From: Escherichia phage AV111
Reading direction: 5' to 3' (one strand)
DNA: 64,000 nucleotides
Sequence record: OR352941.1
In this document: piece after piece, positions 1-64,000 of the stretch
Layout: every line of letters begins with the position of its first letter
How positions within the stretch are numbered: position 1 is the first letter of the stretch
The notes under the pieces: generated by a model
The model's input: only the letters and a program-made list of their open reading frames with translations
The model's database searches: none
Told to the model about the DNA's origin: nothing
Made by a program: the position numbers and the translations under genes

Positions 1-723
1 TACCTCTAGCTTTAGATTTTCTGAATTTATCCTTAAATTCTTTGGTTGCATTTCTTTTCGAAGCTGCGATAGAGGCCTTTGCTCTATTTTCAGGTTTAGA
101 CCAATACAATGTTTTAGATATTTTATTTTATCTTTAACATTAGGAGAATTCATTATATCTTTAAATTTTAAAGCAAAATCTCTATCGCTAAACATTTTTT
201 TAGAACGAATAGAAACTTTCTCTCTTCGTTCTTTGGTCCAATATGTTTTTTGAAATTCTCTAATTGCGTTTAAATGATTCTCCGACAATTTGCAATTTTT
301 TCTAACACCGACGTAATCTTCATTTATTTCGTTTTTAGAAAGTTTTACTATTTTGCCTGTTTTTAAATTTTTATACGGTGCATATCCTTTAGCTGATATT
401 CTAGACTTCTCGTTAGCATAAGCCTTATTAAAATATTTTTCATTTGAAACGGCTTTAACATTGAGTTGGAATAGTCTTTCTATTCTTCTAGGGTCTAATG
501 TGGTTTCGCCTAAAATTTTTACAGAATATTCGCCTTGGTCTATTAATCTGTTATATAAAGGAGAATACGAGGAATTAACACTACCGGTATATATTTTACC
601 GGTAGAATCTTCAATAATATCCTTTCCATTAAAATGACACGAAACTTTAGAACCTATATAATAACACGGGTATTCATTTTTAATCTCACGATTATAAAAG
701 GTTATAAGATATATTAAATTCAT
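1..723 (-). CDS. GIY-YIG (Seg-like) homing endonuclease, C-terminus cut by window edge
   Basis: Hand translation from ATG at 723: MNLIYLITFYNREIKNEYPCYYIGSKVSCHFNGKDIIEDSTGKIYTGSVNSSYSPLYNRLIDQGEYSVKILGETTLDPRRI...; frame stays open to position 1; YYIGS and YFNKAYAN motifs shared with ORF 11839-12660. Confidence 0.5.
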   Translation of the reverse strand, partial: MNLIYLITFYNREIKNEYPCYYIGSKVSCHFNGKDIIEDSTGKIYTGSVNSSYSPLYNRLIDQGEYSVKILGETTLDPRRIERLFQLNVKAVSNEKYFNKAYANEKSRISAKGYAPYKNLKTGKIVKLSKNEINEDYVGVRKNCKLSENHLNAIREFQKTYWTKERREKVSIRSKKMFSDRDFALKFKDIMNSPNVKDKIKYLKHCIGLNLKIEQRPLSQLRKEMQPKNLRINSENLKLEV

Positions 724-728
724 AATTA

Positions 729-1145
729 TCAAGCAGCAACCATCTGCTTTTTAATAGCTTCAGGCAGTGATTCAATATATTCTGGAATTTTAGAAGCAAC
801 AATTTCGCCAGCTGCAATTAGTTGTTCGTCGGCATCAACACAGTAAAAATCTTCAAGGCGTTCAGAACCGTCTTTATCAAGAACGATTTTAGCACCTGCT
901 TCGATAGAATCTTTATAGTGCTTACGCATCAAATGAATCCACATATCAGACACATCGTTATCAATAAAACCATAAATCATAAAACGAGTTTCTTGTGGCA
1001 AAGATTGGAGTTTTTTAGCACTTGCGTCATCACAATGCAGGACCCATGCTTTACGAACACGATTATGGTTATGCGGGTTAGCGTCAGTACGGATAGAAGT
1101 AACTTTCAGATCAGCAGCGGTAAAACCTTTAGCAGTAGTAAACAT
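729..1145 (-). CDS. hypothetical protein in the position of T4 rpbA
   Basis: 138 aa ORF between a 45.2-like ORF and the HEG; size and position fit T4 rpbA, sequence identity not verified. Confidence 0.4.
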   Translation of the reverse strand: MFTTAKGFTAADLKVTSIRTDANPHNHNRVRKAWVLHCDDASAKKLQSLPQETRFMIYGFIDNDVSDMWIHLMRKHYKDSIEAGAKIVLDKDGSERLEDFYCVDADEQLIAAGEIVASKIPEYIESLPEAIKKQMVAA

Positions 1146-1157
1146 ATTATTTCTCTC

Positions 1158-1358
1158 TTATTCGTAGAAGTCGGTAACTGTCCATGCGGAATTGCGATTA
1201 GACATTATTTTATTATACTCATCTTTAAAAGCAGATTTGAGCATTTGTTCAGTGACAATATGTTCTTCACCTGAAAACGTATTGGTCAAAACATATTTTT
1301 TAATTTCAGGGACAACGAGAAGATGTTGTCCAGTTGAATACTCCATGTTGTTCTCCAT
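1158..1358 (-). CDS. small protein, T4 gp45.2-like by position
   Basis: 66 aa ORF immediately downstream of gene 46. Confidence 0.4.
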   Translation of the reverse strand: MENNMEYSTGQHLLVVPEIKKYVLTNTFSGEEHIVTEQMLKSAFKDEYNKIMSNRNSAWTVTDFYE

Positions 1359-1400
1359 TTAATTTGATGTGGTCATTATAACCACATCGTGTTAAAGCGT

Positions 1401-3089
1401 TTATGAAACAGTCATTACAGTAAATCGTCCAACTTTGCTCATTTGCAAATGTTGTCCATAACGTTGAGGGTCATGGTCCCTATGAGAAATAATGAACACG
1501 TTAGTATTTTGTAAACTTCCAAGAATGGTATCTATAGCCTTAACAGCTTCAGAATCAACTGCCCCATCAAAAACCTCATCAAGAATCAGAGTGTTGATTT
1601 TAACACCAGAGACCTTTTCAGCAATATCTCGCCATGTAAACAACAACGCGATATCAATGCGTGCTTTTTCACCTTGACTAAATGAAGCATAACTAAAATC
1701 TTCACGACCACGTGATTTTATAGATTCATTGAATTCTTCATCAATAGAAAACACGTAATCAGCTTCCATAATTTTAAGATAATGGTTAATCTGCTTGTTG
1801 AACAGAGGCACATATTTTTTAATGATAGCACCTTTAATACCAGAATCTTTTAACATATCTGTGATAATACCACGATGGTATTTTTCAAGAACGATATCCG
1901 ATTTTGTTTTAATGATTTTATCAAGTTCTTTTTGAAGCAAAGCTATCTCATCGGCATGGTCGATAAATTCTGCTGAGGCTTGCTCTATTGCAGCTTTAAC
2001 TTTCTTAGCTTTATCAATAGTGGCAATCATTGCTTGTTTCTTGGTACGAATATCGGATGCAAGGTCCTGCTTAGTCTTAACATTAGCTCTATATTCGTCC
2101 ACTAGGACACTCAGATTATCTCTGTGACAGGTAAGTTGCTCGAATGAGTGATTACATTCATGAAGCTTATCGGTAATCTTAGAGACAATAGGGTCACCCT
2201 GGTGCAATTGTGATGCACAAGTAGGACATGTGCCACCGTCATGATACATCTTAATAACTTTGTTATATGAGTCGATTTTAGATTTAATCAAGAATGCTTC
2301 TTGTCCTATCTTGTTGAATGCCTCAGTAGGGTCTTCATCAAGAACGATATTAAGTAGTCGCTCATTAGCTTCTTCGATTTCTGCTTTTAATGAACGAGCT
2401 TCTTTGGCTAGGTCGTCATACATATTCTGTAGACGCGCTACATTATCACCAGATAATTTCTTTTGACGTTCGATATTCTCGTTATAAATCTTAATTTGTT
2501 GGATAACACCATCTTTCTTGGCATCAAGAACTTGTCCCTGAGAATTAAGTTCGCGAACTTGAGACTTATTGATTTTATCCATTTCAGCGAGTGTGCCGAC
2601 TTCTAAAAGGTCTTCGACAAGTTTTCTACGAGCAGGGGTGCTAAGAGCCATGAAAGGGGTATACCCTGCCGTCCCAAGCACAACGATCTGTTTAAAAGAC
2701 GCGTATGACATTCCGATGCTACGTTCAAATTCTTCTTGGAAGTCACGACTGCTGGCAGATTCATCAAGACGAACACCGTCAACGGAGATTTCGAAAATAT
2801 TGGGCTTTTGGCCTCGTTTAATGAAGTATTTTTTATCATCGAATTCCATCCAAAGCTCAACTAAGAGCTCTTTCTTGTTCGTGCTATTAATGATTTGTCC
2901 TTTCTTAACATCACGAAATGGTTTACCGAAAAGTCCGAAAGTAATGGCTTCTAACATCGTAGATTTACCACCGCCATTTTTACCGGTGATTAAGGTCTTT
3001 TGGACTTTATCTAATTGGATATCGATAGGATTCCCACCTACCGACATGATGTTTTGATAACGAACACGATTTAATTTAAATGATTTCAT
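1401..3089 (-). CDS. 46: gp46 recombination endonuclease subunit (Rad50/SbcC-like ATPase)
   Basis: 562 aa; Walker A GKNGGGKST near N-terminus, long coiled-coil middle, C-terminal ATPase half; T4 gp46 is about 560 aa; ATG at 3087-3089. Confidence 0.9.
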   Translation of the reverse strand: MKSFKLNRVRYQNIMSVGGNPIDIQLDKVQKTLITGKNGGGKSTMLEAITFGLFGKPFRDVKKGQIINSTNKKELLVELWMEFDDKKYFIKRGQKPNIFEISVDGVRLDESASSRDFQEEFERSIGMSYASFKQIVVLGTAGYTPFMALSTPARRKLVEDLLEVGTLAEMDKINKSQVRELNSQGQVLDAKKDGVIQQIKIYNENIERQKKLSGDNVARLQNMYDDLAKEARSLKAEIEEANERLLNIVLDEDPTEAFNKIGQEAFLIKSKIDSYNKVIKMYHDGGTCPTCASQLHQGDPIVSKITDKLHECNHSFEQLTCHRDNLSVLVDEYRANVKTKQDLASDIRTKKQAMIATIDKAKKVKAAIEQASAEFIDHADEIALLQKELDKIIKTKSDIVLEKYHRGIITDMLKDSGIKGAIIKKYVPLFNKQINHYLKIMEADYVFSIDEEFNESIKSRGREDFSYASFSQGEKARIDIALLFTWRDIAEKVSGVKINTLILDEVFDGAVDSEAVKAIDTILGSLQNTNVFIISHRDHDPQRYGQHLQMSKVGRFTVMTVS

Positions 3090-3340
3090 ATGTATTCTCT
3101 TCGAATGAAGTCCTCTACATATTTTAACATGTCATCTCTATCAGCAAAATATTCATCTAGTTCTGCATACATAACAACACCTGGTGCATACTCACAGGTA
3201 ACATACATTGTTCCAAAGAAACGAGGAGTTGATTCCTCGTAATTCTCAGTCCATTCAACGATACCAATATAACCGTCACCAATACTAAATTCATGACGAT
3301 GGATTTCATAATCAGTCTTCGTCATTATACGCATCCTCAA
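3086..3340 (-). CDS. hypothetical protein (46.1-like position)
   Basis: 84 aa ORF between genes 47 and 46, start overlaps neighbour. Confidence 0.45.
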   Translation of the reverse strand: MRMRIMTKTDYEIHRHEFSIGDGYIGIVEWTENYEESTPRFFGTMYVTCEYAPGVVMYAELDEYFADRDDMLKYVEDFIRREYI

Positions 3341-3569
3341 TACACGCTTCAGCCATTTTAAGAATAGAGCCGGGAGTATCGTTGTCCATTATATTAAAGC
3401 TAAATTCAATAGCCCAGTCGGTGCAGACATGAACTGCTTTAACTTCATTGCCTTCAACGCGTAATGGCTCAATCCAATACTTGATAGTGTTCTCGAATCC
3501 ATCATCGTCTTTAACGTCCATTTCAACTTCAAGTCCAAGCCCAGCATTATTAAATTCATCTAAAGTCAT
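3312..3569 (-). CDS. hypothetical acidic protein (46.2-like position)
   Basis: 85 aa ORF, stop overlaps gp47 region. Confidence 0.45.
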   Translation of the reverse strand: MTLDEFNNAGLGLEVEMDVKDDDGFENTIKYWIEPLRVEGNEVKAVHVCTDWAIEFSFNIMDNDTPGSILKMAEACIEDAYNDED

Positions 3570-4585
3570 TGTGTTGCCTCAATATAAAGTTCGTTGGAAT
3601 ATTTGACCAGCGCTTCTCTGTCTTCGTCTGAGATATCTGGAATCGCGTCAATATATTCTTTAATGATATCTTGAAGTGATTTAATCTCGATTTCCTGGTC
3701 GTCATCAGATTCAACACTGTTATCAACTTTAGAAACCATGCGAAGAGAGTGAACTACTTTTTCAAGTTCAGATTCAAACTTAGTCAACTCTGAATCAATT
3801 TCTGATACTATAACACGTAAGGCTAGATTAGTATAATCAGAATAATTGATTTTGCCTTTAAACGGATAAGTGATTCGTCGATGCCATGTTGTTTCATTAG
3901 GAATAAATTCCATACGTTCAACATCAGTGTCAAATACCCAGAATCCGCGCGGGTCATTCTCATCACCTGCAGTAAGGGTCCATGGTGTCCCAATATATTT
4001 GACGTTAGCAGCTTCAGAGATTGTGTGGAAGTGGCCGGACCAGACTTGTTTATAGGTCTTTAAGAAATCAGGTTCAAGCCCATGAGACTTCATTCCTTTA
4101 TAGAAATAAAAGCCGTTAAGTTCCCAGTGACCAACACAATACGCAGCAGAAGAAGTCTTGATGTGCTCTAAGATTTCACCTGTATTTTCTTCACACATCC
4201 ATGGAACGATATCAATCAGACATCCGTCAAAATCTACAGTAGTCGGATGCTCGTAAATAGTAAAGTTTTCAAATTGAGTTAACAATTCAGAAACAGTGTT
4301 AGGTGTTATTGTATTCTTAAACGCCATGTCATGGTTTCCTATCGTGACATGAACGTGAATGCCTGCTTTAGAAATCATATCAACGATTTCACGATTGAAT
4401 TCCATTGTACGATGTGTTATTGCTTTACGGACGTCAAACCAATCACCGTACTGAATCCAAGTTTTAATCCCGTGTTTCTTAGAGTATTCAATTGCTTGTT
4501 GAATACCATCACGTTGAATATCTTGAACCCATGGGTCGTCTTGTTTGACTCCGATATGGAAGTCGCCTAAGTGCAAAATTTTCAT
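3566..4585 (-). CDS. 47: gp47 recombination endonuclease subunit (Mre11/SbcD-like phosphoesterase)
   Basis: 339 aa, same length as T4 gp47; N-terminal MKILHLGDFHIG calcineurin-like motif; SD GAGGAAA upstream of ATG 4585. Confidence 0.9.
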   Translation of the reverse strand: MKILHLGDFHIGVKQDDPWVQDIQRDGIQQAIEYSKKHGIKTWIQYGDWFDVRKAITHRTMEFNREIVDMISKAGIHVHVTIGNHDMAFKNTITPNTVSELLTQFENFTIYEHPTTVDFDGCLIDIVPWMCEENTGEILEHIKTSSAAYCVGHWELNGFYFYKGMKSHGLEPDFLKTYKQVWSGHFHTISEAANVKYIGTPWTLTAGDENDPRGFWVFDTDVERMEFIPNETTWHRRITYPFKGKINYSDYTNLALRVIVSEIDSELTKFESELEKVVHSLRMVSKVDNSVESDDDQEIEIKSLQDIIKEYIDAIPDISDEDREALVKYSNELYIEATQ

Positions 4586-4608
4586 ATTATTTCCTCATTA
4601 GTTAATTC

Positions 4609-4633
4609 ATTCTATCATCCGTTTATAAAGCAA
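4609..4633 (-). promoter_or_regulatory. middle (MotA-type) promoter candidate for gene 47
   Basis: Minus-strand TTGCTTTA (MotA-box-like, 4626-4633) 11 nt upstream of TAGAAT (4609-4614), then SD and gp47 ATG. Confidence 0.45.
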
Positions 4634-4656
4634 AAAAGGAACTCCGAAGAGTTCCT
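4631..4656 (-). terminator. intrinsic terminator
   Basis: Minus AGGAACUC-UUCG-GAGUUCCU followed by UUUUUU; immediately upstream of the gene 47 promoter. Confidence 0.55.
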
Positions 4657-4867
4657 ATCCACATAGTACACCGTACAGAGGCTCATTTGAACTTTTAAAT
4701 CGAATGGGCTTGTACGTAATAGTTCCTTCGGCTTTAGCTTTATCATAAGACTCTTTAAAACGTCTCATTCTTTCTGCTTTGCCTTTACGGATTTTATCGA
4801 AATTTTCAGAAGTCGGGATGTTCGTCATGCATAAGCACCTCTCAGAAAATGCCTAAATCGATTTCTC

Positions 4868-5089
4868 TCATCGTTTCCACCATTTCTTAACTTGAAATGA
4901 ATCAACCCACACGAGTTGTTTTGGGTCTGCCTTTACAATAGGCGGACAAATTTCTGTAATAGAACCGTCGTGATATTCCTTTTCAGAAATTTTAACACAA
5001 AGAGGACCACCCAATTTAACGGTGAACCCTGCGTTCAGCTTCAGACGTTTAAACTTTGTTTGAACTAGCGCCATTAATGATGTCCTCAA
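4868..5089 (-). CDS. hypothetical small protein
   Basis: 73 aa ORF; start probably internal because it overlaps ORF 5049-5372. Confidence 0.35.
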   Translation of the reverse strand: MRTSLMALVQTKFKRLKLNAGFTVKLGGPLCVKISEKEYHDGSITEICPPIVKADPKQLVWVDSFQVKKWWKR

Positions 5090-5372
5090 TAGCCTGTCGA
5101 GTAGTAACCCATTGGATTTTAATTAACTTGTCATTGTATGGTTGTCGTAGAATATCCCGAGATTTCTTAATAGCATATTCGTAAGCTTCGAAGTTGTTTT
5201 TAATTGCTGCTTCTTGAGCATGGGCATAAAGACGGTTTAGTTCAAAACGATTCTTTTTAAGAATCTTTTCGGATTTTTTACGTGCTTCAGCTTCATTTTT
5301 CTTTTGGATTTCTTGTAGCATTTTAGCTACTGCATCTTCTGCTTCTTTATTTTCAATAATCTCGGTAGTCAT
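5049..5372 (-). CDS. hypothetical protein
   Basis: 107 aa Lys/Glu-rich ORF on the coding strand of the region. Confidence 0.45.
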   Translation of the reverse strand: MTTEIIENKEAEDAVAKMLQEIQKKNEAEARKKSEKILKKNRFELNRLYAHAQEAAIKNNFEAYEYAIKKSRDILRQPYNDKLIKIQWVTTRQAIEDIINGASSNKV

Positions 5373-5373
5373 A

Positions 5374-5667
5374 TTATCTCATTAAATTAAAATAAAAACG
5401 TCCATCCTCTTCAATACAGAACTCATATTCAACTGGAGTCCCGTTTATCGAAAATGACACGTCATGTGGGTTCAAAGGGTCGATGTCAAAATTAATTTTA
5501 AATTCACGACCCAACAGTTTTACCAAATAAGGGATTGCTTCGTCAAAAGGTTCTTCTAAGTAGTTAGAGATGTCAATTGTCATCCTCATATAAAAAATCC
5601 AAACTAGGCGAATCGCTAACAACTTCCTTCTTTTCAGCCCCAGGAGCTTTATAAGCGGATTCTTCAT
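5374..5667 (-). CDS. hypothetical protein (start uncertain, overlaps gene 55 3' end)
   Basis: 97 aa ORF; first 95 nt overlap gp55, internal ATGs at 5589/5583 may be true start. Confidence 0.35.
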
Positions 5668-6130
5668 AATGCGTCATTTTATCGTAGATGTCTTGAATAA
5701 ATGTTTCATCTACCAACGCTACCATATCATCGTCATGACTGTCGTAGACATTATGAACGAAGTAACTATATTTCTTTGCAACTTCCTTACGTTCTTTTTT
5801 GATACGTTGGACAAAAGCATTAAAACAAGCTCGAGTTATGTATGCATGTGGGTTATTGTACTTAGTTTCGTCGAAATTATGAAGTCCCTTAATAGAGGCT
5901 TCAATCCCATCTGCAATCATCTCCTGCTTCCAAGACTGGGTATATCCTGAAAAGTTGAAACGTTTGGACAGGCCTTCGGCGATAAGCATAATTGCTAAAC
6001 CGATGGTATCATTCTGACGAATAATTTTGTTTGGGTCTTTATTATTTAAGAGCTCCTTTTTCCACTCGATTATAGCGGCGAGAAGCTCTTTATTATTCAC
6101 ATAGTTATTTTTAGGTTTTTGTTCAGTCAT
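5573..6130 (-). CDS. 55: gp55 late-transcription sigma factor
   Basis: Track ORF starts at TTG 6148; ATG at 6130 with SD AAGAGGT gives 185 aa as in T4; [13 protein letters not shown]...[15 protein letters not shown] matches recalled T4 gp55. Confidence 0.9.
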
Positions 6131-6202
6131 AAGTACCTCTTGGCTCAATTCATAGGTCTATTATATCATAATATTTAGAGACCTATCTTAAAGCACGAGA
6201 TA

Positions 6203-6472
6203 CTATCGGAGCAAACAATAAGCCTGAAACACTTTTTCCATTAAACGTTTGAACTCATGGATATCGATATAAAGCTCAGTAAGACCGGCATTATAAAGAA
6301 AATCTAAAAAGTTCTCATGTGTTTCGTTATAGACGCCTTCGTTTAATTGAGATACATGAGTTTCCCAAAAACCAACACCTTTAACGAATGGAAAATACGT
6401 GACTTTCATGTATTCGTCAACATAAAATTCGCCCAGCTTTTCTTCAGTTATACTGATTCGAGTTAATTTCAT
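6203..6472 (-). CDS. hypothetical protein
   Basis: 89 aa ORF. Confidence 0.45.
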   Translation of the reverse strand: MKLTRISITEEKLGEFYVDEYMKVTYFPFVKGVGFWETHVSQLNEGVYNETHENFLDFLYNAGLTELYIDIHEFKRLMEKVFQAYCLLR

Positions 6473-6696
6473 TCTAGTTCCTTTGCTGCTTCAAGAGCAA
6501 CATCCAGCGAATCAAATTGGTCAACGAAATCAATATTCAACGCATCGTCAACCGTAGCATATAACCACCATTGTTTGAATTCGTATTCTAGAATAAATCC
6601 AGGACCTTCAATCTGAGGAAGACCTAGACTATTTGTACCAACTTCGTAACCAGCTAGACGCAGGTCATTAATCAAAGTTTCTGTTAATACGCTCAT
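6469..6696 (-). CDS. hypothetical acidic protein
   Basis: 75 aa ORF, translationally coupled to neighbours. Confidence 0.45.
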   Translation of the reverse strand: MSVLTETLINDLRLAGYEVGTNSLGLPQIEGPGFILEYEFKQWWLYATVDDALNIDFVDQFDSLDVALEAAKELE

Positions 6697-7025
6697 TTTA
6701 CCGCCTTAACAATTTTAAGGTCAACGAATTTTTTCTTACGTTGATTTTTCATACGACGGATAGTCTTTTCAGAGATTTCATGTTTCTGATAAGCTTTAGA
6801 TTCAACACCAAATGCAGCAACGTCAAATTCAGAAAGAATATATTGTACTAGAATTTCACGAATAGAATTACGTCCAATTTTCTGGTCGTGTTTTTGCATG
6901 ATTTCATAAAGACGGAATTCCCACGCATCAAGAACTTGAGGAGTAACAATATTGCCAGATTCCAGAAGAGCAACAACTTTATCGAAAGCGAAAGAATTAA
7001 CTACGTTTTTGATTTTAGTAGACAT
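6693..7025 (-). CDS. hypothetical protein
   Basis: ATG at 7023-7025 with SD GAGGAAA; track start 7073 is upstream of the promoter -10. Confidence 0.5.
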   Translation of the reverse strand: MSTKIKNVVNSFAFDKVVALLESGNIVTPQVLDAWEFRLYEIMQKHDQKIGRNSIREILVQYILSEFDVAAFGVESKAYQKHEISEKTIRRMKNQRKKKFVDLKIVKAVK

Positions 7026-7062
7026 ATTATTTTCCTCGGTTATTTTATTATCCAACGAGAGA

Positions 7063-7091
7063 ATTATACTCATCTCTCAAGAGTTTGTATA
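7063..7091 (-). promoter_or_regulatory. early promoter
   Basis: Minus TATACA-N17-TATAAT; -10 flanked by GAGAGA/TCTCTC inverted repeat. Confidence 0.45.
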
Positions 7092-7331
7092 CTATTTTTT
7101 AAGCATGAAAAGTAAGTAATTTGTATCACGTGGAGTAATATCAACACCCATATCAAAGATGCCTTTATAGATTGGGTATTTGTTTTCGGTTGTATCGAAG
7201 CTGAAACTATTTCCATCACAACTAACAGTAATAGCATCTGTTAAAATGTCATACTCAATCCTAACAATTGAATCCCCAATTTTAACGTCGAGGTGTTTTT
7301 TGAATTTGATAAAATCTAATTCTTGGGCCAT
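7092..7331 (-). CDS. hypothetical protein
   Basis: 79 aa ORF. Confidence 0.45.
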   Translation of the reverse strand: MAQELDFIKFKKHLDVKIGDSIVRIEYDILTDAITVSCDGNSFSFDTTENKYPIYKGIFDMGVDITPRDTNYLLFMLKK

Positions 7332-7394
7332 GATATTTTCCTCATTTTAAGACGATAGGAAGATAATAACATGTCTTCCTATCATTGTACATTA

Positions 7395-7595
7395 TTAACC
7401 GAACTTTTTAGCGCCTTTCCAGCCTTCGTACATAACTGCACAAGTCAGTAGTACAGCTTGCTGGCATTCTTTGTATTTGTAAATCCAGAACCAGCGTAAG
7501 AAGTCTTCATCCTCAACGCCGTTGAGTTTCATATTGGCAAAGAATTCGGCACGTTCTTCACGAAGCTTTTGCGATAACATAGATTCAGGATTCAT
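7395..7595 (-). CDS. hypothetical protein
   Basis: 66 aa ORF. Confidence 0.4.
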   Translation of the reverse strand: MNPESMLSQKLREERAEFFANMKLNGVEDEDFLRWFWIYKYKECQQAVLLTCAVMYEGWKGAKKFG

Positions 7596-7733
7596 TTTGT
7601 GTTCCAGGCCCCATTTTCATCGATGAACTTAATCCAGTCATTTACAGACCATTTAGTTGTATCACCCTTTGGATTAACATTTAAAGTATATAATCCCTGC
7701 TTAAAAAGCATTCGTTTGATATTCATAATTTCC

Positions 7734-8027
7734 TCAACTGTAACGATAACATTCGTTAGCTTTACGTTTGGCTTCAGTATGAGAAGTATTATAATCATAC
7801 TCTTCTTTACTGTAAACATCTTTTTTCAACTTATGAACTTCTTTGCGGAGTTGTCGATTCATTTCATTCTTGACTTCAGAATCAACGCCTTTCATACGTT
7901 TCCATTTATCTGAGCGGAAAATGTTTTCAACCATGTCTTTGTGGCTAACACCGTCAGGAGCTTTACGCTTACCAAAATAGTCATAATCGCGAACTTTCAA
8001 ATCTTTACGACGATACGTTTTACCCAT
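7734..8027 (-). CDS. hypothetical basic protein
   Basis: Internal Met (MGKTYRRKDL) chosen to avoid overlap with 8035-8283. Confidence 0.4.
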   Translation of the reverse strand: MGKTYRRKDLKVRDYDYFGKRKAPDGVSHKDMVENIFRSDKWKRMKGVDSEVKNEMNRQLRKEVHKLKKDVYSKEEYDYNTSHTEAKRKANECYRYS

Positions 8028-8034
8028 AAGTACC

Positions 8035-8283
8035 TCAGAGGTTGATTGATACAACGCGTTTGATAAAATTCACTTCACTTACTGAAAGGTCTTTAAGACC
8101 GATTGATTCTAAACGCTGAGTAAGCGTCAACATCGGGATATAATCCCAATGAGTTTTAGTTGCTTGATAAGTACGAACTCCATTAGCAATTTCAACGTTC
8201 AAATCGGAAATGGTAATGAATATCGGACGTTCGTTATTTACATTAAGAGATAGAACAACTTTCTTTGAATCTAAACTAATCAT
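8035..8283 (-). CDS. hypothetical protein
   Basis: 82 aa ORF. Confidence 0.45.
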   Translation of the reverse strand: MISLDSKKVVLSLNVNNERPIFITISDLNVEIANGVRTYQATKTHWDYIPMLTLTQRLESIGLKDLSVSEVNFIKRVVSINL

Positions 8284-8462
8284 GGCTTAATTTCCTTCGC
8301 AATTGAACAGAAGATACCACGGTCACAAAGCATTTCACCAATTTCTGGATATTTGATTGAACGGTACCAAACATCCAGGCTTGAAACTCTGGTTATCTGT
8401 ACGGCATTACCATTGACAGAATAGTACTGGTCAACCTTAATTTCTTTATCTTCAATTGTCAT
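8280..8462 (-). CDS. hypothetical small protein
   Basis: Track N-terminus looks out of frame; MTIEDKEIKV start at 8462. Confidence 0.35.
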   Translation of the reverse strand: MTIEDKEIKVDQYYSVNGNAVQITRVSSLDVWYRSIKYPEIGEMLCDRGIFCSIAKEIKP

Positions 8463-8611
8463 TTTATTTTCCTCTATAGCAGATGGTTTAATCTTAACAC
8501 ATCTATTGAGGATGTAAACTGTTTTATGAAAATATTTTTTGATTTGAGAGGGGCACAAGGAGATAGTGAAGTGAAGATTCCAATGGATTATATTAGAAAT
8601 GAGATAAAGAA

Positions 8612-8630
8612 GACCAGGCGGCACCTGGTC
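8612..8630 (-). terminator. stem-loop, possible terminator
   Basis: GACCAGG-CGGCA-CCUGGUC hairpin at end of ORF 8629-8952, partly U-rich tail. Confidence 0.3.
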
Positions 8631-8952
8631 AATCTTCTATGATATCAGAGTCATATCCTAATGAAATCAAGGACTTTTTAAACTCTGCAATATTCTTTTG
8701 TTTCTTATCATTTAAAAATATGACAGGATAACGAATATTAAGTGAAGTGAATCCTGCACGTTTAGCAAGAGATACGATTAAAGGACGGTCATATTCAATC
8801 TTACCATTATTAGTGAGGACTTTATAAAATGTATAAGGAGCATTGAGCTCCTTTAAAAGTTTTGTAACAGTATAACATCCTGGACAACGTCCAACTTCTT
8901 CAGGGATGCCATAAATTTCAATCTTGTTCTTTAAGTTCGAGTTTTGTTCCAC
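8629..8952 (-). CDS. thioredoxin-fold CxxC protein (NrdH/glutaredoxin-like), GTG start
   Basis: KIEIYGIPEEVGRCPGCYT redoxin motif; no ATG in frame near the domain; GTG at 8950-8952 with AAGGAA 9 nt upstream. Confidence 0.5.
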   Translation of the reverse strand: MEQNSNLKNKIEIYGIPEEVGRCPGCYTVTKLLKELNAPYTFYKVLTNNGKIEYDRPLIVSLAKRAGFTSLNIRYPVIFLNDKKQKNIAEFKKSLISLGYDSDIIED

Positions 8953-9235
8953 GAGAAATAATTCCTTGGTAAGCCCAATAAGGAGGATTAACAGAATCCT
9001 CACCAGAGTTTTCTTCAGGAAAATAAACCTGGATAACGAAGCCGGATTCATCAAAGGTAAAATAAACCGTAGGCAGTTCACCTAACAAATCGGCACGAGC
9101 GTTGATTTCTTCGAGGTCTTGTTCACGTCCAGCCCAGAAGCTTGGGTTCAGACTACATTCATAGAAATAATAGTCATTACCGAACATATCAAAACCATTC
9201 CAACTCTCTACTACATACCGCTCAAAACTAATCAT
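8918..9235 (-). CDS. hypothetical acidic protein
   Basis: 105 aa ORF; overlaps the nrdH-like gene in another frame. Confidence 0.45.
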   Translation of the reverse strand: MISFERYVVESWNGFDMFGNDYYFYECSLNPSFWAGREQDLEEINARADLLGELPTVYFTFDESGFVIQVYFPEENSGEDSVNPPYWAYQGIISRGTKLELKEQD

Positions 9236-9237
9236 AA

Positions 9238-9453
9238 TTAAGCCTTTTTATCAAGAACAGAATTCAGTTTATTAGTAATTTTGTCCAAACGTTCATTGAA
9301 TTCGCTGGAGGATAAACCCTTTTCTGGAGAAATTAAACTAATCACGAAAAATACACCAGTAAAAGGAATAAGAAAAATAGCTCCAACTGCCATAAACAAA
9401 AAGAACGTTACAGTTGTAAGAAAATCAGCTAAACCTTTACGAAATTTGTACAT
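9238..9453 (-). CDS. small membrane protein
   Basis: 71 aa with one long hydrophobic segment. Confidence 0.45.
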   Translation of the reverse strand: MYKFRKGLADFLTTVTFFLFMAVGAIFLIPFTGVFFVISLISPEKGLSSSEFNERLDKITNKLNSVLDKKA

Positions 9454-9563
9454 ATTTACCCTTAATTAACTAAGCATTGATAATCATTAAACTATATTGC
9501 GAATAAAATTCTGGACCAAAACGAAAAATCATATCATTTATAGTATCCATAATGTAATTCAAT

Positions 9564-10034
9564 TTAATCATGTTTCCACACCCCATCGGTATTTGACCAA
9601 AGTCGCTGATTATCTGATCCTCGCCACAGCTTTTTAGTCGGAAGATTTTTCTCATACTTCCCATCAATAATAACATCAACATATTTAAGCATTTCTAGTT
9701 GTTTAATATCTTCAAACTTATATCCTGTCCACAACCAAATGCTTTTATTGGGATAAAGATTTTTTACTGTTTGAACAATGCAATGAATAACATCTCGATT
9801 ATCAGGATAGAGAGGGTCTCCTCCGGTTATAGTCAATCCTTCTATATAATCGTTATTCAAACATTCAATTAATTGTTCTAGTGTTTCACCAGTGAATGGA
9901 ATACCATTTCTAGCATTCCATGTTGATTTATTATAGCACCCTTCACATTTATGCAAACAACCTGTAACGAAAAGAACGACCCTGCATCCAGGGCCATTCA
10001 CAAAATCGCAAGGATAAAATCTATCATAATTCAT
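9564..10034 (-). CDS. nrdG: anaerobic ribonucleotide reductase activating protein (radical SAM)
   Basis: 156 aa; CLHKCEGCYN radical-SAM cysteine motif; ATGA overlap with nrdD stop. Confidence 0.9.
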   Translation of the reverse strand: MNYDRFYPCDFVNGPGCRVVLFVTGCLHKCEGCYNKSTWNARNGIPFTGETLEQLIECLNNDYIEGLTITGGDPLYPDNRDVIHCIVQTVKNLYPNKSIWLWTGYKFEDIKQLEMLKYVDVIIDGKYEKNLPTKKLWRGSDNQRLWSNTDGVWKHD

Positions 10035-11848
10035 TGGTGTTTAACCCTATGCATGATTTCTTTATTTTTGCCGAGATTAAATCCGCGTTCGTTCGGGTTT
10101 CCCAAATAACCGCATGTTCTTCTTATGGTGTTCATCTTTTTAGGATCAGTTTCTCCGCAAACTGAACAAACAAATCCGTTTTCAGTAGGAGTCATTTCAT
10201 GGGTACTTCCACATGTAAAACATTTATCTACTGGCATATTAACACCAAAATAATCTAAATGTTGTGCAGCATAATCCCACACGGCCTCAAGTCCTTTTAA
10301 GTTATTTTTCATATCAGGAAGTTCAACATAAGAAATGTGACCACCTGTCGCAATGAAATGATATGGCGCTTCACGAGAAATCTTTTCAAACGGAGTAATA
10401 TTTTCTTCTACTGAAACGTGGAAACTGTTAGTGTACCAGCCTTTATCGGTAACATCTTTTACACTTCCATATTTTTCTGTATCGAGTTTACAGAAGCGAT
10501 AACAAAGGTTTTCAGCAGGAGTAGAATACAAACTAAAAGCAAAACCAGTTCTTTCAGTCCACTGCTTAAGATGAGCATTCATTTTAGTTAAAATTTCTTG
10601 CCCAATATCACGGCCGACAAGAATATTCAATTCGTGAATACCAATGTATCCTAAAGACACTGAACTTCTACCGTTTTTAAATAACTCAATTATGTCGTCA
10701 TCAGGTTTAAGACGAACCCCGAATGCACCTTCTTGGTAAAGAATAGGAGCTACAGTTGCTTTAACTCCTTTTAAGGAACTAATTCTACACATCAAAGCTT
10801 CAAAACACAGGTCCATTCGTTCGTTAAATAGCTCAACAAATTTCTGTTCATTGAACTGTGTTCCAATATAAGAATCTAACGCAATACGAGGAAGATTCAG
10901 TGTTACAACACCAAGATTATTACGTCCATCAAGAATTTCATTACCAGTCGAATCTTTCCATACGCTCAAGAAACTACGGCAACCCATTGGAGAAACTGGA
11001 ACTGAAGAACCGGTAATAGCTTTATTATTCTTAACCGAAATAATGTCAGGATACATTCTTTTGCTTGCACATTCTAACGCAAGTTGTTTAATATCATAGT
11101 TTGGATCATCTTTATAAAGATTAACACCTTCTTCAACAAACATAACAAGTTTAGGAAAAATAGGAGTTATTCCATCACGACCAAGACCTTTAATGCGGTT
11201 TTTAAGAATTGCCTTCTGAATCATTCGTTCAGTCCAATCGGTTCCCGTACCAAATGTAATTGTTACAAAAGGAGTTTGTCCGTTTGAACTAAAGAGAGTG
11301 TTTACTTCATATTCATAAGCTTGGAATGCATCGTATACGTCTTTTTCTGTTTTAGATTGAGCATAATTCAACGCGTCAGCGATTTGCCATTTTTCTGCAT
11401 CTTCAACATGTTTAGCGTATGTACGTTTAACATAAGGAGAAAGAACTTTATCGACATTCGCAAAAGTCGTTCCGCCGTATTGGTGTGAAGCAACTTGTGC
11501 AGTAATTTGTGCCATAATTGCAGTAGCAACACCAATCGATTTAGGCGTTTCAATTTGAGCATTGCCTAATTTAAATCCGTTCTCAAGCATCCCTTTTAAA
11601 TCTACTAAACAACAATTAGTAAAAGGCAATGATATACTGTAATCTAAATCATGAAAATGAATTAACCCGGCATTATGAGCATTTACAATATGGCTTGGAA
11701 GAATACTGCAAGCGATATGTTTAGAAACAATACCGGCCATTAAATCTCTTTTTGTTGGAAAGACACGAGAATCTTTGTTGGCGTTTTCGGTATTTAATTC
11801 TTTATCTTTATTTGAAATAAAATTTAAAACATCTTTCTCTAAAGACAT
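10031..11848 (-). CDS. nrdD: anaerobic ribonucleoside-triphosphate reductase
   Basis: 605 aa as in T4 NrdD; C-terminal zinc ribbon and glycyl-radical region RRTCGYLG; no interruption. Confidence 0.9.
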   Translation of the reverse strand: MSLEKDVLNFISNKDKELNTENANKDSRVFPTKRDLMAGIVSKHIACSILPSHIVNAHNAGLIHFHDLDYSISLPFTNCCLVDLKGMLENGFKLGNAQIETPKSIGVATAIMAQITAQVASHQYGGTTFANVDKVLSPYVKRTYAKHVEDAEKWQIADALNYAQSKTEKDVYDAFQAYEYEVNTLFSSNGQTPFVTITFGTGTDWTERMIQKAILKNRIKGLGRDGITPIFPKLVMFVEEGVNLYKDDPNYDIKQLALECASKRMYPDIISVKNNKAITGSSVPVSPMGCRSFLSVWKDSTGNEILDGRNNLGVVTLNLPRIALDSYIGTQFNEQKFVELFNERMDLCFEALMCRISSLKGVKATVAPILYQEGAFGVRLKPDDDIIELFKNGRSSVSLGYIGIHELNILVGRDIGQEILTKMNAHLKQWTERTGFAFSLYSTPAENLCYRFCKLDTEKYGSVKDVTDKGWYTNSFHVSVEENITPFEKISREAPYHFIATGGHISYVELPDMKNNLKGLEAVWDYAAQHLDYFGVNMPVDKCFTCGSTHEMTPTENGFVCSVCGETDPKKMNTIRRTCGYLGNPNERGFNLGKNKEIMHRVKHQ

Positions 11849-12660
11849 AATTCTAATTTATCCTTTTGAAATTCTTCGTCTAAATATGGGTTCCAACCCA
11901 TTTTAAACCTTTTGATGAAATTATCAATTCTAAATTTCGGTAAGTTTAAATCCGCAAAAATAGATGATTTACTTTTAAAATCTGGACCTAAATAATCATA
12001 TAAAATTTCTGCGTATTTTAACCATAATATATAAGTACCAGATTTAATTGCTCTCGGAGTTTTCCAAGGTTTTACACCATACATCGGATTTCCACTTCCT
12101 TTATGCCTGATAGAAGATGAAATTCCAATTTTAATTTTAGCTTCCTCTGTATGCGAAAATCCATGATGTGGATTTTCTTTCCAGTATTTTTTAGAAGCTT
12201 CTGATATTTTCTTTCTGGCTAAATTAGTATGATGCTTTCCATAAAATCCATGATTTTTACCTTTATTACGATTTCTTTTAATCATGGTTATTGATTGCTT
12301 TTTTCTAGTTTCTTTAGAAGGAGAAACACCATACGTTGTAAATTGACCATTAGCATATGCTAAATTAAAATACTCTTTATTCCATATATCTTTTTCTATA
12401 TTCTTTTGAAATTCAGCTTCAATGCTAGTTATTTGCTCATCTCCGACTAATTGAAAATATAATATTTCAACTTTCGGCGTTTCTTTCAACAGGGCTTTTT
12501 GAAATTCGGAAGATGACGAAGACGAATAATAAAATTTACCATTTTTATCAATAATATTCGTTCCGTCAAAAGTGCAATTAGTTTTACTTCCAATGTAATA
12601 ATATGGCGGGGTTTTAGCATTAATTCTATTAATAAATGATAGTTTATATACTACATTCAT
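11839..12660 (-). CDS. GIY-YIG (Seg-like) homing endonuclease with NUMOD3 repeats
   Basis: 273 aa; N-terminal VYKLSFIN...YYYIGS GIY-YIG-type motif; Lys-rich S.E.K.KIS repeats; inserted between nrdD and gene 49. Confidence 0.65.
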   Translation of the reverse strand: MNVVYKLSFINRINAKTPPYYYIGSKTNCTFDGTNIIDKNGKFYYSSSSSSEFQKALLKETPKVEILYFQLVGDEQITSIEAEFQKNIEKDIWNKEYFNLAYANGQFTTYGVSPSKETRKKQSITMIKRNRNKGKNHGFYGKHHTNLARKKISEASKKYWKENPHHGFSHTEEAKIKIGISSSIRHKGSGNPMYGVKPWKTPRAIKSGTYILWLKYAEILYDYLGPDFKSKSSIFADLNLPKFRIDNFIKRFKMGWNPYLDEEFQKDKLELCL

Positions 12661-13130
12661 TTTAAACTCTTTCTAAGCTGCTTTTTGAATGAAGCTATTA
12701 ATTGTGTTTTAGTATCAGATTCATTATATTCAAATCCTCTTTGAAGCATCTCAGCCATCATTTCCTCTTTGCCTAGTCTTGAGAACTCTTTAGTTTTGTC
12801 TGGAACAAAATTAGGATGGATATTATTATCAGAATAATCTTGTTTCAAATAAGCAAGAAGAGCTTCAAGCCATTCGAGGTAGTCAACATCACGTCCTTTA
12901 AGACCGGAACGATTGAACTTATGCTTCATTTGGCCTTCTGCTGCGTTGCACAGAGAACAGAGTAACCCACGAACTCTACCGGCTTTTGGCCCGTTTAATT
13001 CGTGGTCGTGGTCAAGATGGTTACCTTGAACATCAGGGTCTAATTCACGGTGGCAAATAGGACACTTACCATTCTGTGCATCATAAAATTTTTGTTTTTC
13101 TTCTTTGTATAATTTGCCAGATAATAACAT
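12657..13130 (-). CDS. 49: endonuclease VII (Holliday junction resolvase)
   Basis: 157 aa as in T4; CPICHREL...HLDHDH...CSLCN zinc/His motif; late promoter upstream. Confidence 0.9.
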   Translation of the reverse strand: MLLSGKLYKEEKQKFYDAQNGKCPICHRELDPDVQGNHLDHDHELNGPKAGRVRGLLCSLCNAAEGQMKHKFNRSGLKGRDVDYLEWLEALLAYLKQDYSDNNIHPNFVPDKTKEFSRLGKEEMMAEMLQRGFEYNESDTKTQLIASFKKQLRKSLK

Positions 13131-13160
13131 AATAAACCCTTACCATATATAAGATAAGGG

Positions 13161-13168
13161 TATTTATA
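13161..13168 (-). promoter_or_regulatory. late promoter (TATAAATA) for gene 49
   Basis: Exact TATAAATA on minus strand about 30 nt upstream of gp49 ATG. Confidence 0.55.
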
Positions 13169-13359
13169 ATTTAGTAAACGTTATAAAAGTCTCGATGAAA
13201 ACGTTTATACTGTCGAATCATTCTTTTAGTAGGACGTGTTACCGAAATGATTGAAGTCCTCATGTTCGGATTGTTTGGAGCCCCAATCATAATAAATTTC
13301 CAGGATTTTTGGCCGTTTGTTCTTTCGCCATAAAATAGTTCAGTTTTCATAATAAACCT

Positions 13360-13773
13360 TTAACTTAAACGTCTTTCTAAATATTCAATGTATTCCGCTG
13401 CGGCTTGCATCAGATTACCTTCATAACCGTCATTATTTTCTTGGGCGGCTAATTTAGCTAAAGCATAAGAAATACGTTCACCTTCGAATTCGCCAAGTCC
13501 ACCATCACAAACTACTTGGTCAATTTCTTCGAGTTCATCTATTGAATGGGATTCCCAGAAGCACCAAAGAGAAGTATCACGGTCATAGATGCAAAGTTTC
13601 TCACCTGTGTTCAACATCACTTCAATAATGCCATGGTCGCCATAACCATCTTCGGTAGTAGTGCCAATTACCTTGATGATTGTTCCTTTCTTTAATTCAG
13701 GAAACTTATCTTGGAGTTCTTCGTCATCTTTAACAATCTTGAACCACTTACCACGTGTGTCAGAAATATTCAT
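13360..13773 (-). CDS. hypothetical protein (position of T4 pin; start uncertain)
   Basis: Track ORF 183 aa; internal Met MNISDTRGKW gives 137 aa; identity to pin not verified. Confidence 0.35.
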   Translation of the reverse strand: MNISDTRGKWFKIVKDDEELQDKFPELKKGTIIKVIGTTTEDGYGDHGIIEVMLNTGEKLCIYDRDTSLWCFWESHSIDELEEIDQVVCDGGLGEFEGERISYALAKLAAQENNDGYEGNLMQAAAEYIEYLERRLS

Positions 13774-14073
13774 ATCAATATCCTCTATAAAAGTTGCGAT
13801 GCGTGCGTTTCGCTTTGCGAAGCTGACGTTTAGTTGGTCGAACCGTAAATGGTCGTCCGGAGAAAAAATTCGGATCGGTTTTAATAAGCAAATACCAATC
13901 ATGCTTGCCATTTTTTAATAAACGGTACAATAATTTAACTTGCATAATAATCTCTTCCCATCTCCATATCAATTAATTCATTTATTGAAGGTTCATCATA
14001 ACACGTTTCTTCGTCGTTGTAAACTGTTTCGACGTCTGGCTCGACTGTCTCCCATCGAGCCGAATACCATGGC

Positions 14074-14430
14074 TTAACCCCGGAGTTTATTGAGCTCTTC
14101 ATAATCAATCCAGGATTCTAGCCCTGACGGCAGGTCACATTCAATGTTCCACAGAAGCTCTTCAATGGCTTGCAGGCGATTATATTCTTCAACGGTAATG
14201 GTAACCATTGGTGCAACCGGTTCTGCCTTTTTAACCATCATGTCGTTCATCAGGACGTAAAGGTCATCACGAACGACAGTGTCGTTCCATCCCCATGATT
14301 TGGCTTCGTAAGCTAATGATGAAGGGAGCACATTTAAAACTTCAATAATAGTTGGAGCATCAGGACCAAGTTCATTGGCACAAACTTCGTATACATCTTG
14401 GAAATCTTTAAGATTTAATGAATATGTCAT
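14074..14430 (-). CDS. hypothetical acidic protein
   Basis: 118 aa ORF. Confidence 0.5.
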   Translation of the reverse strand: MTYSLNLKDFQDVYEVCANELGPDAPTIIEVLNVLPSSLAYEAKSWGWNDTVVRDDLYVLMNDMMVKKAEPVAPMVTITVEEYNRLQAIEELLWNIECDLPSGLESWIDYEELNKLRG

Positions 14431-14448
14431 TTAAAATTTTCTCGCAGG

Positions 14449-14745
14449 TTATTGTTCTACCCATGAACAAGAGACTTCAAAATCAGGACCACCGTATTCC
14501 CAGTGATATTCACCAACAGGAATCCAGTCACCGTGCTCGTTTTCTTCATAGTCCTCAGGCTCAAGGCCAACGAATCGCCATTGGACACCGATGATTCGAT
14601 TACCCATCATTACTCGAAATTCGCCCCATGGATTATCGATAGCATACTGAATATCGTTCTTGGCACGAGAGCACATTTCTTGATATAATAAAGCTTCTAA
14701 TTCACCCTGGTCATAAGGGCCAGGGAAAGTTAAATCAATACTCAT
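14449..14745 (-). CDS. hypothetical acidic protein
   Basis: 98 aa ORF; ATG overlaps nrdC stop. Confidence 0.5.
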   Translation of the reverse strand: MSIDLTFPGPYDQGELEALLYQEMCSRAKNDIQYAIDNPWGEFRVMMGNRIIGVQWRFVGLEPEDYEENEHGDWIPVGEYHWEYGGPDFEVSCSWVEQ

Positions 14746-15005
14746 TTAAAATATTCTCGCAGTTGATCAAATCCGCCAATGTGACTTCCGTCAGGAGCAA
14801 ACACTTGAGGCATAGTCAATCCAACTTGTGATTCACGTCCAAGCTTAACCAGAAGCTCAGTAATTTTCTCATCATCGAACACACCTTTTTCTGGCATAAC
14901 ATTAATGAATTCGAATGGCTGTTTCTTAACAGTCAGCAATCGTTTCGCATTATCACAATAAATGCATTTATGAATAGTAGAGTCATAACCGTACACTTTA
15001 AACAT
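14742..15005 (-). CDS. nrdC: thioredoxin (phage glutaredoxin)
   Basis: MFKVYGYDSTIHKCIYCDNAKRLL... matches recalled T4 NrdC; ATG 15005 with SD AAAGGA; 87 aa. Confidence 0.9.
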   Translation of the reverse strand: MFKVYGYDSTIHKCIYCDNAKRLLTVKKQPFEFINVMPEKGVFDDEKITELLVKLGRESQVGLTMPQVFAPDGSHIGGFDQLREYFK

Positions 15006-15411
15006 TATTTTTCCTTTCATCGATTAAATATGCAACACCAAATACAATACATGTAATAAAACCTGTGATACCGATAGAGAACATCAACACTGTACCAAAG
15101 AACCAAATCAAGTTATCTTTGGTAGTTTGTTTGATATCCATCTCACGAATTTCTATAGCTATCGTATCACCTTTATTCAGAAGCGTATAAAACGATGGCG
15201 ATACACGCCTGTCAAAAACTCGTCCTTGTTCATCTTTATAAACTGCAATAAATTCCAGTTTAGAATATTTTCCTGTAGATTGGCCTGAGATTAATTCTAC
15301 TACCTCCACAGGAATTACTTTAGTTTCCATGTAAGTATTCTGGCTGTTCCAAATGAATGGAATGATGGCAAAAACTAAAGCTGCAATAAAACAACGAAGG
15401 CTATATCTCAT
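14998..15411 (-). CDS. membrane protein, N- and C-terminal TM segments
   Basis: 137 aa, hydrophobic at both ends. Confidence 0.5.
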   Translation of the reverse strand: MRYSLRCFIAALVFAIIPFIWNSQNTYMETKVIPVEVVELISGQSTGKYSKLEFIAVYKDEQGRVFDRRVSPSFYTLLNKGDTIAIEIREMDIKQTTKDNLIWFFGTVLMFSIGITGFITCIVFGVAYLIDERKNNV

Positions 15412-15716
15412 TATAATGTTCTCTCAAATTTGTGGAAGCATTTACGGCATTTCAATTTCAAGTTATCAGTGGTCCAGTTAACCAGTTGGACTTGGATAGT
15501 TCCACATTCCGGGCATGGATGTTTTGCTGCCGATTTGGCAGCATTTTCACGTCGTTCAACCATTTTCATTATTTCGTTCCATGCCGGAGGAACGAACTCT
15601 TCTTCACCGTGGATTTTATCTCGCTGAACAAATTCAATCTTTGAACTATCGTCAATAAACTTAACCAAGCCATGATTAGTGCTCATATCAATATCCTCTA
15701 AAAGACGTAGTTTCAT
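15411..15716 (-). CDS. zinc-ribbon protein
   Basis: 101 aa; CPECG...CRKCFHKF C4 motif. Confidence 0.5.
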   Translation of the reverse strand: MKLRLLEDIDMSTNHGLVKFIDDSSKIEFVQRDKIHGEEEFVPPAWNEIMKMVERRENAAKSAAKHPCPECGTIQVQLVNWTTDNLKLKCRKCFHKFERTL

Positions 15717-16666
15717 TATAACACCTCAATGGCATTTCGTAAACCGTCCGCTTTCGCATTCAGAGCTTTTAACGATTTAGTTTGTTCTGCAATCTGGGCT
15801 TCGACTTCTTTCAGACGAGATTTGAGGTACTCACGTTCTTCGCTCAAGTTGTCAACTTTTTCTACTTTAGGTTCTTTAATAGTCTTAAGTTTATACTCGT
15901 TAGGGTTCTTCAACTTAATTCGGGTACGAGAACTATATAACATTGAACCGTTATCTTCGGATTCGTCGAACGTTTCAACAACATCCATAGTCTCTAACAA
16001 TGTAATAAGTTTATAAGACAACGAACGAATAGTTTTGTTGTGCTTATTAATTTCTTCGGCTTTCATAGTACCGAGATTACGTGAGTAGTAATAAGGAACC
16101 TGGATATCAATTGACAATGATGCGTTACCATTACCAGTTGGTTTGAATACTGCAGTAACCCAATCTTTAACATGAACTTTATTTGTACGGCCATCACCGC
16201 CAGTGAATAATTTACGAGAATGTTTAAAAAGCATATTCACTTGTTTATTGAATTCACAAGCAAATTTATCAGCAAATTTAGTTTCAGGAATGGTAGATAA
16301 CCAATCAGCCAAATGAGTCTTTTTAACATCATTAACAATAGTGAATTCAACCAAATCGGTTTTAGATGTCACAGATTTAATAAAGCTCGGTTTCATAAAG
16401 TTTTTAATGTTATCGCGAGCTACAGTAGAAGATAATAAACGAGAACGTTTGAACCATTGAAGCAGCGTCCCTAGTGAATGAGAATATGCATTTTGAGTAT
16501 CTTTACAGATATGATTTTCTTGGCCTGTGTATGTACCAAAATCGCGAAGAATACCACTTACTACATCTCGGTGTGGAACATCAAATCCTAGTGCACCAAC
16601 AGCGCGCTGGGCACGAACGTTAGCGATAAGACCGGCAAAGTATTCAATGTAATGTGAACGTGTCAT
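15716..16666 (-). CDS. hypothetical protein with C-terminal coiled coil
   Basis: 316 aa; own early promoter 16695-16724. Confidence 0.55.
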   Translation of the reverse strand: MTRSHYIEYFAGLIANVRAQRAVGALGFDVPHRDVVSGILRDFGTYTGQENHICKDTQNAYSHSLGTLLQWFKRSRLLSSTVARDNIKNFMKPSFIKSVTSKTDLVEFTIVNDVKKTHLADWLSTIPETKFADKFACEFNKQVNMLFKHSRKLFTGGDGRTNKVHVKDWVTAVFKPTGNGNASLSIDIQVPYYYSRNLGTMKAEEINKHNKTIRSLSYKLITLLETMDVVETFDESEDNGSMLYSSRTRIKLKNPNEYKLKTIKEPKVEKVDNLSEEREYLKSRLKEVEAQIAEQTKSLKALNAKADGLRNAIEVL

Positions 16667-16694
16667 AATATTTTCCTCTCGTTAAGATAGATTC

Positions 16695-16724
16695 ATTATA
16701 CTCCAACCATCCTTGGTTGTAAAC
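16695..16724 (-). promoter_or_regulatory. early promoter
   Basis: Minus GTTTACA-N17-TATAAT; spacer holds CCAACCA/TGGTTGG inverted repeat. Confidence 0.55.
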
Positions 16725-16728
16725 CGTT

Positions 16729-17685
16729 TTATGATTTTAATGCATTCATTGCGTTAAAAAGTTTAGAATACTGCAACTGGAGATTCGTTACAACACTTTG
16801 AGCATCACGAAGCTTAGCTTGTGCTTTGTCAAGTTCAACGGACAGTTGGTCTACAGTAGCCTTGATTTGGTTGTAATAATAATCTTCGGCCGGAAGAAGG
16901 TCATTAGAAACATTTAGTTTTACTGCCGACAGTTTGCACACATTTGGCAAACCTTTAAACATATCGGGTTGTGCCGGAGAATATGCGCTTAGAACCTCTG
17001 CATTACCGACTGGTGTTGCTGTGATATTGCCTTCGAACGTTGCATTTTCCTTTTTAAGATTTTGATAGTATTCAGAGTCTTTGTGCCACCATGGCGCAGG
17101 AACCTTTTTACCAATAGATACACGAGCCTGGATAGCGATATGGCCCTTATTCTTGATAATGTCGATAATATTAAGCTCACGAGAATAAATCGCTTTAATC
17201 TGGTGGATATTATCACCTAAAACTTCCAACGCTTGGTGGAATACACGAGCAACGTTATCATTCTTAGGTTTATACGTAAGAGTGAACTCATTCTCACTGA
17301 TAACCATGATTTCCAACTTATCGTAAGTATATTTCAAATGTTTCATGTTAATTGCTTGAGGACGAATACGAGAAGCAATGGCCATCAAATTGTTAAGGTT
17401 ATTTCTGAACTGTTTAGCAAAATATTGTCCGGTGCCGCCGATACAAAAATTACGAAGTTTCTGTTTGGCTAATAAACGGCTGAACTCACCATTTTTAATG
17501 AACTCTTTAACGGGTGTGTTGGTAACGCATTCAAATTGAGTAAACTTACGAGAAGTAATCCCATAATATGAACAGATTTCCTCAATCTCTTCAGGAGTCT
17601 TTACAGGCATACGGATAGGATTAGGTCCTGGAGTATATGCGTTCGAGGTAAATTCTTTAATAAGTTCTCTACGTGTAATAGCCAT
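16729..17685 (-). CDS. hypothetical protein with C-terminal coiled coil
   Basis: 318 aa; own early promoter 17712-17740. Confidence 0.55.
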   Translation of the reverse strand: MAITRRELIKEFTSNAYTPGPNPIRMPVKTPEEIEEICSYYGITSRKFTQFECVTNTPVKEFIKNGEFSRLLAKQKLRNFCIGGTGQYFAKQFRNNLNNLMAIASRIRPQAINMKHLKYTYDKLEIMVISENEFTLTYKPKNDNVARVFHQALEVLGDNIHQIKAIYSRELNIIDIIKNKGHIAIQARVSIGKKVPAPWWHKDSEYYQNLKKENATFEGNITATPVGNAEVLSAYSPAQPDMFKGLPNVCKLSAVKLNVSNDLLPAEDYYYNQIKATVDQLSVELDKAQAKLRDAQSVVTNLQLQYSKLFNAMNALKS

Positions 17686-17711
17686 TTTATATTCCTCATG
17701 TTGAAAAATTT

Positions 17712-17740
17712 ATTATACTCCAACCATCCTTGGTTGTACA
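17712..17740 (-). promoter_or_regulatory. early promoter
   Basis: Minus TGTACA-N17-TATAAT, same spacer as 16695-16724. Confidence 0.5.
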
Positions 17741-18736
17741 TCATTCCTTAAGAAGTTTTACTACCTGAATAAGATTAGCTCGTTCTGTTTTATTTTTACC
17801 GTTTAAGCCTGCTAATCGTGAGATTTCATCGTCAGTCTGCTGAATAGTTACATTAAGTTCGTTAATCAAAGCTTCAAAGTATTTGATTTGCTCAGCATGT
17901 TTTGATTCAAATTTCTGAACCGGAATAACGTCTTGGTTTAGTTCATCAATAAGGTCTTTAAGAGCATCTTCTTGGTTGATATCATATTCAACTTCTTTTA
18001 TTTCTTCAACGAGCTCGTCTTTATATCTAACGTCTTTTAGTCCTGGTGCGGGTCCCGAAATCTCTTCTTTAAGAGTACAAACATATCCAATACGATATCC
18101 AATGCCATCTCGCTTGATATCAACTTCGTCGATAAATCCACAATGTTTAAGTCCAGAGCCGATTATGTCAAAATATCCTTGACGTCGCCCTTCAAACGTT
18201 ACACGAACTACTAAGACGGTTTTACCTGCAACCTTTTGAAGCTCACATTTATAAAAGTCAGTTGAACCTGAATAACGTGGATGAGTTTTAAAGTTCATCT
18301 GACGATCTAGGCCCATTTGTAAACGTGCTGATACAGCCAGAAAACGTGTTTGGTTCTCGTTAAGATGAGCAACAATCTGTTTCAAAGGCATTTTACCCTG
18401 TTCACGACCGAACAAATCGGTACGTCCTAAATTACGCAGGATATTGTTAGAGTTAATCATCGACAGAACGTTAAGTTTATTCAGCGCGCTGAAGATTCCA
18501 TCAGCCATTGATTTTCCATAACCTTTACACGCTTTAATAAGTGCTCGCGGCAGATTAGTATAAATTTCAGACGGCATATGAAAATCAAATTTTCTAACCA
18601 ATAATTGATGAACTTGGATAGCAATTTGCTCATAATTAAGTGCTCTGCGATCGTTATGGTCTTTAAACCACACTTTAATCTGTGAAGCACATAAACCGTT
18701 AATTTCATGTTTTACCGCATCAGATGTAATGCTCAT
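17741..18736 (-). CDS. hypothetical protein with C-terminal coiled coil
   Basis: 331 aa; promoter-like element 18772-18797. Confidence 0.55.
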   Translation of the reverse strand: MSITSDAVKHEINGLCASQIKVWFKDHNDRRALNYEQIAIQVHQLLVRKFDFHMPSEIYTNLPRALIKACKGYGKSMADGIFSALNKLNVLSMINSNNILRNLGRTDLFGREQGKMPLKQIVAHLNENQTRFLAVSARLQMGLDRQMNFKTHPRYSGSTDFYKCELQKVAGKTVLVVRVTFEGRRQGYFDIIGSGLKHCGFIDEVDIKRDGIGYRIGYVCTLKEEISGPAPGLKDVRYKDELVEEIKEVEYDINQEDALKDLIDELNQDVIPVQKFESKHAEQIKYFEALINELNVTIQQTDDEISRLAGLNGKNKTERANLIQVVKLLKE

Positions 18737-18771
18737 AACTATTTCCTCAGATTGAATTGGAACTCAAAACC

Positions 18772-18797
18772 ATTATAACCCGTCCTTGGGTAAAGCG
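18772..18797 (-). promoter_or_regulatory. promoter candidate (middle-type?)
   Basis: Minus CGCTTTAC (MotA-box-like) about 13 nt upstream of TATAAT at 18772-18777. Confidence 0.35.
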
Positions 18798-18798
18798 T

Positions 18799-19326
18799 TT
18801 ATGCGTGAACCGTCTTTAAACGTTCTTCAAATTTCCGAAGAGTACTAATACGTTCTGCTTTCTGTTTTGTATAGTTTGCAATACGTTCTGAAGTGAGAGC
18901 GTATCGTTCGTTTACTGTTTCTTTCATGAAGTCAGGGATTTCACGAGAAGCTTTAATTTCATCAAACTTATCGAGTACCGCCTGGTCTTCAGCGATTAAA
19001 TTTTCGTACATCTCGATATCTTTCTTGATAAACTCGATATCTTCCTGGGTTACTTTGGATAAACGAGATGCTTTATCCTTTTTGTACTGATCGTTAGTTT
19101 CACGAGACCAGAATAATGTACGTTTTTTGTTAGTGTTTTTGTAGACTTCCACAATTCCAACTGAATCGATGATAGCAATCCAATTCCAGCGAGATTTGAA
19201 AATCTGACCTCCGTCCACGGTAATCTCGTTACCATAAGCAATGTCATTAAAGAACTTACTTTGTGCTTCAGATTTAAATTTACCGTCGTTATAATTTACC
19301 AGGTTGAAAATATCTTTAGCGTTCAT
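18799..19326 (-). CDS. hypothetical protein
   Basis: 175 aa; early promoter 19354-19383. Confidence 0.5.
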   Translation of the reverse strand: MNAKDIFNLVNYNDGKFKSEAQSKFFNDIAYGNEITVDGGQIFKSRWNWIAIIDSVGIVEVYKNTNKKRTLFWSRETNDQYKKDKASRLSKVTQEDIEFIKKDIEMYENLIAEDQAVLDKFDEIKASREIPDFMKETVNERYALTSERIANYTKQKAERISTLRKFEERLKTVHA

Positions 19327-19353
19327 GTTTTACCTCCAGTAGTTGATAGGTCT

Positions 19354-19383
19354 ATAATAACATAACCATAGACCTTGTAAACA
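19354..19383 (-). promoter_or_regulatory. early promoter
   Basis: Minus GTTTACA-N17-TATTAT; AGGTCTAT/ATAGACCT inverted repeat. Confidence 0.5.
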
Positions 19384-19384
19384 A

Positions 19385-19672
19385 CTAAAAGAAACTTTTT
19401 TCGGTATTTTTTCCACTGAACCAAACAGACTTCGGGATTTTTTGTAATTTTTCAGATTTAAGTTTCTCTTCCTGTTCTTTCTTATATACACCCTTGTCGT
19501 ACTGGAGCATCTCTATGGCATTCTTTTGCAAACGATCTAAGGTAATTAAGGCTTTAGTTTTTCCTTTCAAGGAAGAGTCCTGGCGAACCTCCTCGCTATA
19601 TTGCATTGTAGAACTAACCATACGATGAGCATAGAGTTCGACTGCGGCTTTAATTTTTTGCATAAAATCCAT
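19385..19672 (-). CDS. hypothetical protein
   Basis: 95 aa ORF; overlapping 68 aa ORF 19567-19773 is an alternative. Confidence 0.35.
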   Translation of the reverse strand: MDFMQKIKAAVELYAHRMVSSTMQYSEEVRQDSSLKGKTKALITLDRLQKNAIEMLQYDKGVYKKEQEEKLKSEKLQKIPKSVWFSGKNTEKSFF

Positions 19673-19810
19673 AACATATCCTCTTTGATTTGTACATCAT
19701 TATTTTTAAATATTTCTATGCCCTCAGTAGGTTCCTGGTGTCCTTCTTTGAGGTAAGCCATATGATTATTCATCTTTATGGCTTTTGTTACCTCAGAACT
19801 TCCTATAAGC

Positions 19811-20812
19811 TTATTTCAGTAAAGTTACTTCAGAGATTTCCTCCCAACCATCTTTATCAGTTGAAATAAAATCTGCTACATAAAGAGCCGTACGTAATGA
19901 TACATTGCGAAGACGAGATACGTTAGCCTTCATCCAGGACAATGCTTTATACGTTTCTGCATCCGTCAGACCACGTTTCTGCATCATGTCAGTAGATAAT
20001 ATTACATCTTCAACTCGAACCATAATCTCTTCATTAGAGTGTACTCCAAGGTCGAGATACACTGAACGAGATACTAAAGCTTGAAGGTGTGGAGCAAGTT
20101 TCGAACCCCGTTCTAACTCTTTATCGATATCAACGTTTGTAATGAAAACGATAGTACCTTCAAACTCAAATTCTTTATCAATACCCTTATCCTCGAGATA
20201 AGATGACGCAGTGCTCCAACAAACTTTGCGTTTATCTCCGGTATCTAATGCTGCTTTAAGAAGGTTCAGGATGTCCATATCTGAGAATACGTCAACGTCA
20301 TCGATTAAGAGAACGCTGTCTGCATCACGGTTGAGCCAAAGTTGTTCGTAAAGGCCAATACCAGAGATTTTACCATTAATGCTTTTGTATTTGATGAAAC
20401 CATTATCATTAGCATTATTAAGTGCTTTATCCAGAGAATACGTCTTACCAATACCAGCTGCACCTGAAATAATGAGTGAACGAATTTTGCCATCGATAAT
20501 GCCATTCGTCATCATGTTCATTACTTTAAAGCGTTTGTTGATACGAGTTTTCATATCTTCAGTGCTTTCAACAACTGCAACTGGTGATGTCTCAACTCCT
20601 TCCATTACGATGTCTGATTTGAAGACCCATACTCCACGTTCAGAACCATCAATCATAACGAAAATTTTACCATCACCTAAGTGTGAACATTCAGGATTAA
20701 GCTTTGCCGGGAACCATGTCTTTGTGGCAACATAAGAACCAGAGATTTCGTTATTACGATAGATACCTTTTTTGATTTGAACGTTGAACATTTTATTCTC
20801 CAATTTACTCAT
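19811..20812 (-). CDS. P-loop NTPase (AAA-like)
   Basis: 333 aa; Walker A ISGAAGIGKT, Walker B VLLIDDVD, sensor-like FITN. Confidence 0.6.
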   Translation of the reverse strand: MSKLENKMFNVQIKKGIYRNNEISGSYVATKTWFPAKLNPECSHLGDGKIFVMIDGSERGVWVFKSDIVMEGVETSPVAVVESTEDMKTRINKRFKVMNMMTNGIIDGKIRSLIISGAAGIGKTYSLDKALNNANDNGFIKYKSINGKISGIGLYEQLWLNRDADSVLLIDDVDVFSDMDILNLLKAALDTGDKRKVCWSTASSYLEDKGIDKEFEFEGTIVFITNVDIDKELERGSKLAPHLQALVSRSVYLDLGVHSNEEIMVRVEDVILSTDMMQKRGLTDAETYKALSWMKANVSRLRNVSLRTALYVADFISTDKDGWEEISEVTLLK

Positions 20813-20829
20813 TTCGTTTCGATAGGTCT

Positions 20830-20858
20830 ATAATAACATATCCTAAAAGCATGTACAC
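20830..20858 (-). promoter_or_regulatory. early promoter
   Basis: Minus TGTACA-N17-TATTAT, same core as 19354-19383. Confidence 0.5.
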
Positions 20859-20886
20859 CACTTTTTAAAAATATTTTATCCCCCTA

Positions 20887-20904
20887 AAGGGCCTTCAGGC
20901 CCTT
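20887..20904 (-). other. GC-rich stem-loop abutting stop codon
   Basis: AAGGGCC-UUCA-GGCCCUU hairpin; no U-tract; near-identical to hairpin 61399-61412. Confidence 0.35.
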
Positions 20905-20905
20905 A

Positions 20906-21895
20906 TCATTTATAGTACGAATTGTGGTTTTCTAAGTAAACTTGCTCAAGGAAATCATCCCAGAAACTCATATCTACTTTTTGTTGCATACCGTTCTTAG
21001 CGGCTTGTTCTGATGCTTGTTCTACCTGGTCAACGATATCTTCTAGGAATTCTTGCACAGTTTTAAACGTATGTTTACCAAGCTTAACATCGAGAATAAA
21101 TGGAGCATCCTGAAGTGGGTAAACCAGGTCACCGGTTTTGTAAATTTCCAATAGTTGAAGTCCACCACGACATGCATGACTCAATGCTTTCCAGTCAATA
21201 CCTTCGTTGGCTTCTGCCTTACGAGCACGTTCACCATAGTTCTCTTCCAGTTTAACCAGGATGGCATTGAACTCTTTATTGGTTAACGTGTCTTGGAATT
21301 TACGGTCTAACAGATTATAGAATGTTTGCTTACCTGTTTTCTCGTTTTCGGTTTCAACCCACGAAGCAAATTCACCTACGGGCAGAACATTCTTCATATG
21401 TGATAAACGAATTACTGCACCATTATCAAAGTATTGTCCCCATTCATTAGAACGTTTAAGGGCTTGACGAAGAACGGCCAGTCGAGAACCCTTGACACCA
21501 TATTTAGAAGCTTGCTTACGGACATACCCTAAATAAGATTTCATGTTAGTGGTATAGAAACGAGACCTGTTATCTTGAATATACTTCCATACATCAGGCA
21601 AATCAGATTTAACTACTAGACTTGGTGGAGTGTGAAGCATATCTAATGCGACGGTTTCACCATCCGCAGCCAGTTTAAAGAAATATTTGAGACTATATAA
21701 CTCATGGTCCACGTCGTCTTTTGTGTTCTTAGAAGATGTGTTATTCGTGTTCTTGCTCATGTGTTCTTTAACGTTACCGGTCAAGATATCACGAGCATGA
21801 GGGACATAAATTTCTTTAAAATCGACGTCAGATTCAGGAGTAGACGTTCCATAAAGGTGGCTACCAAAGTAGCCTTTCATAATTGTTTTCATCAT
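20906..21895 (-). CDS. nucleotidyltransferase-fold protein (Pol-beta-like superfamily)
   Basis: 329 aa; N-terminal FGSHLYGTSTPESDVDF matches the hG[GS]-x(9-13)-Dh[DE] NTase signature. Confidence 0.55.
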   Translation of the reverse strand: MMKTIMKGYFGSHLYGTSTPESDVDFKEIYVPHARDILTGNVKEHMSKNTNNTSSKNTKDDVDHELYSLKYFFKLAADGETVALDMLHTPPSLVVKSDLPDVWKYIQDNRSRFYTTNMKSYLGYVRKQASKYGVKGSRLAVLRQALKRSNEWGQYFDNGAVIRLSHMKNVLPVGEFASWVETENEKTGKQTFYNLLDRKFQDTLTNKEFNAILVKLEENYGERARKAEANEGIDWKALSHACRGGLQLLEIYKTGDLVYPLQDAPFILDVKLGKHTFKTVQEFLEDIVDQVEQASEQAAKNGMQQKVDMSFWDDFLEQVYLENHNSYYK

Positions 21896-22365
21896 TTAGC
21901 CTTATATTCAAGAGTAGGACAGACTTTTTCTTTACGAGCTTTAAGGTATTCGCCTATTAATGATTTCTTACGTTCAATAGGCTCAAGTCCATTTTTAATT
22001 CGTTCTTGGTTTTGCGCAATGAGCTCAATTTCTTTATAATATTTTCTGTCGTTATATTTGTCTAACAACCAAGACGGAACAATTACCAACCCGGTAGAAA
22101 TAAAAGCCATGACTGCTACCATTGAAATGCCTACGCCAATTGAGGCTGGAACTAATGTCCATAGACTGCTAAAAACAAAGAATTTAGTTAAAATTTCATG
22201 GCCAACGATTGTGACTGCTGCTAAAATCGCAAATCCAATAATTGAAACAGACAATACCGGAATTAACGTTTTCCAAAAATAAGCACACAACGTTTTCGGG
22301 CGATTCCATGTACTATTGAACGCGGCATAAATTTTAAAGTGCCAAGAGTTTTCATTGATAATCAT
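21892..22365 (-). CDS. membrane protein
   Basis: 157 aa with three hydrophobic segments. Confidence 0.5.
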   Translation of the reverse strand: MIINENSWHFKIYAAFNSTWNRPKTLCAYFWKTLIPVLSVSIIGFAILAAVTIVGHEILTKFFVFSSLWTLVPASIGVGISMVAVMAFISTGLVIVPSWLLDKYNDRKYYKEIELIAQNQERIKNGLEPIERKKSLIGEYLKARKEKVCPTLEYKAK

Positions 22366-22374
22366 AATAATTCC

Positions 22375-22917
22375 TTATTTCAAAGTCGGGATAATAGAAT
22401 CAAGATAAGCTTTAAGAGCAACTGCTTCATCTTTGTCTAATGTAACGATATGTTGACGAAGGTCATCAATTTGGCGAATAACTACGACATCACCATCTTC
22501 ATAAGAAGGATTAACGCCTAGGACTGTTGTATAGTCAGGGCGGTCCTGATTTGTAATAAAAGCATTACGGCATTTAGCCCATTGAAGTTTGGCCTTTTTG
22601 GCTGTTTCAGATTCCATTAATTCTTTCACCTTATTGACAAATGTTTTCCAATTATTAATAGAAAAACATTCGTCTTCAGTTTCGATATTAACCCCACTAT
22701 AAAGTCCGTGATAAAAACGAACTTGAAGGTCTTCATCAATGTTAATTACAGATGCATGGCCGGGTGGATTGAGTTTCAAAATCTTGTCCAGTTCCATAGG
22801 AAGAATAGTAGCAGCATCATCTTCTTGTGTCAGAACATACACATAACCACGTTTTTCGATACATAAATCACCAAACAACTCGGTTGTTTCAATTACAGTT
22901 TTCATATTATTCACCAA
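22375..22917 (-). CDS. hypothetical protein
   Basis: 180 aa ORF. Confidence 0.5.
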   Translation of the reverse strand: MVNNMKTVIETTELFGDLCIEKRGYVYVLTQEDDAATILPMELDKILKLNPPGHASVINIDEDLQVRFYHGLYSGVNIETEDECFSINNWKTFVNKVKELMESETAKKAKLQWAKCRNAFITNQDRPDYTTVLGVNPSYEDGDVVVIRQIDDLRQHIVTLDKDEAVALKAYLDSIIPTLK

Positions 22918-23221
22918 TTAAAGTTTCAACAAAATTCACCAAATCATTCAGACAAGCATCAACCTGTTTTTCATAAAAGTCTTCGTTATCATTTACTGCA
23001 TGATAAGCTACATCATTCAAATCTGAATCGGCTTCACGTAAGTCACGGATAAGGTCCATCAATTTATTAGCTTGTTCACGGGTCATTTTACCATACTCGT
23101 TTCAATAAGATTCATTATGCCGTTTACCATGTTATAAGTAAACATTGGATAATTGTATTGTACCACAACATAAGCGATAAGCAAAAGTTTCATTTTGTTC
23201 TCCGTTTGTTTTGATAGGACT

Positions 23222-23251
23222 ACTATAACATAGTCCTACCAAGATGTAAAC
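23222..23251 (-). promoter_or_regulatory. early promoter (stem-loop cassette family)
   Basis: Minus GTTTACA-N17-TATAGT embedded in TAGGACTA...TAGTCCTA palindrome. Confidence 0.55.
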
Positions 23252-23511
23252 TACCGATTGTGTTTTAAATGTTGATAAAGTTCTTCAACTTGTTTTGGGT
23301 CCAAAACAATTAGGTCATTTTCTTGACGAAGATAAATCCATCCCTTATCCCCAGGACCATTTTTACAAAACATCACCGTCGTCATATCATCATCTTCAGC
23401 GCTTTCAGGTAAAAGTTCAAGTACACCGTCTTCAGATTTTCCAGTATAATCGTAAAGCATAATATCCTCACATAATCTCGTTAACATACATTTGCAATTC
23501 GGTGTGGGCAT
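23251..23511 (-). CDS. hypothetical acidic protein (start uncertain)
   Basis: 86 aa ORF; overlaps 23468-23647, internal Met at 23460 possible. Confidence 0.35.
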   Translation of the reverse strand: MPTPNCKCMLTRLCEDIMLYDYTGKSEDGVLELLPESAEDDDMTTVMFCKNGPGDKGWIYLRQENDLIVLDPKQVEELYQHLKHNR

Positions 23512-23647
23512 CGGCCATCTTTTTCATAGCTCTGTTAATGTCGATGTCTCCATCTTCGCAACCATGAGCATTTTCCCAATCAGATACCGCATTAGCGTAC
23601 TCTTCAATCAAAAACATTAACTTAGAAATTTTTTCTTTACGTGACAT
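23468..23647 (-). CDS. hypothetical small protein (rI.-1 position)
   Basis: ATG 23645-23647 with SD GAGGAGAA directly downstream of early promoter 23675-23702. Confidence 0.4.
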   Translation of the reverse strand: MSRKEKISKLMFLIEEYANAVSDWENAHGCEDGDIDINRAMKKMADAHTELQMYVNEIM

Positions 23648-23674
23648 AACGTTCTCCTCTAGTAAGTAAGGTTT

Positions 23675-23702
23675 ACTATAACACAACCTGAGGAGAAGTA
23701 AA
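23675..23702 (-). promoter_or_regulatory. early promoter
   Basis: Minus GTTTACT-N16-TATAGT; flanked by CTCCTC/GAGGAG inverted repeat. Confidence 0.5.
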
Positions 23703-23714
23703 CTGATAGATGCC

Positions 23715-23742
23715 AAAAAGCCCCAACCATAAGGAAGGGGCT
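23715..23742 (-). terminator. intrinsic terminator downstream of rI
   Basis: Minus AGCCCC-loop-GGGGCU followed by UUUUU. Confidence 0.55.
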
Positions 23743-23748
23743 AGTAAA

Positions 23749-24051
23749 TTAGATAGATGTAGGCTCTAATTTTATTTTCATGAACTCGGCAAATTGTCTG
23801 GCAGTTTTTATGCCTTGTTCATGACATTCAAATGCATCATCACAGGGACTATTTTTGTAATGCTTTGCCATATACTTATAGAATTTTTCAGAATTCTCGA
23901 CATTTTGAATTTCAAACAAAGTATATACGTTTTTAATCCCTGATTCCATAAAGTTATCAAAATATGGGTCGATATGTGCAATACCAACGATAGGAGTTGT
24001 TGCTGCAAAAAACCCCAGCATCGCTATGACAGCTATCGCTCTTAAGGCCAT
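23749..24051 (-). CDS. rI: lysis-inhibition regulator RI (antiholin)
   Basis: 100 aa; MALRAIAVIAMLGFF signal-anchor then DPYFDNFMESGIKNVY...PCDDAFEC matches recalled T4 RI; sits upstream of tk as in T4. Confidence 0.8.
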   Translation of the reverse strand: MALRAIAVIAMLGFFAATTPIVGIAHIDPYFDNFMESGIKNVYTLFEIQNVENSEKFYKYMAKHYKNSPCDDAFECHEQGIKTARQFAEFMKIKLEPTSI

Positions 24052-24063
24052 ATAGGCCTCCTG

Positions 24064-24276
24064 TTAATTTTGGCCAGTATTTATTTTTCGCCTTTGGACG
24101 GCCTTAACATCTGCGAGGTATTTTTCCAGCTTGCGCTTGCGTGTATAATCAGCTTTAGAACCAGTTTGACGGATATCCTCGTTTAAATGAGAAATAGAAT
24201 GTCCTAATTCTCTTCGGATTTCATCCAATTGGGTTACAGTAAGATTACGAAGTTGTCTTTCGTTTAATTGCTGCAT
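24064..24276 (-). CDS. hypothetical protein (rI.1 position)
   Basis: 70 aa ORF between tk and rI. Confidence 0.45.
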
Positions 24277-24303
24277 ATATACCTCTTGGTTAGATATTAG
24301 TAT

Positions 24304-24885
24304 TTATAACAACCCTGTCAAATCGTTCCAATGCTTCCGGCATAATGACACATATCTATCGGTATCACCAATTTCAATTTGACTGCCATCTGTAATTGGA
24401 AGTCCGTCTTCCGTGACTCTAGCTACCATTGTGGCCTTTTTACCACAATGACAGACACCTTTAAGTTCAACAAGCTTATCGGCAATAGCCATTAATGCTT
24501 GAGAACCTTCAAATAGATTACCTTTAAAATCTGTTCGTAGTCCATATGCCATTACCGGCACATTGTATACGTCAACAATACGACTAAGTTGATACACCTT
24601 TTCAGTAGTTAAGAACTGAGCTTCGTCAACAAATACGCAGTGAATATCCTTTTGTGCTGCAGCCCATTTATAGAATTCAAAGATATCCATGTCTTTTGTA
24701 ATTATATTGGCGTCCTGACGAATACCAATACGAGAGACTATTTCACCTTTTGAATCGCGAGTATCAATAGCCGGTTTAAGAACTAATACACCCATGCCAC
24801 GTTCTTTATAGTTATGTGCGGCAGTAAGTAATGAAGCAGACTTACCAGCGTTCATAGCGGCATAGGTAAAAATTAAACTAGCCAT
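24304..24885 (-). CDS. tk: thymidine kinase
   Basis: 193 aa; P-loop AAMNAGKSASLL and C-terminal Cys cluster typical of TK. Confidence 0.9.
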   Translation of the reverse strand: MASLIFTYAAMNAGKSASLLTAAHNYKERGMGVLVLKPAIDTRDSKGEIVSRIGIRQDANIITKDMDIFEFYKWAAAQKDIHCVFVDEAQFLTTEKVYQLSRIVDVYNVPVMAYGLRTDFKGNLFEGSQALMAIADKLVELKGVCHCGKKATMVARVTEDGLPITDGSQIEIGDTDRYVSLCRKHWNDLTGLL

Positions 24886-24894
24886 AAGAGTCCC

Positions 24895-25077
24895 TTATAG
24901 TGAATTCACGTAGTCAATGAGTTCTTGTTCTTTCCTGTCAAATGATTCCAACAATGCTTGATATTCTTCGTCCGTCAAAGGAGCATATTCATCATACGCA
25001 TTGGTGGCTGCTTGCTCATCCAATAGGTCATGGATAAGTTCAAACAGTTTAGTTTTCTCTTCTTTAGTCAATTTCAT
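24895..25077 (-). CDS. hypothetical acidic protein
   Basis: 60 aa ORF. Confidence 0.4.
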   Translation of the reverse strand: MKLTKEEKTKLFELIHDLLDEQAATNAYDEYAPLTDEEYQALLESFDRKEQELIDYVNSL

Positions 25078-25301
25078 TTAGGTTCACCTTCTTTAACGAA
25101 ATCTGGGTAAGGGTAAAATCCTGAGTAAAACCCTTCACCTTTATGATTGCTACAACCTTTGTTCGAACAGTAACACCAATAATCAAAATCACAAGCCATT
25201 TCGTCATTGCATAAAGCAAAAACTACAGGCCATTCGCATTTTTCGCATTTAGCACCTGTAAGAATTTTTGTTTGACTCATAGCCATGTCACCTTTAAGCA
25301 A
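25074..25301 (-). CDS. Cys-rich small protein
   Basis: 75 aa, about ten Cys. Confidence 0.45.
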   Translation of the reverse strand: MLKGDMAMSQTKILTGAKCEKCEWPVVFALCNDEMACDFDYWCYCSNKGCSNHKGEGFYSGFYPYPDFVKEGEPK

Positions 25302-25504
25302 TATTCTTCTACATGTTGTTTACGGCCTTTCTTATCAATAAAGGTATATTCAACGAATGTTCCGATGTAGTCTTTATCTACATCATGTGGACTATTAATT
25401 GGACATTTAGTACGACAAATGCGTTCCCATTGACGAATAATTACTGCCTTATTCTTTGGATCATATGGATGTGGATAATGTATATTCATAATAACGGTTC
25501 CCAA
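25277..25504 (-). CDS. hypothetical protein
   Basis: 75 aa ORF. Confidence 0.45.
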   Translation of the reverse strand: MGTVIMNIHYPHPYDPKNKAVIIRQWERICRTKCPINSPHDVDKDYIGTFVEYTFIDKKGRKQHVEEYCLKVTWL

Positions 25505-25983
25505 TCAACAATCACAATTTCTAGTTTAGTGGAATACGTATCTAAAATCTCTTCGATGACATCCCAGTTTCCACCGCCAATACCTGCACCAATTCTTGGC
25601 ATATAAATTACAGGCTTTGTTATCTTATTCTTTCCAAATTCATTTAATTCTATTATACAATTCATTAAAGCAGAGTACTCAAAATTAGGTCCCGGCTCAA
25701 ACTGTGTATAAAGATTAAAGCAATAAGCTTTATGGGTCTTAAAATATTTTTCATAAACCGAATAAGTCCCGAGTTTAGACTTGTCTCCGAATTCGGTTTG
25801 AAGTTTATCGGCTTCTAAAATTTTTGGATAAGCCTTTGCTAATTGGCCTGCTACACCGGCGCCCATTGTATGAAAACAATTACACCCATGAGCAATATTA
25901 TTACCTTTAGAAAACAGGGCGACAATATCGCCCTTGATATAGTTTTTAATCACTTGCTGCAAGTCCTCTATTATAAGAGTCAA
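25486..25983 (-). CDS. macro-domain protein (putative ADP-ribose binding / ADP-ribosylhydrolase)
   Basis: 165 aa; Gly-rich motifs HGCNCFHTMGAGVAGQ and MPRIGAGIGGG resemble macro-domain phosphate-binding loops. Confidence 0.55.
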   Translation of the reverse strand: MTLIIEDLQQVIKNYIKGDIVALFSKGNNIAHGCNCFHTMGAGVAGQLAKAYPKILEADKLQTEFGDKSKLGTYSVYEKYFKTHKAYCFNLYTQFEPGPNFEYSALMNCIIELNEFGKNKITKPVIYMPRIGAGIGGGNWDVIEEILDTYSTKLEIVIVDWEPLL

Positions 25984-26293
25984 CTAGACGGTCCACCATA
26001 GAATTGCATGCTGCCTTATCTTTAGGTTCCGCCACCGAGCATTCTAATATTTGCCATTTTTTATAGTATCTTTTAATTAAGGTAGACGCCTTGAACCTAC
26101 TAGACGCCCCATCTTTTTCTCCGTCTTTATACGCGTATAACAATTTTTGTGAAAAATCTACTTTACACTCTTGACTTTTACCACAATAATCAGACGCCGT
26201 TCTGTTTGTATACTCCGTTACATCAGTATATGTAGTATTAGCAAGAGCGTTAAATGAAACCAAGCTAACTATTAAAGCCAACATTTTGGTCAT
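25946..26293 (-). CDS. secreted hypothetical protein (position of T4 vs)
   Basis: 115 aa; N-terminal signal peptide MTKMLALIVSLVSFNALA; identity to Vs not verified. Confidence 0.4.
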   Translation of the reverse strand: MTKMLALIVSLVSFNALANTTYTDVTEYTNRTASDYCGKSQECKVDFSQKLLYAYKDGEKDGASSRFKASTLIKRYYKKWQILECSVAEPKDKAACNSMVDRLVDSYNRGLAASD

Positions 26294-26832
26294 TCTTTTA
26301 TTTCCAGTAGTTTATTTGATTTAAGGTAATTAGCCTTTTCTAGGACTTCAGAAGCATATTTACTTCCGGCACTTGTCTTCCATCCCGCATTATATGAGGA
26401 TATAGCTTTTCTTATATCCCCGTTATGTATATTTAACCAATAAGAAAATTCGATATAAGCCCATCTGGCTGAATTAGACCGCTTAGATAGCATTTTCTTA
26501 ATTTGGGCATCAGTCATATTATAACCAAGCTGGTTAATTCTTGCCCTCATTGTCGGTAGATAATTTTGGAACATTCCATACGCATGGTGACCTTTCTTAT
26601 CTTTAAGATTAATACCGGCAGATGATTCCTGCCATAGTATTGCGGCCATTATGTATCCAAGTCCTTTCTTATGCATATTTTCATGCGTTTTAAATTTTCC
26701 ATCCTTAGAAAACTGTTCCCCAAACTGATAAGCATAATTCAAGTTATCGAGTTGGACATTACTAAAAGTATGCTCGGAGCTATGTGCTGATAATGAAAGA
26801 GCAAATAGACCAGCGAGTAGTGCTTTTCTCAT
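26290..26832 (-). CDS. secreted lytic-transglycosylase-like protein
   Basis: 180 aa; signal peptide then GLGYIMAAILWQESS...YGMFQ resembling SLT/lysozyme-like fold. Confidence 0.5.
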   Translation of the reverse strand: MRKALLAGLFALSLSAHSSEHTFSNVQLDNLNYAYQFGEQFSKDGKFKTHENMHKKGLGYIMAAILWQESSAGINLKDKKGHHAYGMFQNYLPTMRARINQLGYNMTDAQIKKMLSKRSNSARWAYIEFSYWLNIHNGDIRKAISSYNAGWKTSAGSKYASEVLEKANYLKSNKLLEIKE

Positions 26833-26840
26833 GTTTACCT

Positions 26841-27299
26841 CTAGATTTTAATCACTGCTTTAGAAGCTTTTCCTGGTAGTCGTTTACTGTTAATAATAGC
26901 CATTCTGCATTGAAGAGTCTTCATTTTGAATGCTGGATTTTCGCGACAAACTGTAAGTCCTAACCAAAGATTTCCGTCAGTTATTTCTAAACGGCCTGGG
27001 CGATATTCGACACCTTCGACAAAATCTTCATCAACATCTGGACGGGCCGGCATTGATAAAAATTCTGCAACTTCTTTAACATGATTTTTTACTTTACGAA
27101 ATAATTCAAAAACGTAATTCTCATCTATTTCTCTCTGGATGGCACGATCTAAGAGATGTTGAGAATACTTGATATGAAAGCCCGGTAGTCCAAGAGACTT
27201 TGCAGCATCTTTTATACCGGCATTTATTTTGCGGAACTCCGTTTCAAAGATTCGACGGAGTTTATTACGGCGGATAAAAACGTCTGAATTGATAGTCAT
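26841..27299 (-). CDS. regB: RegB site-specific endoribonuclease
   Basis: 152 aa; MTINSDVFIRRNKLRR...QCRMAIINSKRLPGKASKAVIK matches recalled T4 RegB. Confidence 0.9.
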   Translation of the reverse strand: MTINSDVFIRRNKLRRIFETEFRKINAGIKDAAKSLGLPGFHIKYSQHLLDRAIQREIDENYVFELFRKVKNHVKEVAEFLSMPARPDVDEDFVEGVEYRPGRLEITDGNLWLGLTVCRENPAFKMKTLQCRMAIINSKRLPGKASKAVIKI

Positions 27300-27327
27300 T
27301 TTGATTTCTCCTCTAGTTGACAGGTCT

Positions 27328-27355
27328 ATAGTAACACAACTAGAGGAGAAGTAAA
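27328..27355 (-). promoter_or_regulatory. early promoter upstream of regB
   Basis: Minus GTTTACT-N16-TACTAT; 9-bp inverted repeat CTCCTCTAG/CTAGAGGAG pairs spacer with the SD. Confidence 0.5.
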
Positions 27356-27360
27356 CTACT

Positions 27361-27576
27361 TTATTGATAAAATGGAGTTAAAGCCCAAGATTCTTTAGAT
27401 ACCATATTGGCGAAATGCCTCATCTCTTCGATTTGGCGTCGACGCTGGTCAGCATAGTCTTCTTCGCCTTCTTCCTTACAATCTTCAAGGTCTTCTTCAA
27501 GATACTTTAAGTATTCACTACAAATTTTGTTGACCTTTTCTTGAAAGTCCAATAACCCAGTAATAGTAGAAGCCAT
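27361..27576 (-). CDS. hypothetical acidic protein
   Basis: 71 aa ORF. Confidence 0.45.
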   Translation of the reverse strand: MASTITGLLDFQEKVNKICSEYLKYLEEDLEDCKEEGEEDYADQRRRQIEEMRHFANMVSKESWALTPFYQ

Positions 27577-27839
27577 TAGTATTTTTCCTCAGGTCGAAAT
27601 ACTGCACGACATGCCCACATGCTGGCTTCTTTTAGATGTTGCTTAGCATACTTAAGAGCCTGCACTGCATCCATATCTTCTTTGGTTTGTTGCTCTGTTT
27701 CATTTTCTTTCAAGATATATGCTTCTTCAATCAGAGCATCAAACATCAATCCAAGACGGACTTCTGCATCTTTAATAGCGTTCACTTTACCGATTTTATC
27801 GTCGGTATGTGGCTTGTAGCCTTTGATGTCTTCAATCAT
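27576..27839 (-). CDS. hypothetical protein
   Basis: 87 aa ORF, ATGA-type coupling. Confidence 0.45.
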   Translation of the reverse strand: MIEDIKGYKPHTDDKIGKVNAIKDAEVRLGLMFDALIEEAYILKENETEQQTKEDMDAVQALKYAKQHLKEASMWACRAVFRPEEKY

Positions 27840-28069
27840 TTCACTTCCTCGCCGGTTGCGATATCATATTCTACCAAACTAAGTCCGTCGGTCCAACCCT
27901 GAACGGAGATATAAGTGCTAGGATAAACCAGTTCTTTACCGTTCCACTGACCACCGTCCCAACATTCCATAAAGTCCTGTTCGCCTTGACCGTGGAACCA
28001 GTCAACAAACATCTTCAGAGCTTCTTCAGAACCTTCAATAGTCAATTTAGACATATTTTTTCCAGTCAC
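27836..28069 (-). CDS. hypothetical Trp-rich acidic protein
   Basis: 77 aa ORF. Confidence 0.45.
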   Translation of the reverse strand: MTGKNMSKLTIEGSEEALKMFVDWFHGQGEQDFMECWDGGQWNGKELVYPSTYISVQGWTDGLSLVEYDIATGEEVK

Positions 28070-28343
28070 TAATTAATCGCACATCCTGGTCATATGTCAG
28101 GAGGCTACGAGTTATAATACCCTTACATGGTCCAGAAATAAATTCCAAAGTAAAGTAAGGAACCAACTTCATCAAGCGAATACTCGGAGCAGTGCAACGA
28201 AATCTGGACCCAATAAAAGGTCCAGACAAAAACACGTACTCAAAGAAATTTGCTTTATTAAAGATTTCAAAATTCTTTACGAAATCTTCAGACCTAACCT
28301 TTGGAATAAAATAGATTTGGTCAAAAAGCTCTTCATGAGTCAT
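28047..28343 (-). CDS. hypothetical protein
   Basis: 98 aa ORF. Confidence 0.45.
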   Translation of the reverse strand: MTHEELFDQIYFIPKVRSEDFVKNFEIFNKANFFEYVFLSGPFIGSRFRCTAPSIRLMKLVPYFTLEFISGPCKGIITRSLLTYDQDVRLISDWKKYV

Positions 28344-28924
28344 TATTGCATTCCAATCACAAAAAATTGAGGACGAACTGTTCCACCCGTTTTAAAACAA
28401 TGAGCATGACAGCAGTGTTGTACAGTTTTCATATGGATATCGTAAATCTTGTCCATATCAGGAGCTTTAATAGGTTCATCAATTATATACAATACGCGTG
28501 AAAGCGCAAGGCCACGGAATTTAGAACCTTCATTACCGATAAAGCTACGTAATGAATCATGGAAAAGCTGGTAACGAATATCTTCCGCGCTAAAACGAAT
28601 AAAATCATTTTTGATAGAATCGGATGAAATTCTTGCATAAGCAGAGGTATTAGACAGGACAATTACTGTACCTCCGTCATAAATCCAGTTAGCGGCAAAA
28701 TTAGTTACTGCAGTAGATTTACCTGATTGTCGCCCGCCATCCATACGGAGTGTGCAGTATTCTTTGAGCAAGACTTCCATTGGAGGAATATAACAATCGG
28801 TCTTACAAAGTTCTTCTATTCGAGCATCAGAATGGTGGGTAAAAGCATTCATCAGGGATAGATAAGGTCCAGTTAAAAATGTTCTCATATTATTTCTCTT
28901 AAGGTTTGGGCCATTCCGTGGCAC
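28343..28924 (-). CDS. P-loop NTPase, small
   Basis: 193 aa; Walker A DGGRQSGKST, Walker B VLYIIDEP, C-terminal Cys/His cluster. Confidence 0.5.
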   Translation of the reverse strand: MPRNGPNLKRNNMRTFLTGPYLSLMNAFTHHSDARIEELCKTDCYIPPMEVLLKEYCTLRMDGGRQSGKSTAVTNFAANWIYDGGTVIVLSNTSAYARISSDSIKNDFIRFSAEDIRYQLFHDSLRSFIGNEGSKFRGLALSRVLYIIDEPIKAPDMDKIYDIHMKTVQHCCHAHCFKTGGTVRPQFFVIGMQ

Positions 28925-29060
28925 ATGTTAGGTCCTTCGACTCGCTATGTAAACCCATTACCGCATTGCGCTCGACCTTATTACAGGTTGGAAAAGGTAC
29001 ATCACTCAGAGGACTCGACGTTCATAAGGAGAGGTTGCGTTTCCCTTTATTAGGCAAGAA

Positions 29061-29390
29061 TTATACTCGAGGCTTTTGAGCTTGTTTGGTATTGGATTCC
29101 CATGCAGCTTTGGTAATTTTGTTAGCGGCATAACCAAAGGCATTAGATAGAACACCTTTAGAGTTGAATACATCCAATCCAATAAGTACACCGGCTGCGT
29201 TAAATTTAGGAGCAAAGTATGCATTAGTTTTAGAAAGAGCTTTTTTCAATTCAGGGTCTTGAACCAAACCATCAAAAACGCCTTTACTATTTACTTTATA
29301 TGTTACTTTGGGATTTTTACCTTCTTCGATAGCAGCTTTCTGTTCCGCAGATAATGTAACTTCAGTGATAAACTCTTGATACGTTTTCAT
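29061..29390 (-). CDS. internal-protein-like (capsid-targeting leader)
   Basis: 109 aa; N-terminal MKTYQEFITE leader. Confidence 0.6.
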   Translation of the reverse strand: MKTYQEFITEVTLSAEQKAAIEEGKNPKVTYKVNSKGVFDGLVQDPELKKALSKTNAYFAPKFNAAGVLIGLDVFNSKGVLSNAFGYAANKITKAAWESNTKQAQKPRV

Positions 29391-29453
29391 TTTTGTTTCC
29401 TTGTTTATTTTGATAGAGTAATTATACCATATTAATACTTAAGCGTAAACAAT

Positions 29454-29714
29454 TTAAGCTTTACCGCCAGAAATAATTCCGAAGTTGTTAAAATCGTATC
29501 CAATATCGTCAACATCTACTTTAGGGCTTGCTACAACATAAGCAATTTCACTACGTTTTGCATAGGTGTTGATTTCTTTACCATCGCCACCTAAGAAAGA
29601 ATACCCATTACGTTTTAATGAGCCAAAGTCTTCCGCATCACCAATGAAAGCTTTAACTTTAAATTTAGGACCTTTGGCATCTGCTTCAATGATAAATTCT
29701 TGATACATTTTCAT
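29454..29714 (-). CDS. internal-protein-like (capsid-targeting leader)
   Basis: 86 aa; N-terminal MKMYQEFIIE leader. Confidence 0.6.
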   Translation of the reverse strand: MKMYQEFIIEADAKGPKFKVKAFIGDAEDFGSLKRNGYSFLGGDGKEINTYAKRSEIAYVVASPKVDVDDIGYDFNNFGIISGGKA

Positions 29715-29720
29715 TTTTCC

Positions 29721-30134
29721 TTAGTAAATTGATTTGCCATAATATTTATACCAAGACGGCCGTTGAGCAATTTTTTCATCTAAGCGTGCTTGACTTATCG
29801 CAATGGACGCTTCGGACGGGTCATAATTATTACGAAATTCGGCAGGGATGTCGGAAATATCCTGGACTGTCGTGTCCTTGATTTTGAAACCACGTTTCAA
29901 GCATTCAGCGATTAGCTCGATTTGACGTAAACGTAAAAATTCGAGTTTGTCGTAAAAGAATGTTACGTGACCTGTGCCTAAGATAAATGTTGGAGAGATT
30001 TTAAAATCCTTTACACGTTTACCGTTTTGAACATGTTTACGGACTGCACCAAATACGCGTGGTAATTCACGATACTCAGCCATAAGATGTTGGTCGGACA
30101 GTTCAGAAACAAGTGTTAAATTGATACGAGTCAT
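29721..30134 (-). CDS. denV: endonuclease V (pyrimidine-dimer DNA glycosylase)
   Basis: [31 protein letters not shown]... matches recalled T4 DenV; ATG 30132-30134; early promoter 30162-30190. Confidence 0.9.
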
Positions 30135-30161
30135 AATTTCCTCCAAGTAGTTGATGAATGT

Positions 30162-30190
30162 ATAGTATCAAAACCCTTGGAGGAAGTAAA
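30162..30190 (-). promoter_or_regulatory. early promoter upstream of denV
   Basis: Minus GTTTACT-N17-TACTAT; CCTCCAAG/CTTGGAGG inverted repeat overlapping the SD. Confidence 0.5.
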
Positions 30191-30192
30191 CA

Positions 30193-30474
30193 CTATTTTT
30201 CTGAAGCGCCTGAAATATATTTTTCAAGACGTTGTTTCATTAGCGAGCCGTTCTTAGCGATTTCTTCCGGTTTATCGCACATACGTAACAAGGCTTCAAG
30301 CTTAGCGATATCGCTGGTACGTTCAAATTTGCGAGTATCTATCTTACTAGCAAGTTCAGAAATACGTGCTAATAGACTTTCGGCTTCAACCAAAGCTGCA
30401 CCTAGCTTAGTTGCAAATGTGTCAGTAGCTTCGTTAAGAATAGATTCTGATAAAAATTCACTATATGTTTTCAT
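30193..30474 (-). CDS. internal-protein-like (capsid-targeting leader)
   Basis: Start at [10 protein letters not shown] (ATG 30472-30474), ATGA overlap with lysozyme stop. Confidence 0.55.
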
Positions 30475-30959
30475 ATATACGCTTTCCAAGTTCCTGTTTT
30501 AAATGTTGAGATTACGCGTTTCGCGCGATTAGGTGTCTGACGATACCATTTAGATTGGGCTAGATTTACTGCCGCTTCATCCCAACGTTTCTGTTGAAGC
30601 ATACGAAGAGAATTAGTAAAACCGGCGACGCCTGATATACCCATTTGGAAGACCATATTGACCAATGCACACCGACGAACCGCATCTAAAGAATCATATA
30701 CCGGTTTAAGTTTAGCATTACCCAAGATTCCGCGAACGGCTTTATCAACGTCTTCATTAAATAGCTTTTCAGCCTCATCAAGGGTAATTGTACCGTTGCA
30801 TTTACGTCCGATCATTCTGTCAAGTTCAGCTTTAGCTACGGCTAAAGACGGATTCTTTGTTACTAAATGGCCAATGCCAATAGTCCAAAAGCCTTCGGTG
30901 TCTTTGTATAAAATCAGTCTAAGACCTTCGTCATTACGAAGCATTTCAAATATATTCAT
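30471..30959 (-). CDS. e: endolysin (T4 lysozyme)
   Basis: [32 protein letters not shown]... near-identical to recalled T4 lysozyme; 162 aa. Confidence 0.95.
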
Positions 30960-30993
30960 AATACCTCCCACGTTTATAGGAGGTATTTATTAC

Positions 30994-31452
30994 TTATAGG
31001 AGTGTAGTGAGCACCTTATATAATGATTTGCCCATTACATATTCCCATTGAGAAGGTTTAATTAAAGCGAATGCATCAAATTCAGGAATCTGTCGTCCGT
31101 CTGGGAATGTATGATAGGAATTACAAACACTGTTTCTGAATTGCTCGTGCTCTACAGGGATGGTATATAGGAACAGATGAATATTCTTATTGTCTGAGTA
31201 ATGATGTTCACCTAGGTCTTTCAGGAAGGCAGGGTCATATTGTGTAAACCCGGTTTCTTCTTCGCATTCACGAATAGCGGCTTCAATAGGAGATTCGCCA
31301 GGTTCGACACGGCCTTTAGGAATATCCCACCGATGAGCTAAAGAACCTTTAGGACGAGAACCAGTTACACGCCCCATGAATAATTCTTTATCTTCGGTAA
31401 GGAAAATAATACCGGCTGATAGTTCTTTCACTTTATTTTTCTTACTCATCAT
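30994..31452 (-). CDS. nudE: Nudix hydrolase
   Basis: 152 aa; Nudix box GRVEPGESPIEAAIRECEEETGF. Confidence 0.8.
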   Translation of the reverse strand: MMSKKNKVKELSAGIIFLTEDKELFMGRVTGSRPKGSLAHRWDIPKGRVEPGESPIEAAIRECEEETGFTQYDPAFLKDLGEHHYSDNKNIHLFLYTIPVEHEQFRNSVCNSYHTFPDGRQIPEFDAFALIKPSQWEYVMGKSLYKVLTTLL

Positions 31453-31678
31453 CTCGGTCCCATGATTTGGCCATTAATTCGGACATAAATTCTTCAATGC
31501 GCGTTTCTTTAGATGGACTTTCACTATTAGAGACCGCAAGTTTGTAATCTGCAATAGGACAGAACATATCAAGGTCCATATTAAGGTCGTCTTTGATTTT
31601 TTCTTCTGACACATCTTTATCGTATGTGTACAGATAACTATCACATGATTCTGATTTAATGTAAATTGCTATACTCAT
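31442..31678 (-). CDS. hypothetical acidic protein
   Basis: Start at second ATG (MSIAIYIK) overlapping upstream stop. Confidence 0.4.
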   Translation of the reverse strand: MSIAIYIKSESCDSYLYTYDKDVSEEKIKDDLNMDLDMFCPIADYKLAVSNSESPSKETRIEEFMSELMAKSWDRDDE

Positions 31679-32166
31679 CTCAAATTCCTGCATTCGGTAA
31701 TAAAACGTTCAACTTCATTATTCTTGGCCTTTATCTTGTCTTTACGTTCCTGTAAACTACTTTTAACAAGATTAATAATGATGCCTACAGTACCGCCGCC
31801 AATGATGCCACCAACAACACTTATGATAATAGATGCTAATAAGATAGCAATAATATCAACAAAACCGAAAGAACTCACCTTAGTACTAAAAAACCATACC
31901 GATGGTACAAATATAATCCATCCTGCTATCCATTGGCACTTATTGAAAAACTTTTCAAGATCAGCTTGAGTTGTTCGTATTACTTCATCGATAGGTTGAT
32001 AACCGTTAATGTATCTGTTCACGATAATACCTGCTGGCTGGTCGATTTTAAATTCTTGGCAAATACGTTTAACTAAGTAGGATGGACATCCTGTCCAATC
32101 TACTGAATAGTATGAAATACCTTCGTTGCCATCGTCTATATTAGACCAATATGTTTTGTTAATCAT
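31675..32166 (-). CDS. membrane protein with C-terminal ERFITECR tail
   Basis: 163 aa; TM segments in C-terminal half; shared tail motif. Confidence 0.5.
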   Translation of the reverse strand: MINKTYWSNIDDGNEGISYYSVDWTGCPSYLVKRICQEFKIDQPAGIIVNRYINGYQPIDEVIRTTQADLEKFFNKCQWIAGWIIFVPSVWFFSTKVSSFGFVDIIAILLASIIISVVGGIIGGGTVGIIINLVKSSLQERKDKIKAKNNEVERFITECRNLR

Positions 32167-32852
32167 TACCAGCCTTCCATAGGGAATTCCAGATAAACTT
32201 GAGCGTTGACACGAATTTCATTGGTAATCTTTTTAACTCGGTCTGTATTACGAGATACACGTCCGAACCAACGCCATCCATTACTAATTGCACGAGAACC
32301 AGTGTGCCATGTTTGCCAATCAAACTGAAGAAGAGTACGGTCTGGAGCTTCCCATTTCTCTAGTTCACCTTTTTCAATTTTTTCGAGGACTTCTTTGTGC
32401 CACTGGCGATAGATAAGTTCACCATCAGGAATCTGACTGAACTCTGCAGTTCCTGTTGCAAAATGAGTAGGACACACATCAGCGTTAACAAGACCAAGAA
32501 TATGTTCAGATAAATAGCGAGGATTGTCATAATCAGGTTGTCCTGCAGTAATAAAGTGTTGACCAACTGGAATATCAGGGCGTGGTACGTCATCATGGTG
32601 ATAACCTGGGATAGCAGGGTACCAACCGGGCATCAGCATATGAACCCGAGAATCAAATACAACATGTTGATTAGTCCAATCAATTGGGAGATTGGCAATA
32701 AAGCTACGAGTGATTGAGCCACCATTATCCCAAGCAAAACCCAAATCACAATTAAAGAACATTGGTTCATTTTTGATTCGGTCATTTTGTACGTTATGTG
32801 CAAAACTACCAACTGCACGAGCTTGACTATTAAACACTTTAGAACTATTCAT
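32166..32852 (-). CDS. hypothetical protein, His/Asp-rich
   Basis: 228 aa; GYHHDD and WHTGSRA segments. Confidence 0.5.
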   Translation of the reverse strand: MNSSKVFNSQARAVGSFAHNVQNDRIKNEPMFFNCDLGFAWDNGGSITRSFIANLPIDWTNQHVVFDSRVHMLMPGWYPAIPGYHHDDVPRPDIPVGQHFITAGQPDYDNPRYLSEHILGLVNADVCPTHFATGTAEFSQIPDGELIYRQWHKEVLEKIEKGELEKWEAPDRTLLQFDWQTWHTGSRAISNGWRWFGRVSRNTDRVKKITNEIRVNAQVYLEFPMEGW

Positions 32853-32853
32853 A

Positions 32854-33159
32854 TTATTTTCCTCGACATTCTTTAATGAAATTTTCTAGATTGGTAGATT
32901 CAATAGCTTTTTTACGAGCTTCTGCGTGTTCTTCTTCAGACAATTTACATTTATAATTGACCCAGACGTTATGGTCGAAACTAGTCGTGGCATATAATAA
33001 CAATGCTCCAACGAATAGCAAAAACGGCGATAAGAATACAAAACCAGGAACACCATCCATACTGTAAGCCTTTTGTAATACTGCAACAGAAAGAGTTGCG
33101 TAAAAAGGTGATGCAAGTATTGTTAAAAGACCAATTCGATTGGTTTCTGTTAATTTCAT
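32854..33159 (-). CDS. membrane protein with C-terminal ENFIKECR tail
   Basis: 101 aa; two TM segments; SD GAGGAGA; early promoter 33188-33217. Confidence 0.55.
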   Translation of the reverse strand: MKLTETNRIGLLTILASPFYATLSVAVLQKAYSMDGVPGFVFLSPFLLFVGALLLYATTSFDHNVWVNYKCKLSEEEHAEARKKAIESTNLENFIKECRGK

Positions 33160-33187
33160 AATATTCTCCTCATGTTTTAATAGGACT

Positions 33188-33217
33188 ACTATAACATAGT
33201 CCTATAATTGTGTAAAC
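33188..33217 (-). promoter_or_regulatory. early promoter (stem-loop cassette family)
   Basis: Minus GTTTACA-N17-TATAGT in TAGGACTA...TAGTCCTA palindrome, then SD GAGGAGA and ATG 33159. Confidence 0.55.
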
Positions 33218-33229
33218 AGTTTTGTGAAG

Positions 33230-34186
33230 TTATTTGAAAGGTTTTACCATATGGAAATTTTGTTTGAAACGTTTGACGTAATCGTCATGTCCTAAGCTTT
33301 GGTACATACTTACTACTTTGCTGTAGTTTTCCCAGGCGTATTCACGGAACCAACCGGAGGTGATGCTTGTGCAGACTTTTTCCAATGCCATTATGAAACT
33401 GGCTTCAGGGTTAATTTCAAAGTTATTAGGAATCTGAGAACGTTCTAATGCTAGTACACATGATTCTTCATATACACCGGCCAATTTGACCATTTCTGGT
33501 AATGATTCGAACTTCTCGCGTGAGGTCATGACTTCAGAACCATCTTTCATGTAAAATGTATACGCTGGACGGTCAGTTAGTGCAATGGCTTCATGGATAG
33601 TATCATGGTCATATGTATAGATGTCATCTTTAAAGAACGCACTTTTAGAAGTGTCAAGAACTGGGTGAGCATAATTCAAGGTTTCTTTCTGGCGTTTCAG
33701 CATAATTTCAGTAAGTTCATCGTTCAGTGTAACACCTTTACCACGAAGATACTGAATATGGTTCATAGTCTTTAAAAAGAATGGATTATTTTTCTTGAAA
33801 CGATGAGACATCTTAATTGCAAGACATATCTCAGGAGTTGCCCAGTAAAACCCGTTCAAACGGTCTTTAGTCAAATTTTTCTTGGCGTATTTTAAAAGGT
33901 CATAAGAAGACGTGAAATCTTCAGGAGTGAGTTCACCGACTAATTCACGGACATTAGTGATTGCCGGAACAATATATGCTTCAAAATGAGTTTCGCGTCC
34001 ATTATGGAAGCATTTGAAAACTTGGACATCAGGGTTATCTTGGTGAACATATACACCCATCATTTGATTTTTGAATGCATTCCAAGAACATTGGTCCGCA
34101 ATAAAGTCCCAATCACTATTTTTAATAGCGCTAGAATCAATAAGACCGTGATAGTGAAGTGCACGAGAACCAATAACTAACATCAT
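33230..34186 (-). CDS. hypothetical protein with N-terminal NTase-like motif
   Basis: 318 aa; N-terminus VIGSRALHYHGLIDSSAIKNSDWDF resembles the GS...D.D nucleotidyltransferase signature. Confidence 0.5.
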   Translation of the reverse strand: MMLVIGSRALHYHGLIDSSAIKNSDWDFIADQCSWNAFKNQMMGVYVHQDNPDVQVFKCFHNGRETHFEAYIVPAITNVRELVGELTPEDFTSSYDLLKYAKKNLTKDRLNGFYWATPEICLAIKMSHRFKKNNPFFLKTMNHIQYLRGKGVTLNDELTEIMLKRQKETLNYAHPVLDTSKSAFFKDDIYTYDHDTIHEAIALTDRPAYTFYMKDGSEVMTSREKFESLPEMVKLAGVYEESCVLALERSQIPNNFEINPEASFIMALEKVCTSITSGWFREYAWENYSKVVSMYQSLGHDDYVKRFKQNFHMVKPFK

Positions 34187-34214
34187 AATATTTTCCTCGG
34201 ATTAATTCATTAAC

Positions 34215-34466
34215 TTAAATTTCACGACATGCGATATTATATTCATCCCAGAGGTCATCATGTGAAGCCTCTACCAATGGAACGATTGTACCGTTTATGT
34301 CTTCATTATAAGGGCAAATTGTACAGTGCGCATCTTCGAATCGGATGCCTTTGTGTTCAGATTTTTTATAACGCATATCGAATATCTTTGCAAACTTTTC
34401 ACGAGTAATGGTTTTAGCAACTACTTTGGTTCCGATACTTTCGTAATAAATCATTGTGGACTCCAT
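34215..34466 (-). CDS. hypothetical protein
   Basis: 83 aa ORF downstream of early promoter 34483-34512. Confidence 0.5.
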   Translation of the reverse strand: MESTMIYYESIGTKVVAKTITREKFAKIFDMRYKKSEHKGIRFEDAHCTICPYNEDINGTIVPLVEASHDDLWDEYNIACREI

Positions 34467-34482
34467 TTGTTTTGATAGGACT

Positions 34483-34512
34483 ACTATAACATAGCCCTAT
34501 CTTGTTGTAAAC
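34483..34512 (-). promoter_or_regulatory. early promoter (stem-loop cassette family)
   Basis: Near-identical copy of the 33188 element. Confidence 0.55.
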
Positions 34513-34516
34513 TGTT

Positions 34517-34714
34517 TTAGCAAGAATAACTAGATGATACCCAGCCTTGAACAGTGATACTATTGTGGGATAATGAGATCGCGTCCTGGAGATTCAGACC
34601 TGCGTTATCTTCAATCCATAATGTAACTTCTTCGCGTTCTTCTGTTGCAATTTGGAACAGGTTTTCCAGAGCAGCTACTGCCGTACGTACAGCACAATCT
34701 AATTCACGAGACAT
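34517..34714 (-). CDS. small protein, WVSSS-x-x-C family
   Basis: 65 aa ending QGWVSSSYSC. Confidence 0.5.
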   Translation of the reverse strand: MSRELDCAVRTAVAALENLFQIATEEREEVTLWIEDNAGLNLQDAISLSHNSITVQGWVSSSYSC

Positions 34715-34723
34715 ATGGTTTCC

Positions 34724-34996
34724 TTAGCAAGTGTGAGAAGATGCGACCCAGCCGCCATCTTCAAGGCTCAGGTTGTAGTCGTATTGGTAAACGTCAGCCC
34801 ATTCAGCCTGGCCGTTTTTTGTACAACGTTCAAGATCGGCTTTAAGATGTCCGGGTGAATGATAGGTTCCACCCATACCATAAGCTGGATACAAGTTGAA
34901 CGTTGTGTTTTGTTTATCAGCAATTTCTTTGGCAGCCTCAATAGCTGCATAGATTTTTGCTACAGCTTCAGCCAGTTCGGTTTGTTCTTTAGACAT
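34724..34996 (-). CDS. small protein, WVSSS-x-x-C family
   Basis: 90 aa ending DGGWVASSHTC; paralog of 35006-35311. Confidence 0.55.
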   Translation of the reverse strand: MSKEQTELAEAVAKIYAAIEAAKEIADKQNTTFNLYPAYGMGGTYHSPGHLKADLERCTKNGQAEWADVYQYDYNLSLEDGGWVASSHTC

Positions 34997-35005
34997 AATG
35001 ATTCC

Positions 35006-35311
35006 TTAGCACAACGCAGAAGACGAAACCCAAGCACCTTCAGTAATAACGTAACCATTACCTTCACGCTTAACATCGCCACCATTATTTTCAATTTCAT
35101 CTTTCATCCACTGGGATACGATTTCACCCTTAGGATAATAAGTACGGCCGCTACCATAATCACCTACAGAAAATGATACGGCATATTGGTCTGCGATCTT
35201 TGTTGCTTCTTCTTCGATACGTTCAGCTTGATTCAGAAGTTTATAAATTGCATCTGAAGCGGATTTGGCATCATTAAACTCTGGTACTTTAATTTCAATA
35301 ATCTTACTCAT
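35006..35311 (-). CDS. small protein, WVSSS-x-x-C family
   Basis: 101 aa ending EGAWVSSSALC; ATG overlaps upstream stop. Confidence 0.55.
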   Translation of the reverse strand: MSKIIEIKVPEFNDAKSASDAIYKLLNQAERIEEEATKIADQYAVSFSVGDYGSGRTYYPKGEIVSQWMKDEIENNGGDVKREGNGYVITEGAWVSSSALC

Positions 35312-35667
35312 TTTCTACATTCCTTAATAAAGTTTTCGATTGTTTCATTTTCACGTTTAGCTAGAAGTTCATTATAACTAATCATTTGAGAAGCGTAAAT
35401 ATTTTTATTTTTCTTGTTATGGTTTATAAAATCGTAGTAAAAATAGACTACGGTACAAAAGGATGCGATGGATGCAAAGGCTTGGGTATACCGTAAGTCC
35501 TGCCATTGGTCTGTGAATCCACCAGTGTTCCCTATAAATCCTAACACAACGCCGTCAATAAGAAATCCAACTAATCCAAAGGCAAATCCCATGCCAATAC
35601 TCATAATAAAAATTAGAATGTTCTCACCAAGAGAAGGCCATACGGTTAAGAGTTGAGGCTTTTGCAT
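35308..35667 (-). CDS. membrane protein with C-terminal ENFIKECRK tail
   Basis: 119 aa, multiple TM segments. Confidence 0.5.
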   Translation of the reverse strand: MQKPQLLTVWPSLGENILIFIMSIGMGFAFGLVGFLIDGVVLGFIGNTGGFTDQWQDLRYTQAFASIASFCTVVYFYYDFINHNKKNKNIYASQMISYNELLAKRENETIENFIKECRK

Positions 35668-36071
35668 CTTATTTCCTTAACGAATTCCATAGCTTCTTCA
35701 TATTCATACTTTTTAACAGCTTCATCATACTGAGCTTTGGCTTTTGCGCACTGAACTTTCCATTCACGAACTCGAGCTCTGTGATGACGGCCTTGGTACC
35801 AATATCCCACCCAGTTAATAGGCATTAATAAAAATGGCACAATAAACGGCCCGGCTATAACAAGTAAAAACACTGCATCAGACGATATAACTTCACTAGA
35901 ATCTAAAACAGCTCCTATAATCATAAAGATTAAAAATGCTAAAGCTAAAATAGGGCCAAATAGTACTTCGTTTGGGATTAATTTACGTTTGTATTCGTAT
36001 GCCCAGGGCTTACTTGGCATGTATAGGGTTGGCTTTGACATATTCTCTACATTCCATAATAAATTGCTCAA
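35646..36071 (-). CDS. membrane protein (start uncertain)
   Basis: 141 aa with TM segments; N-terminus overlaps 36010-36633. Confidence 0.45.
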   Translation of the reverse strand: MSNLLWNVENMSKPTLYMPSKPWAYEYKRKLIPNEVLFGPILALAFLIFMIIGAVLDSSEVISSDAVFLLVIAGPFIVPFLLMPINWVGYWYQGRHHRARVREWKVQCAKAKAQYDEAVKKYEYEEAMEFVKEIRCKSLNS

Positions 36072-36633
36072 GGATTAAATTGTTAGTGAAATTAGGACTA
36101 ACAACCATAGTTTCATAAAGCGCGTCAATAGCACTTAAAGCATCAACTCTTTTAAGCAAAGGCTTGCCTTCATACATAGTTTCAGAATCGATGATTAACG
36201 TAAAGTAATATTTTTTATTATCGACTAGAACTTCTGTATCGATATAAAACATATTAGACCTCAGAAGCTTATCTCTAAAACCATAATAATCTTCTGAACG
36301 TTCACTGATATATTCCAATTCGGTGTTTAAACAACAAACAGACCACGTAGGAGCAACGAAATCAGTGAATCTAATATCATGGTCTGCAACTAGTTTAGCA
36401 ATAGCTCCGATATCATGAATCATAATACCTGGGGCTAATAAAGATTTTCTGCTATGGCTAGCCGTTTTCTCGGTGGTCTCATAAGAAGACGACCAGTACC
36501 ATTTACGTCCGGTTGCAACATATCGTAATGAATCAACTAAAGACGTAGGTGGATTTACCTTATCTCGGAACTCTTCGAACATTGAGTCAATATCATTATT
36601 TTGGTTTCGCATGTTAACTCCTTTATTATCCAA
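36010..36633 (-). CDS. hypothetical protein with C-terminal ...FIMECR motif
   Basis: 207 aa ORF. Confidence 0.5.
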   Translation of the reverse strand: MDNKGVNMRNQNNDIDSMFEEFRDKVNPPTSLVDSLRYVATGRKWYWSSSYETTEKTASHSRKSLLAPGIMIHDIGAIAKLVADHDIRFTDFVAPTWSVCCLNTELEYISERSEDYYGFRDKLLRSNMFYIDTEVLVDNKKYYFTLIIDSETMYEGKPLLKRVDALSAIDALYETMVVSPNFTNNLILEQFIMECREYVKANPIHAK

Positions 36634-36661
36634 AAGGAGGACCGGAGTCCTCCGTATTATT

Positions 36662-37255
36662 TTATTTCAAAGAGTTAATATATTCTTGTACATCAGCAGA
36701 AGTGGTTTCAACACCAGCTGGAGTGCCATTGAACGTTTCAACACGAGTCAGAGTATCTTCGATATCAACCTTAGTCAGTGCAGCGATTTCAATTACATCA
36801 TCGGCCGTAGAGATACCAAGGGCATTAGCTGCTCGAGTTTCACGAATGTATTCGAGTTTGATTGCCAGATTCTGACGAGCATCATCAAGTTCAACCACCT
36901 TACGAGCAATTTCAATTCGCATAGCGGCATACCCATCAGCTTTTGTATTAAGTTGTTCGGCAGTTCGACGATACAGAAGACCAAGCTTAGCATGCATAGT
37001 AACATCTTGTCCTTCAGCCAGGAGCTTACGAATTTCACGTTCCTTAGAAGCGGCTTGCTTGTTCTTTTCATTAACAAGTTCGCGAATACGTTTTTCTTCA
37101 TTAATAGATTTAACAGAAGCCGTTTTTAGTTCTTTGATTTGGGTAATCAACTTATCTGCAGCTGCGTTATACTGTTCTTCGACAGTCAGATTTTTAGCCA
37201 TAGCAGTACCCAGTTTAGTGCGGATGAATTCAACAAGTTTCTTCAGTGTGTTCAT
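36662..37255 (-). CDS. coiled-coil protein
   Basis: ATG at 37253-37255 with SD AAAGGT; track start at 37270 is TTG; charged coiled-coil throughout. Confidence 0.5.
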
Positions 37256-37296
37256 ATTATTACCTTTCAATTGGTGGTTTATTATCCAACGAGAGC

Positions 37297-37325
37297 ATTA
37301 TACTCTGCTCTCAAGAGTTTGTAAA
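37297..37325 (-). promoter_or_regulatory. early promoter
   Basis: Minus TTTACA-N17-TATAAT with GAGAGC/GCTCTC inverted repeat; paralog of 7063-7091. Confidence 0.5.
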
Positions 37326-37553
37326 TTATTTTTTAATCAAATTGACATAAAACTTGGCGTCTTCGGGGTGCATGCCTTCGCAGTATTCTTCAACCATGAA
37401 CTTCTTAACAGCTTCATAAGGACCACTCAGATTAAGCTCAGTTGTCCAGAACTTGGAATCTTGGGCTGAATCGATACGAACTTCAGGGTGTCGGTTGCGA
37501 ATAACTTCTTCGGTGTATTCATAATCAACGACATCAATACTAACTTTAGCCAT
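37326..37553 (-). CDS. hypothetical acidic protein
   Basis: 75 aa; early promoter 37583-37611. Confidence 0.5.
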   Translation of the reverse strand: MAKVSIDVVDYEYTEEVIRNRHPEVRIDSAQDSKFWTTELNLSGPYEAVKKFMVEEYCEGMHPEDAKFYVNLIKK

Positions 37554-37582
37554 TTTGTTTCTCCTCTTGATTTGATGTGATT

Positions 37583-37611
37583 ACTATAACATAAACGTAC
37601 TTAGATGTAAA
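37583..37611 (-). promoter_or_regulatory. early promoter
   Basis: Minus TTTACA-N17-TATAGT. Confidence 0.5.
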
Positions 37612-37765
37612 TTATTTCAACGTCACCTTTAGCTGCTTTATAACCTTCAGCCCAAGATACAACAGAGTTTTTATCTGAGGATTCAAATTCAGGCATTGGA
37701 CTTTCACCAATATTCACACAGTATGTTTCTTCATTTTCATCAAACCAAATAATTAAAGTAGTCAT
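37601..37765 (-). CDS. hypothetical small protein (53 aa, below ORF-track cutoff)
   Basis: Hand translation MTTLIIWFDENEETYCVNIGESPMPEFESSDKNSVVSWAEGYKAAKGDVEIIYI; SD GAGGAG; early promoter 37796-37824. Confidence 0.4.
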   Translation of the reverse strand: MTTLIIWFDENEETYCVNIGESPMPEFESSDKNSVVSWAEGYKAAKGDVEIIYI

Positions 37766-37795
37766 TTTGTTTACTCCTCTGTAGTTGATAAGTCT

Positions 37796-37824
37796 ATAGT
37801 ATCACCATCCTTGGGGCTTGTACA
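37796..37824 (-). promoter_or_regulatory. early promoter
   Basis: Minus TGTACA-N17-TACTAT. Confidence 0.5.
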
Positions 37825-37832
37825 TCATTATT

Positions 37833-38138
37833 TTATTTTTTCCAACTCAACAACTTGTAGTGCCCTTCATTCGTACGAGGTTTATCCCAAGAAATACTAA
37901 TATATGATTCGCTGTCAATAGAAGTCGCCGGGTTTTTCTCTACCGTAAGACCTTCACTTTCCAGCCACTCAATAGTATTTGCGCATAAATCTGAAGAACA
38001 CCTAATCGGAAACCGGCAAGATTTTTCACCTTTAGCTGCAGCGTTATACATCTTTTCTAAAATACGCTTTTGCACGTTTTTAAAAATAGTTTCAGCAGAT
38101 TCTTCAGATTTTTTATTCAGTTCAGTGTAAAGACTCAT
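37833..38138 (-). CDS. hypothetical protein
   Basis: 101 aa; early promoter 38167-38194. Confidence 0.5.
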   Translation of the reverse strand: MSLYTELNKKSEESAETIFKNVQKRILEKMYNAAAKGEKSCRFPIRCSSDLCANTIEWLESEGLTVEKNPATSIDSESYISISWDKPRTNEGHYKLLSWKK

Positions 38139-38166
38139 AACATTTTCCTCTGTGGTTGATAAGTCT

Positions 38167-38194
38167 ATAGTATCATGTCCTTAGAAGAAGTAAA
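38167..38194 (-). promoter_or_regulatory. early promoter
   Basis: Minus GTTTACT-N16-TACTAT. Confidence 0.5.
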
Positions 38195-38228
38195 CATCTT
38201 TATGAAATATTTTTATGCCCTAGATACC

Positions 38229-38255
38229 AAAAAGCCCCAACCTTTCGGAAGGGGC
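38229..38255 (-). terminator. intrinsic terminator
   Basis: Minus GCCCC-UUCCGAAAGG-UUGGGGC then UUUUU; near-identical to 38763-38790. Confidence 0.55.
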
Positions 38256-38261
38256 ATTCTA

Positions 38262-38525
38262 TTATTTAATTTGTTTAGCAGACCAGATACGGTCTTTAAT
38301 AAGTTTTTGGATATCTTCAACATACTCAAGGCTATGAGCGTGAGGATTATCTTTGAAGCTATGTGCTCGTGCCAGTTTCTGGCCTTCTGTTTTGATTACT
38401 AAAAGCTCTTTAAGAATTGCTTCATACTTAGAAATAATTCCTTTGGCGATATTTTTTTTCTTGAGCTGCTTTAGGGTCCGCTTTTGGCGCAGGTGCTTTA
38501 CCTGTAGCTTTCTGGAACAATTCAC
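38262..38525 (-). CDS. hypothetical basic protein; may be the shifted-frame continuation of 38428-38727
   Basis: 87 aa ORF overlapping the IP-like ORF by 98 nt across a T8 run at 38452-38459. Confidence 0.3.
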   Translation of the reverse strand: MNCSRKLQVKHLRQKRTLKQLKKKNIAKGIISKYEAILKELLVIKTEGQKLARAHSFKDNPHAHSLEYVEDIQKLIKDRIWSAKQIK

Positions 38526-38727
38526 CTGATGCAGCTAGGCTTTTAAAAACTCGGCTAACAGTATTAGCATTAGTAAAACCTTCGGCTTTAAAATCTCTAA
38601 TAAAACGGAAACGTTCTTCATCAGAGGCGTCTTTGTAAGAATATTTACCTGCTTGAATTGCTGCAATCGCAGCGGCTTTTACATCTGAACTAGATTGTTC
38701 AGTCAAAAATTCAGCGTATGATTTCAT
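38428..38727 (-). CDS. internal-protein-like (capsid-targeting leader)
   Basis: 99 aa; N-terminal MKSYAEFLTE; Ala/Lys/Pro-rich C-terminus. Confidence 0.5.
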   Translation of the reverse strand: MKSYAEFLTEQSSSDVKAAAIAAIQAGKYSYKDASDEERFRFIRDFKAEGFTNANTVSRVFKSLAASGELFQKATGKAPAPKADPKAAQEKKYRQRNYF

Positions 38728-38762
38728 GTTGCTTTTCCTAAGTTAATTAACTTATCTATTTA

Positions 38763-38790
38763 TTATTATGCCAAAAAGCCCCGACCTTTC
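38763..38790 (-). terminator. intrinsic terminator downstream of the structured-RNA region
   Basis: Minus AGCCCC-UUCCGAAAGGUC-GGGGCU then UUUUU. Confidence 0.55.
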
Positions 38791-39110
38791 GGAAGGGGCT
38801 AAGCCTTGCGGCAACCTTGTCGGGGTTCCACCTGCTAAGGCAAGTGTTTGTACGAAACGCCGGGATTCGAACCCGGTTATTAAGTAGTTGACGCTACTCA
38901 ATATTTTTAAAAGGCCATATCTCGACCATATCCGAACGTTCCGTCAAAAACGCTACTCGGCTTACGGCAAAGATATTTCCTCGAATCGATAATTCGGTGC
39001 GCCGTTTCTGCTGTGATGTAAGGGGATATTAACGAATCATAAAGATTTATTAAGACCAGTCCTTACTCAGGGAACATCAGTCCGACGACTTACCGGTAGC
39101 GACCCGGCTT
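38791..39110 (-). ncRNA. putative structured stable RNA region with tRNA-like acceptor/T-arm element (38851-38941)
   Basis: No ORF on either strand; perfect T-arm CCGGG-UUCGAAU-CCCGG at 38858-38874 flanked by pairing CGGAACG/CGUUUCG; further hairpins; bounded by tRNA-Arg region upstream and terminator 38763-38790 downstream. Confidence 0.35.
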
Positions 39111-39111
39111 C

Positions 39112-39456
39112 TTATTTTGGCATATCATCAATTTGCTCTCGACGCCGACGCCATAGATTAATCGCTTCATTGGCACATTCTGCGTTTGGTATATGACGGC
39201 AATAATATAATGATTCGCGTTTCTGGAACCGATGTTGTAATGGGATTTCGTTTAAAAGGTCTTTACGGTCAAAGTATTCAAAACTAGTTAACCCGGAACG
39301 GTTTTTAATGAACTTCCAATGTCCAAATTCATTTTGAACATAGATGTAATCGGCATGTTGGTATAACAAATTAATCAATCGGTCTGAAATAACTGTATCA
39401 TGTTCGTTAAAATAAAACGTTAAATCATGAACTACCAGATAAATATTGCCTTTCAT
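39112..39456 (-). CDS. hypothetical protein immediately downstream of tRNA-Arg
   Basis: ATG 39454-39456 with SD GAGGAAA; 114 aa. Confidence 0.45.
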   Translation of the reverse strand: MKGNIYLVVHDLTFYFNEHDTVISDRLINLLYQHADYIYVQNEFGHWKFIKNRSGLTSFEYFDRKDLLNEIPLQHRFQKRESLYYCRHIPNAECANEAINLWRRRREQIDDMPK

Positions 39457-39474
39457 ATTTTCCTCACTTAAAGT

Positions 39475-39550
39475 TGGTGCCTCTAGAAAGATTTGAACTC
39501 TCACCATTAACCTTAGAATGATTATATGCTATCCATTACACTATAGAGGC
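39475..39550 (-). tRNA. tRNA-Arg (anticodon UCU), CCA encoded
   Basis: Hand-folded 76 nt cloverleaf: acceptor GCCUCUA/UAGAGGC, D-stem GUGU/GCAU, anticodon stem UAAUC/GGUUA with loop AUUCUAA, T-arm GAGAG-UUCAAAU-CUUUC. Confidence 0.75.
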
Positions 39551-40201
39551 AATTAAATTATTTACAATATCTTCTTTATAAACTTCAGCATAATGAAGTT
39601 CATATATTTCCCATCCTAATGATTTTATAATATCATGGCGTTCTTTATAATAAGGGGCCAAAATCTTTTTCTTAGGATTGGAGTAATGTTGGTTTCCATT
39701 AACTTCAATAATAATCTTTTTATCTATTAAAGCAATATCCGTGCAATACGCTCGGTTTTTAACCGGTTGGTATTCTTCAATAAATGAAATTCCATTTTCT
39801 ATTAATTTAGATTTCAAAAATTCACAAGGCACAGATTTAAATTTTGTATTTTTCTTCCAAGGATGTTTATCGGGGTTTTCATTCAACCATTTTTTCCGAG
39901 CATTAGATATTTTTATTCTAGCTTCCTCAGAGTGTTCTCTACCTAATGAAGCGGCTGACAATTTTTGTCTAGTCTCTTCCGAAATTACTACAGGAACACC
40001 AGTCTTTTTAGATACAACATACTGGTTTAAATTACCTGAAGCTATACGTGCTTTATTCATTGCTGCAATGGCTGATTTAGAACTTTCTTTATACAATTCC
40101 AATTTAGGGTTGGATTTACACCATCTAGTGTGGTTAGCCATCCATCCTTTAGGTTTATTAGAAATATCAAATTCCATATTACAATGTTTACAAATGCTCA
40201 T
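39536..40201 (-). CDS. homing-endonuclease-like protein: Zn finger + NUMOD3-like repeats + DUF559/Vsr-like PD-(D/E)XK nuclease domain
   Basis: ATG at 40199-40201 (track start is TTG 40207); CKHC...WC; SEETRQKLSAASLG and SEEARIKISNARK; C-terminal IDKKIIIEVNGNQH...ERHDIIKSLGWEI; sits between tRNA genes. Confidence 0.6.
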   Translation of the reverse strand: MSICKHCNMEFDISNKPKGWMANHTRWCKSNPKLELYKESSKSAIAAMNKARIASGNLNQYVVSKKTGVPVVISEETRQKLSAASLGREHSEEARIKISNARKKWLNENPDKHPWKKNTKFKSVPCEFLKSKLIENGISFIEEYQPVKNRAYCTDIALIDKKIIIEVNGNQHYSNPKKKILAPYYKERHDIIKSLGWEIYELHYAEVYKEDIVNNLIASIV

Positions 40202-40275
40202 TACCAATTATCTCCTATAAAATATAGGAGTATTTATTATTTGGATAGAGCACTTAATTTACTTCGTTTAAATTA

Positions 40276-40347
40276 CTGGCGCACTTTGACTCGAACCAAG
40301 ATAAAGGAGTTAACAGCTCCCCGTAATAACCTTTATACGATGCACCA
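40276..40347 (-). tRNA. candidate tRNA-Asn (anticodon GUU), CCA not encoded
   Basis: Hand-folded 72 nt: acceptor UGGUGCA/UGCGCCA (one GU), anticodon stem GGGAG/CUCCU with loop CUGUUAA, T-loop UUCGAGU; one G-A mismatch in T-stem, 3-bp D-stem. Confidence 0.4.
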
Positions 40348-40353
40348 TTTGTT

Positions 40354-40428
40354 TGGTGACCCTGGCTGGTTTCGATCCAGCTACCTATCAGTTATGAGCT
40401 GACAGCTCTCCCATTGAGCTACAGGGCC
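40354..40428 (-). tRNA. tRNA with CAU anticodon (elongator Met or Ile2), CCA encoded
   Basis: Hand-folded 75 nt: acceptor GGCCCUG/CAGGGUC, D-arm GCUC-AAUGGGA-GAGC, anticodon loop CUCAUAA, T-stem GCUGG/CCAGC. Confidence 0.7.
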
Positions 40429-40507
40429 TAAATAACTTTCTATTATGAAAGGCACTTTAGAGCACCTTTGGTAATAGAGGGTATTAATTAATAATAACAC
40501 ATAATTC

Positions 40508-41023
40508 TTAAAGCAAATCAATCATTTTAACAGTTGGCAAAACGATTTCTTCTTCAATATAAGCAAATTCAACACATTCAACTACACGCAAGAAATCATA
40601 ATCATAATATTCAGAAGCATGACCAAGAATATCAATGAGACCTTCTGATACCAAATATCCATTCTCACGGAACAGGTCGAATACACGCGATTCGTCTTCT
40701 TCAGATTTATTACCAAGGTCGACTTCAATATCAAAGACCTTTTTAATGAATTCTGGATAAAGCTGGTCCGAGAACAGTCCTTCAACTAAGTATTCATAGA
40801 TTAAAAGTGAGCAATCACTGAATGGTGTATTACCACAGTAACGTTCAGCTTTAGTGCTGGAATGACGACTCTTAAATTTCTTCAAAAGATATTTAAACTG
40901 TTGGAGCTCATGCTCTTCCACACCAAATAACGTTTTGGTTTTATAGTTGTCGCCGTCATTTTCCCAAGTAGTGACATCAATTACGTAACCCTTAGGAATT
41001 GTACTGCCTAAACAAATATTCAT
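40508..41023 (-). CDS. hypothetical acidic protein
   Basis: 171 aa ORF. Confidence 0.5.
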   Translation of the reverse strand: MNICLGSTIPKGYVIDVTTWENDGDNYKTKTLFGVEEHELQQFKYLLKKFKSRHSSTKAERYCGNTPFSDCSLLIYEYLVEGLFSDQLYPEFIKKVFDIEVDLGNKSEEDESRVFDLFRENGYLVSEGLIDILGHASEYYDYDFLRVVECVEFAYIEEEIVLPTVKMIDLL

Positions 41024-41027
41024 TTAC

Positions 41028-41318
41028 TCACCGTACCATATTAATGTAATTATATTCAATGCAACGTAATTTCAAAGGATTCTTGAAAATATCATATTCA
41101 AGAGGACCTTTTTCTGTTTCAATAAAGAAATCAAAGTTCACACTATTAAATTTGCGGTCTTCCCAAAGTAATTTAACCTGTGAAGATGAACGGTCGACGT
41201 AAACCTTTTCAACTTCAAAGTGGGTCAAAATACCATAGTAATCGACTAGTGCTTTAGCTGCACGTTGATCGCTCTCATATCCGTTCTCGACAGATTTTAC
41301 TTTAGCATAAAGAATCAT
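41028..41318 (-). CDS. hypothetical protein
   Basis: 96 aa ORF. Confidence 0.5.
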   Translation of the reverse strand: MILYAKVKSVENGYESDQRAAKALVDYYGILTHFEVEKVYVDRSSSQVKLLWEDRKFNSVNFDFFIETEKGPLEYDIFKNPLKLRCIEYNYINMVR

Positions 41319-41686
41319 GAATGTTCCACCATTTCAAAGGTATGAGCATCAACAATATGATACCAGTCAAAATTTTCTTCCGCGTTTTTATAAATTTCGC
41401 GAAGAGCCTCAACAGTTTTTCCTGTAGCAACAAGGTCGTCAATACCACCAAGAGGATAACAGTCATAACCAGCAAACAGAAGGAAATTAATAGTTTCTGT
41501 AGGTTCTGGATGCAGTGTACCGTTGTCATCGACTACTTCAAAGAAAGTGTAAGAAGGAGTACAAGTTTTAATCCAAGCCCATGCTTGAGCTGCCGAATCA
41601 AATGGTCTGCGTATTAAACGACAATCAGGGTCTTTAGAAGGATTTGCTTCAAAATCCGCATATACGTGATATTTCATTTTACTCAC
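41315..41686 (-). CDS. hypothetical protein
   Basis: 123 aa ORF, coupled to neighbours. Confidence 0.5.
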   Translation of the reverse strand: MSKMKYHVYADFEANPSKDPDCRLIRRPFDSAAQAWAWIKTCTPSYTFFEVVDDNGTLHPEPTETINFLLFAGYDCYPLGGIDDLVATGKTVEALREIYKNAEENFDWYHIVDAHTFEMVEHS

Positions 41687-41886
41687 CTTTTTGCAATTTT
41701 ATCCATAACGATAGCGATTAAACCGATTAGAAATGCTACTACCAATGAGATAGAATTTTCAGTTGTTGTCAGTAGTCCGCAAATGAATCCTACAAACATC
41801 GAAAAACTAAAAGCCATTGAAGCAATTACTACAGCAACATTACGAATCAGTTCAGCGCGTTTCATTTTATTTCTCCATTTACTCAT
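41683..41886 (-). CDS. small membrane protein
   Basis: 67 aa, two TM segments; early promoter 41903-41932. Confidence 0.5.
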   Translation of the reverse strand: MSKWRNKMKRAELIRNVAVVIASMAFSFSMFVGFICGLLTTTENSISLVVAFLIGLIAIVMDKIAKR

Positions 41887-41902
41887 TTGTTTTGATAGGA
41901 CT

Positions 41903-41932
41903 ACTATAACATAATCCTATCAGCATGTAAAC
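41903..41932 (-). promoter_or_regulatory. early promoter (stem-loop cassette family)
   Basis: Minus GTTTACA-N17-TATAGT in TAGGACTA...TAGGATTA near-palindrome. Confidence 0.55.
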
Positions 41933-41935
41933 TAC

Positions 41936-42223
41936 TTACAGAAGAGTTTTTGCAATAATTTTAAGCTGAGCTACAGAAATATGCTTAGCTTTAAACAGTG
42001 CAGTCTCTTCAGCCGGAGAGATAACAATAGTAGCGCCGTCTTTCTTAGCAGACCATCCATCCCCTAAGTAAACAGTACCTTTTACTTCTTCGCCGTCAAC
42101 CAGACTAATCATTGGTTTACCCTCACGTCCTTTATTTGTTTTAATAACTTCGGAAGTAAGGGTTGCTTCGGTCAGAGTAGAAACGTTAGCATCAGGTGAT
42201 ATAAATTCTTTATAGGTTTTCAT
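41936..42223 (-). CDS. ipI: internal protein I (injected anti-restriction protein)
   Basis: 95 aa as in T4 IPI; MKTYKEFISP leader; adjacent to 57B as in T4; early promoter 42258-42287. Confidence 0.7.
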   Translation of the reverse strand: MKTYKEFISPDANVSTLTEATLTSEVIKTNKGREGKPMISLVDGEEVKGTVYLGDGWSAKKDGATIVISPAEETALFKAKHISVAQLKIIAKTLL

Positions 42224-42242
42224 TTTATTTCCTTGAGGTCGT

Positions 42243-42985
<743 letters not shown>

Positions 42986-42989
42986 TTTA

Positions 42990-43724
42990 TTACCTTAAGA
43001 TTTTTTCAATTTTAGAATAAAGCTCTTCTAAAGAGCCGTCGTTTGTAATAACTAAATCGCCTTCTTCAATAGGCAACCCAGCTTCTGTAATATGTTTATC
43101 AGTGGATTCCGTACCAGAGCGAACCACATGAATAACTGTAGCACCCATCGCTCTAGCGGTTTCCATTTCATGGACTTGGCGTGTATCGGTCACAACGTAG
43201 TAATCGAAATCACTTCCAATATAATCCATATAGTTTAATGCAAAAAGCTTAACCCAATACATACGGTCAAATAAATTAACGACAACATCCGTACCGAGGG
43301 CTTGCATAAGACGGCGGATCGACCACGTGTCGTTGATATTATTTATAGCTTCACGCAGGGCTTCGTACGGTTTAATATCTAGATATGAGTATCCACCTTC
43401 TAAGGATGATAATACTTTAACATTATTAATTGGTAAATATTGACTTTGTAAATAAATTAGCGCTTCTTCCATTAATTCAATAACATCCAACTTATTGATA
43501 TTTAATGGTGTTTCACGGTCATATCCGACACCTTCAAAGTATTCGTATTTCAACTCCGTGAATACATCAGGGTTTTCAGCATGTTTACGCCCCCAGGCTA
43601 TTGCTAGAGCGTCTTTAATCGGATATGCCAATTGATATTTTACGGATTTAAAGTTTGAATTGATGTAATCAGCAGTAGTGTCTTTACCACTACGTTTGAT
43701 GCCGCTTAAAAAGATTAGCTCCAT
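42990..43724 (-). CDS. 1: gp1 deoxynucleoside monophosphate kinase
   Basis: 244 aa; MELIFLSGIKRSGKDTTADY P-loop as in T4 gp1; SD GAGGAAAA. Confidence 0.9.
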   Translation of the reverse strand: MELIFLSGIKRSGKDTTADYINSNFKSVKYQLAYPIKDALAIAWGRKHAENPDVFTELKYEYFEGVGYDRETPLNINKLDVIELMEEALIYLQSQYLPINNVKVLSSLEGGYSYLDIKPYEALREAINNINDTWSIRRLMQALGTDVVVNLFDRMYWVKLFALNYMDYIGSDFDYYVVTDTRQVHEMETARAMGATVIHVVRSGTESTDKHITEAGLPIEEGDLVITNDGSLEELYSKIEKILR

Positions 43725-43777
43725 AGGTTTTCCTCATATAATTTATGAATGATTATAACATACGGAGCTAGAAGCGA

Positions 43778-44362
43778 TTAACGCAAGGAAGGGTGTCTAG
43801 AAATGGATTTAGATTCGACCGCTTGACGTGGTTGTTGAGATACAATGACTTCACCATCCTTTTCTATCGTCATATACGCGTAGTGAATAGTTGCTACGCA
43901 CGTAACGGCAGGGTCAGAGTCTTCAGTGTAACTAAATTCAATTTCACTCAAATCAGAAATCCATGGTTTATAGAAATTTGCCGTCAAAACTACTTCGGTC
44001 TTATTGTTGTTTAAAATGTGCAAAGTAACAAACTCAGGACCATCAGAGTGGGCCGTATTATGTCCTGTTATATAGTTATTAGTGCTGAGCATCCATTTAT
44101 ACATGTTCATCCAGGACGTCATGTCTTCATCAACTATAAATCGTACAACAAAAGGGTCGTATTCAAATGTGGTGCCTGCACGCATTGCACGTCCTAACCC
44201 CATTGTGCCTGTCACAGTTTCAACAACAGGAATTCTCACACCTGGTAATGGTGCCGTCTGGGCATTGAGCACAAAACCTGAAGTTCGTGTACTATCCGGG
44301 ATATCCACAACAAAGTTTGTTATATTTGTTTGGTTAAAAATCTGTCTCGTTGGACGAGTCAT
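43778..44362 (-). CDS. 3: gp3 tail completion / tube terminator
   Basis: Position between genes 1 and 2; ATG 44360-44362 with SD GAGGTG (track start is GTG 44368); about 18 aa longer than T4 gp3. Confidence 0.7.
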   Translation of the reverse strand: MTRPTRQIFNQTNITNFVVDIPDSTRTSGFVLNAQTAPLPGVRIPVVETVTGTMGLGRAMRAGTTFEYDPFVVRFIVDEDMTSWMNMYKWMLSTNNYITGHNTAHSDGPEFVTLHILNNNKTEVVLTANFYKPWISDLSEIEFSYTEDSDPAVTCVATIHYAYMTIEKDGEVIVSQQPRQAVESKSISRHPSLR

Positions 44363-44464
44363 AAGCACCTCAAAAACGCTTTAATAAAAATGCAGTATAA
44401 TGGTTTTAGGTCTCTTCCATTAATCCGGTTCAACAGAATATCAGAAGAACGGAAGAGAATAGAA

Positions 44465-45286
44465 TTAAGATTTCCAAACAGTATTCGCAGAGAAACGTTT
44501 TCCTTTTGACATAAACTGCTGAGTAGGTAACATGATTATGTTAGCCCAGTCTTTAGGAGCTATTTCTGTTATTGTTCCTCTAATGTGGCCTGGCAGGTAT
44601 GCTTTAATCATTTTGTCAGCACCTTGAAATCCTTTCACCTTGCTCCAGTCTATCTTCAACTTTGTGTTATTAGTAATAGTAGTTGTGCTAGCATATTGCT
44701 TCAGCAATTCTTCAAGAAACTGTTGACGTGCTTTAGGTGGGATATAGTGCAAGTTTAACCCGTACATCAAATTATGTTTACCTAATCCCAAATAAATAAT
44801 TAAAGGATATCGGTCCCAGTATGGCAGAGTATCTTTATGTTTAGCATCATACACGTAAGTATAAATTTTGCCTGGCGTAGGCTTGACTACTTTATGGCCT
44901 TTTACACTTTTCTTAATTGTTTCAACGAACCACTTAGATGATTTGTTGTTTACTGCTGCGCCTTCATTTCTAATCTTTTCTCGTATTGAACTGCGAAACG
45001 AGTTTATCATCAGAAGTTGACGTTCTTGCTTATTGAGTTTATTTTTAGGTTTAGATTCAAGCGTTTCAATTTTCTGTGCAGTCTTAATAGATGATGCATA
45101 TCTAGACATTGCAGATGTAAACGACGAGTATTTTATTCCTTTTGATTCTGCAAATGCTTTTGCAGTGATTCCTTTCTCTTTAGCTTTCTTGTATTCTAAT
45201 CCTATCTCAATCCATTTTCTTTCATTCATAGACTGAGCAATCTTAGGGGCTTGTACGCCTTCAGATATAATTTGGAATATGCTCAT
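44465..45286 (-). CDS. 2: gp2 DNA end-protector protein
   Basis: 273 aa (T4 gp2 274 aa), position between genes 3 and 4. Confidence 0.8.
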
Positions 45287-45288
45287 AA

Positions 45289-45738
45289 TTACCCCTTGTA
45301 TCCGAGTTTCCTAAGTCCGTCTTCGGTTAGAACTCGAAATTTTATATTTCTCTTTTCAGCAACAGCTGAAGCAGCTTTCCATTTGTCACAGTTCACAGAC
45401 CAGGTGTATATTTCATTCATATAACGTTTCTTTGCTGCGGTAGTAAGATTTGCAGGCTTAATAGGTGGCTGAGTTTCTTTCTTTGGTTTTATTTCTACAA
45501 AGAACTCTTGGCCTGATGCATCTTTCATCCATATGTCCATATAGTATCGACGTTTCTTGCCTTCAGCATTACAAAAATATGGAATTACTGCTGTTTCACT
45601 ACCCCATGCAATAATTTCTGGATTTTTATCCAACCATTCGAAAAAGAATTTTTCCCAGTTTGAACGATACGTTATTTTGGTATGGTCTCCACGGTATTTT
45701 TTTAAATTTTTCGGGACCCATTTACCAGAGTAGGCCAT
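45289..45738 (-). CDS. 4: gp4 head completion protein
   Basis: Start at MAYSGKWVP (ATG 45736-45738) with SD AAGGAGG gives 149 aa; late promoter upstream. Confidence 0.8.
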
Positions 45739-45749
45739 GTTGTCCTCCT

Positions 45750-45757
45750 TATAAATA
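45750..45757 (+). promoter_or_regulatory. late promoter (TATAAATA) for gene 53
   Basis: Exact TATAAATA on plus strand 42 nt upstream of gp53 start; divergent from the gene 4 late promoter. Confidence 0.55.
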
Positions 45758-45764
45758 GTATTAT

Positions 45765-45772
45765 TATTTATA
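45765..45772 (-). promoter_or_regulatory. late promoter (TATAAATA) for gene 4
   Basis: Exact TATAAATA on minus strand 27 nt upstream of gp4 ATG. Confidence 0.55.
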
Positions 45773-45799
45773 CCAATTTCATATTGGAAGGAGACTATC

Positions 45800-46375
45800 T
45801 TGTTATTTACATTCTTCGACCCAATAGGATATAGTGCTAAAACAGTTAATAAGAATGCACCTACTATTCCTATGACAGACATATTTCGTAACTATAAAGA
45901 GTACTTTAAGCGTGTGGCTGCCAATTATAGATTACGTTCTTATTACATTAAAGGCTCTCCACGTCCTGAAGAACTAGCGAATATCATTTATGGCAACCCG
46001 CAATTATACTGGGTTCTTTTGATGTGCAACGATAACTACGACCCGTATTACGGTTGGATTACATCTCAGGAAGCAGCGTATCAAGCTTCTATTCAGAAAT
46101 ATGCTAATGCAGGCGGCGACCAAGTTCTTTATCATATTAATGAAAATCGTGAGAAATTTTACAATTTGGTTTCATATCCTGACGAGCCTTTAGTGTGGTA
46201 CGATAAAGGTGATGAAGCTCGTAAGTATCCGCAATATAAAGGACCTTTAGCTGCAGTAGATACTTATGAAGCGGCAGTATTAGATAATGAAAAACTTCGT
46301 AAAATAAAAATTGTTGCAAAAGAAGATATAAACTCGTTTATCACAGATTTGATTCGTGAGATGGAGATTGCATAA
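45800..46375 (+). CDS. 53: gp53 baseplate wedge protein
   Basis: 191 aa; MLFTFFDPIGYSAKTVNKNAPTIPMTDIFRNYKEYFK matches recalled T4 gp53; TTG start with GGAGA SD. Confidence 0.85.
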   Translation: MLFTFFDPIGYSAKTVNKNAPTIPMTDIFRNYKEYFKRVAANYRLRSYYIKGSPRPEELANIIYGNPQLYWVLLMCNDNYDPYYGWITSQEAAYQASIQKYANAGGDQVLYHINENREKFYNLVSYPDEPLVWYDKGDEARKYPQYKGPLAAVDTYEAAVLDNEKLRKIKIVAKEDINSFITDLIREMEIA

Positions 46376-48108
46376 TGGAAATGATTAGCAGTAGCCTTAA
46401 TTGGTTCGTTGGTGTTGTTGAAGACAGAATGGACCCATTAAAACAAGGGCGAGTTCGAGTTCGAGTCGTTGGCCTTCATCCGGCTCAGAGAACACAAGGT
46501 GATGTACAAGGTATTCCTACAGAAAAACTTCCATGGATGACTGTTATTCAACCTATTACGTCTGCATCAATGTCAGGTATCGGTGGTTCTGTTACAGGTC
46601 CTGTTGAAGGAACTCGAGTATATGGTCATTTCTTAGACAAATGGAAAACAAACGGGATTGTACTTGGTACATATGGCGGAATCGTACGTGAAAAGCCTAA
46701 TAGACTTGAAGGTTTTTCAGACCCGACAGGCCAGTATCCGCGACGTTTAGGTAATGATACGAACGTATTAAACCAAGGTGGTGAAGCTGGTTATTATTCA
46801 AACTCTAACGTAATTCAAGATAACAACTTAGATTATGGTATAAACCCAGACGATACAGATTTAGCAAATATTCCAGAAGATGATGACCCTAATTTTACAA
46901 TAACAGAAATGTTACGTCGTGACGAAGGTCTTCGTGATAAAGTGTATTGGGACCATCTCGGATATCCTACCGTAGGTATTGGACACCTTATCGTAATGGA
47001 AAAGACCCGAGATATGTCTCGAATTAATAAATTGCTATCTGATCAAGTAGGGCGTGAAGTAACAGGAAATCCGGGAACTATTACATTAGAAGAAGCAACA
47101 GCGTTATTTGAGAAAGACCTTGCTAAGATGCAGAAAGACATTCGTTCTAATTCTAAAGTAGGTCCTGTTTATGCTAAAATGAACAGATCTCGTCAAATGG
47201 CATTAGAAAACATGTGCTTCCAAATGGGCGTTGGTGGTGTAGCAAAATTCAATACTATGCTTAAAGCAATGGCCGAAGGTGATTGGAAAACTGCATACAA
47301 ATCTGGGCGCGATTCATTATGGTTCCAACAGACTAAAGGACGCGCTTCACGTGTAACAACAATTATTTTAACCGGTAACATGGAATCATACGGTGTTCCT
47401 GTTAAAACACCGCCTTCACCAGGAGTTGGTGCCGATTTAGTTACTAGAAATACCGATTCAGAAGACCCGGCTGGTCCTCCTGTTCCATTAGATTCACGCA
47501 TCCTTTTTAAAGAACCGGAATCAAGTTATCGTGGTGAGTACCCATATGTTCATGCTATGGAAACAGAAAGTGGTCATATCCAAGAATTTGACGATACTCC
47601 AGGTAATGAACGTTATCGCTTAGTTCATCCAACAGGTTCATATGAGGAAGTTTCTCCGTCTGGGCGTCGTACTCGTAAAACTGTAGAAGACCTTTTTGAC
47701 ATCACTAATGGCGATGGGAACTTCTTGATTTCTGGCGATAAGCTTGTTAACGTTGGTGCTAATGAAATATATTATAACATGGCAGACCGCCTCCATCAAA
47801 TAGACGGCAATGACACAATCTTTATTCGTGGTAACCAATCTAAAACTGTTGAAGGCGATGGAACTCTTTACGTTAAGGGTAATATCAAAATAGTTGTTGA
47901 CGGAAATGCAGATATTCTTGTTAAAGGCGATGCTAAAACTCAGGTCGAAGGGAATCATGATTACACCGTCAACGGAAACGTTAAATGGACCGTTAATGGT
48001 AATGTTGATATGACTGTTGCCGGGGATTGGGCAGAAACAATGTCTACAATGAGCTCAGTAGCTTCAGGACAATACACTGTTGACGGATCTCGTATCGATA
48101 TTGGGTAA
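46375..48108 (+). CDS. 5: gp5 baseplate hub / tail lysozyme with C-terminal beta-helix
   Basis: 577 aa; N-terminal OB domain, central lysozyme domain (TITEMLRRDEGLRDKVYWDHLGYPTVGIGHLI), C-terminal VxGxxxxx repeats. Confidence 0.9.
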   Translation: MEMISSSLNWFVGVVEDRMDPLKQGRVRVRVVGLHPAQRTQGDVQGIPTEKLPWMTVIQPITSASMSGIGGSVTGPVEGTRVYGHFLDKWKTNGIVLGTYGGIVREKPNRLEGFSDPTGQYPRRLGNDTNVLNQGGEAGYYSNSNVIQDNNLDYGINPDDTDLANIPEDDDPNFTITEMLRRDEGLRDKVYWDHLGYPTVGIGHLIVMEKTRDMSRINKLLSDQVGREVTGNPGTITLEEATALFEKDLAKMQKDIRSNSKVGPVYAKMNRSRQMALENMCFQMGVGGVAKFNTMLKAMAEGDWKTAYKSGRDSLWFQQTKGRASRVTTIILTGNMESYGVPVKTPPSPGVGADLVTRNTDSEDPAGPPVPLDSRILFKEPESSYRGEYPYVHAMETESGHIQEFDDTPGNERYRLVHPTGSYEEVSPSGRRTRKTVEDLFDITNGDGNFLISGDKLVNVGANEIYYNMADRLHQIDGNDTIFIRGNQSKTVEGDGTLYVKGNIKIVVDGNADILVKGDAKTQVEGNHDYTVNGNVKWTVNGNVDMTVAGDWAETMSTMSSVASGQYTVDGSRIDIG

Positions 48109-48111
48109 TAT

Positions 48112-48627
48112 ATGGCACAAATACTTCCTTTAAATACCGACTTAGGAGAAGACATGGAAGGGGCGTCTATTGACGTCCTTTTTACTCCACAGTTAGAAAC
48201 AACCGAAACTTTAGTGTCAATAAATATAACAGATTATGAACCGACACAAGGCATTACGGTAGATGGTAATCGTTTATATGGAACATATGAAAGTGTGTTT
48301 AGCTTTTCTTCGGACGCATTGAAATACCGATTAAATGATGATTTTGAAACCGCATCTTCATGGGATGATTTACCAAAAGATGAGTCCACACAGTTATATT
48401 TGTGGAGAGCTCCTCAGAATCTTCGTAAAGTGTTTAGTTATACGGTTGAAATGATTTATAACTACCAAGAAGAAAGTTCATCAGGAGGTTCTAGAAGTGA
48501 CTCTGGTACAGAACCTCCACCAGCTCCAGTACAAAAAACTCTTACTAAGGTTTATACAAAAACTATAGTAGGAAATTGGAGCAAATGGGCTCATCAATTA
48601 CGAAACTATGTTTATGTGAGGCCGTGA
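48112..48627 (+). CDS. gp5.1-like hypothetical protein
   Basis: 171 aa ORF between gp5 and the PAAR gene. Confidence 0.5.
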
Positions 48628-48629
48628 AA

Positions 48630-48923
48630 ATGTCTGGCTTAAGTTACGACAAGTGCGTTACAGCAGGTCATGAAGCATGGCCTCCTACTGTAATAAATGC
48701 TTCCCAATCTAAAGTATTCACCGGCGGTATTCCTGTTCTTGTAGCAGGAGACCAAATAACACCTCATACAGAAATTAAAAAACCGTACGAGACTCATGGT
48801 GGTGTTACTGAACCTCGTACATCTAAAGTATACGTCACCGGTAAAAAGGCTGTTCAAATGGCTGACCCAATTTCATGCGGGGATACTGTTTCTCAGGCCT
48901 CGTCAAAAGTCTTTATAAAATAG
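48630..48923 (+). CDS. 5.4: gp5.4 PAAR-repeat spike tip protein
   Basis: Start at [21 protein letters not shown] (ATG 48630); 97 aa as in T4 gp5.4. Confidence 0.85.
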
Positions 48924-48931
48924 GAATTAAA

Positions 48932-50902
48932 ATGGCAAACACTCCTGTAAATTATCAATTAACCCGAACAGCGAATGCTATTCCCGAGATTTTTATCGGG
49001 GGCACATTTGCCGAAATCAAACAGAACATTATCGAATGGCTCAACGGGCAGAATGAATTTCTTGATTATGATTTTGAAGGTTCACGTTTAAACGTATTGT
49101 GTGACCTTTTAGCATATAACACTCTTTACATCCAACAGTTCAGTAATAGTGCAGTGTATGAAAGTTTTATGCGTACTGCAAACTTGCGTAGTTCTGTTGT
49201 ACAAGCGGCTCAAGATAACGGATATCTGCCTTCATCTAAATCAGCAGCACAAACAGAAATTATGCTCACGTGTACGGATGCATTAAATAGAAACTATATC
49301 ACCATTCCACGCGGCACTCGTTTCTTAGCATACGCTAAAGATACTTCTGTTAACCCGTATAACTTTGTTTCTACTGAAGATGTCATTGTAGTTAAAGACA
49401 AAAATAACCAATATTTTCCACGTCTTCGATTAGCTCAAGGACGCATTGTTCGCACTGAATTAACATTTGATAGATTAAAACCTATCATTATTCGTGATAA
49501 GAATATTGACCGTAATTTGGTTAAGTTGTATGTTGACGGAGCAGAATGGATTAACTGGACTCGTAAGTCGATGGTTCACGCTGGTTCTACGTCAACAATC
49601 TATTATATGCGTGAAACAGTTGATGGGAACACCGAATTTTATTTTGGTGAAGGCGAAATCTCTATTAACACATCAGAAGGTGCGTTAACATCTAACTATA
49701 TTGGTGGCCTTAAACCTGTTCAGGGTTCTAAAATCGTAATTGAGTATATTTCTACTAATGGCGCAGATGCTAATGGTGCTGTAGGATTCTCTTATGCTGA
49801 TACATTAGCTAATATCACAGTTATTGGAATTAATGAAAACCCAAGTAATAACCCTGACTTCGTTGGTGCGGATGGCGGTGGCGACCCTGAAGATATTGAA
49901 CGTATCCGTGAATTAGGTACAATTAAACGCGAAACTCAACAACGATGTGTGACTGCGACTGATTACGACACATTCGTCTCTGAACGATTTGGTTCTATTA
50001 TTCAAGCGGTTCAGACATTTACGGATTCATCTAAGCCTGGGTACGCATTTATTGCTGCCAAACCTAAGTCTGGGTTATATTTGACTTCTGTCCAACGAGA
50101 CGATATTAAAAATTATCTTAATGAGTATAACTTAGGGACGATAACTCCTGTTGTTATTTCTCCTGATTATTTGTTTATTAAAATGAATATTCGCGTTACG
50201 TATGCATTGAACAAATTACAGGAATCTGAACAATGGTTAGAAGGCCAAATTATTAATAAAATCGACCGTTATTATATTGAAGACGTGGAAATTTTTAACT
50301 CGTCATTCGCAAAATCTAAAATGTTAACGTATGTCGATGACGCAGATATTTCTATCATTGGTTCGTCTGCGACTATTCAAATGGTTCGCGAGGTACAGAA
50401 CTTCTACAAAACACCTGAAACAGGTATTAAATACAATAACCAGATTAAAGATAGAACATTAGAATCTAACGTGTTTTCATTTGATAGTTTACGCGTTGAC
50501 CCTGAAACGGAAGCTACTATTAAATACGACGTTCGCATTGTAGGTTCAGATAGAAATGACCGCGGCATTGGACAAGTTATTATTGGCCCGTTTGCAGATG
50601 GCGACGTTATAGAAAACGCTTATATTCAACCATATACTGGTGACGATTTTAATAAACTTCATGTTACGGACGGAAGAAACAAATATTACTCTATAGGTGA
50701 AGTAAATTATCCGGCTGATTCAATTTATTGGAATATAGCTAAAATTGATTTAACTTCTGATAGGTTTGAAGTTCAAACTATTGAACTCTATTCAGACCCA
50801 GCTGATGATGTTATCTTTACTAAAGACGGGTCGTTAATTGTATTTGAAAATGACTTACGTCCGCAATATTTAACCATAGATTTGGAGCCTATTTCACAAT
50901 GA
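48932..50902 (+). CDS. 6: gp6 baseplate wedge protein
   Basis: Start at MANTPVNYQLTRTANAIPEIF (ATG 48932) as in T4 gp6. Confidence 0.9.
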   Translation: MANTPVNYQLTRTANAIPEIFIGGTFAEIKQNIIEWLNGQNEFLDYDFEGSRLNVLCDLLAYNTLYIQQFSNSAVYESFMRTANLRSSVVQAAQDNGYLPSSKSAAQTEIMLTCTDALNRNYITIPRGTRFLAYAKDTSVNPYNFVSTEDVIVVKDKNNQYFPRLRLAQGRIVRTELTFDRLKPIIIRDKNIDRNLVKLYVDGAEWINWTRKSMVHAGSTSTIYYMRETVDGNTEFYFGEGEISINTSEGALTSNYIGGLKPVQGSKIVIEYISTNGADANGAVGFSYADTLANITVIGINENPSNNPDFVGADGGGDPEDIERIRELGTIKRETQQRCVTATDYDTFVSERFGSIIQAVQTFTDSSKPGYAFIAAKPKSGLYLTSVQRDDIKNYLNEYNLGTITPVVISPDYLFIKMNIRVTYALNKLQESEQWLEGQIINKIDRYYIEDVEIFNSSFAKSKMLTYVDDADISIIGSSATIQMVREVQNFYKTPETGIKYNNQIKDRTLESNVFSFDSLRVDPETEATIKYDVRIVGSDRNDRGIGQVIIGPFADGDVIENAYIQPYTGDDFNKLHVTDGRNKYYSIGEVNYPADSIYWNIAKIDLTSDRFEVQTIELYSDPADDVIFTKDGSLIVFENDLRPQYLTIDLEPISQ

Positions 50903-53900
50903 CAGTAAAAGCGCCAGCAGTCACGAGTCTCAGATTATCTAAATTGTCCGCAAACCAAGTTCAAATTCGCTGGGATGAGGTTGGCGCTAATTTCTACTAT
51001 TTTGTGGAAATAGCTGAGACCAAAACAGCTAATGGGGAAGAAATTCCCCGTAATAGTTATAGATGGACTAATTTAGGATATACCGCTGATAACAATTTCT
51101 TTGAGTCTGGTTTAAATTCATTAACAACATATATGATGCGTGTGGCTACAGCAGCGGAGGGATTTGAGCAGTCTGATTGGAGATACACCGAAGAGTTTGA
51201 AACATTTGAAATAAACGCTTACACATTCCAACATATGATTGAAATGCAATTAGCTAACGAGTTTATTTCTGAAAAATTTACAAAAAATAATACAAACTAC
51301 GTTGATTTTAATAATGACACGATCATGGCAGCACTGATGAGCGAGTCGTTCCAATTTAGTCCTGCATACACCGATGTGTCATCGATTAGAAATTTTATAA
51401 TTGGTGAAAATCAGTATCATGAAATCCAGGGGCATATCCAGGACGTATGTAAAGATATAAATCGAGTATATCTAATGGAATCTGAAGGAATTCTTTACCT
51501 TTTTGAAAGATTCCAACCTATTGTAAAAGTGTCTAATGATAAAGGCCAAACATGGAAAGCGGTTAAATTGCTTAATGACCGTGTAGGATATCCACTTTCA
51601 CGAACTGTATATTACCAATCAGAATATACGACGTATTTGCTCGGCTATGATAAGATTTTTTACGGGCGTAAATCATCCGATATTCGTTGGTCTGCTGATG
51701 ATGTTCGTTTCAGTTCACAAGATGTAACATTTGCTAAAATCGGGGACCGATTAAATTTAGGTTTTGATGTAGAGATTTTCGGTACATACGCGTCATTACC
51801 AGGAAACGTATCACGTATTGCAGAAGCTATTACTTGTAATGATGACTATGTTTATATTGCGGCCAGAGATAAAGTTCGCTTCGTTAAAACCAGTAACGCT
51901 CCTATTGATTCAGATCCATTATCTCCGACCTATTCCGAACGGTTGTTTGAACCTGAGACGTTTACAATAACAGGCAACCCTAAAGCAGTTTGTTATAAAA
52001 TGGATTCTGTTGGTGGAAGAATATTCGCTCTTATTATTGGTGAAGTCGAAAATGTTAATGACGACCCAAGAACAAAGCCTATTTTGGATTCCGTTGATAA
52101 AGGTGTATACGTTTTAGACCATGACGCTGGAACATTTAAAAGGATATTTGGTAATACCGAAGAAGAACGCCGTCGTATAGAACCGGCTTTCACTAATATG
52201 TCTACTGATGGTGTTGAGCTTTATATCTCTTCTAGTAATTTTAAATTTTTAGAATCTGATATTGTTGACGACCCAGAAACGCAATCTAAGTATGGACTTT
52301 TAAGAGCAGTTAAGTATGAATATCCTAGAGAATGGCTCGCAGATAAACATTACCATATGATGATTTTCGCATCAAACGAAGAAAGTAATTGGGAAACTTT
52401 TTCACCAACTCCTATGCAGTATTATGCAGAACCTTTCTTTAGTTATTCTAGAAAATCAGGCACACGTTCTTGGATTAATAACTCTGATAGAGCGGTAGTG
52501 ATTTATTCTGATTTGCTTTACACAAAGGTAGTGGAAAGCCACCCTAGCACTTCACCTGATCGTAAAGTTCATGAATACTGGAATGATGGCGATTGTAAGA
52601 TTGTTATGCCGAATATAGAATTCACTGGATTTAAAAAATACGCATCTGGTATGTTGTTTTATAAATCATCAGGTGAAATAATTTCATATTACGATTTTAG
52701 TTATCGTGTTAGAGATAACGTTTCTATAATTTGGAAGCCCACTAACGTATTCTTGACCGCCTCATTACAAAACCAAGAAAAAGAAACTTCTTGGGTTCCT
52801 GTTGAAGAGACAGGTCTAGCTGACCCGGATTTACGCCCATTACTCACTACAATGATGCCAGAGTCTTATCTGTTGGATAATACAAACTTTGAAGCATTTT
52901 GTGAAGCGTATATTCAATATCTTTCTGATGGATACGGGACTCATTATAATAACTTATTGAATTTGATTAAAAATAAATACCCACGAGAAGAACACGCATG
53001 GGAATATCTTTGGTCTGAAATTTATAAACGGAACATTTATTTGAATGCTGAGAAACGTGATTTAGTTTCTAGGTTCTTTGAGTCCAGAAGTTATGATTTT
53101 TATTCTACTAAAGGAACTGAAGCGTCGTATAAGTTTTTGTTTAAAGTTCTTTATAACGAAGACGTTGAAGTGGAAATTGAGTCATCTGCTGGAACAGAGT
53201 ACGATATCATAATTCAATCTGATTCTATAAGTGAAGATTTGGTTGGACAAACTATATACACCGCTACAGGTAGATGTAATGTTACATATTTAGAAAGAAG
53301 CTATTCTAAAGGTAAATTACAATGGACTGTTACTATTCATAACCTTTTAGGTAGGCTTTTAGTCGGCCAAGAAGTAAAAGCCGAAAGACTAGCAGATTTT
53401 GAAGGTGAAATAGTTCGCGGTATTAAAGGTAAAGAACTTGCCCAAAACACTATTGATTATTTTAATCGTGGTAGAGCTTATTACGTCATGAAAATAAAGT
53501 CAAATCTTCCATCCTCTCGATGGAAATCTGACGTACTACGTTTTGTACATCCGGTAGGATTTGGATTTATTGCAATAACCTTATTAACAATGTTTATTAA
53601 TACAGGATTAACGCTTAAACATGTTGAAACTATTATTAATAAATATAAAAATTATAAGTGGGATTCCGGACTGCCTACGGAATATGCAGACCGCGTCGCT
53701 CGTTTAGACCCTCAAGGTAATGTAGAATTCAATCCTGTTACAGGTGAAGTAATTTATGATGCTGGACCTTATGCCGGTATCGAATACCCTTTACCTGCAA
53801 ATTATAACGAAGAAAATGATAACTCTATTTTCCAAGGACAATTACCGTCTGAACGACGCAAGCCAATGAGCCCATTATTTGATGCATCAGGTACAACGTT

Positions 53901-53997
53901 CTCTAGATTTAGAGAGCTTGTTAATGAAAGATTGTTAGATAACGTGGGAAATCCTAGAGACCCGATTAATCCACCACAGGTTAAATTAGATGAATGA
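50899..53997 (+). CDS. 7: gp7 baseplate wedge initiator
   Basis: 1032 aa, identical length to T4 gp7; ATGA overlap with gp6. Confidence 0.9.
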   Translation: MTVKAPAVTSLRLSKLSANQVQIRWDEVGANFYYFVEIAETKTANGEEIPRNSYRWTNLGYTADNNFFESGLNSLTTYMMRVATAAEGFEQSDWRYTEEFETFEINAYTFQHMIEMQLANEFISEKFTKNNTNYVDFNNDTIMAALMSESFQFSPAYTDVSSIRNFIIGENQYHEIQGHIQDVCKDINRVYLMESEGILYLFERFQPIVKVSNDKGQTWKAVKLLNDRVGYPLSRTVYYQSEYTTYLLGYDKIFYGRKSSDIRWSADDVRFSSQDVTFAKIGDRLNLGFDVEIFGTYASLPGNVSRIAEAITCNDDYVYIAARDKVRFVKTSNAPIDSDPLSPTYSERLFEPETFTITGNPKAVCYKMDSVGGRIFALIIGEVENVNDDPRTKPILDSVDKGVYVLDHDAGTFKRIFGNTEEERRRIEPAFTNMSTDGVELYISSSNFKFLESDIVDDPETQSKYGLLRAVKYEYPREWLADKHYHMMIFASNEESNWETFSPTPMQYYAEPFFSYSRKSGTRSWINNSDRAVVIYSDLLYTKVVESHPSTSPDRKVHEYWNDGDCKIVMPNIEFTGFKKYASGMLFYKSSGEIISYYDFSYRVRDNVSIIWKPTNVFLTASLQNQEKETSWVPVEETGLADPDLRPLLTTMMPESYLLDNTNFEAFCEAYIQYLSDGYGTHYNNLLNLIKNKYPREEHAWEYLWSEIYKRNIYLNAEKRDLVSRFFESRSYDFYSTKGTEASYKFLFKVLYNEDVEVEIESSAGTEYDIIIQSDSISEDLVGQTIYTATGRCNVTYLERSYSKGKLQWTVTIHNLLGRLLVGQEVKAERLADFEGEIVRGIKGKELAQNTIDYFNRGRAYYVMKIKSNLPSSRWKSDVLRFVHPVGFGFIAITLLTMFINTGLTLKHVETIINKYKNYKWDSGLPTEYADRVARLDPQGNVEFNPVTGEVIYDAGPYAGIEYPLPANYNEENDNSIFQGQLPSERRKPMSPLFDASGTTFSRFRELVNERLLDNVGNPRDPINPPQVKLDE

Positions 53998-54994
53998 TTC
54001 AAGTGTTGTCTATCGTGCGATAGTTACTTCAAAATTTAGAACTGAAAAAATGTTGAATTTCTACAATTCAATAGGTGATGGTGATAATAAAAACACCATC
54101 TTTATAACGTTTGGTCGGTCTGAACCATGGGCTGCTAATGAAAATGAGGTGGGCTTCGCCCCACCGTATCCAACAGACTCGGTTTTAGGTGTAACAGATA
54201 TGTGGACTAACATGATGGGTTTAGTTAAAGTTATCCCATCTATGTTAGACTCGGTTATTCCTAGACGTGACTGGGGAGATATTCGTTATCCAGACCCTTA
54301 TACATTCAAAATAAATGATATAGTCGTATGTAATACAGCCCCTTATAATGCTACTGAAGTCGGGGCCGGATGGTTAGTATATCGTTGCGTAGATGTTCCT
54401 GATGTTGGGATGTGTTCTATTGAGTCTCTCGACAACAAAGAAGAATGTCTTAAATTAGGTGGTAAATGGACTCCATCTGTTAGGTCTTTAACCCCTCCTG
54501 AAGGCCGTGGAGATGCTGAAGGGATTATCGAAGTTGGTGATGGATATATATGGGAGTATCTTTATGAGATTCCACCTGATGTGTCTATAAACCGATGTAC
54601 TAATGAATATATAGTCGTTCCATGGCCGGAAGAAGTTAAAGAAGACCCTGCTCGTTGGGGATATGAAAACAATCTAACCTGGCAACAAGATGATTTTGGC
54701 CTTGTGTATAGAGTTAAAGCAAACATAATTCGTTTTAAAGCCTATTTAGACTCAGTTTATTTCCCTAATGCAGCACTGCCTGGTAATAAAGGATTTAGAC
54801 AAATTTCTATTATCACAAACCCCTTGGAAGCTAAACTCCGTCCTAATGACCCTAATATAAAGGCTGAAAAGGATTATTATGACCCTAGAGATTTACAGCG
54901 TCATTCTGGTGAAATGATTTATATGGAAAACCGTCCACCTATTATTATGGCAATGGACCAAACCGAAGAGATCAATATTTTGTTTATGTTCTAA
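53990..54994 (+). CDS. 8: gp8 baseplate wedge protein
   Basis: 334 aa as in T4 gp8. Confidence 0.9.
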   Translation: MNDSSVVYRAIVTSKFRTEKMLNFYNSIGDGDNKNTIFITFGRSEPWAANENEVGFAPPYPTDSVLGVTDMWTNMMGLVKVIPSMLDSVIPRRDWGDIRYPDPYTFKINDIVVCNTAPYNATEVGAGWLVYRCVDVPDVGMCSIESLDNKEECLKLGGKWTPSVRSLTPPEGRGDAEGIIEVGDGYIWEYLYEIPPDVSINRCTNEYIVVPWPEEVKEDPARWGYENNLTWQQDDFGLVYRVKANIIRFKAYLDSVYFPNAALPGNKGFRQISIITNPLEAKLRPNDPNIKAEKDYYDPRDLQRHSGEMIYMENRPPIIMAMDQTEEINILFMF

Positions 54995-54997
54995 TTT

Positions 54998-55017
54998 AGG
55001 GAGACTTCGGTCTCCCT
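54998..55017 (+). terminator. stem-loop between genes 8 and 9 (weak terminator / RNA element)
   Basis: AGGGAGAC-UUCG-GUCUCCCU, 8-bp stem with UUCG loop, short U tail, followed by late promoter. Confidence 0.4.
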
Positions 55018-55023
55018 TTCGTG

Positions 55024-55031
55024 TATAAATA
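55024..55031 (+). promoter_or_regulatory. late promoter (TATAAATA) for gene 9
   Basis: Exact TATAAATA 25 nt upstream of gp9 ATG, just after the gp8 stem-loop. Confidence 0.55.
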
Positions 55032-55056
55032 GTATAAACTATTAAGGATTAGCCAC

Positions 55057-55920
55057 ATGTATATTCAAACTCCAAAACAATTGATTGACGTTGGCGAAAT
55101 TGGTAACGCTTCTACAGGCGATATCCTTTTTGACGGCGGTGTTAAAATAAACAATGATATAAATGCTATTTACAATGCGTTTGGTGACCAACGAAAAATG
55201 GCAACTGCTAATGGGACAGGACCGAATGGACAAATAATCCATGCCACTGGATACTACCAAAAAGGAGGCCCTACTGATTATTTCACCCCTGTTCCAGTAG
55301 GAAGTAGACACGACATAGATGCTTCTACCGGTGGTGTTATTGTTACTGTTGCTAGAGGTGAACTCGGCGATTCCGTGGAATTTATAAATTCAAACGGGTC
55401 AATTTCTGTAAACAACCCATTAAGTATCCAAGCATTAGATTCTATTAAAGGTGTTGCAGGTAATTTAGTTATAACCACACCTTATACTAAAGTTACTCTT
55501 CGTTGTATTTCTTCTGGTGCAGGCGGTTCAATATGGGATTATTCTACAGAAAGTATGTTTAGTCATACCGAAATTCCTGTAGACGGGACATGGAATATTA
55601 TTTCAGACTATGTCAATATTCCTCTATTTTATAAAACTGAATATAACGCTGCTAAACTTTTGGTTACATGCCAATCTGCCAACGGTAGAAAAATTAAATC
55701 ATGTGAAATAAATATTCTAATAGATACAATTAATTCAAGAGTTATTTCAACCGAATACGCAGTGATGCGCGTTGGAAATGATAACGAAGAAGATGAAATT
55801 GCGAATATTAGTTTTTCGATAATTAACAATTTTGCCACTATGACAGTTTCTTCACATATAAATGGTCTTCGAGTGGCAGCTAAAGTTATTTCAACTCAGA
55901 AAATTAGGGTCGCTCAATAA
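55057..55920 (+). CDS. 9: gp9 baseplate wedge, long-tail-fibre socket
   Basis: 287 aa (T4 288); SD AAGGA; late promoter 55024-55031. Confidence 0.9.
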   Translation: MYIQTPKQLIDVGEIGNASTGDILFDGGVKINNDINAIYNAFGDQRKMATANGTGPNGQIIHATGYYQKGGPTDYFTPVPVGSRHDIDASTGGVIVTVARGELGDSVEFINSNGSISVNNPLSIQALDSIKGVAGNLVITTPYTKVTLRCISSGAGGSIWDYSTESMFSHTEIPVDGTWNIISDYVNIPLFYKTEYNAAKLLVTCQSANGRKIKSCEINILIDTINSRVISTEYAVMRVGNDNEEDEIANISFSIINNFATMTVSSHINGLRVAAKVISTQKIRVAQ

Positions 55921-57734
55921 TGAAACAAAATATTAAAATTGGGAACGTCGTTGATGACGGACAAGGCGATTACCTTCGTCGTGGTGGTGCAAAAATTAAT
56001 GAAAACTTTGATGAGTTGTATTATGAATTAGGCGATGGCGAAGTTCCATATTCCGCTGGTGCCTGGAAAACATACCATTCTTCAGATGGACTTAATTTAG
56101 CTGCTGAATGGGGTAAATCATACGCAATTGATACTTCAACAGGGCGTGTTTCTATAAATTTACCTAAAGGGACAGTGGAAGATTATAATAAAGTAATTAG
56201 AGCCCGTGATGTATTCGCCACATGGAATATTAACCCTGTAACATTAATTGCTGCCAGTGGTGATACTATTAAAGGTTCTTCTAGCCCAGTAGAAATCAAT
56301 GTGCAGTTTTCAGACTTAGAATTAGTTTACTGTTCTCCTGGGCGCTGGGAATACGTTAAAAATAAACAAATAGACAAAATTACTAGTTCTGATATTAGTA
56401 GTGTAGCTCGTAAAGAATTTTTAGTCGAAGTTCAAGGTCAAACTGATTTTCTTGATGTATTTGGGTCTGTTTCTTATAATGTGAATAATATCCGTGTAAA
56501 ACATCGTGGTAACGAATTATACTACGGTGATGCGTTCAGTGACAATAGTGACTTTGGTTCTCCAGGAGCTAATCCTGGAGAAATCGTTGCATTAGATGGT
56601 AAAAACATCCGTTTAAGACAACCATGTAATATTGGCGACACCGTACAAATTGAAACCTTTTTGGATGGGATTACACAATTACGCAGTTCTTATTCTCGCC
56701 GCCAAATACGTATTTTAGATTCGAAATTAACAACCCGTCCTTCCTTAGAAGGAAGTGTATATGTCGCGGATTTGTCAACTTTGAAATCTATTCCTTTTTC
56801 GGCATTTGGAGTTAATCCTTCAGAACCGGTCAATACTAATTCTTTAGAAGTTCGTTTTAACGGTATTCTTCAAGAATTAGCTGGTACTGTTGGTTTACCT
56901 ATGTTCAGATGTGAAGGCGCTGATGCAGAAACTTCTACCGAGTGTTCAGCTTTAGGTGGGACTTGGGTTACATCTAACACCGATTATTCTATTGAATATG
57001 ATGATAACGATGCAACTATTGCACGTGCTTTAGTCTTTGACCGTAAGTTTGAAGACCAAGACATTATTGATATTACATGGTTTAATAACGATTTAGGCAC
57101 TTTATTAAGTATCGATGACATTTTAGATACAACTGATGAAAGGTATGTCGCACAAGGTGCAACCGTAAATGTGACCGGCGATGTGGCTTTGACCGATTTC
57201 AATAATATCGGATGGCCTAATGTAGAATCTGTTCCGGCATATAGCAGGGAATTCTCATCTATTGCAAATATTTTTAACACTATTTACCCTGTCGGTACTA
57301 TTTACGAAAATGCAGTGAACCCTAATAACCCAGCCACGTATTTAGGATTTGGTTCTTGGAAATTATGGGGACAAGGAAAAGTATTAGTTGGATGGAACGA
57401 CGATATTAGCGATCCTAATTTTGCATTAAATAATAACGACCTTGATTCTAGCGGGAATCCTACACATACCGCCGGTGGAACAGTCGGAACAACGTCTAAC
57501 ACACTAACTAATTCTGATTTACCTCCTACTCAAACTGACGAGAAAGTTCTTATTTCCGATGAGAACGGTACAATTATTATTGGTGGCTGTCAATACGACC
57601 CTGATGCAGAAGGTCCTATATACACCAAATACCGTGAAGGCCACGCCACAACGAATAGTACACACGTACCGCCTCAAGCCGTAAATAATATTCAACCGTC
57701 AATTACCGTATACCGTTGGGTAAGGATTGCATAA
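55920..57734 (+). CDS. 10: gp10 baseplate wedge protein
   Basis: 604 aa (T4 602). Confidence 0.9.
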
Positions 57735-58393
57735 TGACCATACTTAATACTAAAGCGGGAGTAATATCCCGCGAAGCAGATTTTTTAGGATTTAGAAAAA
57801 ATCCTACTAAAATTGATATTTTAAACAACCAAGGCGTAGGTTCTGTAACCATTTCTCAATTGGCAAAAGGATTCTACGATGATAACGTAGAATCTGCAAT
57901 AAACGATGTTCATAATATTGCTAGAGCAGATGTAGGAACAGTTACAATTAACACCTCAGGTGTATCTCCTGAAGGAACTTCACAGGTAGATTATTGGTCC
58001 TTTAGTGGAAGTGTAACTGACCCTAGTTTGCCCGATGGAAGCCCTGTTATTGTAAAAGTTTACGGGCTTCCTGTTAATGCTACTGTAGGTATGACAGCCG
58101 ACGAATTTGTTGTACAATTACGTACTACTCTCCAGAATGCGATTTCAGACCAATTGGCTATTGCAGAGTATAAAGATGACCCTACTGTTGGGACTAAATT
58201 ACAAATAACATATTTAGATAACCAAAGACACGTACTCCCAACGTATTCCGCTTATGGTATCACGGTTTCTCAAGAAATAGTGTCTCAGGCTAAGTCTGGG
58301 TACGGCACTTGGAATTTACTAGGTGCGCAAACCCTTACTCTTGACAACCATACTTCACCTACAACCTTTTATTATTTTGTGAGAACCGCATGA
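57734..58393 (+). CDS. 11: gp11 baseplate wedge / short-fibre attachment
   Basis: Start [20 protein letters not shown] (ATG 57734, TAATG overlap with gp10); 219 aa as in T4. Confidence 0.9.
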
Positions 58394-59940
58394 GTAACAA
58401 TACATATCAACACGTTTCGAACGAATCTGTATATGTTGAATTTGACCCTACTGGGTCAAATTTTGATAGTTCAATAACCAATGTCCAGACGGCCTTAGCC
58501 TCAATTAGCGCATATGGTGTTAAAGGTGTTCCGGACGCAAGTGAAACAGAAAAAGGTGTAATTCAATTAGCGACGGAACAAGAAGTTCTTGACGGTTTTA
58601 ATAGTACTAAGGCCGTTACACCTGCCACATTAAATGCAAGACTTCAGTATCCGAATGCATCAGAAACACAATACGGCGTAACTAAATATGCAACACAAGA
58701 GGAGGCCATTGCTGGCACTTTAGACACTGTTTCTATTACTCCGCTTAAATTAAACCAAACTATTGATAACACGTTCTCTACTCGTTATTCAACAGAAACA
58801 ACTAACGGTGTTATTAAAATTGCATCTCAAACCGCTGCACTTGCCGGGTCTGATGACACCACGGCAATGACTCCGCTTAAAACGCAACAATTAGCAATAA
58901 AATTAATTTCTCAAATAGCTCCTAATAACGACCCGGCTTCAGAATCTATTACCGGTGTTGTGCGTTTAGCTACGGTGGCTCAAACACGTCAAGGAACTCT
59001 TCGCGAAGGATATTCAATTTCCCCGTATACCTTTATGAATTCTGTTGCAACACAAGAATATAAAGGTGTTATACGTCTAGGAACACAAGCGGAAATTAAT
59101 AGTAATTTGGGAGATGTTGCTGTAACAGGTGAAACGCTAAATGGTAGAGGAGCTACCGGTTCTATGCGTGGAGTCGTAAAATTAACGACGCAGGCCGGTG
59201 TTGCACCAGAAGGCGATGGCTCTGGAGCATTAGCATGGAACGCAGATGTAATTAATACACGCGGTGGGCAAACTATTAATGGTTCTTTAAATTTAGATCA
59301 CCTCACAGCAAATGGAATTTGGTCGCGTGGCGGAATGTGGAAAAATGGTGACCAGCCAGTTGCAACAGAGAGATATGCATCTGAACGTGTTCCTGTTGGA
59401 ACAATTCAAATGTTCGCAGGTGATAGCGCTCCTCCAGGTTGGGTTTTATGTCATGGTGGGACCGTTTCTGGAGACCAATTTCCGGACTATCGAAATGTGG
59501 TTGGAACGAGATTTGGCGGTGATTGGAATAATCCTGGAATTCCAGACATGCGCGGTCTTTTTGTTAGAGGAGCTGGTACTGGCAGTCATATTTTAAATAA
59601 TCGTGGCCAAGACGGCTATGGAAAGGATAGATTAGGTGTAGGATGTGACGGCATGCATGTTGGCGGTGTCCAAGCACAGCAAATGTCATATCATAAACAC
59701 GCTGGTGGATGGGGTGAATATCAACGTCATGAGGCACCATTCGGAGCATCCGTATATCAAGGTTATTTGGGTACTAGAAAATATTCCGACTGGGACAATG
59801 CTTCATACTTCACCAATGATGGATTTGAATTAGGTGGACCGAGAGATGCCCTTGGTACACTTAATCGTGAAGGACTTATCGGATATGAGACTCGTCCATG
59901 GAATATATCTTTAAATTATATTATTAAAGTCCATTACTAA
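58390..59940 (+). CDS. 12: gp12 short tail fibre
   Basis: 516 aa; position and collagen-like/beta-helix repeats; C-terminal receptor domain. Confidence 0.85.
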
Positions 59941-59949
59941 GGGTAAAAA

Positions 59950-61392
59950 ATGATCGAATTAAAAAGTCTACCATATGTTGATGGCCCTCCTGACGAGGGT
60001 CAAAAACGTTTAAACTGGATTAAAAATTCAGAAGAAATAACTGGTGCTGACACGTTATATGGTTCTGAAGGAGTAATGAACCGTCCAATAACAGAAGTTC
60101 AACGAAATGTGGAAACAATTAACGATAACGTTAAGACTATCGCAGAATCTTTAGATACCGCTAATGCCGATATTGCCACAATTAAAGGTATCTTGGATGT
60201 TTCTGGTGACGTAGATGCTTTAGCACAAATTGGACATAACACTGATGATATTGAAGTATTAAAACATACTGTAAATTCACACGGTGTTGATATTTTAAAC
60301 ACTGAAGAAAAACTAGATGATACTATTGCTAATATCGGAGTAGTTAATCCAGAAACAGATTCGGTGTATCGTACGGTGCGTAACGACCTTCTTTGGATTA
60401 AAACCGAATTAGGGCAATATACTGGACAAGATATTAATGGAGTCCCGACCGAAGGTAATGAAAGCACCGGGATGAAACGACGTATTATTACTAACAGCTC
60501 AGTGTTGGTTGACCAAGGCGTTCGTTTAACCGAGTTGGAAAATAAATTTGCCGATTCTGATGTTGGGGCTCTGACAACTGAAGTTGAAAACCTCCGCCAA
60601 GAAATGGGTCCTAGACCATCGTTAACAGTACCGGTTTACACTCGTTTATCTGGTATTGATTCATCCATTTCTATCCAAACCAGAGATATTGCGGCATTAA
60701 AAGATTTTGTTGGATATCCTAATTCAACCGCTATTAAAACTCAAGTCGAGGCCAATCGTCTTTCTATATCAACAATAAATTCAGACATTAACTCGCCTGG
60801 TGGTATTAAACCACGTTTGACAACGTTAGAAACTACTATAGGCTCTCCAGATTTACCGACTACTCTTCAGGGTAAGATCAAATTAAATACCGATTCCATT
60901 TCAGGTATTAACACAGTTTTAGGTGTTGATTCTTCTAGTGGTTTACGTTTTAACGTAGCATGGCTTAATCAGGTGGTTGGCGTTGATTCAAATGGTGGAC
61001 AACCTGAACCGGCTGGTTCACTTTTATATAGGACTCGTATTCTTGAAACTGGTGTTATTGACCTAGGCAATAACATTCAAAACGTTCAAACCGAATTGGG
61101 AACTAATTCGTCCGGTATTAAAGGACAAGTGACTAGTTTAAATAAACTTATAAGCGGCACTAACCCAAACGGTCAAACCATAGAAGAACGTGGTATATTG
61201 CCAACAGTTAAAAACCATGACACGACAATTACGGATTTAACTACGCGTGTTACCACTTTAGAAACAGACCTTGCTGCAGCAGAAGCAGAAATTCAAGCCC
61301 TTAAAGAGGCCGGATATATCGAAGACGCTCCTTCAGACGGTAAATTCTATGTTCGTAAAGATGGTGCTTGGGTTGAACTTCCTACAGCTTAA
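59950..61392 (+). CDS. wac: fibritin (whisker antigen control)
   Basis: 480 aa segmented coiled coil; C-terminal foldon-like GYIEDAPSDGKFYVRKDGAWVELPTA. Confidence 0.9.
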   Translation: MIELKSLPYVDGPPDEGQKRLNWIKNSEEITGADTLYGSEGVMNRPITEVQRNVETINDNVKTIAESLDTANADIATIKGILDVSGDVDALAQIGHNTDDIEVLKHTVNSHGVDILNTEEKLDDTIANIGVVNPETDSVYRTVRNDLLWIKTELGQYTGQDINGVPTEGNESTGMKRRIITNSSVLVDQGVRLTELENKFADSDVGALTTEVENLRQEMGPRPSLTVPVYTRLSGIDSSISIQTRDIAALKDFVGYPNSTAIKTQVEANRLSISTINSDINSPGGIKPRLTTLETTIGSPDLPTTLQGKIKLNTDSISGINTVLGVDSSSGLRFNVAWLNQVVGVDSNGGQPEPAGSLLYRTRILETGVIDLGNNIQNVQTELGTNSSGIKGQVTSLNKLISGTNPNGQTIEERGILPTVKNHDTTITDLTTRVTTLETDLAAAEAEIQALKEAGYIEDAPSDGKFYVRKDGAWVELPTA

Positions 61393-61398
61393 TGAAAA

Positions 61399-61412
61399 GG
61401 GCCTTCGGGCCC
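61399..61412 (+). other. GC-rich UUCG stem-loop between wac and gene 13
   Basis: GGGCC-UUCG-GGCCC immediately before the gene 13 SD. Confidence 0.35.
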
Positions 61413-61424
61413 TAAAGGATTTAT

Positions 61425-62351
61425 ATGTCAGGTTATAATGCACAAAACCCTAAAGAATTAAAGGATGTAATATTACGTCGTTTAGGCGCTCCTATTGTAA
61501 ATGTTGAATTAACTGCAGACCAAATTTATGATTGTATTTCACGAGCGTTAGAACTTTATGGCGAATACCATTTTGACGGGTTGAATAAAGGTTTCCACGT
61601 ATTTTTTGTTGATGACGAAGAAAAATACCGTCACGGCGTATTTGATATGCGTGGTTCTAACGTATTTGCTGTAACAAGAATTATAAGAACAAACGTTGGC
61701 TCTATTACTTCAATGGATGGTAATGCAACTTATCCATGGTTCACTGATTTCCTTTTAGGAATGGCCGGTGTTTCAGGTGGTATGGGTAGTAATTGTGGTA
61801 AATTCTACGGTCCGAACGCTTTTGGCGCTGATCTCGGGTATTATTCTCAATTAGTATCTTATATGGGTATGCTTCAAGATATGATTGCTCCTCTTCCAGA
61901 TTTTTGGTTTAACTCTGCAAACGAGCAATTAAAAGTAATGGGTAACTTTAGACAGAAAGATGTCATTATCGTTGAATCGTATGTTCGCTCTTATATCGAG
62001 ACCCATAAGATGGTAGGAAATACAATAGGTTACGGACAGGTCGGTCCTCGTGATTCATGGTCTATTTCTGAGCGGTATGACAACCCGGACCATAATTTGG
62101 TCGGACGACGAGTTGGTGAAGATCCTGCAACCAAACAAGGCGCATATAACAACCGCTGGGTTAAAGATTATGCAACTGCATTAGCTAAAGAGCTTAATGG
62201 ACAAATTCTTGCTAAACATCAAGGTATGATGTTACCTGGTGGTGTCACTGTTGACGGTGTTCGATTAATTGAAGAAGCCCGTTTAGAGAAAGAAGCTTTA
62301 CGAGAAGAGTTATATTTACTAGACCCTCCTGCAGGTATTTTGGTAGGTTAA
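61425..62351 (+). CDS. 13: gp13 neck protein
   Basis: 308 aa (T4 309), position after wac. Confidence 0.85.
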
Positions 62352-62352
62352 T

Positions 62353-63117
62353 ATGGCAACTTATGATAAAAATCTTTTCGCCAAACTAGAAAATCGCGGT
62401 GGGTATTCTCAGACAAATGAGACCGAAATCCTCAATCCATTTGTCAATTTTAATAACTATGAGAATAGTCAGACATTAGCCGATGTTCTAGTGGCAGAAA
62501 GCATACAAATGCGCGGTATTGAGTGTTTTTATGTTCCACGTGAATATGTTGCCGTGGACCTTATCTTTGGTGAAGACCTTAAAAATAAATTTACTAAAGC
62601 ATGGAAATTTGCTGCATATCTGAACTCTTTTGAAGGTTATGAAGGAGCGAAATCGTTCTTCAGCAACTTCGGAATGCAAGTTCAAGACGAAGTTACATTA
62701 TCTATTAACCCGGGTCTTTTCAAACACCAGGTCAACAATCAGGAGCCTAAGGAAGGTGATTTAATATACTTCCCAATGGACAACAGTTTGTTTGAGATTA
62801 ACTGGGTTGAACCATATGACCCATTCTATCAAGTAGGTAAAAATGCGATTCGTAAAATTACTGCAGGCAAGTTTATTTACTCTGGCGAAGAAATCAATCC
62901 GGTGCTTCAGAAAAATGAAGGTATCAATATACCTGAATTTAGTGACTTGGAACTTAACCCTGTTAGAAATCTTGACGGTATCCATGACATTAATATCGAT
63001 GAATATTCTGAAGTTGAGCAAATCAATTCAGAGGCAAGTGAATACGTTGAACCGTACGTAGTAGTTAACAACCGTGGTAGACAAAATTCACCATTTGACG
63101 ATGGGTTTATGAATTAA
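62353..63117 (+). CDS. 14: gp14 neck protein
   Basis: 254 aa (T4 256). Confidence 0.85.
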
Positions 63118-63169
63118 TAAATAAATAAGATAAAGCAAACACCGGTCGAAAGGCCGGTTAGGAGAAATG

Positions 63170-63991
63170 ATGTTTGGCTATTTTTACAACTCGTCGTTCA
63201 GGCGATATATCACAATGATGGGCGATTTGTTTTCAAATATCCAAGTTAACCGTCAATTGTCTACAGGCAATAAATTAATTAGAGTTCCTATTACTTATGC
63301 ATCTAAAGAGCACTTTATGATGAAACTTAATAAATGGACCTCTATAAACTCACAAGAAGATGTGGCTAAAGTCGAAACTATTCTACCACGTATAAATCTC
63401 CAAATGGTAGATTTCGTTTATAACCCAACGTTTAAAACGAATATATTGAATAACTCTCTTTTGAGTAAATCGACTAAGGATATTGTAGACCAATACAACC
63501 CATCACCAATTAAAATGATTTTTGAACTGAGCATCTTTACTCGTTATGAAGATGATATGTTCCAAATCGTTGAGCAAATTATTCCATATTTTCAGCCGCA
63601 TTTTAATACGACTATGATTGAGCAATATGGGCAGGATATTCCATTTGAAAGGGATATTAAAGTCGTATGGATGGCAGCAGCAATGGATGAACAAATAGAC
63701 GGTGATAATTTATCTCGTCGACGTTTAGAGTGGTCATTAACATTTGAAGTAAATGGATGGATGTATCCTCCGGTAGGCGCAGCCGAAGGCCTTATTAAAA
63801 CGACTTATCTTGATTTTCATGCTAATGAACGAGACCTTCAAACAGCCGCCAGTGTTTTTGAATCAGTTGATACAGAAATTAAACCGAGAGACGTTGAAGC
63901 ACAAGATTGGAATGGTGAAGTTGAACAAACCTATACTCATGATATTCCAATCCCGACTCCACCAACCCCTCCTGGTCCTAGAAAACAATAA
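63170..63991 (+). CDS. 15: gp15 tail sheath stabilizer / tail terminator
   Basis: Start at second ATG (MFGYFYNSSFRRY) as in T4 gp15; SD GGAGA. Confidence 0.9.
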   Translation: MFGYFYNSSFRRYITMMGDLFSNIQVNRQLSTGNKLIRVPITYASKEHFMMKLNKWTSINSQEDVAKVETILPRINLQMVDFVYNPTFKTNILNNSLLSKSTKDIVDQYNPSPIKMIFELSIFTRYEDDMFQIVEQIIPYFQPHFNTTMIEQYGQDIPFERDIKVVWMAAAMDEQIDGDNLSRRRLEWSLTFEVNGWMYPPVGAAEGLIKTTYLDFHANERDLQTAASVFESVDTEIKPRDVEAQDWNGEVEQTYTHDIPIPTPPTPPGPRKQ

Positions 63992-64000
63992 GAGGTAAAT

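Follow-up and report, generated by a model that had tools for sequence, protein, structure and literature searches.

Five neighbouring early genes of the T4-type Escherichia phage AV111 end in one common short peptide, and their genomic context points to a module around the PspA-like gene e.6. The genes lie on the minus strand of the 64-kb stretch of DNA that was analysed (the window), where the five copies of the peptide form the C-terminal ends of T4 genes e.5, e.4, e.3, RB69ORF133c and e.2 (Table 1). To our knowledge, no function has been assigned to T4 e.2 to e.6 since the genome was sequenced.

A C-terminal peptide common to unrelated small proteins

The initial annotation had proposed that these open reading frames share a tail, and this is confirmed: all five are present on the minus strand, with the motif where it had been placed. 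A six-frame translation of the window contains F-[IV]-x-E-[CI]-R five times, where 0.2 occurrences would be expected (mean of 200 dinucleotide-preserving simulations, maximum 2). In the complete genome of TH58, a phage of the same genus (170,748 bp), F[IV]xxCR was found only in these genes and in one antisense junk ORF. The Glu before the Cys is confined to one clade and the general form is F-[IV]-x-x-C-R, or more fully hydrophobic-x-x-F-[IV]-x-x-C-R-basic, located 1-15 residues from the protein end (11-35 residues in some carriers). In whole lineages V, I, M, S or A takes the place of the Cys, a change that suggests a small hydrophobic contact; we therefore dropped the idea of a reactive thiol or a metal-binding Cys. 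No description of the shared tail was found in the searchable literature, and literature searches with the T4 gene names and for a phage-encoded PspA returned nothing relevant.

Table 1. Tail-bearing genes and neighbouring features (positions in the window).
Feature	Position	Strand	Length	Motif codons	Description
e.2	31675..32166	-	163 aa	31687-31704	N-terminal soluble part, two-span hairpin; tail ...NNEVERFITECRNLR
RB69ORF133c	32854..33159	-	101 aa	32863-32880	Two-span hairpin; tail ...TNLENFIKECRGK
Early-type promoter-like site	33188-33216				Upstream of ORF133c
e.3	35308..35667	-	119 aa	35314-35331	Membrane protein; tail ...ETIENFIKECRK
e.4	35646..36041	-	131 aa	35667-35684	Two-span membrane hairpin; degenerate tail ...EEAMEFVKEIRCKSLNS (FVKEIR)
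e.5	36010..36612	-	200 aa	36046-36063	Soluble; tail ...LILEQFIMECREYVKANPIHAK
Stem-loop, G+C-rich	36636..36653	-			GGAGGACTCCGGTCCTCC then TTTT; between e.6 and e.5
e.6	36662..37255	-	197 aa		Probable divergent PspA/IM30 (ESCRT-III-type) protein
T4-early-type promoter-like site	37297..37325	-			TTTACA-17-TATAAT; just upstream of e.6; consensus match only, 11/12
frd.3-like ORF	37326..37553	-	75 aa		Directly upstream of e.6; ends ...DAKFYVNLIKK

The likely starts of e.5 and e.4 are ATG 36612 and ATG 36041, rather than upstream TTG codons. A hydropathy scan gave two spans in e.2, ORF133c and e.4, one long span in e.3 (two in its T4 orthologue) and none in e.5, in agreement with the earlier prediction of transmembrane segments in four of the five proteins. 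The description of the carriers as small membrane proteins only fails, because e.5 proteins, the most widespread family of carriers, are soluble and other soluble families are also tailed. T4 e.4 and e.3 end in ...MKFVKESRCKSQS and ...MKEFVIDCRKIK, respectively, and RB69ORF133c has a weak match to the C-terminal half of phrog_2203, the e.2 family. A relaxed tail pattern, written after sight of e.6, fits six of the 184 window ORFs (the frd.3-like ORF, e.6, e.4, e.3, ORF133c and e.2); the frd.3-like ORF fits this pattern only, and its membership of the set is doubtful.

We drew 126 distinct copies of the tail from 34 related phage contigs. The pattern used to collect them demanded F and R, so that the 100% conservation of these two residues among the 126 copies is partly circular; evidence independent of the pattern comes from the alignments of the e.5 and e.2 families and from genes of distant lineages picked by synteny. 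In the e.5 family (13-19% identity), the only invariant columns are N95, F183 and C187 (numbering of a 199-aa query). The e.2 family (19-32% identity) has six, C26, G54, F154, I155, C158 and R159, four of which are tail residues. The 34 loci hold 3-7 copies per genome, in 24 BLAST clusters of carriers of which about 20 are credible; most of these otherwise unrelated families are two-span membrane hairpins and several are soluble. The e.5 family is probably the ancestral carrier.

No Pfam match was obtained for e.2, e.3 and e.4, ORF133c had only a sub-threshold match to PcfK, and NCBIfam gave nothing significant for these four proteins. None of the four matched the PspC (PF04024), PspB or LiaI-LiaF-TM profiles; they are not members of the PspC, PspB or LiaI families, though they may have a similar mode of action. 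The e.5 protein of the window had no match in a profile search against a Pfam set without PF26876, the family that a precomputed table gives for the Mosigvirus and Tequatrovirus homologues listed. In the AF2 model of e.5, which is of moderate confidence (pLDDT 66), the tail is a predicted helix (residues 178-193), and Foldseek gave no credible match for the fold of this model.

Conserved amino acids and variable nucleotides

The initial annotation had noted that the motif overlaps the ribosome-binding site of the next gene, and had argued that a Shine-Dalgarno sequence could not account for eight conserved residues. The overlap stands in this phage, where -1 to +10 nt separate the end of the motif from the next ATG (the start codon of e.4 lies 4 nt past the Arg codon of the e.5 motif, itself 11 residues before the e.5 stop, and the stop of e.3 overlaps the following ATG as ATGA), but not in more distant relatives. 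If the motif were a gene-junction signal at the nucleic-acid level that is only incidentally translated, e.g., an element for ribosome binding or translational coupling, a target of RegB or RegA, or a recombination linker, this proximity would be expected. The Arg codon and its neighbours also form AGGA or GAGG, and the position of the e.5 motif is kept relative to the start of e.4 and not to its own stop. Moreover, TAA and TAG stops shut one of the three reading frames in the motif DNA, which makes the constancy of the frame weaker evidence for a protein feature.

Codon usage and spacing speak against such a signal. All six Arg codons are in use over the 126 copies (AGA 43, CGT 35, AGG 20, CGA 14, CGC 10, CGG 4), as are both Cys codons (TGC 56 and TGT 43 over distinct copies) and both Phe codons (TTT 87, TTC 39). 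The wobble positions are nearly free, with 0.2-1.1 bits of information versus 2 bits at first and second positions, and the codons of the two variable residues show differences at each of their three positions. The spacing between the Arg codon and the next ORF start runs from -1 to 179 nt and is at least 20 nt in about a quarter of cases, and no early promoter is tied to each copy. The comparison of nucleotides with amino acids that the annotation had suggested gives the same answer: orthologues and paralogues hold the amino acids while their nucleotides vary, and the motif is in frame at every locus. We thus rejected a Shine-Dalgarno or other RNA-level reading on codon usage and variable spacing, and uphold the claim that it cannot explain the eight residues. 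Neither the nucleotide conservation nor the fixed spacing of a ribosome-binding or coupling element was found.

Recombination fares no better. The ENFIKECR of e.3 and ORF133c is the same protein sequence with four synonymous differences, which argues against recent gene conversion; such differences between protein-identical tails, together with the diversity of the variable positions within a genome, led us to reject both gene conversion and a recombination linker. T4-type phages also have repeats at gene junctions of variable regions, namely their conserved gene-boundary elements (promoter-early stem-loop cassettes and linkers). However, what is repeated there is nucleotide sequence, an early promoter with a stem-loop, whereas the tail is conserved in its amino acids, with free synonymous variation, and stands in no constant relation to either promoters or start codons; promoter-like sites and the stem-loop do not, as a rule, coincide with tails. 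These sequence comparisons indicate that selection acts on the protein and not on the RNA. An explanation at the nucleic-acid level appears largely refuted, and we consider it very improbable.

Association with the PspA-like gene e.6

Proteins of the PspA/IM30/Vipp1 family are bacterial ESCRT-III-type proteins that polymerise on the inner membrane and repair it. Profile and model comparisons argue that e.6 is a divergent member of this family, a membership that rests on intermediates. The window e.6 had no match to PF04012 at E <= 0.1. With the e.6 profile we found two full-length relatives, P0084 (E 4.6e-17) and P0078 (E 5.7e-20), that exceed the cut-off of Pfam PspA_IM30 (33.9 bits), at 39.0 and 35.1 bits, respectively. 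Their matches span residues 6-146, and P0084 also weakly matches the LiaH model (E 0.005). In hhalign, a wide e.6 profile aligned with E. coli PspA colinearly from residue 1 (E 2e-4, probability 47%), while a narrow profile gave nothing useful against the same protein and neither did a sequence search of the PDB with e.6. The AF2 model of e.6 (pLDDT 77) has predicted helices at 3-20, 25-80, 86-145, 166-174 and 186-196. This is the PspA layout of an N-terminal amphipathic helix, a long alpha1/alpha2-3 hairpin and short alpha4 and alpha5, and the top Foldseek matches are Vipp1, PspA and CdvB2. Across many genera, e.6 is 55-100% identical.

At the loci examined, every copy of the tail lies between e.6 and nudE, and an e.5-like gene follows e.6 in 34 of 34 loci, a co-occurrence biased by the use of e.6 as the query that gathered the loci and by the relatedness and synteny of the phages. 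In the window, e.2 and ORF133c are 3.5-5 kb away from e.6, and unrelated genes intervene. Distant lineages extend the association: the e.5-like gene right after e.6 bears the motif in 14 of the 16 examined, and the genes following the e.6-like genes of L054 and L063 show no tail. The gene after e.6 reads LFVDYCRR or SFINYCI in Aeromonas phages, KFIHSCKK in Pseudotevenvirus and SIIHQARQR in Serratia phage 4S, and it is also motif-bearing in metagenomic T4-like contigs. One contig (L053) has four consecutive genes after its PspA-like gene that end in SILANARER, AIVHRARLE, RIVFITRQR and TIIARAKSS. In such lineages F changes to I or A and C to A or T jointly throughout the copies of a given genome, which is what peptides fitting a single partner would show. 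The constant position of the tail genes downstream of the phage copy of PspA suggests that the tail is probably a common docking handle for a PspA-like machine. This context is a more specific pointer than superinfection exclusion or lysis control, which the initial annotation had named as roles of small early membrane proteins in T4-like phages.

A proposed docking role at the inner membrane

Our preferred but tentative reading is that the tail is a docking helix for one shared partner, most likely e.6. It would form a short amphipathic C-terminal helix in the cytoplasm, hydrophobic(-3)-x-x-F(0)-[IV](+1)-x-x-C(+4)-R(+5)-basic, whose hydrophobic face (-3, 0, +1, +4) and invariant Arg would bind a single partner, most likely the e.6 polymer. 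The helix would belong foremost to e.5, nearly always encoded directly after e.6, and in enterobacterial T-even phages it would be borne by some 20 otherwise unrelated small early proteins, most of them two-span hairpins with both ends predicted in the cytoplasm. These hairpins could be exchangeable anchors or regulators of a membrane-maintenance machine that the phage encodes and makes early in infection, with e.5 as its soluble partner. That the tail binds anything at all, that e.6 is the partner and that membrane maintenance is the purpose are all things that we infer.

There are bacterial precedents for parts of this arrangement: PspC uses its cytoplasmic C-terminal domain to bind PspA, and the PspA homologue LiaH has a small membrane protein, LiaI, as its anchor. 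As in the PspA-PspB/PspC systems of E. coli and Yersinia, a gene of the PspA family stands beside genes for small inner-membrane proteins that would make contact through a C-terminal helix in the cytoplasm; e.6 shares the helix layout of PspA, and its remote relatives pass the PspA_IM30 threshold. In contrast, the small phage proteins are unrelated to PspB and PspC in sequence or in Pfam, the adaptors are many and unrelated instead of one pair, the peptide is also borne by soluble e.5, a PspF-like regulator is absent, and a virulent phage encodes the module and expresses it early. LiaI-LiaH of Bacillus subtilis offers a small two-span protein thought to bring a PspA-like protein to the membrane, but no LiaI-LiaF-TM domain was matched here and the phage peptide is spread over about 20 families; we know of no shared C-terminal peptide described for LiaI. 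In the pairing of the CdvA E3B peptide with CdvB, and of MIM with MIT in eukaryotic ESCRT-III, a short terminal helix or peptide recruits or regulates an ESCRT-III-type polymer at a membrane, as is proposed here, although the sequences and the binding domain differ and e.6 has neither a winged helix nor an MIT domain.

The likeness to PspC raises the question of whether the tail docks on the host instead. One host site would then receive many different phage proteins; it could be PspA or PspF, through mimicry of the PspC C-terminal domain, or another inner-membrane or cytoplasmic protein. Conservation of the peptide on many scaffolds fits this equally well, and the hairpins with their cytoplasmic C-terminal helix do resemble PspC. 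E. coli PspC ends in ...LREMERYVTSDTFTLRSRFRQL, where M-E-R-Y-V recalls the V-E-R-F-I-T-E-C-R of e.2, a likeness of five residues without statistical weight. We nevertheless regard a host target, and delivery to a single host site, as unlikely: there is no Pfam match to PspC, the strict adjacency of e.5 and e.6 would be left unexplained, and the shift from F..C to I/A..A between phage lineages, with the motif also kept in Aeromonas phages, is easier to reconcile with a phage partner that co-evolves than with a single conserved host protein. Alternatively, there may be no outside partner, with the carriers associating mutually (through tail-tail bundles, as homo- or hetero-oligomers) or the helix lying flat on the membrane. 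The i, i+3, i+4, i+7 hydrophobic spacing is of the kind commonly seen where helices pack together, one early transcription region produces several of the carriers together, and the relaxed pattern fits the C-terminus of e.6 too. Yet a strict tail profile does not score that C-terminus, and we retain a copying of the C-terminal helix of e.6 by the tail as no more than a speculation. It would be unusual for a membrane-surface helix to have an invariant Arg beside a small hydrophobic residue and to accept acidic residues at +2 and +3, and the membrane carriers are already anchored. Partnerless readings of either kind seem rather improbable to us.

An exposed C-terminal tail on unrelated proteins could also be a signal for proteolysis or processing, either a degron by which FtsH, Lon or ClpXP would time the removal of early proteins or an I-x-E site of the T4 prohead protease. 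This protease cleaves by the rule I-x-E, and the capsid-targeting sequence of T4 internal proteins is MKTYxEF[IL]xE; the F-I-x-E of the T4/RB69 clade resembles both the rule and EF[IL]xE. The window has two sequences of the capsid-targeting type (30193-30489 and 38428-38727). Like the tail, the capsid-targeting sequence is a short conserved terminal peptide on highly polymorphic small proteins of a variable T-even region, i.e., one address label with many payloads. However, it lies at the N-terminus, undergoes cleavage by the prohead protease and routes proteins into the capsid, whereas the tail is C-terminal and mostly on membrane hairpins, which are implausible as capsid cargo. We dropped the prohead-protease reading because the Glu is clade-specific: outside one clade KGCR, KNCR, DQCR and NYCR stand instead, and most distant copies lack it (FIKGCR, FIKNCR, FVDQCR). 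As for degrons that depend on the protein end, a motif 11-35 residues away from it is a poor fit, and the lineage-wide shift from F..C to I..A is odd for a host protease signal. A role in proteolysis is thus, in our view, quite improbable.

Extended to its full scope, the docking reading would give T4-type phages an ESCRT-III/PspA machine of their own (e.6), addressed in modular fashion by one short C-terminal peptide on rapidly diversifying hairpins and on soluble e.5, which would recruit or tune the polymer early at the inner membrane. We see this larger scheme as possible, if on the unlikely side. A plausible purpose would be to keep up the membrane potential in the face of injection damage, superinfection or depolarising host abortive-infection effectors, and the turnover of adaptors would then mirror an arms race. 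If true, these orphan genes would form one module, a viral PspA/ESCRT-III-type protein plus adaptors with a common address peptide, giving a direct handle on how virulent phages manage the inner membrane of their host and a clear case, in a bacterial virus, of a short linear motif common to unrelated proteins. Even with a different partner, the motif would be a reliable annotation marker for a large class of small phage proteins.

Gene map of the tail region

RB69-like phages (genus Mosigvirus) match this region at 95–97% identity, and ORF names were assigned from the annotation of phage JS09 and T4. The five tail-bearing ORFs of the initial annotation were recovered, but the starts it gave for e.5 and e.4 had to be corrected. 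Downstream of them lie nudE and the lysozyme gene e. Early-type promoter-like sites precede e.6 and RB69ORF133c, which is consistent with early expression. The gap between e.6 and e.5 holds a G+C-rich stem-loop with a perfect 7-bp stem (GGAGGACTCCGGTCCTCC) and TTTT after it; it is terminator-like when read on either strand and could act on the e.6 transcript as an attenuator or a stabiliser.

Features of the tail region in the window
Feature	Position	Strand	Remark
Internal-protein-like gene	30193-30489	minus
e.2	31675-32166	minus	tail ORF
RB69ORF132c	32166-32852	minus	228 aa
RB69ORF133c	32854-33159	minus	tail ORF
RB69ORF134c	33230-34186	minus	318 aa
RB69ORF136c	34517-34714	minus
RB69ORF137c	34724-34996	minus
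RB69ORF139c	35006-35311	minus
e.3	35308-35667	minus	tail ORF
e.4	35646-36041	minus	tail ORF
e.5	36010-36612	minus	tail ORF
Stem-loop	36636-36653		e.6/e.5 gap
e.6	36662-37255	minus	directly upstream of the five tail ORFs
frd.3-like ORF	37326-37553	minus	directly upstream of e.6
Internal-protein-like gene	38428-38727	minus

RB69ORF132c and RB69ORF134c are interspersed among the tail genes, and T4 lacks both. The end of the former (...VNAQVYLEFPMEGW) is strongly conserved across genera, and in Aeromonas phage G2 its gene lies immediately upstream of e.6 (contig L050, 7247-7933); the latter comprises Pfam DUF7277 and DUF7275. The tail region is bordered by two genes for small proteins with the N-terminal T4 capsid-targeting sequence pattern (one reads MKSYAEFLTE). 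The tandem small soluble ORFs RB69ORF139c, 137c and 136c share a second C-terminal tail distinct from the first, G-x-W-[VI]-[SA]-S-S-x-x-C-stop, which reads GAWVSSSALC, GGWVASSHTC and QGWVSSSYSC in the window, with the last Cys invariant, and has 3–5 copies in related phages (e.g., GVWISSSEMC, GGWVSSSMEC, GSIWQPSSC). GenBank names for e.6 conflict: many records have "host specificity protein", whereas one has "shock protein A". Some records name a gene under the e.5/e.4 match "sulfurtransferase"; we found no support for the labels "host specificity protein" and "sulfurtransferase".

Conservation of the tail at the protein level

A six-frame search of the 64 kb for F[IV]xE[CI]R gave five matches, all within the five tail ORFs and 7–17 residues before the stop, compared with a mean of 0.2 and a maximum of 2 in dinucleotide-preserving simulations; the motif is thus present at the ends of all five, as originally reported. 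In TH58, a complete Mosigvirus genome, F[IV]xxCR is limited to e.5, e.3, ORF133c and e.2, apart from a single antisense junk ORF.

The initial annotation had cautioned that part of the conservation could be at the RNA level, and reasonably so, since in the window AGGA/GAGG overlaps the Arg codon and the motif ends −1 to +10 nt from the next ATG. With e.6 as the anchor, 34 related loci were drawn from viral contigs and, together with T4, JS09 and Bp7, searched for ORFs that have F-[IVL]-x-x-[CVAMIS]-R at their end. The 126 distinct tail copies use all synonymous codons, for Arg (AGA 43, CGT 35, AGG 20, CGA 14, CGC 10, CGG 4), Cys (TGC 56, TGT 43), Phe (TTT 87, TTC 39) and Ile (ATT, ATC and ATA). 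The wobble positions of the tail codons carry 0.2–1.1 bits of information, against 2 bits at the others, and the spacing between the Arg codon and the start of the following ORF ranges from −1 to 179 nt, being at least 20 nt in about a quarter of the copies. Because the search pattern itself demanded F and R, we also examined family alignments that are independent of it: in the e.5 family (13–19% identity) just three columns are invariant, N95, F183 and C187, and in the e.2 family (19–32% identity) six, C26, G54, F154, I155, C158 and R159. Free wobble, variable spacing and invariant tail columns show that the tail is selected at the protein level. Codon usage and spacing essentially refute a nucleic-acid reading, and the comparison of nucleotide with amino-acid conservation that the initial annotation had proposed upholds its claim of a protein feature: amino acids are kept while synonymous codons vary.

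The general form of the tail is hydrophobic(−3)-[E/D/N]-x-F-[IV]-x-x-C-R-[K/R/G/N], 1–15 residues from the C-terminus. The F-[IV]-x-x-C-R core of the (E/Q)-x-F-I-x-E-C-R motif first proposed is therefore general, but the Glu before Cys is confined to the T4/RB69/JS98 clade. Positions −3, 0, +1 and +4 (Phe = 0) fall on a single helix face, and the tail forms helix 178-193 in a moderate-quality model of e.5. Whole lineages, e.g., e.4, have V, I, M, S or A in place of Cys, which therefore behaves as a small hydrophobic contact and not as a reactive residue.

The tail is borne by many unrelated early proteins (24 BLAST clusters, some 20 of which are credible). Predicted two-span hairpins, whose positive-inside bias places both ends in the cytoplasm, make up most of the carriers; to this extent they are small membrane proteins, as first described, but there are several soluble carriers, namely e.5, another e.5-type family (Dhakavirus), and families with 95, 99, 102 and 131 aa. 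A hydropathy scan gave two spans each in e.2, ORF133c and e.4, and one long span in e.3, whose T4 orthologue has two; in e.5 it gave no span. The carrier families had no Pfam matches, and PHROGs labels them unknown or "membrane protein"; precomputed tables assign Pfam PF26876 to the Mosigvirus and Tequatrovirus homologues of e.5, for whose fold the moderate-quality model gave no credible structural match. T4 bears the tail on e.5, e.4, e.3 and the 3' remnant of a truncated e.2. In the reference T4 record (L003, NC_000866), e.2 is annotated as 103 aa, against 162 aa in close relatives, and an unannotated ORF remnant in the e.2-nudE gap (~3492-3961, minus) keeps the tail ...NNFITECRKLK; the truncation probably reflects a frameshift that the laboratory strain carries.

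Variation of the tail in step downstream of e.6

Each genome has 3–7 tail ORFs on the coding strand downstream of e.6, and they are rare elsewhere: the tail is restricted to the region downstream of this PspA-like gene, in loci whose collection with e.6 as bait biases the co-occurrence. An e.5-like gene directly follows e.6 in 34 of 34 loci and also in more distant phages, where it has the motif in 14 of the 16 lineages examined. Enterobacterial phages thus always have the tail on the gene next to e.6, and distant phages nearly always do. Contigs carrying remote e.6 relatives are T4-like (UvsX and gp41 helicase are present), and the genes downstream of the e.6-like gene have a common tail of lineage-specific form; none was seen there in contigs L054 and L063.

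Tails of genes downstream of e.6 or its relatives in distant phages and contigs
Source	Carrier	Tail
Aeromonas avDM1	gene after e.6	...LFVDYCRRTASKK
Aeromonas G2	gene after e.6, two copies	...SFINYCIVNVRGEI; ...SFVEYCIEMNK...
Citrobacter Miller	gene after e.6	...KFIHSCKKN..., 27 residues before end
Serratia 4S	gene after e.6, two copies	...SIIHQARQR...; ...QAIHEARQR...
Contig L051	186-aa protein; 60-aa membrane protein	SILARAR; SIIKHARSR
Contig L053	four consecutive downstream genes	SILANARER, AIVHRARLE, RIVFITRQR, TIIARAKSS
Contig L055	downstream	RIVKIAEEE; KIVEQAREE
Contig L057	downstream	KYIHRCKKK
Contig L058	downstream	SFIDECKAIVKAGR
Contig L060	downstream	AYIEKCKAIVKGRK
Contig L062	downstream	KIIETAKSE

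The tails vary in step within genomes: F changes to I or A together with C to A or T across all copies of a genome, as expected of peptides fitted to one partner. Recent duplication is excluded as the cause of the shared shift, the carriers being too unlike (e.g., the 186-aa and 60-aa proteins).

e.6 as a PspA-like protein and candidate partner of the tail

AF2 models e.6 (pLDDT 77) as a helix at the N-terminus, then a long hairpin and a pair of short helices; the top 11 Foldseek matches of this model in the PDB are without exception Vipp1, PspA or archaeal CdvB2. The sequence evidence is stronger. The e.6 profile matched only 45 clusters among 1.84 billion representatives, each of ~200 aa; two full-length members, P0084 (39.0 bits) and P0078 (35.1), exceed the 33.9-bit gathering score of Pfam PspA_IM30 and are so labelled in precomputed tables. 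The window e.6 itself falls below this threshold; a wide e.6 profile aligns with the verified E. coli PspA sequence from residue 1 (E 2e-4). On these results, together with the "shock protein A" label, we take e.6 to be a divergent PspA/IM30 protein.

There are precedents by analogy for a tail that would dock on such a protein: the cytoplasmic C-terminal domain of PspC binds PspA, the small membrane protein LiaI anchors LiaH, and a C-terminal peptide of CdvA recruits CdvB. The C-terminal helix may be a docking peptide with e.6 as its partner, and the hairpin carriers would anchor an e.6 polymer at the membrane or regulate it. It is quite probable that all the tails bind a single common partner; the whole chain is a tentative proposal, somewhat short of probable. 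The diversity of scaffolds would fit docking on a host target, e.g., host PspA, equally well, but the lineage-specific shifts and the e.6-e.5 adjacency fit it less well. The C-terminal region (...LREMERYVTSDTF...) of E. coli K-12 PspC (pspC, 3526-3885 of L070, the K-12 record), reported as PspA-binding, has M-E-R-Y-V in common with the e.2 tail V-E-R-F-I-T-E-C-R, a match too short to have statistical weight.

Self-association of the tail, or binding to the membrane surface, is possible, although the invariant Arg and the acidic residues count against a membrane helix. Copies lying 11–35 residues before the end, and the loss of Glu, make a degron or protease site a poor fit. The e.6 C-terminus itself resembles the tails under a relaxed pattern, fitted by 6 of the 184 window ORFs, and not under the strict tail profile; the resemblance is a lead only, because the relaxed pattern was written after e.6 was seen. 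The frd.3-like ORF (C-terminus ...DAKFYVNLIKK) is also among these six, a match that could be due to chance.

A search of open-access literature text turned up neither a description of the tail nor one of a T4 PspA homologue. As a short linear motif the tail is real and had not been annotated before; its genomic logic is clear, and its mechanism can be tested. Its unusual feature is the presence of a single address peptide across many unrelated phage proteins, and the module would belong with the systems formed by PspA/ESCRT-III proteins and their small membrane partners.

Follow-up and report, generated by a model that had tools for sequence, protein, structure and literature searches.

The window (the whole 64-kb stretch of DNA analysed) is 96-97% identical to Mosigvirus (RB69-like) genomes, many of them coliphages, and is collinear with PhAPEC2 through 55, nrdD, nrdC.x, tk, regB, ipIII, denV, e, the tRNAs, ipI, 57B and gene 1. 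It is a classical hyperplastic early region, transcribed from the minus strand. Regular-expression and weight-matrix scans place about 20 early-type promoters between genes, without exception on the gene strand and with a Shine-Dalgarno sequence (SD) and ATG downstream; a generic σ70 scan ranks the same promoters at the top, with TG ahead of the -10. The 25 nt upstream of them are modestly enriched in A+T (70%, with 40% A, vs 63% and 32% in the window). In RB69, 57 early promoters have been predicted, many of them before novel ORFs (Nolan et al. 2006, PMC1524935). The promoters of the window share with them GTTTAC at -35 and a preference for C at -3 to -1, whereas inverted repeats, stem-loops or hairpins are not mentioned in that paper, and no description of stems in RB69-type phages was found in the literature searched, the coverage of which is incomplete. 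Rfam recognizes no cassette family in the window, only three tRNAs at gathering score. An overlap of the cassettes described below with MotA boxes or late promoters was considered by eye and discarded for lack of fit.

Four of these promoters, all preceding small ORFs (36-101 aa) in the intergenic spaces of the hyperplastic nrdC-tk-e-tRNA-ipI region, belong to nearly identical cassettes:

33157..33217, minus strand: cassette copy; G+TTTACA (-35) at 33211-33217, 5′ arm TAGGACTA at 33197-33204, TGT+TATAGT (-10) at 33188-33196, 3′ arm TAGTCCTA at 33181-33188, SD GAGGAG, ATG at 33157-33159 of a 101-aa ORF (32854-33159); RNA read through from upstream folds at -15.0 kcal/mol, z -3.6
23191..23251, minus strand: cassette copy; arms at 23231-23238 and 23215-23222, ATG at 23191-23193 of a 36-aa ORF; the stem reaches 13 bp (TTGGTAGGACTAT/GTAGTCCTATCAA, G.U pairs counted), -18.0 kcal/mol, z -4.2
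34452..34512, minus strand: cassette copy; 5′ arm TAGGGCTA, its single change giving a G.U pair, 3′ arm at 34476-34483, ATG at 34452-34454 of a 79-aa ORF; -16.1 kcal/mol, z -3.6
41863..41932, minus strand: cassette copy; 5′ arm TAGGATTA, its change giving a U.G pair, 3′ arm at 41896-41903, ATG at 41863-41865 of a 60-aa Trna.4-like ORF; -15.4 kcal/mol, z -3.7

A 24-nt core, TAGGACTATGTTATAGTAGTCCTA, occurs exactly on the minus strand at 23215-23238 and 33181-33204, and with one mismatch each at 34476-34499 and 41896-41919; no chance copies of it are expected (100 shuffles). Over the 45 nt from GTTTACA to CAAAACA the pairwise identity of the four copies is 39-41/45, rising to 37-38/39 once six variable spacer bases are left out, while the 40 nt on each side show only background identity (6-19/40). 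The repeat finder places the copies in families D1 and D2. A sequence-only reading of this DNA, which had singled out some 45 bp around these four promoters as nearly identical, was thus accurate, as was its view that conservation goes beyond what σ70 recognition needs: among the window's 20 promoters, conservation outside the hexamers amounts to 60-95% at -20/-19 (G) and -3..+3 (CCTATC). On the gene strand the order in all four is G-TTTACA, six variable bases, TAGGACTA, TGT, and TATAGT overlapping TAGTCCTA, so that the gap after GTTTACA is 6 nt and not the 8 nt given earlier. There follow (T/A)TCAAAAC, an A-rich leader, a GGAG-type SD and the ATG of the downstream gene. The hexamers are σ70-like in 4/4 copies (TTTACA-N17-TATAGT with TGn). 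The -10 does lie within a palindrome, as had been noted, since TAGGACTA occupies -23..-16 and TAGTCCTA -7..+1, with the TGn-extended -10 bracketed between them.

Other promoters of the window carry different stems at the same place. Stems that flank the -10 are here called class I, and those formed by a spacer anti-SD with the SD of the downstream gene class II. Three -10-flanking stems, at 7363 (TAGGAAGA/TCTTCCTA), 7063 (GAGAGA/TCTCTC) and 37297 (GAGAGC/GCTCTC), come in addition to those listed by the sequence-only reading. The further cassettes are:

42221..42287, minus strand: class I cassette of IPI (42258), stem AGGATGAT/ATCATCCT, -13.2 kcal/mol, z -2.4; it would drive the IPI internal-protein gene (41936-42223, PF11634)
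19324..19382, minus strand: class I cassette, stem AGGTCTAT(G)/(T)ATAGACCT, 16-nt spacer, followed by a 175-aa ORF (MNAK...)
7329..7392, minus strand: class I cassette, 12-bp stem ATGATAGGAAGA/TCTTCCTATCGT, -14.9 kcal/mol, z -4.1
7023..7092, minus strand: class I cassette, GAGAGA/TCTCTC, repeat family D10
37253..37326, minus strand: class I cassette, GAGAGC/GCTCTC, a 90% identical paralogue of 7023-7092
20789..20858, minus strand: chimeric cassette with an interrupted stem (TAGG..CCTA, bulge)
27297..27356, minus strand: class II cassette of regB, spacer TTCTCCTCTAGTTG pairing with leader CAACTAGAGGAGAA, SD included
30132..30191, minus strand: class II cassette of denV, TTCCTCCAAG pairing with CTTGGAGGAA, -19.1 kcal/mol, z -4.1
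23645..23703, minus strand: class II cassette, TTCTCCTC/GAGGAGAA, with a true terminator ahead of it
8460..8519, minus strand: class II cassette, TCCTC..AGATG/CATCT..GAGGA
38136..38195, minus strand: weak class II cassette, UUCUUCU/AGAGGAA with one G.U
37551..37825, minus strand: two cassettes, -7 at 37583 and 37796, both without a convincing stem, enclosing a 54-aa ORF (37601-37765)
16664..17741, minus strand: two promoters with -7 at 16695 and 17712 and a common small hairpin (AACCA AGGA TGGTT) wholly within the spacer, family D5
23707-23741, 38221-38255 and 38765-38799: true terminators, GC-rich hairpin plus T-run; a family of true terminators, D7, also comes out of the repeat finder

Five positions had been proposed as related versions of the four copies with other palindromes. 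Two of them, 19354 (AGGTCTAT/ATAGACCT) and 42258 (AGGATGAT/ATCATCCT), bear clean stems; that at 20830 is interrupted, 37796 has no convincing one, and at 38167 the spacer pairs with the SD instead. Altogether about 5/20 promoters of the window are without a convincing stem.

The likeness of the four copies could simply mean that one promoter was recently duplicated or spread by gene conversion, its palindrome being functionless; their identity of 39-41/45 within unrelated flanks, in cassettes that recombine, is what such a history would leave. Alternatively, TAGGACTA-N8-TAGTCCTA could be bound as an operator by a dimeric protein of phage or host that acts at some early promoters, for instance in early shut-off, a mechanism not completely understood (PMC3014915), and an identical palindrome over the -10 of four promoters would suit it. 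Both proposals can be confronted with promoters beyond the four. The calling of these, in which arm positions played no part, covered 57 sources, namely the window, the PhAPEC2 locus and 55 T4-like IMG/VR loci anchored on two window proteins. Of 111 unique promoters from 31 sources, the window among them with 30 loci, 28% can pair the spacer with -9..+7 in a stem of at least 8, vs 0.4% of cross-paired and 0.8% of shuffled controls. The full set of 57 sources, with 245 promoters, contains 59 distinct class I and 25 distinct class II stems.

Covariation was scored for class I in an ungapped alignment of all 34 TATAGT promoters of the T4-like loci, with no selection for a stem. Paired cells amount to 64.3% of the helix, vs 55.1% when shuffled and 34-47% when slid; double-change cells number 70 vs 37.9; and the covariation score is 0.293 vs 0.160, a value reached in 0/500 shuffles. 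The class II alignment, anchored on CTCC (spacer) and GGAG (SD), gives 77.8% paired cells vs 62.4% shuffled and a covariation of 0.370 vs 0.136 (0/500), and past the CTCC/GGAG anchor pairing extends 4.0 nt vs 0.9 nt in cross-paired controls (29 distinct promoters). For 16 class II cassettes, among them orthologues of denV and regB, RNAalifold yielded no consensus structure, the pairing register being different from one sequence to the next. Positional orthologues bear different stems, and the stem of 7023..7092 shows a two-sided change, its PhAPEC2 orthologue and its 37297 paralogue both having GAGAGC/GCTCTC. Judged from these comparisons, the conserved property is complementarity and not sequence, and this complementarity is under selection.

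That complementarity rather than sequence is kept speaks strongly against both a single protein operator and mere duplication. The operator is hardly credible: at least six other stem sequences occupy the same position in the same genome, and dozens do so in relatives; stem length varies from 7 to 15 bp while the loop stays at 6-8 nt; and the half-site centres lie 16 bp apart, about 1.5 helical turns, which would put the half-sites on opposite faces of the helix. Duplication with a functionless palindrome is very improbable, as complementarity recurs in many unrelated stems, above cross-paired, shuffled and slid controls. A third class of pairing, between the -10/discriminator and the SD-AUG region, shows no overall enrichment (4.5% vs 3.6%). 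Striking cases of 10-12 bp of this third pairing are seen in denV orthologues. An IMG/VR scan with both arms free plus TCAAAAC gave 1 match, and a metagenome scan with the 3′ arm fixed gave 7 loci with 10 cassettes, too few for statistics.

The architecture resembles that of the promoter-early-stem-loop (PeSL) cassettes of T4-type phages, with which the four copies had been equated. PeSLs were described in RB49/phi1 (Arbiol et al. 2010, PMC2839356), and T4/PST and KVP40/nt-1 were added later (Comeau et al. 2014, PMC4122927). They consist of a σ70-like early promoter preceded by an A/T-rich stretch, with a stem-loop that mostly lies in the -35/-10 interval or overlaps the -10, and with an SD and a start codon at the 3′ end (PMC2839356); they are intergenic, lie in hyperplastic regions and are tied to indels between close relatives (PMC2839356; PMC4122927). 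Release of mini-circles by recombination between adjacent cassettes also belongs to the PeSL picture. Every sequence-level feature of this description is found here: the A/T-rich stretch, -35 and -10 at 17-nt spacing, the stem-loop between them or over the -10 with G-T pairs in the stems, the SD and the ATG, as well as the position ahead of small ORFs in hyperplastic intergenic spaces and the flanking indels or replacements between close relatives. This fit supports the PeSL interpretation, and the four copies are very probably PeSL-type early-promoter cassettes of a Mosigvirus (RB69-like) phage. There are also differences. The phage is of the Mosigvirus/RB69 type, outside the three published pairs; its -35 is TTTACA, whereas TTGACA has been published; and its stems are A/U-rich (TAGGACTA and others), whereas the published ones, including the RB49 stem that was assayed, are polyG/polyC (PMC2839356). 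The T4/PST stems precede the promoter, while those here surround the -10. The hairpin-in-spacer promoters at 16695 and 17712 are another PeSL subclass. The PeSL architecture is thus not confined to the three published pairs but extends to RB69-like phages and, with other stem sequences, to loci of many other T4-like contigs; what goes beyond the known kind is the covariation evidence for selection of the stem and the anti-SD variant.

For PeSL stems the original proposal was that they terminate transcription (Arbiol et al., PMC2839356). The stem would then be a terminator or attenuator for polymerase arriving from the upstream gene, so that the cassette ends one unit and starts the next. The stem of RB49 PeSL211/210 reduced a downstream lacZ about as much as rrnB T1 did (Arbiol et al., PMC2839356), and the class I cassettes of the window have no separate terminator upstream. 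Like Rho-independent terminators they are intergenic hairpins; unlike them, they have no G+C-rich stem and no U-tract. The A/U-rich stems are followed by UCAAAACAAA (UCAAAAC), and this makes them probably not intrinsic terminators and renders the role shown for the one RB49 stem doubtful here. The terminator scan flags none of the cassette stems, although it flags GC-rich hairpins with a T-run elsewhere in the region, and two class II cassettes possess a true terminator besides their stem, as at 23645..23703 with the one at 23707-23741. Termination by the stem is distinctly unlikely in this phage.

The model proposed here is that of PeSL-type cassettes whose stem acts as an insulator in read-through RNA and which serve in recombination; as an overall explanation it is given a probability of about 0.7. 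A cassette comprises some 65-90 nt between two small genes: an A-rich stretch, GTTTACA, a 17-nt spacer and a TGn-extended -10, then the conserved start region CCTATCAA, an unstructured A-rich leader, SD and ATG. The host σ70 RNA polymerase is expected to initiate about 7 nt past the -10, a putative start placed by the established geometry of σ70 promoters; for RB49, the early-promoter consensus was confirmed by 5′ mapping (PMC1524935). No 5′- or 3′-end maps of T4-like phages were found in the literature searched. The 5′ arm is encoded by the spacer (5′ arms at -30..-16) and the 3′ arm by the last bases of the -10 up to about +4. Being upstream of the putative start, the 5′ arm would be missing from the promoter's own transcript, which would keep an open leader, and only RNA reading through from upstream would fold, into a hairpin of 11-13 bp. 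For class I promoters, stem-loops of this length are predicted at -13 to -18 kcal/mol (z -2 to -4). Read-through RNAs as a whole fold at -13 to -22 kcal/mol (z -2 to -5), vs 0 kcal/mol for the own leaders.

The two classes differ in what the fold does to the SD. In class I the probability that the SD is unpaired is 0.57 in read-through RNA, 0.66 in the own transcript and 0.43 when the promoter part is shuffled (p = 5e-4). In the four copies the values for read-through and own transcript are 0.86/0.89, 0.51/0.51, 0.31/0.31 and 0.91/0.95; this comparison gives no sign of SD sequestration in their long transcripts. In class II the corresponding probabilities are 0.10, 0.72 and, shuffled, 0.31. 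Five cassettes of the window have an anti-SD (TCTCC or TCCTCC) that opens the spacer directly after the -35 and pairs with the own SD, and at 27328, 30162 and 23675 the SD is sequestered, at 0.00 in read-through RNA vs 0.37-0.61. The regB cassette folds at -21.6 kcal/mol (z -5.1) in read-through RNA and at 0 kcal/mol in its own leader, its SD being unpaired at 0.00 vs 0.58. In denV orthologues the same SD pairing is achieved by three different 5′ arms. No description of such an anti-SD arrangement at early promoters was found in the literature searched, again with incomplete coverage.

On these contrasts in folding and SD accessibility, the stem is read as, most likely, an RNA-level insulator between neighbouring expression units. 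In class I ('open') the RNA copy of the promoter would be locked while the SD stays as open as in the own transcript, and in class II ('closed'; regB, denV) an anti-SD at the same spacer position would shut the SD. The insulating effect of class I is in part the trivial outcome of any stable local hairpin. With the SD shut in read-through RNA, it is proposed that regB and denV are translated only from their own early promoter, a testable route by which the anti-SD may limit their translation. The closed SD would also keep its GGAG out of reach of RegB, a nuclease by which sites within structure are not cut (PMC3014915).

A precedent is found in T4 e, soc, 49 and I-TevI, which have SD-sequestering hairpins with an internal promoter (PMC3014915). 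As in the cassettes, the promoter is located in the 5′ strand of the helix or ahead of it, long transcripts fold and proximal ones do not, and class II cassettes (regB, denV and others) sequester the SD in the same way. The differences are that the internal promoter of those genes is a late (gp55) one and their translation is delayed, whereas here it is an early σ70 promoter, so that in class II the effect would be translation confined to the early period; and that in the four class I copies the SD is outside the helix. It may tentatively be suggested, although this is somewhat doubtful, that the promoter-embedded stem is a general T4-type device that sorts transcripts by their start point, with open and closed settings. 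If so, regB and denV translation would be confined to the first minutes, GGAG would be shielded from RegB in long transcripts, and the late-promoter principle of e, soc, 49 and I-TevI would extend to early promoters, in at least five genera.

Whether the stem acts in read-through RNA at all is put at roughly even odds. The inverted repeat could instead act in the DNA: extruded as a hairpin or cruciform, it could influence how the promoter opens, or, as a place of cutting or stalling, create a recombination hot spot. Templated quasi-palindrome mutation is established in T4, and the perfection of the palindromes could come from such templated correction and not from selection on RNA. It fits this explanation that many independent stems have arms framing precisely the extended -10, that crossovers fall within cassettes, and that one RB49 crossover was mapped to the stem loop (PMC2839356). 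Sense-strand internal mismatches, G.T vs A.C, number 13 vs 6 (p = 0.17) in class I and 5 vs 3 in class II among the 245 promoters, and 6 vs 3 in a smaller earlier sample, or 8 vs 8 with stem ends included; with no significant excess of G.T, and at most a 2:1 trend, these counts too are compatible with action in DNA. A count of 11 G.T to 0 A.C was dropped because the selection of stems had tolerated G.U and was hence biased. Other observations speak for RNA. Class II uses the same spacer position for pairing with the SD, which is sensible only in RNA; the sole variants of the 5′ arm opposite an unchanged TAGTCCTA are two, both giving G.U pairs and both recurring at several loci; and orthologues do not keep to one class of stem, with class I in some and class II in others, those of the 19324..19382 ORF in other genera having an anti-SD stem instead. 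These swaps suggest that some RNA fold is needed. Action at the DNA level is considered unlikely, though far from negligible.

Besides insulation, the model assigns the cassettes a role in recombination, which is probable. The 45-60 bp common to them would serve as homology patches through which single ORFs are added, deleted or replaced together with their expression signals. The window was compared with PhAPEC2 (L121), an IMG/VR relative (L122, L153) and four Mosigvirus genomes (L177-L180). Alignments end within 15 nt of a cassette in 8/40 cases, vs 3.8% for random positions, an enrichment to be read with the fact that viable whole-gene indels must end between genes and that cassettes fill much of the intergenic space. 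Breakpoints at these elements in related genomes, which the sequence-only reading had named as a check, do occur, in favour of its interpretation: there are three single-ORF indels, in which one genome has two bounding cassettes and the other a single chimeric one, and a swap of IPI. At the 20830 locus, PhAPEC2 and L153 have an extra 72-aa ORF between two cassettes, and the cassette 20789..20858 of the window is a chimera of these two, with the crossover within ATGTTATTATAGACCTATC. At 37583/37796, which lie 213 bp apart, it is the window that has the extra ORF, of 54 aa, and PhAPEC2 has one chimera, recombined within its SD-ATG leader. A 79-aa ORF at 7063/7363 is present in the window and missing in PhAPEC2; the cassette 7329..7392 is the upstream edge of this ORF, and the junction is at the -35. 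The IPI gene is replaced in three relatives, from 1-3 nt off the -35 edge of cassette 41903 (alignments end at 41932-41934) to a far end within the internal-protein targeting sequence. Relatives also carry about 1.1-1.2 kb extra at 38150-38226, by the cassette 38136..38195. No breakpoints were found at 33188 or 34483 in the two relatives that span them (L121, L122). In a collection of 50,697 records, coverage of 36.5-42.5 kb by a single phage peaks at 93%, and that match is broken into 4 pieces.

These are concrete junctions at which single genes, the anti-restriction gene IPI included, have moved with their promoter, and for phage engineering and annotation the cassettes mark natural module boundaries. 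In a metagenomic relative, a small ORF lies between two near-identical cassettes 331 bp apart. In the window, the copies 34452..34512 and 33157..33217 enclose a module of 1,295 bp with two ORFs (34215-34454 and 33230-34186); as a side observation, the cassette pairs 34483/33188 (1,295 bp) and 37796/37583 (213 bp) are candidate mini-circle substrates.

Among the phage records of the collection, the best match to the 6-kb stretch 36500-42500 reaches 93% coverage, split into four pieces; the stretch holds six of the promoter/stem-loop cassettes. Near its right end, the cassette 41863-41932 adjoins the 3' side of the IPI gene:

41936-42223, minus strand, ORF of the T4 IPI family of nuclease inhibitors (E = 6e-50 to PF11634)

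This ORF is swapped for other sequence in three relatives, the IMG/VR relative (L122) and two Mosigvirus genomes (L177 and L179). One end of the swapped segment lies at 41932-41934, and the other is found at 42168 in L177 and at 42201 in L122 and L179, the latter being within the beginning of the conserved N-terminal MKTYxEFI peptide (42201-42226). This peptide recurs, as repeat family D11, at 29368-29393 and 29692-29717, where it precedes other internal-protein-like ORFs, and a longer repeat spans the starts of two such neighbouring ORFs:

29360-29429 and 29684-29753, 70-nt direct repeat, 76% identical, spacing 324 bp

PhAPEC2 lacks 139 bp at this repeat pair. A further alignment break in L122 falls exactly at 35399, at the edge of a promoter-like site and adjoining a 252-bp segment that is found in the window only:

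35371-35399, minus strand, promoter-like TTTACG-N17-TATAAT within coding sequence

Two ORFs are candidate endonuclease genes:

11839-12660, minus strand, 273-aa ORF flanked by nrdD and gene 49, carrying a NUMOD3 motif (E = 1e-8)
39536-40207, minus strand, 223-aa ORF starting at TTG, weak matches to RAP, DUF559 and NUMOD3

The first is missing in PhAPEC2, L152 and L153, and it is therefore probably a homing-endonuclease insertion. The second, which may encode a Seg-like endonuclease, splits the tRNA cluster, with tRNA-Arg (39475-39550) on one side and tRNA-Asn/Met (40276-40428) on the other; in phage moha, tRNA-Met directly follows tRNA-Arg and no ORF separates them.

Stems are also placed differently at other promoters:

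16695-16723 and 17712-17740, minus strand, promoter pair with a common hairpin, AACCA-AGGA-TGGTT, before ORFs of about 318 aa

This 5-bp hairpin lies wholly within the spacer, a position that differs from that of the stem whose arms bracket the extended -10. In denV orthologues of some genera, it is the -10/discriminator region that pairs with the SD and AUG, as in the 12-bp example TATAGTAGCCTT/GAGGCTACTATG:

L125 and L126 near 14850-15010, L130 near 14370, L161 near 1600 (T4-like loci, own coordinates), SD/AUG pairing with the -10/discriminator

Such pairing showed no enrichment overall; at the denV orthologues it is a third way to hide the SD, with the arm upstream of the start site.

One family of G+C-rich hairpins followed by a T-run (GCCCCTTCCGAAAGGTTGGGGCTTTTTGG type) constitutes true intrinsic terminators, two of which adjoin class II cassettes (spacer anti-SD), directly upstream:

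23707-23741, 38221-38255 and 38765-38799, minus strand, hairpin and T-run

Follow-up and report, generated by a model that had tools for sequence, protein, structure and literature searches.

Does the open reading frame (ORF) that lies between e and the tRNA genes of Escherichia phage AV111 encode a nucleotidyltransferase (NTase), and if so, on what might such an enzyme act? The window analyzed here, a stretch of 64,000 nucleotides (sequence record OR352941.1), comes from an RB69-like T4-type phage with 96-97% identity over 3.5 kb to Mosigvirus genomes such as APCEc01. A preliminary description of this DNA had claimed a 318-aa ORF at 33230-34186, and this ORF is present and uninterrupted, on the minus strand, which had been left unstated. 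The protein starts with MMLVIGSRALHYHGLIDSSAIKNSDWDF, and the start codon of the gene is an ATG at 34186, with a GAGGAAA ribosome-binding site 7 nt upstream. The gene and its two parts are as follows:

33230..34186, minus strand: enzyme gene, 318 aa, DUF7277 plus DUF7275, phrog_2141
33842..34186, minus strand: predicted Pol-beta-type NTase core, N-terminal, aa 1-115, with beta1, helix 1, beta2 and the E69-bearing beta-sheet
33272..33829, minus strand: DUF7275 region, aa 120-305

A profile search, as the preliminary description had proposed, matched residues 2-101 to the Pfam family DUF7277 (E 1.3e-27, 96.7 bits against a cutoff of 27) and residues 120-305 to DUF7275 (E 3.3e-78, 262.3 bits against a cutoff of 27), and the protein also matched phrog_2141 at 2.5e-149, a PHROG without known function. 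Homologues that carry names are all "hypothetical" except for a few evidently automatic labels, among which "prohead assembly scaffold protein" and "HNS-dependent expression A" look like automatic mis-annotations. The label "sulfurtransferase" in phage vB_Eco_F31 attaches to an e.3-like membrane protein outside the cassette. Sequence searches of the PDB with the enzyme, with the family profile and with the profile of the small proteins described below gave no meaningful match, and no description of the DUF or PHROG identifiers, of related concepts or of such a cassette was found in the literature.

The family comprises 2,220 clusters at 90% identity in a word-indexed search and 1,597 clusters at 50% identity in an exhaustive HMM search of 1.84 billion representatives, with 563 of the 1,597 at E<=1e-30. 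The best 150 of these 1,597 clusters are all 256-377 aa long, and no domain fusion was found among them. With tblastn, members were detected in 733 of 50,697 GenBank phage records, from T4-like phages of Enterobacteria, Aeromonas and Acinetobacter to Phapecoctavirus, jumbo phages, Myxococcus phage Mx1, actinophages and phages of Pseudomonas, Ralstonia and Stenotrophomonas, while shorter forms occur in Streptomyces, Gordonia and Vibrio phages. Since prokaryotes (one genome each of 185,579 species) gave just 5 matches, all on MAG contigs, the family is essentially phage-restricted. It is among the larger uncharacterized families of big lytic phages and was previously known just as two DUFs.

The preliminary description had seen a G-S...D-x-D arrangement near the N-terminus, followed by a long helical region, and had read the protein as NTase-like. 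To examine this reading, an AlphaFold2 model was built from an alignment of 52 sequences (mean pLDDT 92.9, pTM 0.86). In the model, strand 2-5 runs into a helix that begins at G6-S7 (motif I-G6-S7), strand 26-31 carries D25-x-D27 (D25-W-D27-F) and is followed by a helix, and a third carboxylate, E69, sits on strand 64-73 within the sheet. The rest is mostly helical, with helices from residue 75 to 309, as had been claimed. The minimal alpha/beta NTase fold is recognizable by structure comparison, and the enzyme shows what defines the Pol-beta-like superfamily, namely hG[GS] at the start of helix 1, [DE]h[DE]h on strand 2 and a third carboxylate. The fold prediction thus gave an NTase fold, which supports the earlier reading.

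A lone GS...DxD motif might occur by chance, but chance does not account for its conservation over 91 family members from 25 clades. G6, S7 and D27 are each kept in 90 of the 91, position 25 has D in 88 members and E in 2 others, and position 69 has E in 79 and D in 7. Even the most divergent actinophage homologue, the 248-aa protein of Streptomyces phage BillNye, starts with MKTLVGS...DVDFF. We had considered that actinophage homologues lack the NTase part, as their tblastn alignments started from residue 78, and this proved wrong, for the BillNye protein has VGS...DVDFF and a shortened sheet. As far as computation tells, the gene encodes an NTase-fold enzyme with an intact predicted Pol-beta active site.

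The preliminary description had pointed to two NTase-fold candidates in the window. The other one is presumably the ORF at 20906-21895 (minus strand, 329 aa), which carries FGSHLYGTSTPESDVDF and matches the Pfam family RlaP (PF10127, "RNA repair pathway DNA polymerase beta family") with 48.5 bits, where the cutoff is 23. Both candidates do lie in the window, but the RlaP ORF is about 11 kb away, beyond tk and outside the e-tRNA interval. The two share the superfamily motif hGS...DxD and the status of phage accessory genes; the RlaP ORF, however, falls in another Pfam family, lacks tail-protein partners and shows no sequence relationship to the family of the enzyme (hhalign probability 0.1%).

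The best-conserved part of the enzyme is its C-terminal half, in which the fully invariant residues include K125, H128, K139, H194, D195, H198, E240, E241, E248, R249 and S274. The first helices of DUF7275, which bear K125, H128 and K139, were assigned to the helical lobe usual in compact NTases, where TglT aligns. The distal ~170 aa of the DUF7275 region form an all-helical domain of no known fold, with the invariants H194-D195-x-x-H198, E240-E241, E248-R249 and S274. A four-helix HEPN domain with R-x(4-6)-H after the NTase domain was not found in the enzyme.

Directly upstream of the enzyme gene, on the same strand, the window contains three genes for small acidic proteins that end in nearly the same way:

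34517..34714, minus strand: tail protein 1, 65 aa, pI 4.2, ending ...GWVSSSYSC-stop, phrog_4882
34724..34996, minus strand: tail protein 2, 90 aa, pI 4.8, YGMGGTY inside, ending ...GWVASSHTC-stop, phrog_899
35006..35311, minus strand: tail protein 3, 101 aa, pI 4.6, DYGSGRTYY inside, ending ...AWVSSSALC-stop, phrog_899

Both phrog_899 and phrog_4882 are without known function, and the three proteins have no match at all in Pfam. Across the family, these tail proteins have a median length of 92 aa, a median net charge of -8.5 and a median pI of 4.4. Their N-terminus is an amphipathic helix closing with ...A-D-E-x-G-x-x-F, often followed by Y-G-M-G-G-x-Y, and their C-terminus reads G-x-W-x-S-S-x-x-C and then a stop codon. 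W(-7), S(-4) and C(0) are invariant and S(-3) is nearly so, with a gap between the S-S pair and the terminal Cys that ranges from 0 to 3 residues. The distinct paralogue types found within one phage have the tail alone in common. In T4, gp49.3 (L100 47823-48131) and tk.1 (L101 347-535) are weak matches to the N-terminal core of the tail proteins, with the core motifs ...A-x-E-G-I-D-F...Y-G-E and L-S-F-E-I-S-S-E-Y-G-D-A-E-T-Y-Y, and the W-x-S-S-x-x-C tail is absent from both.

The partnership extends far beyond this phage. ORFs were called and neighbours clustered at 80 viral loci, 5 genome loci and several GenBank loci, and the only neighbour family that stood out consisted of the small proteins upstream on the same strand, which BLAST clustering alone placed in 15 of 25 lineages, often in several copies. 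When 16,914 ORFs of >=30 aa from 91 loci plus the window were scanned for the tail, a strict pattern matched 183, of which 179 lie on the strand of the enzyme gene and 164 within 2 kb upstream of it. One to four strict copies occur at 84 of the 91 enzyme loci, and in the whole 64-kb window the strict pattern matches only the three ORFs listed above. The strict pattern places tail proteins in 19 of 25 lineages, and a relaxed one raises this to 22 by adding three lineages with a tail protein immediately upstream (...WVQSSC, ...WDSSTC and ...WNSSDC). Conversely, four small-protein matches were obtained without use of the enzyme, and 0.1-0.6 kb downstream of each lies a DUF7277+DUF7275 gene. By synteny mapping, T4 lacks the block 32166-35311, with the enzyme gene and the three tail genes, between the e.2 and e.3 homologues, and a scan of 66 kb of T4 (1-50 kb and 60-76 kb) found neither a member of the enzyme family nor an ORF with the tail motif. 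The enzyme and its one to four upstream tail proteins are a widespread two-part phage module, bound in a near-obligate genomic partnership.

The three lineages without a tail protein nearby are those of the short-form enzymes of Streptomyces, Gordonia and Vibrio phages. These enzymes keep the catalytic and core residues and have replaced R165, Y172, H174, P175, Y190, C272, S277 and R281, all of which are invariant in the 84 tail-associated enzymes. As they are replaced where tail proteins are absent, these eight residues are candidates for tail recognition.

A 377-aa protein (P0278; L102 107-1240) had appeared to be a Rosetta-stone fusion of tail protein and enzyme, and was rejected as a read-through gene call that joins the two. 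Its DNA has an in-frame TAG after ...QWNSSGGPACW, and the enzyme begins at a GTG behind its own ribosome-binding site, so that P0278 is either a gene-calling artefact or comes from a contig that uses TAG recoding.

We also considered tRNA biology, since the enzyme gene sits between e and the tRNA genes in the window. As a property of the family, this association was rejected: outside one syntenic clade of enterobacterial T4-like phages, a tRNA lies within 10 kb in just 4 of ~50 loci. A Pfam scan of 118 other neighbours, for which each of 25 lineages supplied one locus, found no other family enriched or conserved (Metallophos 3, NAPRTase 2, the rest mostly singletons). A theme of NAD or ADP-ribose, raised by NAMPT, Prs, Macro, Nudix and Sir2 neighbours, was likewise set aside, being confined to few lineages and unenriched among the 118. 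One group of phages that carry rIIB/NAMPT has a Macro-domain gene in overlap with the 3' end of the enzyme gene, and NAMPT and Prs just upstream (loci of this theme: L093 6388-6861, L097 6745-7221, L098 6409-6900; L006 708-2393), and in Vibrio phage RYC, NAMPT, Prs and a phosphatase lie directly upstream of the enzyme gene.

Between the small genes and the enzyme gene, the window contains a promoter-like site and one further ORF, listed here with a repeated element:

34483..34511, minus strand: T4-early-type promoter-like site, TTTACA-17-TATAGT with extended TG, from a consensus scan
34215..34466, minus strand: 83-aa ORF, phrog_3723
23214-23233, 33180-33199, 34475-34494 and 41895-41914, all minus strand: copies of the 20-nt element CTATGTTATAGTAGTCCTAT

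The promoter-like site is upstream of both the 83-aa ORF and the enzyme gene, and its sequence suggests that they may be expressed early. The element occurs four times in the window, once at this site, against 0.01 expected by chance, and it overlaps the -10 hexamer of T4-early-type promoter-like sites (GTTTACA-17-TATAGT). The enzyme gene has one copy on either side, and around the copy at 33180-33199 there is a 9-bp inverted repeat (ATAGGACTA/TAGTCCTAT). The 83-aa ORF is lineage-specific and absent from the cross-lineage neighbour clusters, and is not a general part of the cassette.

Some further ORFs of the region deserve mention. The T4-absent block also contains a 228-aa ORF (32166-32852, minus strand, phrog_1843) with a GYHHDD motif and no Pfam match, which in 2 of the 25 lineages is found again on the downstream side of the enzyme gene. 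A near-C-terminal F-[IV]-x-E-[CI]-R (variants NFIKECR, RFITECR, QFIMECR and EFVKEIR) is common to five minus-strand ORFs, several of them with hydrophobic membrane-like segments, and these form a second family of the region in which a C-terminal motif recurs. The ORFs 31675-32166, 35308-35667, 35646-36071 and 36010-36633 correspond to T4 e.2-e.5; the remaining one, 32854-33159, is without a T4 match, and its likeness to an e.2-like paralogue lies in the motif alone. Within the tRNA cluster, between tRNA-Arg (39475-39550) and tRNA-Asn (40276-40347), a 223-aa ORF (39536-40207, minus strand) occupies the position of the T4 homing endonuclease segB, its 3' end overlapping tRNA-Arg by ~15 nt.

Given the two-part module, our preferred reading, held tentatively and somewhat short of probable, is that the enzyme nucleotidylylates or otherwise processes the tails of the small proteins encoded upstream. 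An active NTase of the Pol-beta superfamily, its core extended by a new conserved helical domain, would work together with these acidic proteins. The helical domain may bind their common C-terminal tail, W-x-S-S-x-x-Cys-COOH, with R165, R281, H174, C272, Y172 and S277 holding the terminal carboxylate and thiol. G6-S7 would hold the triphosphate and D25, D27 and E69 the Mg2+, and a nucleotidyl group would pass from an NTP to a hydroxyl of the tail, most likely that of one of the two conserved serines. Early expression of the module is probable, as is a role in host takeover or counter-defence. Pol-beta NTases that nucleotidylylate protein hydroxyls include GlnD acting on PII, GlnE on glutamine synthetase, MntA on HepT and DrrA on Rab1. 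Adjacency of the genes would fit just as well if the small proteins regulated or inhibited the enzyme. We consider them more likely to be clients, since several distinct paralogue types with only the tail in common occur in one phage, and since weak tail-less relatives of their core exist in T4, where no such enzyme was found in the 66 kb scanned. Against our reading it must be said that the nearest structural neighbours target tRNA 3' ends (MenT) or small molecules (ANT(2''), LnuA), not proteins, that simple nucleotidylylation of a serine leaves the invariant terminal Cys unexplained, and that the spacing from S-S to Cys varies.

An unlikely alternative is a MenT/AbiEii-like toxin that would add nucleotides to the 3' ends of host tRNA, or to other RNA, and so shut down host translation, with antitoxin-like small proteins as inhibitors or regulators whose tail would plug the active site, like the 68-aa antitoxin MenA1 on MenT1. 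MenT is indeed the closest structural family, although at E<=10 Pfam matched the enzyme to DUF7275 and DUF7277 only and not to DUF1814, and PADLOC gave no AbiE match. One to four distinct paralogues per enzyme would be unusual for antitoxins, and the invariant terminal Cys with its S-S pair resembles a reactive motif more than a plug. With a median pI of 6.3 the enzyme is mildly acidic, which a typical tRNA-binding toxin is not, and this, together with the lack of a general tRNA proximity, weighs against a toxin of the MenT kind. Another reading we regard as a long shot: the NTase would activate a tail Ser by O-nucleotidylylation, and the helical domain would eliminate it to dehydroalanine and add the Cys thiol, giving a lanthionine-type or AviCys-like ring. 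Lanthionine and AviCys termini have the ring pattern S-x-x-C-COOH, which the tail resembles; several precursor-like paralogues adjoin one enzyme, and H174 and C272, possible metal or thiolate ligands, are invariant only in the tail-associated enzymes. However, the enzyme has no likeness in fold or sequence to a LanB, LanC, LanM, LanKC or LanD domain, the clients are folded proteins of 60-160 aa and not leader-core peptides, the Ser-to-Cys distance is not constant, and we know of no Pol-beta NTase that acts in Ser activation.

If the enzyme were instead an NTase for a small molecule or a nucleotide signal (modifying, for instance, an antibiotic-like compound, an immune second messenger or a metabolite related to NAD or ADP-ribose), its linkage to the small proteins would be indirect. 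We think this very unlikely: NAPRTase accounts for only 2 of the 118 neighbours and Macro is not among the top 25 listed, and the near-obligate tail partner and the loss of tail-specific residues in partner-less lineages would be left unexplained. It is hardly likely, too, that the enzyme is bifunctional in the manner of GlnD or the CCA enzyme, with a divergent C-terminal phosphohydrolase of HD/PDE type that would remove the NTase product or heal RNA ends; the invariant residues H128...H194-D195-x-x-H198...E240 could be proposed for such an activity, and no HD-superfamily fold was found in the second domain. Returning to tail modification, a fuller version of it, rather improbable as a whole, would make the cassette a hitherto unrecognized phage-specific system, in which a Pol-beta NTase fused to a new catalytic domain modifies the W-x-S-S-x-x-Cys-COOH tails of several small acidic effectors, by nucleotidylylation or by cross-linking, and thereby arms or stabilizes early effectors of host takeover or anti-defence. 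In the cross-linked form, elimination of the nucleotidyl-activated serine and addition of the Cys would yield a lanthionine or AviCys-like tail. Were this true, it would represent a new enzymatic route of Ser activation and a RiPP-like logic applied to whole viral proteins.

A family of two DUFs now has a predicted catalytic fold, an intact predicted active site and a partner family whose tail is sharply defined and looks reactive. Should these tails be modified, the module would represent a new class of viral protein nucleotidylylation or of RiPP-like cross-linking, and would provide a handle on early acidic phage proteins that are likely effectors of host takeover or counter-defence.

Among known systems, MenT/AbiEii proteins (MenT1, 8an4; TglT/MenT3, 6j7n; MenT4, 6y56) are the closest structural family. 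In contrast to them, the phage enzyme has no sequence match to DUF1814 and carries the extra ~170-aa helical domain, its partners are one to four acidic W-x-S-S-x-x-C proteins unrelated to the MenA/AbiEi antitoxins, and its family is confined to lytic phages with no family-wide link to tRNA. The C-terminal motif IV of DUF1814 has the consensus KLxAaxxR, from which the invariant K125-M-S-H128-R129 on the first helix after the sheet differs in spacing. This motif IV has been reported to be unique to DUF1814 (PMC10435456). ANT(2'')-Ia (AadB, 4xje) and LnuA (4wh5) are also structural neighbours, but they are proteins of 160-180 aa with antibiotic substrates and no protein partner, whereas the phage enzyme is twice their size, with a dedicated conserved domain. 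On the side of the substrate, a C-terminal Ser...Cys with Cys as the last residue, and several precursor-like genes beside a single enzyme gene, recall lanthipeptides and AviCys peptides; the phage clients are whole acidic proteins, and the S-x-x-C-COOH motif is the only resemblance.

As a working analogy we take GlnD (PII), GlnE (glutamine synthetase) and MntA (HepT), in each of which a Pol-beta NTase places an NMP on a hydroxyl, the acceptor being a small protein that is dedicated or encoded alongside, with a second domain after the NTase domain in GlnD. These enzymes modify a Tyr in a loop or active site, whereas the candidate target in the phage would be a Ser-Ser pair in a Cys-ended tail; the second domain of the phage enzyme has neither an HD nor a HEPN fold, and no sequence relationship was detected. 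The NTase fold is of a known kind, and what appears to be new is the added domain, the dedicated partners with their W-x-S-S-x-x-Cys tails and the restriction to phages.

Follow-up and report, generated by a model that had tools for sequence, protein, structure and literature searches.

A phage family of small acidic proteins with a conserved Ser-Ser-x-x-Cys C-terminus, linked to a DUF7277-DUF7275 gene

Three consecutive short genes of Escherichia phage AV111 encode proteins that end in much the same way, with a Trp, a run of Ser and a Cys. This raises the questions of whether the shared end is a true protein feature, how widely it occurs, and what it might serve. The genes lie in a stretch of 64,000 nucleotides (sequence record OR352941.1), which was analysed as a whole and is called the window below. 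The genes and their conserved elements are as follows.

35006..35311, minus strand: paralog 1, 101 aa, orthologue of RB69ORF139c, matching phrog_899 (E=1.3e-22); N-terminal helix, DYGSGRTYYP hairpin and tail AWVSSSALC-COOH
35132..35158, minus strand: Gly-rich β-hairpin loop of paralog 1, Y52-G-S-G-R-T-Y-Y-P60, the second conserved motif
35009..35032, minus strand: tail codons of paralog 1, W-V-S-S-S-A-L-C
34724..34996, minus strand: paralog 2, 90 aa, matching phrog_899 (E=5.3e-19); helix, AYGMGGTYHSP hairpin and tail GWVASSHTC-COOH
34853..34882, minus strand: second conserved motif of paralog 2, Y39-G-M-G-G-T-Y-H-S-P48
34727..34750, minus strand: tail codons of paralog 2, W-V-A-S-S-H-T-C
34517..34714, minus strand: paralog 3, 65 aa, RB69ORF136c type, matching phrog_4882 (E=7.7e-37); helix and tail GWVSSSYSC-COOH, without the Gly-rich hairpin
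34520..34543, minus strand: tail codons of paralog 3, W-V-S-S-S-Y-S-C

The initial annotation described three tandem, translationally coupled paralogs with a common tail. The open reading frame listing confirms three consecutive genes, all co-directional on the minus strand, whose products end in ...EGAWVSSSALC, ...DGGWVASSHTC and ...VQGWVSSSYSC. The Cys had been placed three residues from the end, which is incorrect: in 3/3 proteins it is the very last residue, three residues past the Ser run. Translational coupling remains plausible and is not shown, because consecutive paralogs are separated by 9 nt (TAA GGAAnCAnT ATG) without overlap; only paralog 1 has an ATGA overlap, with its upstream gene. 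The claim of paralogy held in part. Homology between paralogs 1 and 2 is detectable, extending across the Gly-rich block and the tail (BLASTP E=7e-5) and bearing out the internal block that had been ascribed to these two, while paralog 3 is not related over its full length and matches the family profile solely through an 11-residue tail (hhalign probability 90.7%). All three paralog types are kept across T4-like genera, suggesting distinct roles rather than redundancy. Truncated alleles exist in some isolates, namely a 71-aa RB69 ORF139c and, for paralog 2, the P0046 form. The paralogs reside in a hyperplastic early region of the genome.

A trivial explanation for the tail would be that a nucleotide element is conserved there, for instance the ribosome-binding site belonging to the next gene; the initial annotation had named this artefact, together with a lack of protein-level conservation in orthologues, as what would refute its proposal. 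In favour of the artefact, TAAGGAA...ATG directly follows paralogs 1 and 2. However, the Shine-Dalgarno sequence begins at the stop codon, past the tail, and paralog 3 bears the tail without a gene directly behind it. Pairs of tails from the three paralogs have 6/10 residues in common and only 16-20/30 nucleotides, and for 2-3 identical residues per pair the codons differ, Ser for example being TCT in one tail and AGT in another. The tail is also present in the distant phages Myxococcus Mx1, Aeromonas CC2 and Acinetobacter AM101, and is retained in homologues at 25-45% identity. The synonymous codon differences and the retention at such low identity indicate that the tail is selected as protein; the artefact is refuted and can be all but excluded.

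The extent of this conservation is evident in the wider family. The pattern W-x-[S/A/P]-S-S-x-x-C forms the C-terminal end of 184/195 collected homologues. The W, S(-4) and C(0) of these 184 tails are fixed by the counting pattern itself; S(-3) is Ser in 178 of the 184, and flanking positions are variable. In every family alignment the W, two Ser and the Cys occupy invariant or nearly invariant columns. The tail persists even where the remaining protein is unrecognisable, as in paralog 3 and in five FW[IV]PSSM[SE]C proteins of locus L084. In a six-frame translation of the 64 kb window, GW[VIL][SA]SS matched only twice, at the tails of paralogs 2 and 3; paralog 1 falls outside this pattern, having A instead of G before the W. 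Some members (P0053, P0107, P0122, P0150, P0152, L032 and L066) repeat W-x-S-S-x-C inside an acidic loop.

The profile search and structure prediction that the initial annotation had proposed as checks were both run. The exhaustive profile search returned 172 clusters at 50% identity, with a median length of 90 aa and a median pI of 4.5, and the paralog 2 type is the most frequent in the family at large. A 953-aa profile match, P0121, was rejected as a false positive, being a helicase with repeated segments that lack the tail. In Shigella phage JK45 the label "sulfurtransferase" is attached to an e.4-like gene, which lies outside the family. The three window genes are thus members of a large, phage-restricted and uncharacterised family of small acidic cytoplasmic proteins, defined by three elements: a helix at the N-terminus, the Gly-rich β-hairpin YG[M/S]GxTYYP, and W-x-[S/A/P]-S-S-x-x-Cys-COOH as a C-terminal end that hardly varies. 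In paralogs 1 and 2 the helix leads on to the ...IAD..G..F.F..YG[M/S]GxTYYP hairpin; paralog 3 consists of helix and tail only. Within the Gly-rich motif, the family alignment shows Y52, G53, G55, T57 and Y58 of paralog 1 to be nearly invariant, and in paralog 2 Y39 and G40 are invariant and G42 and Y45 nearly so. The AF2 model of paralog 1 (pLDDT 90.4) has strands at 47-49 and 56-59, and its tail is predicted to be ordered, forming a strand (93-96) and a short helix (97-100) at pLDDT ~89.

That the family had not been recognised is borne out. Scans of the three window proteins and 92 family members gave no match in Pfam, NCBIfam or PADLOC; among the PADLOC-DB defence and anti-defence families no match was significant, the best (E=0.01 and 0.008) both covering short stretches. 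When the family alignment was used for a profile search of PDB sequences, only coiled-coil noise and no fold match came back. No source gives the family a name, and the literature searched (RB69 ORF names, DUF7275/DUF7277 and related concepts) is silent.

Downstream of paralog 3 lie three further features.

34475..34500, minus strand: repeated 26-nt intergenic element with an 11-bp hairpin, directly behind paralog 3
34215..34466, minus strand: 83-aa gene, phrog_3723, containing C-T-I-C, between the paralogs and the enzyme gene
33230..34186, minus strand: partner gene, 318 aa, DUF7277 (Pfam E=1.3e-27) and DUF7275 (E=3.3e-78), RB69ORF134c type

In the window, the DUF7277-DUF7275 gene begins 331 nt downstream of the paralog 3 stop codon on the same strand. 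The generality of this arrangement was established from both sides. When 80 phage loci were fetched with the DUF7277-DUF7275 protein alone, 70 carried 1-5 strict tail genes on the same strand just upstream, against a background of 2/7,684 ORFs. The family HMM matched 131 times in these 80 loci, every time on the enzyme strand: 128 matches lay within 4 kb upstream of the enzyme gene, 3 within 0.5 kb downstream and none beyond. Conversely, among 42 loci fetched with the YGMGGTY motif alone, the enzyme gene was found within 1.4 kb downstream in 40, or 40/40 testable loci, the remaining two lying on contigs that stop within 0.5 kb downstream of the small gene. Contig look-ups placed the enzyme gene within 4.1 kb downstream of the small gene in 7/7 cases. 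The small-protein family and the downstream DUF7277-DUF7275 gene therefore constitute a near-obligate gene module, with 1-6 paralogs per enzyme gene and phage. The pair is found in T4-like and jumbo phages, in Acinetobacter and Pseudomonas phages and in Myxococcus phage Mx1. Among 185,579 bacterial and archaeal genomes it is all but missing, with 4 loci that all come from metagenome-assembled genomes.

These data bear on the possibility that the small proteins are independent effectors, acting alone as acidic mimics, sponges, metal binders or Cys-held oligomers, and adjoin the enzyme gene merely by riding in one accessory island. In support, they are small and acidic, their fold is predicted with confidence (pLDDT 90.4) and has no counterpart among solved structures, they are located in the hyperplastic early region, and the truncated alleles of some isolates imply that they are dispensable. 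However, same-strand adjacency is preserved across unrelated phage groups with differing surrounding genes, and no other neighbour is conserved in the enzyme loci: clusters of the Cys-tail family occur in 81/94, the next family in 29/94, and no other partner is common across loci. Passive co-inheritance would not be expected to hold in 40/40 testable loci within 1.4 kb. We consider independent action unlikely.

The family of the 83-aa gene occurs in 29/94 loci and is conserved only in T4-like relatives; the gene is probably not a core part. The 26-nt element overlaps a promoter-like site, TTTACA-17-TATAGT, and probably marks the start of a transcription unit comprising the 83-aa gene and the enzyme gene.

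What activity might the partner possess? Its N-terminal domain contains a VIGSRAL...SDWDF motif and is followed by a highly conserved C-terminal domain. In alignments the signature reads hhIGSxAL...DxDhh, with G6, D25 and D27 invariant; G6-S7...D25-x-D27 corresponds to an hG[GS] turn and a DxD pair, and is invariant or nearly so in 35 diverse sequences. E69, nearly invariant, is a candidate third carboxylate whose structural position is not given by the single-sequence AF2 model, which was unusable (pLDDT 38.5). The second domain contains many invariant His, Asp and Glu residues. Profile matches were weak: the PolyA_pol head domain at E=0.025 (15.4 bits, cut-off 23) and the DUF6036 nucleotidyltransferase family at E=0.053. 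Searches of Pfam, PDB profiles and hhalign gave no significant match to a known nucleotidyltransferase family, the top PDB profile hit being the RNase L KEN domain (E=0.24, not significant). The enzyme family matches 733 phage records, two of which are labelled "putative nucleotidyltransferase". From the motif only, we infer that the DUF7277-DUF7275 protein is a Pol-β-type nucleotidyltransferase joined to a strongly conserved second domain.

The enzyme also occurs without a tail-bearing partner, in short forms from Gordonia, Mycobacterium and Vibrio phages and in the whole genome of DSS3_VP1, so it must have an activity independent of the small proteins. Its substrate may be RNA 3' ends, by analogy with RlaP, a phage and bacterial Pol-β nucleotidyltransferase that adds 1-2 nucleotides to damaged RNA 3' ends (bioRxiv 10.64898/2025.12.29.696909). 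A co-variation of enzyme Cys272, in the motif KVCTSITSGWFR, with the presence of a Cys-tail partner was dropped as a rule because DSS3_VP1 has the motif (KVCTTLCSGWFR) but no partner in its genome. RNA-repair genes are often found near the module, namely Rnl1 with Pnkp, Rnl2, PTH2 and tRNA genes; the ligase neighbours are Rnl1 and Pnkp at L003, L004, L094 and L095, DNA ligase and RNA_ligase at L005-L007, and Rnl2 at L102. Neither the window nor most T4-like loci have RNA ligase or end-healing neighbours.

The strict linkage to a predicted nucleotidyltransferase gene provides a concrete candidate partner for the modification, targeting or binding role first proposed for the tail, a proposal that conservation and linkage support while the function remains inferred. 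From sequence and synteny, the small proteins are likely to be functional partners of the DUF7277-DUF7275 enzyme. Several small genes upstream of one enzyme gene are a typical arrangement for substrates and their modifying enzyme. Our preferred model, which we hold tentatively since its chemistry and role are inferred, is that the small proteins serve as clients of the predicted nucleotidyltransferase and that the tail is the recognised, and probably modified, site. In this model the tail and the Gly-rich loop would lie at the same end of a small β-sheet and jointly form the recognition site of the enzyme, a site at which the small proteins would most likely be covalently modified. The preferred chemistry would be nucleotidyl transfer to a tail Ser hydroxyl, in which the thiol or the carboxylate of the terminal Cys takes part. 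The 1-6 paralogs of a phage, with their divergent bodies, may each address a different target, the tail being their common functional end. The module would be expressed early and have an accessory role; it often lies amid RNA-repair and counter-defence genes. Chemistry is favoured over simple binding because the conserved tail residues (Ser, Ser, Cys) are nucleophiles and not typical docking residues, which is itself an inference. No modification has been observed, and covalent modification of the tail by this enzyme, resting on sequence and synteny only, is a proposal that could well prove wrong. Against it, the nucleotidyltransferase assignment is at motif level only, the AF2 model of paralog 1 predicts an ordered tail rather than a floppy substrate peptide, the enzyme family also occurs where tail-bearing proteins are lacking, and nucleotidylation of Ser alone would leave the requirement for the terminal Cys without explanation.

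It is possible, alternatively, that the small proteins are non-covalent partners that regulate, inhibit (in the manner of antitoxins) or retarget the nucleotidyltransferase. The tail would then plug or dock on the enzyme, for example with its Ser hydroxyls, thiolate and terminal carboxylate at the metal/NTP site, while the variable bodies select RNA or protein targets, the real enzyme substrate being RNA 3' ends, as with RlaP. The linkage data support this reading as well as they support the client model. The order of the genes, with small acidic ones first and the larger enzyme gene after them, recalls that of antitoxin and toxin. The occurrence of the enzyme alone in other phages implies an activity of its own, RNA-repair genes are frequent among the neighbours, and RlaP provides a Pol-β nucleotidyltransferase that acts on damaged RNA 3' ends (bioRxiv 10.64898/2025.12.29.696909). 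However, there are 1-6 paralogs per enzyme as opposed to the 1:1 ratio of toxin-antitoxin pairs, an invariant Ser-Ser-x-x-Cys would be an odd docking motif, these very acidic proteins (median pI 4.5) show no evident RNA-binding features, and no similarity of the enzyme to RlaP or T4 NrdC.11 was detected.

A third alternative treats the tail as the cross-linked core of a RiPP-like product. A Ser would be activated and converted to dehydroalanine, to which the terminal Cys would add, closing a thioether ring; variants are an aminovinyl-cysteine ring formed with decarboxylation, as in epidermin from S-x-x-C-COOH, or a lactone between Ser and the C-terminus. The DUF7277-DUF7275 protein would be both activating enzyme and lyase. 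In the distance from S(-3)/S(-4) to C(0) and in its free C-terminus the tail corresponds to the S-x-x-C-COOH motif of AviCys peptides and to the usual lanthionine ring sizes, a resemblance that serves as a lead only. Several precursor-like genes precede a single enzyme gene, some members repeat W-x-S-S-x-C in an acidic loop, and the second enzyme domain has its many invariant His, Asp and Glu residues. Against this, Pfam annotation of the neighbourhoods shows that LanB, LanM, LanKC, HFCD-decarboxylase, radical-SAM and YcaO proteins are not conserved nearby, the small proteins are confidently folded domains rather than leader-plus-core peptides, and there is to our knowledge no precedent for Ser dehydration driven by a nucleotidyltransferase. 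This reading is very unlikely. A bolder form of the client model, which we also regard as unlikely though less so, is that lytic phages possess a protein-scale analogue of RiPPs, in which a dedicated nucleotidyltransferase-type enzyme covalently modifies the Ser-Ser-x-x-Cys tail, either with a nucleotide or, via a nucleotidylated Ser, with a thioether or aminovinyl-Cys-like ring; one enzyme would thus arm several divergent small effectors with a common chemical end.

Three anonymous T4-like ORFs have thereby become part of a defined, testable module comprising a conserved enzyme and a family of small proteins whose reactive C-terminus hardly varies. The linkage suggests a two-part phage module that had not been described and that is widespread, extending through T4-like, jumbo, Pseudomonas, Acinetobacter and Myxococcus phages. 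If the tail is indeed modified, phage biology would gain a protein modification and an enzyme-substrate logic that are both new; in the bolder form, the post-translational chemistry would be new and the module would represent a class of its own among phage accessory or counter-defence modules. Should the proteins instead steer or restrain an RNA-end nucleotidyltransferase, phage RNA repair or host takeover would turn out to have a further level of regulation. In both cases, the module gives a first functional handle on Pfam DUF7275 and DUF7277 and on two PHROGs of unknown function. Those PHROGs, phrog_899 and phrog_4882, are the closest existing descriptions: the window proteins match these unannotated clusters, which hold no record of the tail or of DUF7275 linkage and are not joined despite their common tail.

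Among characterised systems, type II toxin-antitoxin pairs have a gene order that the module fits; there are one to five or six small genes per enzyme and the enzyme also occurs alone, a comparison resting on gene arrangement only. RlaP (PF10127; T4 NrdC.11) is a phage-encoded nucleotidyltransferase, as the DUF7277-DUF7275 protein is predicted to be, and its C-terminal helical domain is a further likeness. It is often near RNA ligase and Pnkp genes, as the module is at L003, L005, L094, L095 and L102. The two belong to different Pfam families: 35 enzyme family members gave no PF10127 match at E<=5, no signal emerged when the enzyme profile was compared with T4 NrdC.11 by hhalign (probability 0.04%), and the relevant sections of the RlaP report (bioRxiv 10.64898/2025.12.29.696909) describe no dedicated small-protein partner.

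AviCys peptides and lanthipeptide cores of the epidermin type carry a C-terminal S-x-x-C (Ser19-Cys22 in epidermin). The spacing from Ser to the terminal Cys is identical in the phage tail, and the Cys has a free carboxylate, a resemblance at the level of the motif only; no dehydratase, cyclase (LanB/C, LanM, LanKC/L) or HFCD decarboxylase (LanD) Pfam family was found in any neighbourhood. Unlike most RiPP precursors, the phage proteins are folded and 60-130 aa long, and their conserved core and variable body represent the opposite design. LysW (EDWGE tail) and ThiS/MoaD (GG tail) are small acidic carriers whose C-terminal residue is the handle of a partner enzyme, and the LysW tail also has a conserved Trp. 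Their folds and partner enzymes (ATP-grasp or E1-like) differ, and unlike in these systems no downstream pathway genes are linked to the phage module.

Pol-β nucleotidyltransferases that modify a partner protein are known from GlnD-PII, GlnE-glutamine synthetase, MntA-HepT, CitX-CitD and MdcG-MdcC. The last two are holo-ACP synthases acting on a Ser, and CitD and MdcC are acidic and ~100 aa long. The HEPN Rx4-6H motif is absent from the window enzyme, which has K-M-S-H-R-F-K-K-N-N-P-F-F with no His 4-6 residues after R129, and the enzyme family has no HEPN Pfam match. The phage module resembles these systems in pairing a GS...DxD enzyme with a small protein and in the proposed transfer of a phosphodiester-linked group onto a side-chain hydroxyl. 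It differs from them in lacking sequence or profile similarity, in presenting a C-terminal S-S-x-x-C tail whereas the known acceptors are Tyr or Ser residues inside a fold, and in comprising 1-6 paralogs where the known protein-modifying systems have one substrate.

The paralog region of AV111, a T4-type, RB69-like (Mosigvirus) phage, lies on the minus strand in the lysozyme-to-tRNA early region, flanked by e.2-like and e.3 genes. The initial annotation had claimed three consecutive, co-directional ORFs sharing a C-terminal tail, which the ORF listing and the sequence uphold; it had also placed the conserved Cys three residues from the end, which failed, as Cys is the final residue in all three.

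35006-35311, minus strand: paralog 1, 101 aa, ending GAWVSSSALC
34724-34996, minus strand: paralog 2, 90 aa, ending GGWVASSHTC
34517-34714, minus strand: paralog 3, 65 aa, ending QGWVSSSYSC

The start of paralog 1 overlaps the upstream membrane-protein gene (ATGA), the spacers between paralogs 1 and 2 and between 2 and 3 are 9 nt each with a GGA ribosome-binding site, and directly 3' of paralog 3 there is a hairpin and a promoter-like element, and no gene. Paralogs 1 and 2 are homologous (BLASTP E=7e-5) and both match phrog_899, while the family-profile match of paralog 3 (phrog_4882) is confined to its 11-residue tail.

A nucleotide-level artefact, which the initial annotation had named as what would refute a shared tail, was rejected because, in all six reading frames of the 64 kb window, GW[VIL][SA]SS is confined to two places, the tails of paralogs 2 and 3, and because the same residue is specified by different codons among paralogs (e.g. 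Ser by TCT vs AGT). Paralog 1 falls outside this pattern, with A instead of G preceding W. Tail pairs have 6/10 residues in common vs just 16-20/30 nucleotides.

Word-indexed searches, together with an exhaustive HMMER search of 1.84 billion representatives, recovered 172 clusters at E<=1e-3. The ending W-x-[S/A/P]-S-S-x-x-C is present in 184 of the 195 proteins collected, a few with one residue more. Counting back from the terminal Cys, the pattern itself fixes W, Ser -4 and Cys in the 184; Ser occupies -3 in 178 of them, and in independent alignments W, both Ser and Cys form invariant or nearly invariant columns. These data establish the existence of the family and conservation of its tail at the protein level. 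The proteins are small and acidic (median 90 aa, median pI 4.5), and in about half the tail Cys is the sole Cys. Besides the tail, a Gly-rich hairpin is conserved as a further motif: ...IADExGxxFxF..AYGMGGTYYP, with DYGSGRTYYP in proteins of the paralog-1 type. In the shortest members (~63 aa, e.g. from Acinetobacter phage AM101) the hairpin leads straight into the tail; topology, inferred without inspecting coordinates, would then bring the S-S-x-x-C end out on the side of the sheet where the Gly-rich loop lies, and the two motifs probably form one site. No small-family member matched Pfam, NCBIfam and PADLOC scans returned nothing, and none of the sources of the collected proteins carried a family name.

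Some members contain one or two extra internal W-x-S-S-x-C copies in an acidic loop before the terminal copy (proteins P0053, P0107, P0122, P0150 and P0152; phage loci L032 7709-7954 and L066 7432-7677; e.g. ...RWESSSEGWESSSEGWVSSSSQC), and W-x-S-S-x-C appears to act as a repeatable unit. Truncated alleles lacking the tail also exist: RB69's own paralog 1 (P0002, RB69ORF139c, 71 aa) ends before it, and so does a frameshifted paralog 2 (P0046, 75 aa, phage vB_Eco_mar005P1), an allele present on five contigs. The small genes are therefore likely dispensable in some isolates or under some conditions.

Just downstream of the paralogs lies the gene for the predicted nucleotidyltransferase, hereafter the enzyme.

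33230-34186, minus strand: 318-aa DUF7277 + DUF7275 protein

Contig look-ups for diverse small-protein homologues placed a same-strand enzyme gene <=4.1 kb downstream in 7/7 cases, often directly adjoining. In 80 IMG/VR loci fetched with the enzyme only, the family HMM matched 131 ORFs in 64 loci, all 131 on the enzyme's strand: 128 lie <=4 kb upstream, 3 <=0.5 kb downstream and none beyond. The strict tail pattern was found in 70/80 of these loci (one copy in 23, two in 23, three in 13, four in 10, five in one) vs 2/7,684 other ORFs. These two are possibly displaced family members, as loci L046 and L067 yield, with a looser pattern, tail-like ORFs that lie on the other strand and 4.8-5.9 kb downstream of the enzyme gene. 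Loci without a strict tail mostly hold diverged versions, such as L084, whose paralog bodies are too diverged for an HMM match; two others lack upstream DNA. In L084 itself, a 368 kb jumbo-phage contig, five tandem paralogs (6099-7645) precede the enzyme gene, and all of them end FW[IV]PSSM[SE]C.

In the reverse direction, loci fetched with YGMGGTY only had a same-strand enzyme gene <=1.4 kb downstream in 40/42 cases; the two exceptions are contigs ending <0.5 kb past the small gene (40/40 testable). Same-strand linkage is thus near-obligate. That the small proteins act independently and are merely co-inherited is unlikely, being hard to reconcile with 40/40 linkage; a physical and functional partnership with the enzyme is the probable, though inferred, alternative. 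Conservation across the locus set extends to no other neighbour, and the 83-aa gene between paralogs and enzyme gene in the window is restricted to T4-like relatives (29/94 loci). The pair is carried by T4-like, jumbo, Acinetobacter and Pseudomonas phages, and also by Myxococcus phage Mx1. Across bacteria and archaea (185,579 representative genomes) the enzyme occurs four times, always in metagenome-assembled genomes, three of which have tail-bearing ORFs.

A 26-nt element, ATAGGnCTATGTTATAGTAGTCCTAT, is present in four copies in the window, where none is expected by chance.

23214-23239, minus strand: 26-nt element
33180-33205, minus strand: 26-nt element
34475-34500, minus strand: 26-nt element
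41895-41920, minus strand: 26-nt element

Two copies, one immediately downstream of paralog 3 and one immediately downstream of the enzyme gene, are embedded in ~50 nt of near-identical intergenic sequence. The element coincides in part with an 11-bp hairpin (z = -3) and with a promoter-like TTTACA-17-TATAGT site, and resembles a conserved early-promoter cassette. Its placement, seen in the light of T4 early promoters, suggests that the paralogs and the enzyme gene belong to adjacent early transcription units, expression being inferred.

Genes near the paralogs share a second C-terminal pattern.

35308-35667, minus strand: gene with the second pattern
35646-36071, minus strand: gene with the second pattern
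36010-36633, minus strand: gene with the second pattern
32854-33159, minus strand: ORF with the second pattern
34215-34466, minus strand: 83-aa gene, ending ...NIACREI

The e.3, e.4 and e.5-like membrane proteins and ORF 32854-33159 end ...NFIKECRK, ...FVKEIRCKSLNS, ...FIMECREYVKANPIHAK and ...NFIKECRGK. At 35308 the motif codons (AAGGAATGTAGAAAATGA) contain the next gene's ribosome-binding site and overlapping start; the pattern could reflect paralogy, or serve in part as a coupling element at the nucleotide level. Several JK-series records label an e.4-like membrane-protein gene (L001 3660-4055, Shigella phage JK45) 'sulfurtransferase'; the vB_EcoM_SA79RD orthologue is labelled hypothetical protein (similar to RB69 e.4). 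The label is probably an annotation error and, belonging to the e.4-like gene, was discarded as a clue to the Cys-tail family.

An alignment of 35 diverse enzyme sequences shows an N-terminal hhIGSxAL...(9-19)...DxDhh signature, with G6, D25 and D27 invariant and E69 nearly so, and a C-terminal domain with many invariant polar residues (KMSHR, Y-x-HP, YDHDxxH, PAY, EExxVLAxERS, KVCTSITSGWFRxxAWEN). At the motif level, the signature is that of a classic Pol-beta nucleotidyltransferase. The assignment rests on this motif alone, since database matches are weak (PolyA_pol head domain, E=0.025 with a consensus query; DUF6036 nucleotidyltransferase family, E=0.053) and the PDB holds no sequence match; two Acinetobacter phage records label the enzyme 'putative nucleotidyltransferase'. 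Identity with RlaP (PF10127; T4 NrdC.11), an RNA-ligase-associated nucleotidyltransferase that extends damaged RNA 3' ends by 1-2 nucleotides (bioRxiv 10.64898/2025.12.29.696909), was rejected, as profile comparisons gave no match. As is typical of RlaP genes, the enzyme gene lies in some loci, though not in the window or in most T4-like loci, near RNA ligase and end-healing genes; its neighbours across loci include Rnl1 with Pnkp, Rnl2, DNA ligase, PTH2, HD_4, NADAR/macro and tRNA genes.

The loci and contigs examined gave no case of the small family without the enzyme, whereas the enzyme occurs without a tailed partner as short forms (253-263 aa) in Gordonia, Mycobacterium and Vibrio phages, and as a 301-aa form in DSS3_VP1, a phage with no tail-bearing ORF anywhere in its genome. 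From this we infer that the enzyme has an activity of its own and that Cys-tailed proteins are clients gained in one large enzyme clade. Each short partnerless DUF7275 enzyme (Gordonia ClubL, Mycobacterium WXIN, Vibrio VH7D and K460) is directly adjoined by a ~100-aa gene of another kind, without a Pfam match, which is conceivably an alternative small partner.

L090 4600-4890: adjoining ~100-aa gene
L091 4639-4947: adjoining ~100-aa gene
L103 2860-3156: adjoining ~100-aa gene
L093 4614-4922: adjoining ~100-aa gene

We favour a model, its chemistry inferred, whereby the enzyme would covalently modify the tail of the small proteins, because the invariant Ser, Ser and Cys are all nucleophiles and sit at a C-terminus that must be free, because the tail persists where the body has diverged beyond recognition, and because 1-6 divergent paralogs per enzyme fit several substrates served by one modifying enzyme. 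The main rival, ranked lower but possible, holds that the small proteins are non-covalent regulators, inhibitors or adaptors of an RNA-end nucleotidyltransferase. RiPP-like thioether or AviCys closure of the tail fits its S-x-x-C-COOH spacing, a spacing familiar from epidermin, but canonical maturation enzymes are not linked to the module, making this very unlikely. Under the favoured covalent model, a Ser hydroxyl would accept a nucleotidyl group, the most conventional chemistry for this enzyme class; the terminal Cys, whose role is open, may serve as second nucleophile, in ring closure or as metal ligand. Each paralog type is itself kept across T4-like genera, and for that reason the types likely have distinct targets, again an inference.

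No description of the small family, the tail or the gene pair was found in the searchable literature or the libraries searched. In our view the module is unlikely to constitute a new system of protein modification. Its closest known parallel in logic is either a nucleotidyltransferase whose target is a dedicated small protein, or a precursor-plus-maturase cluster.
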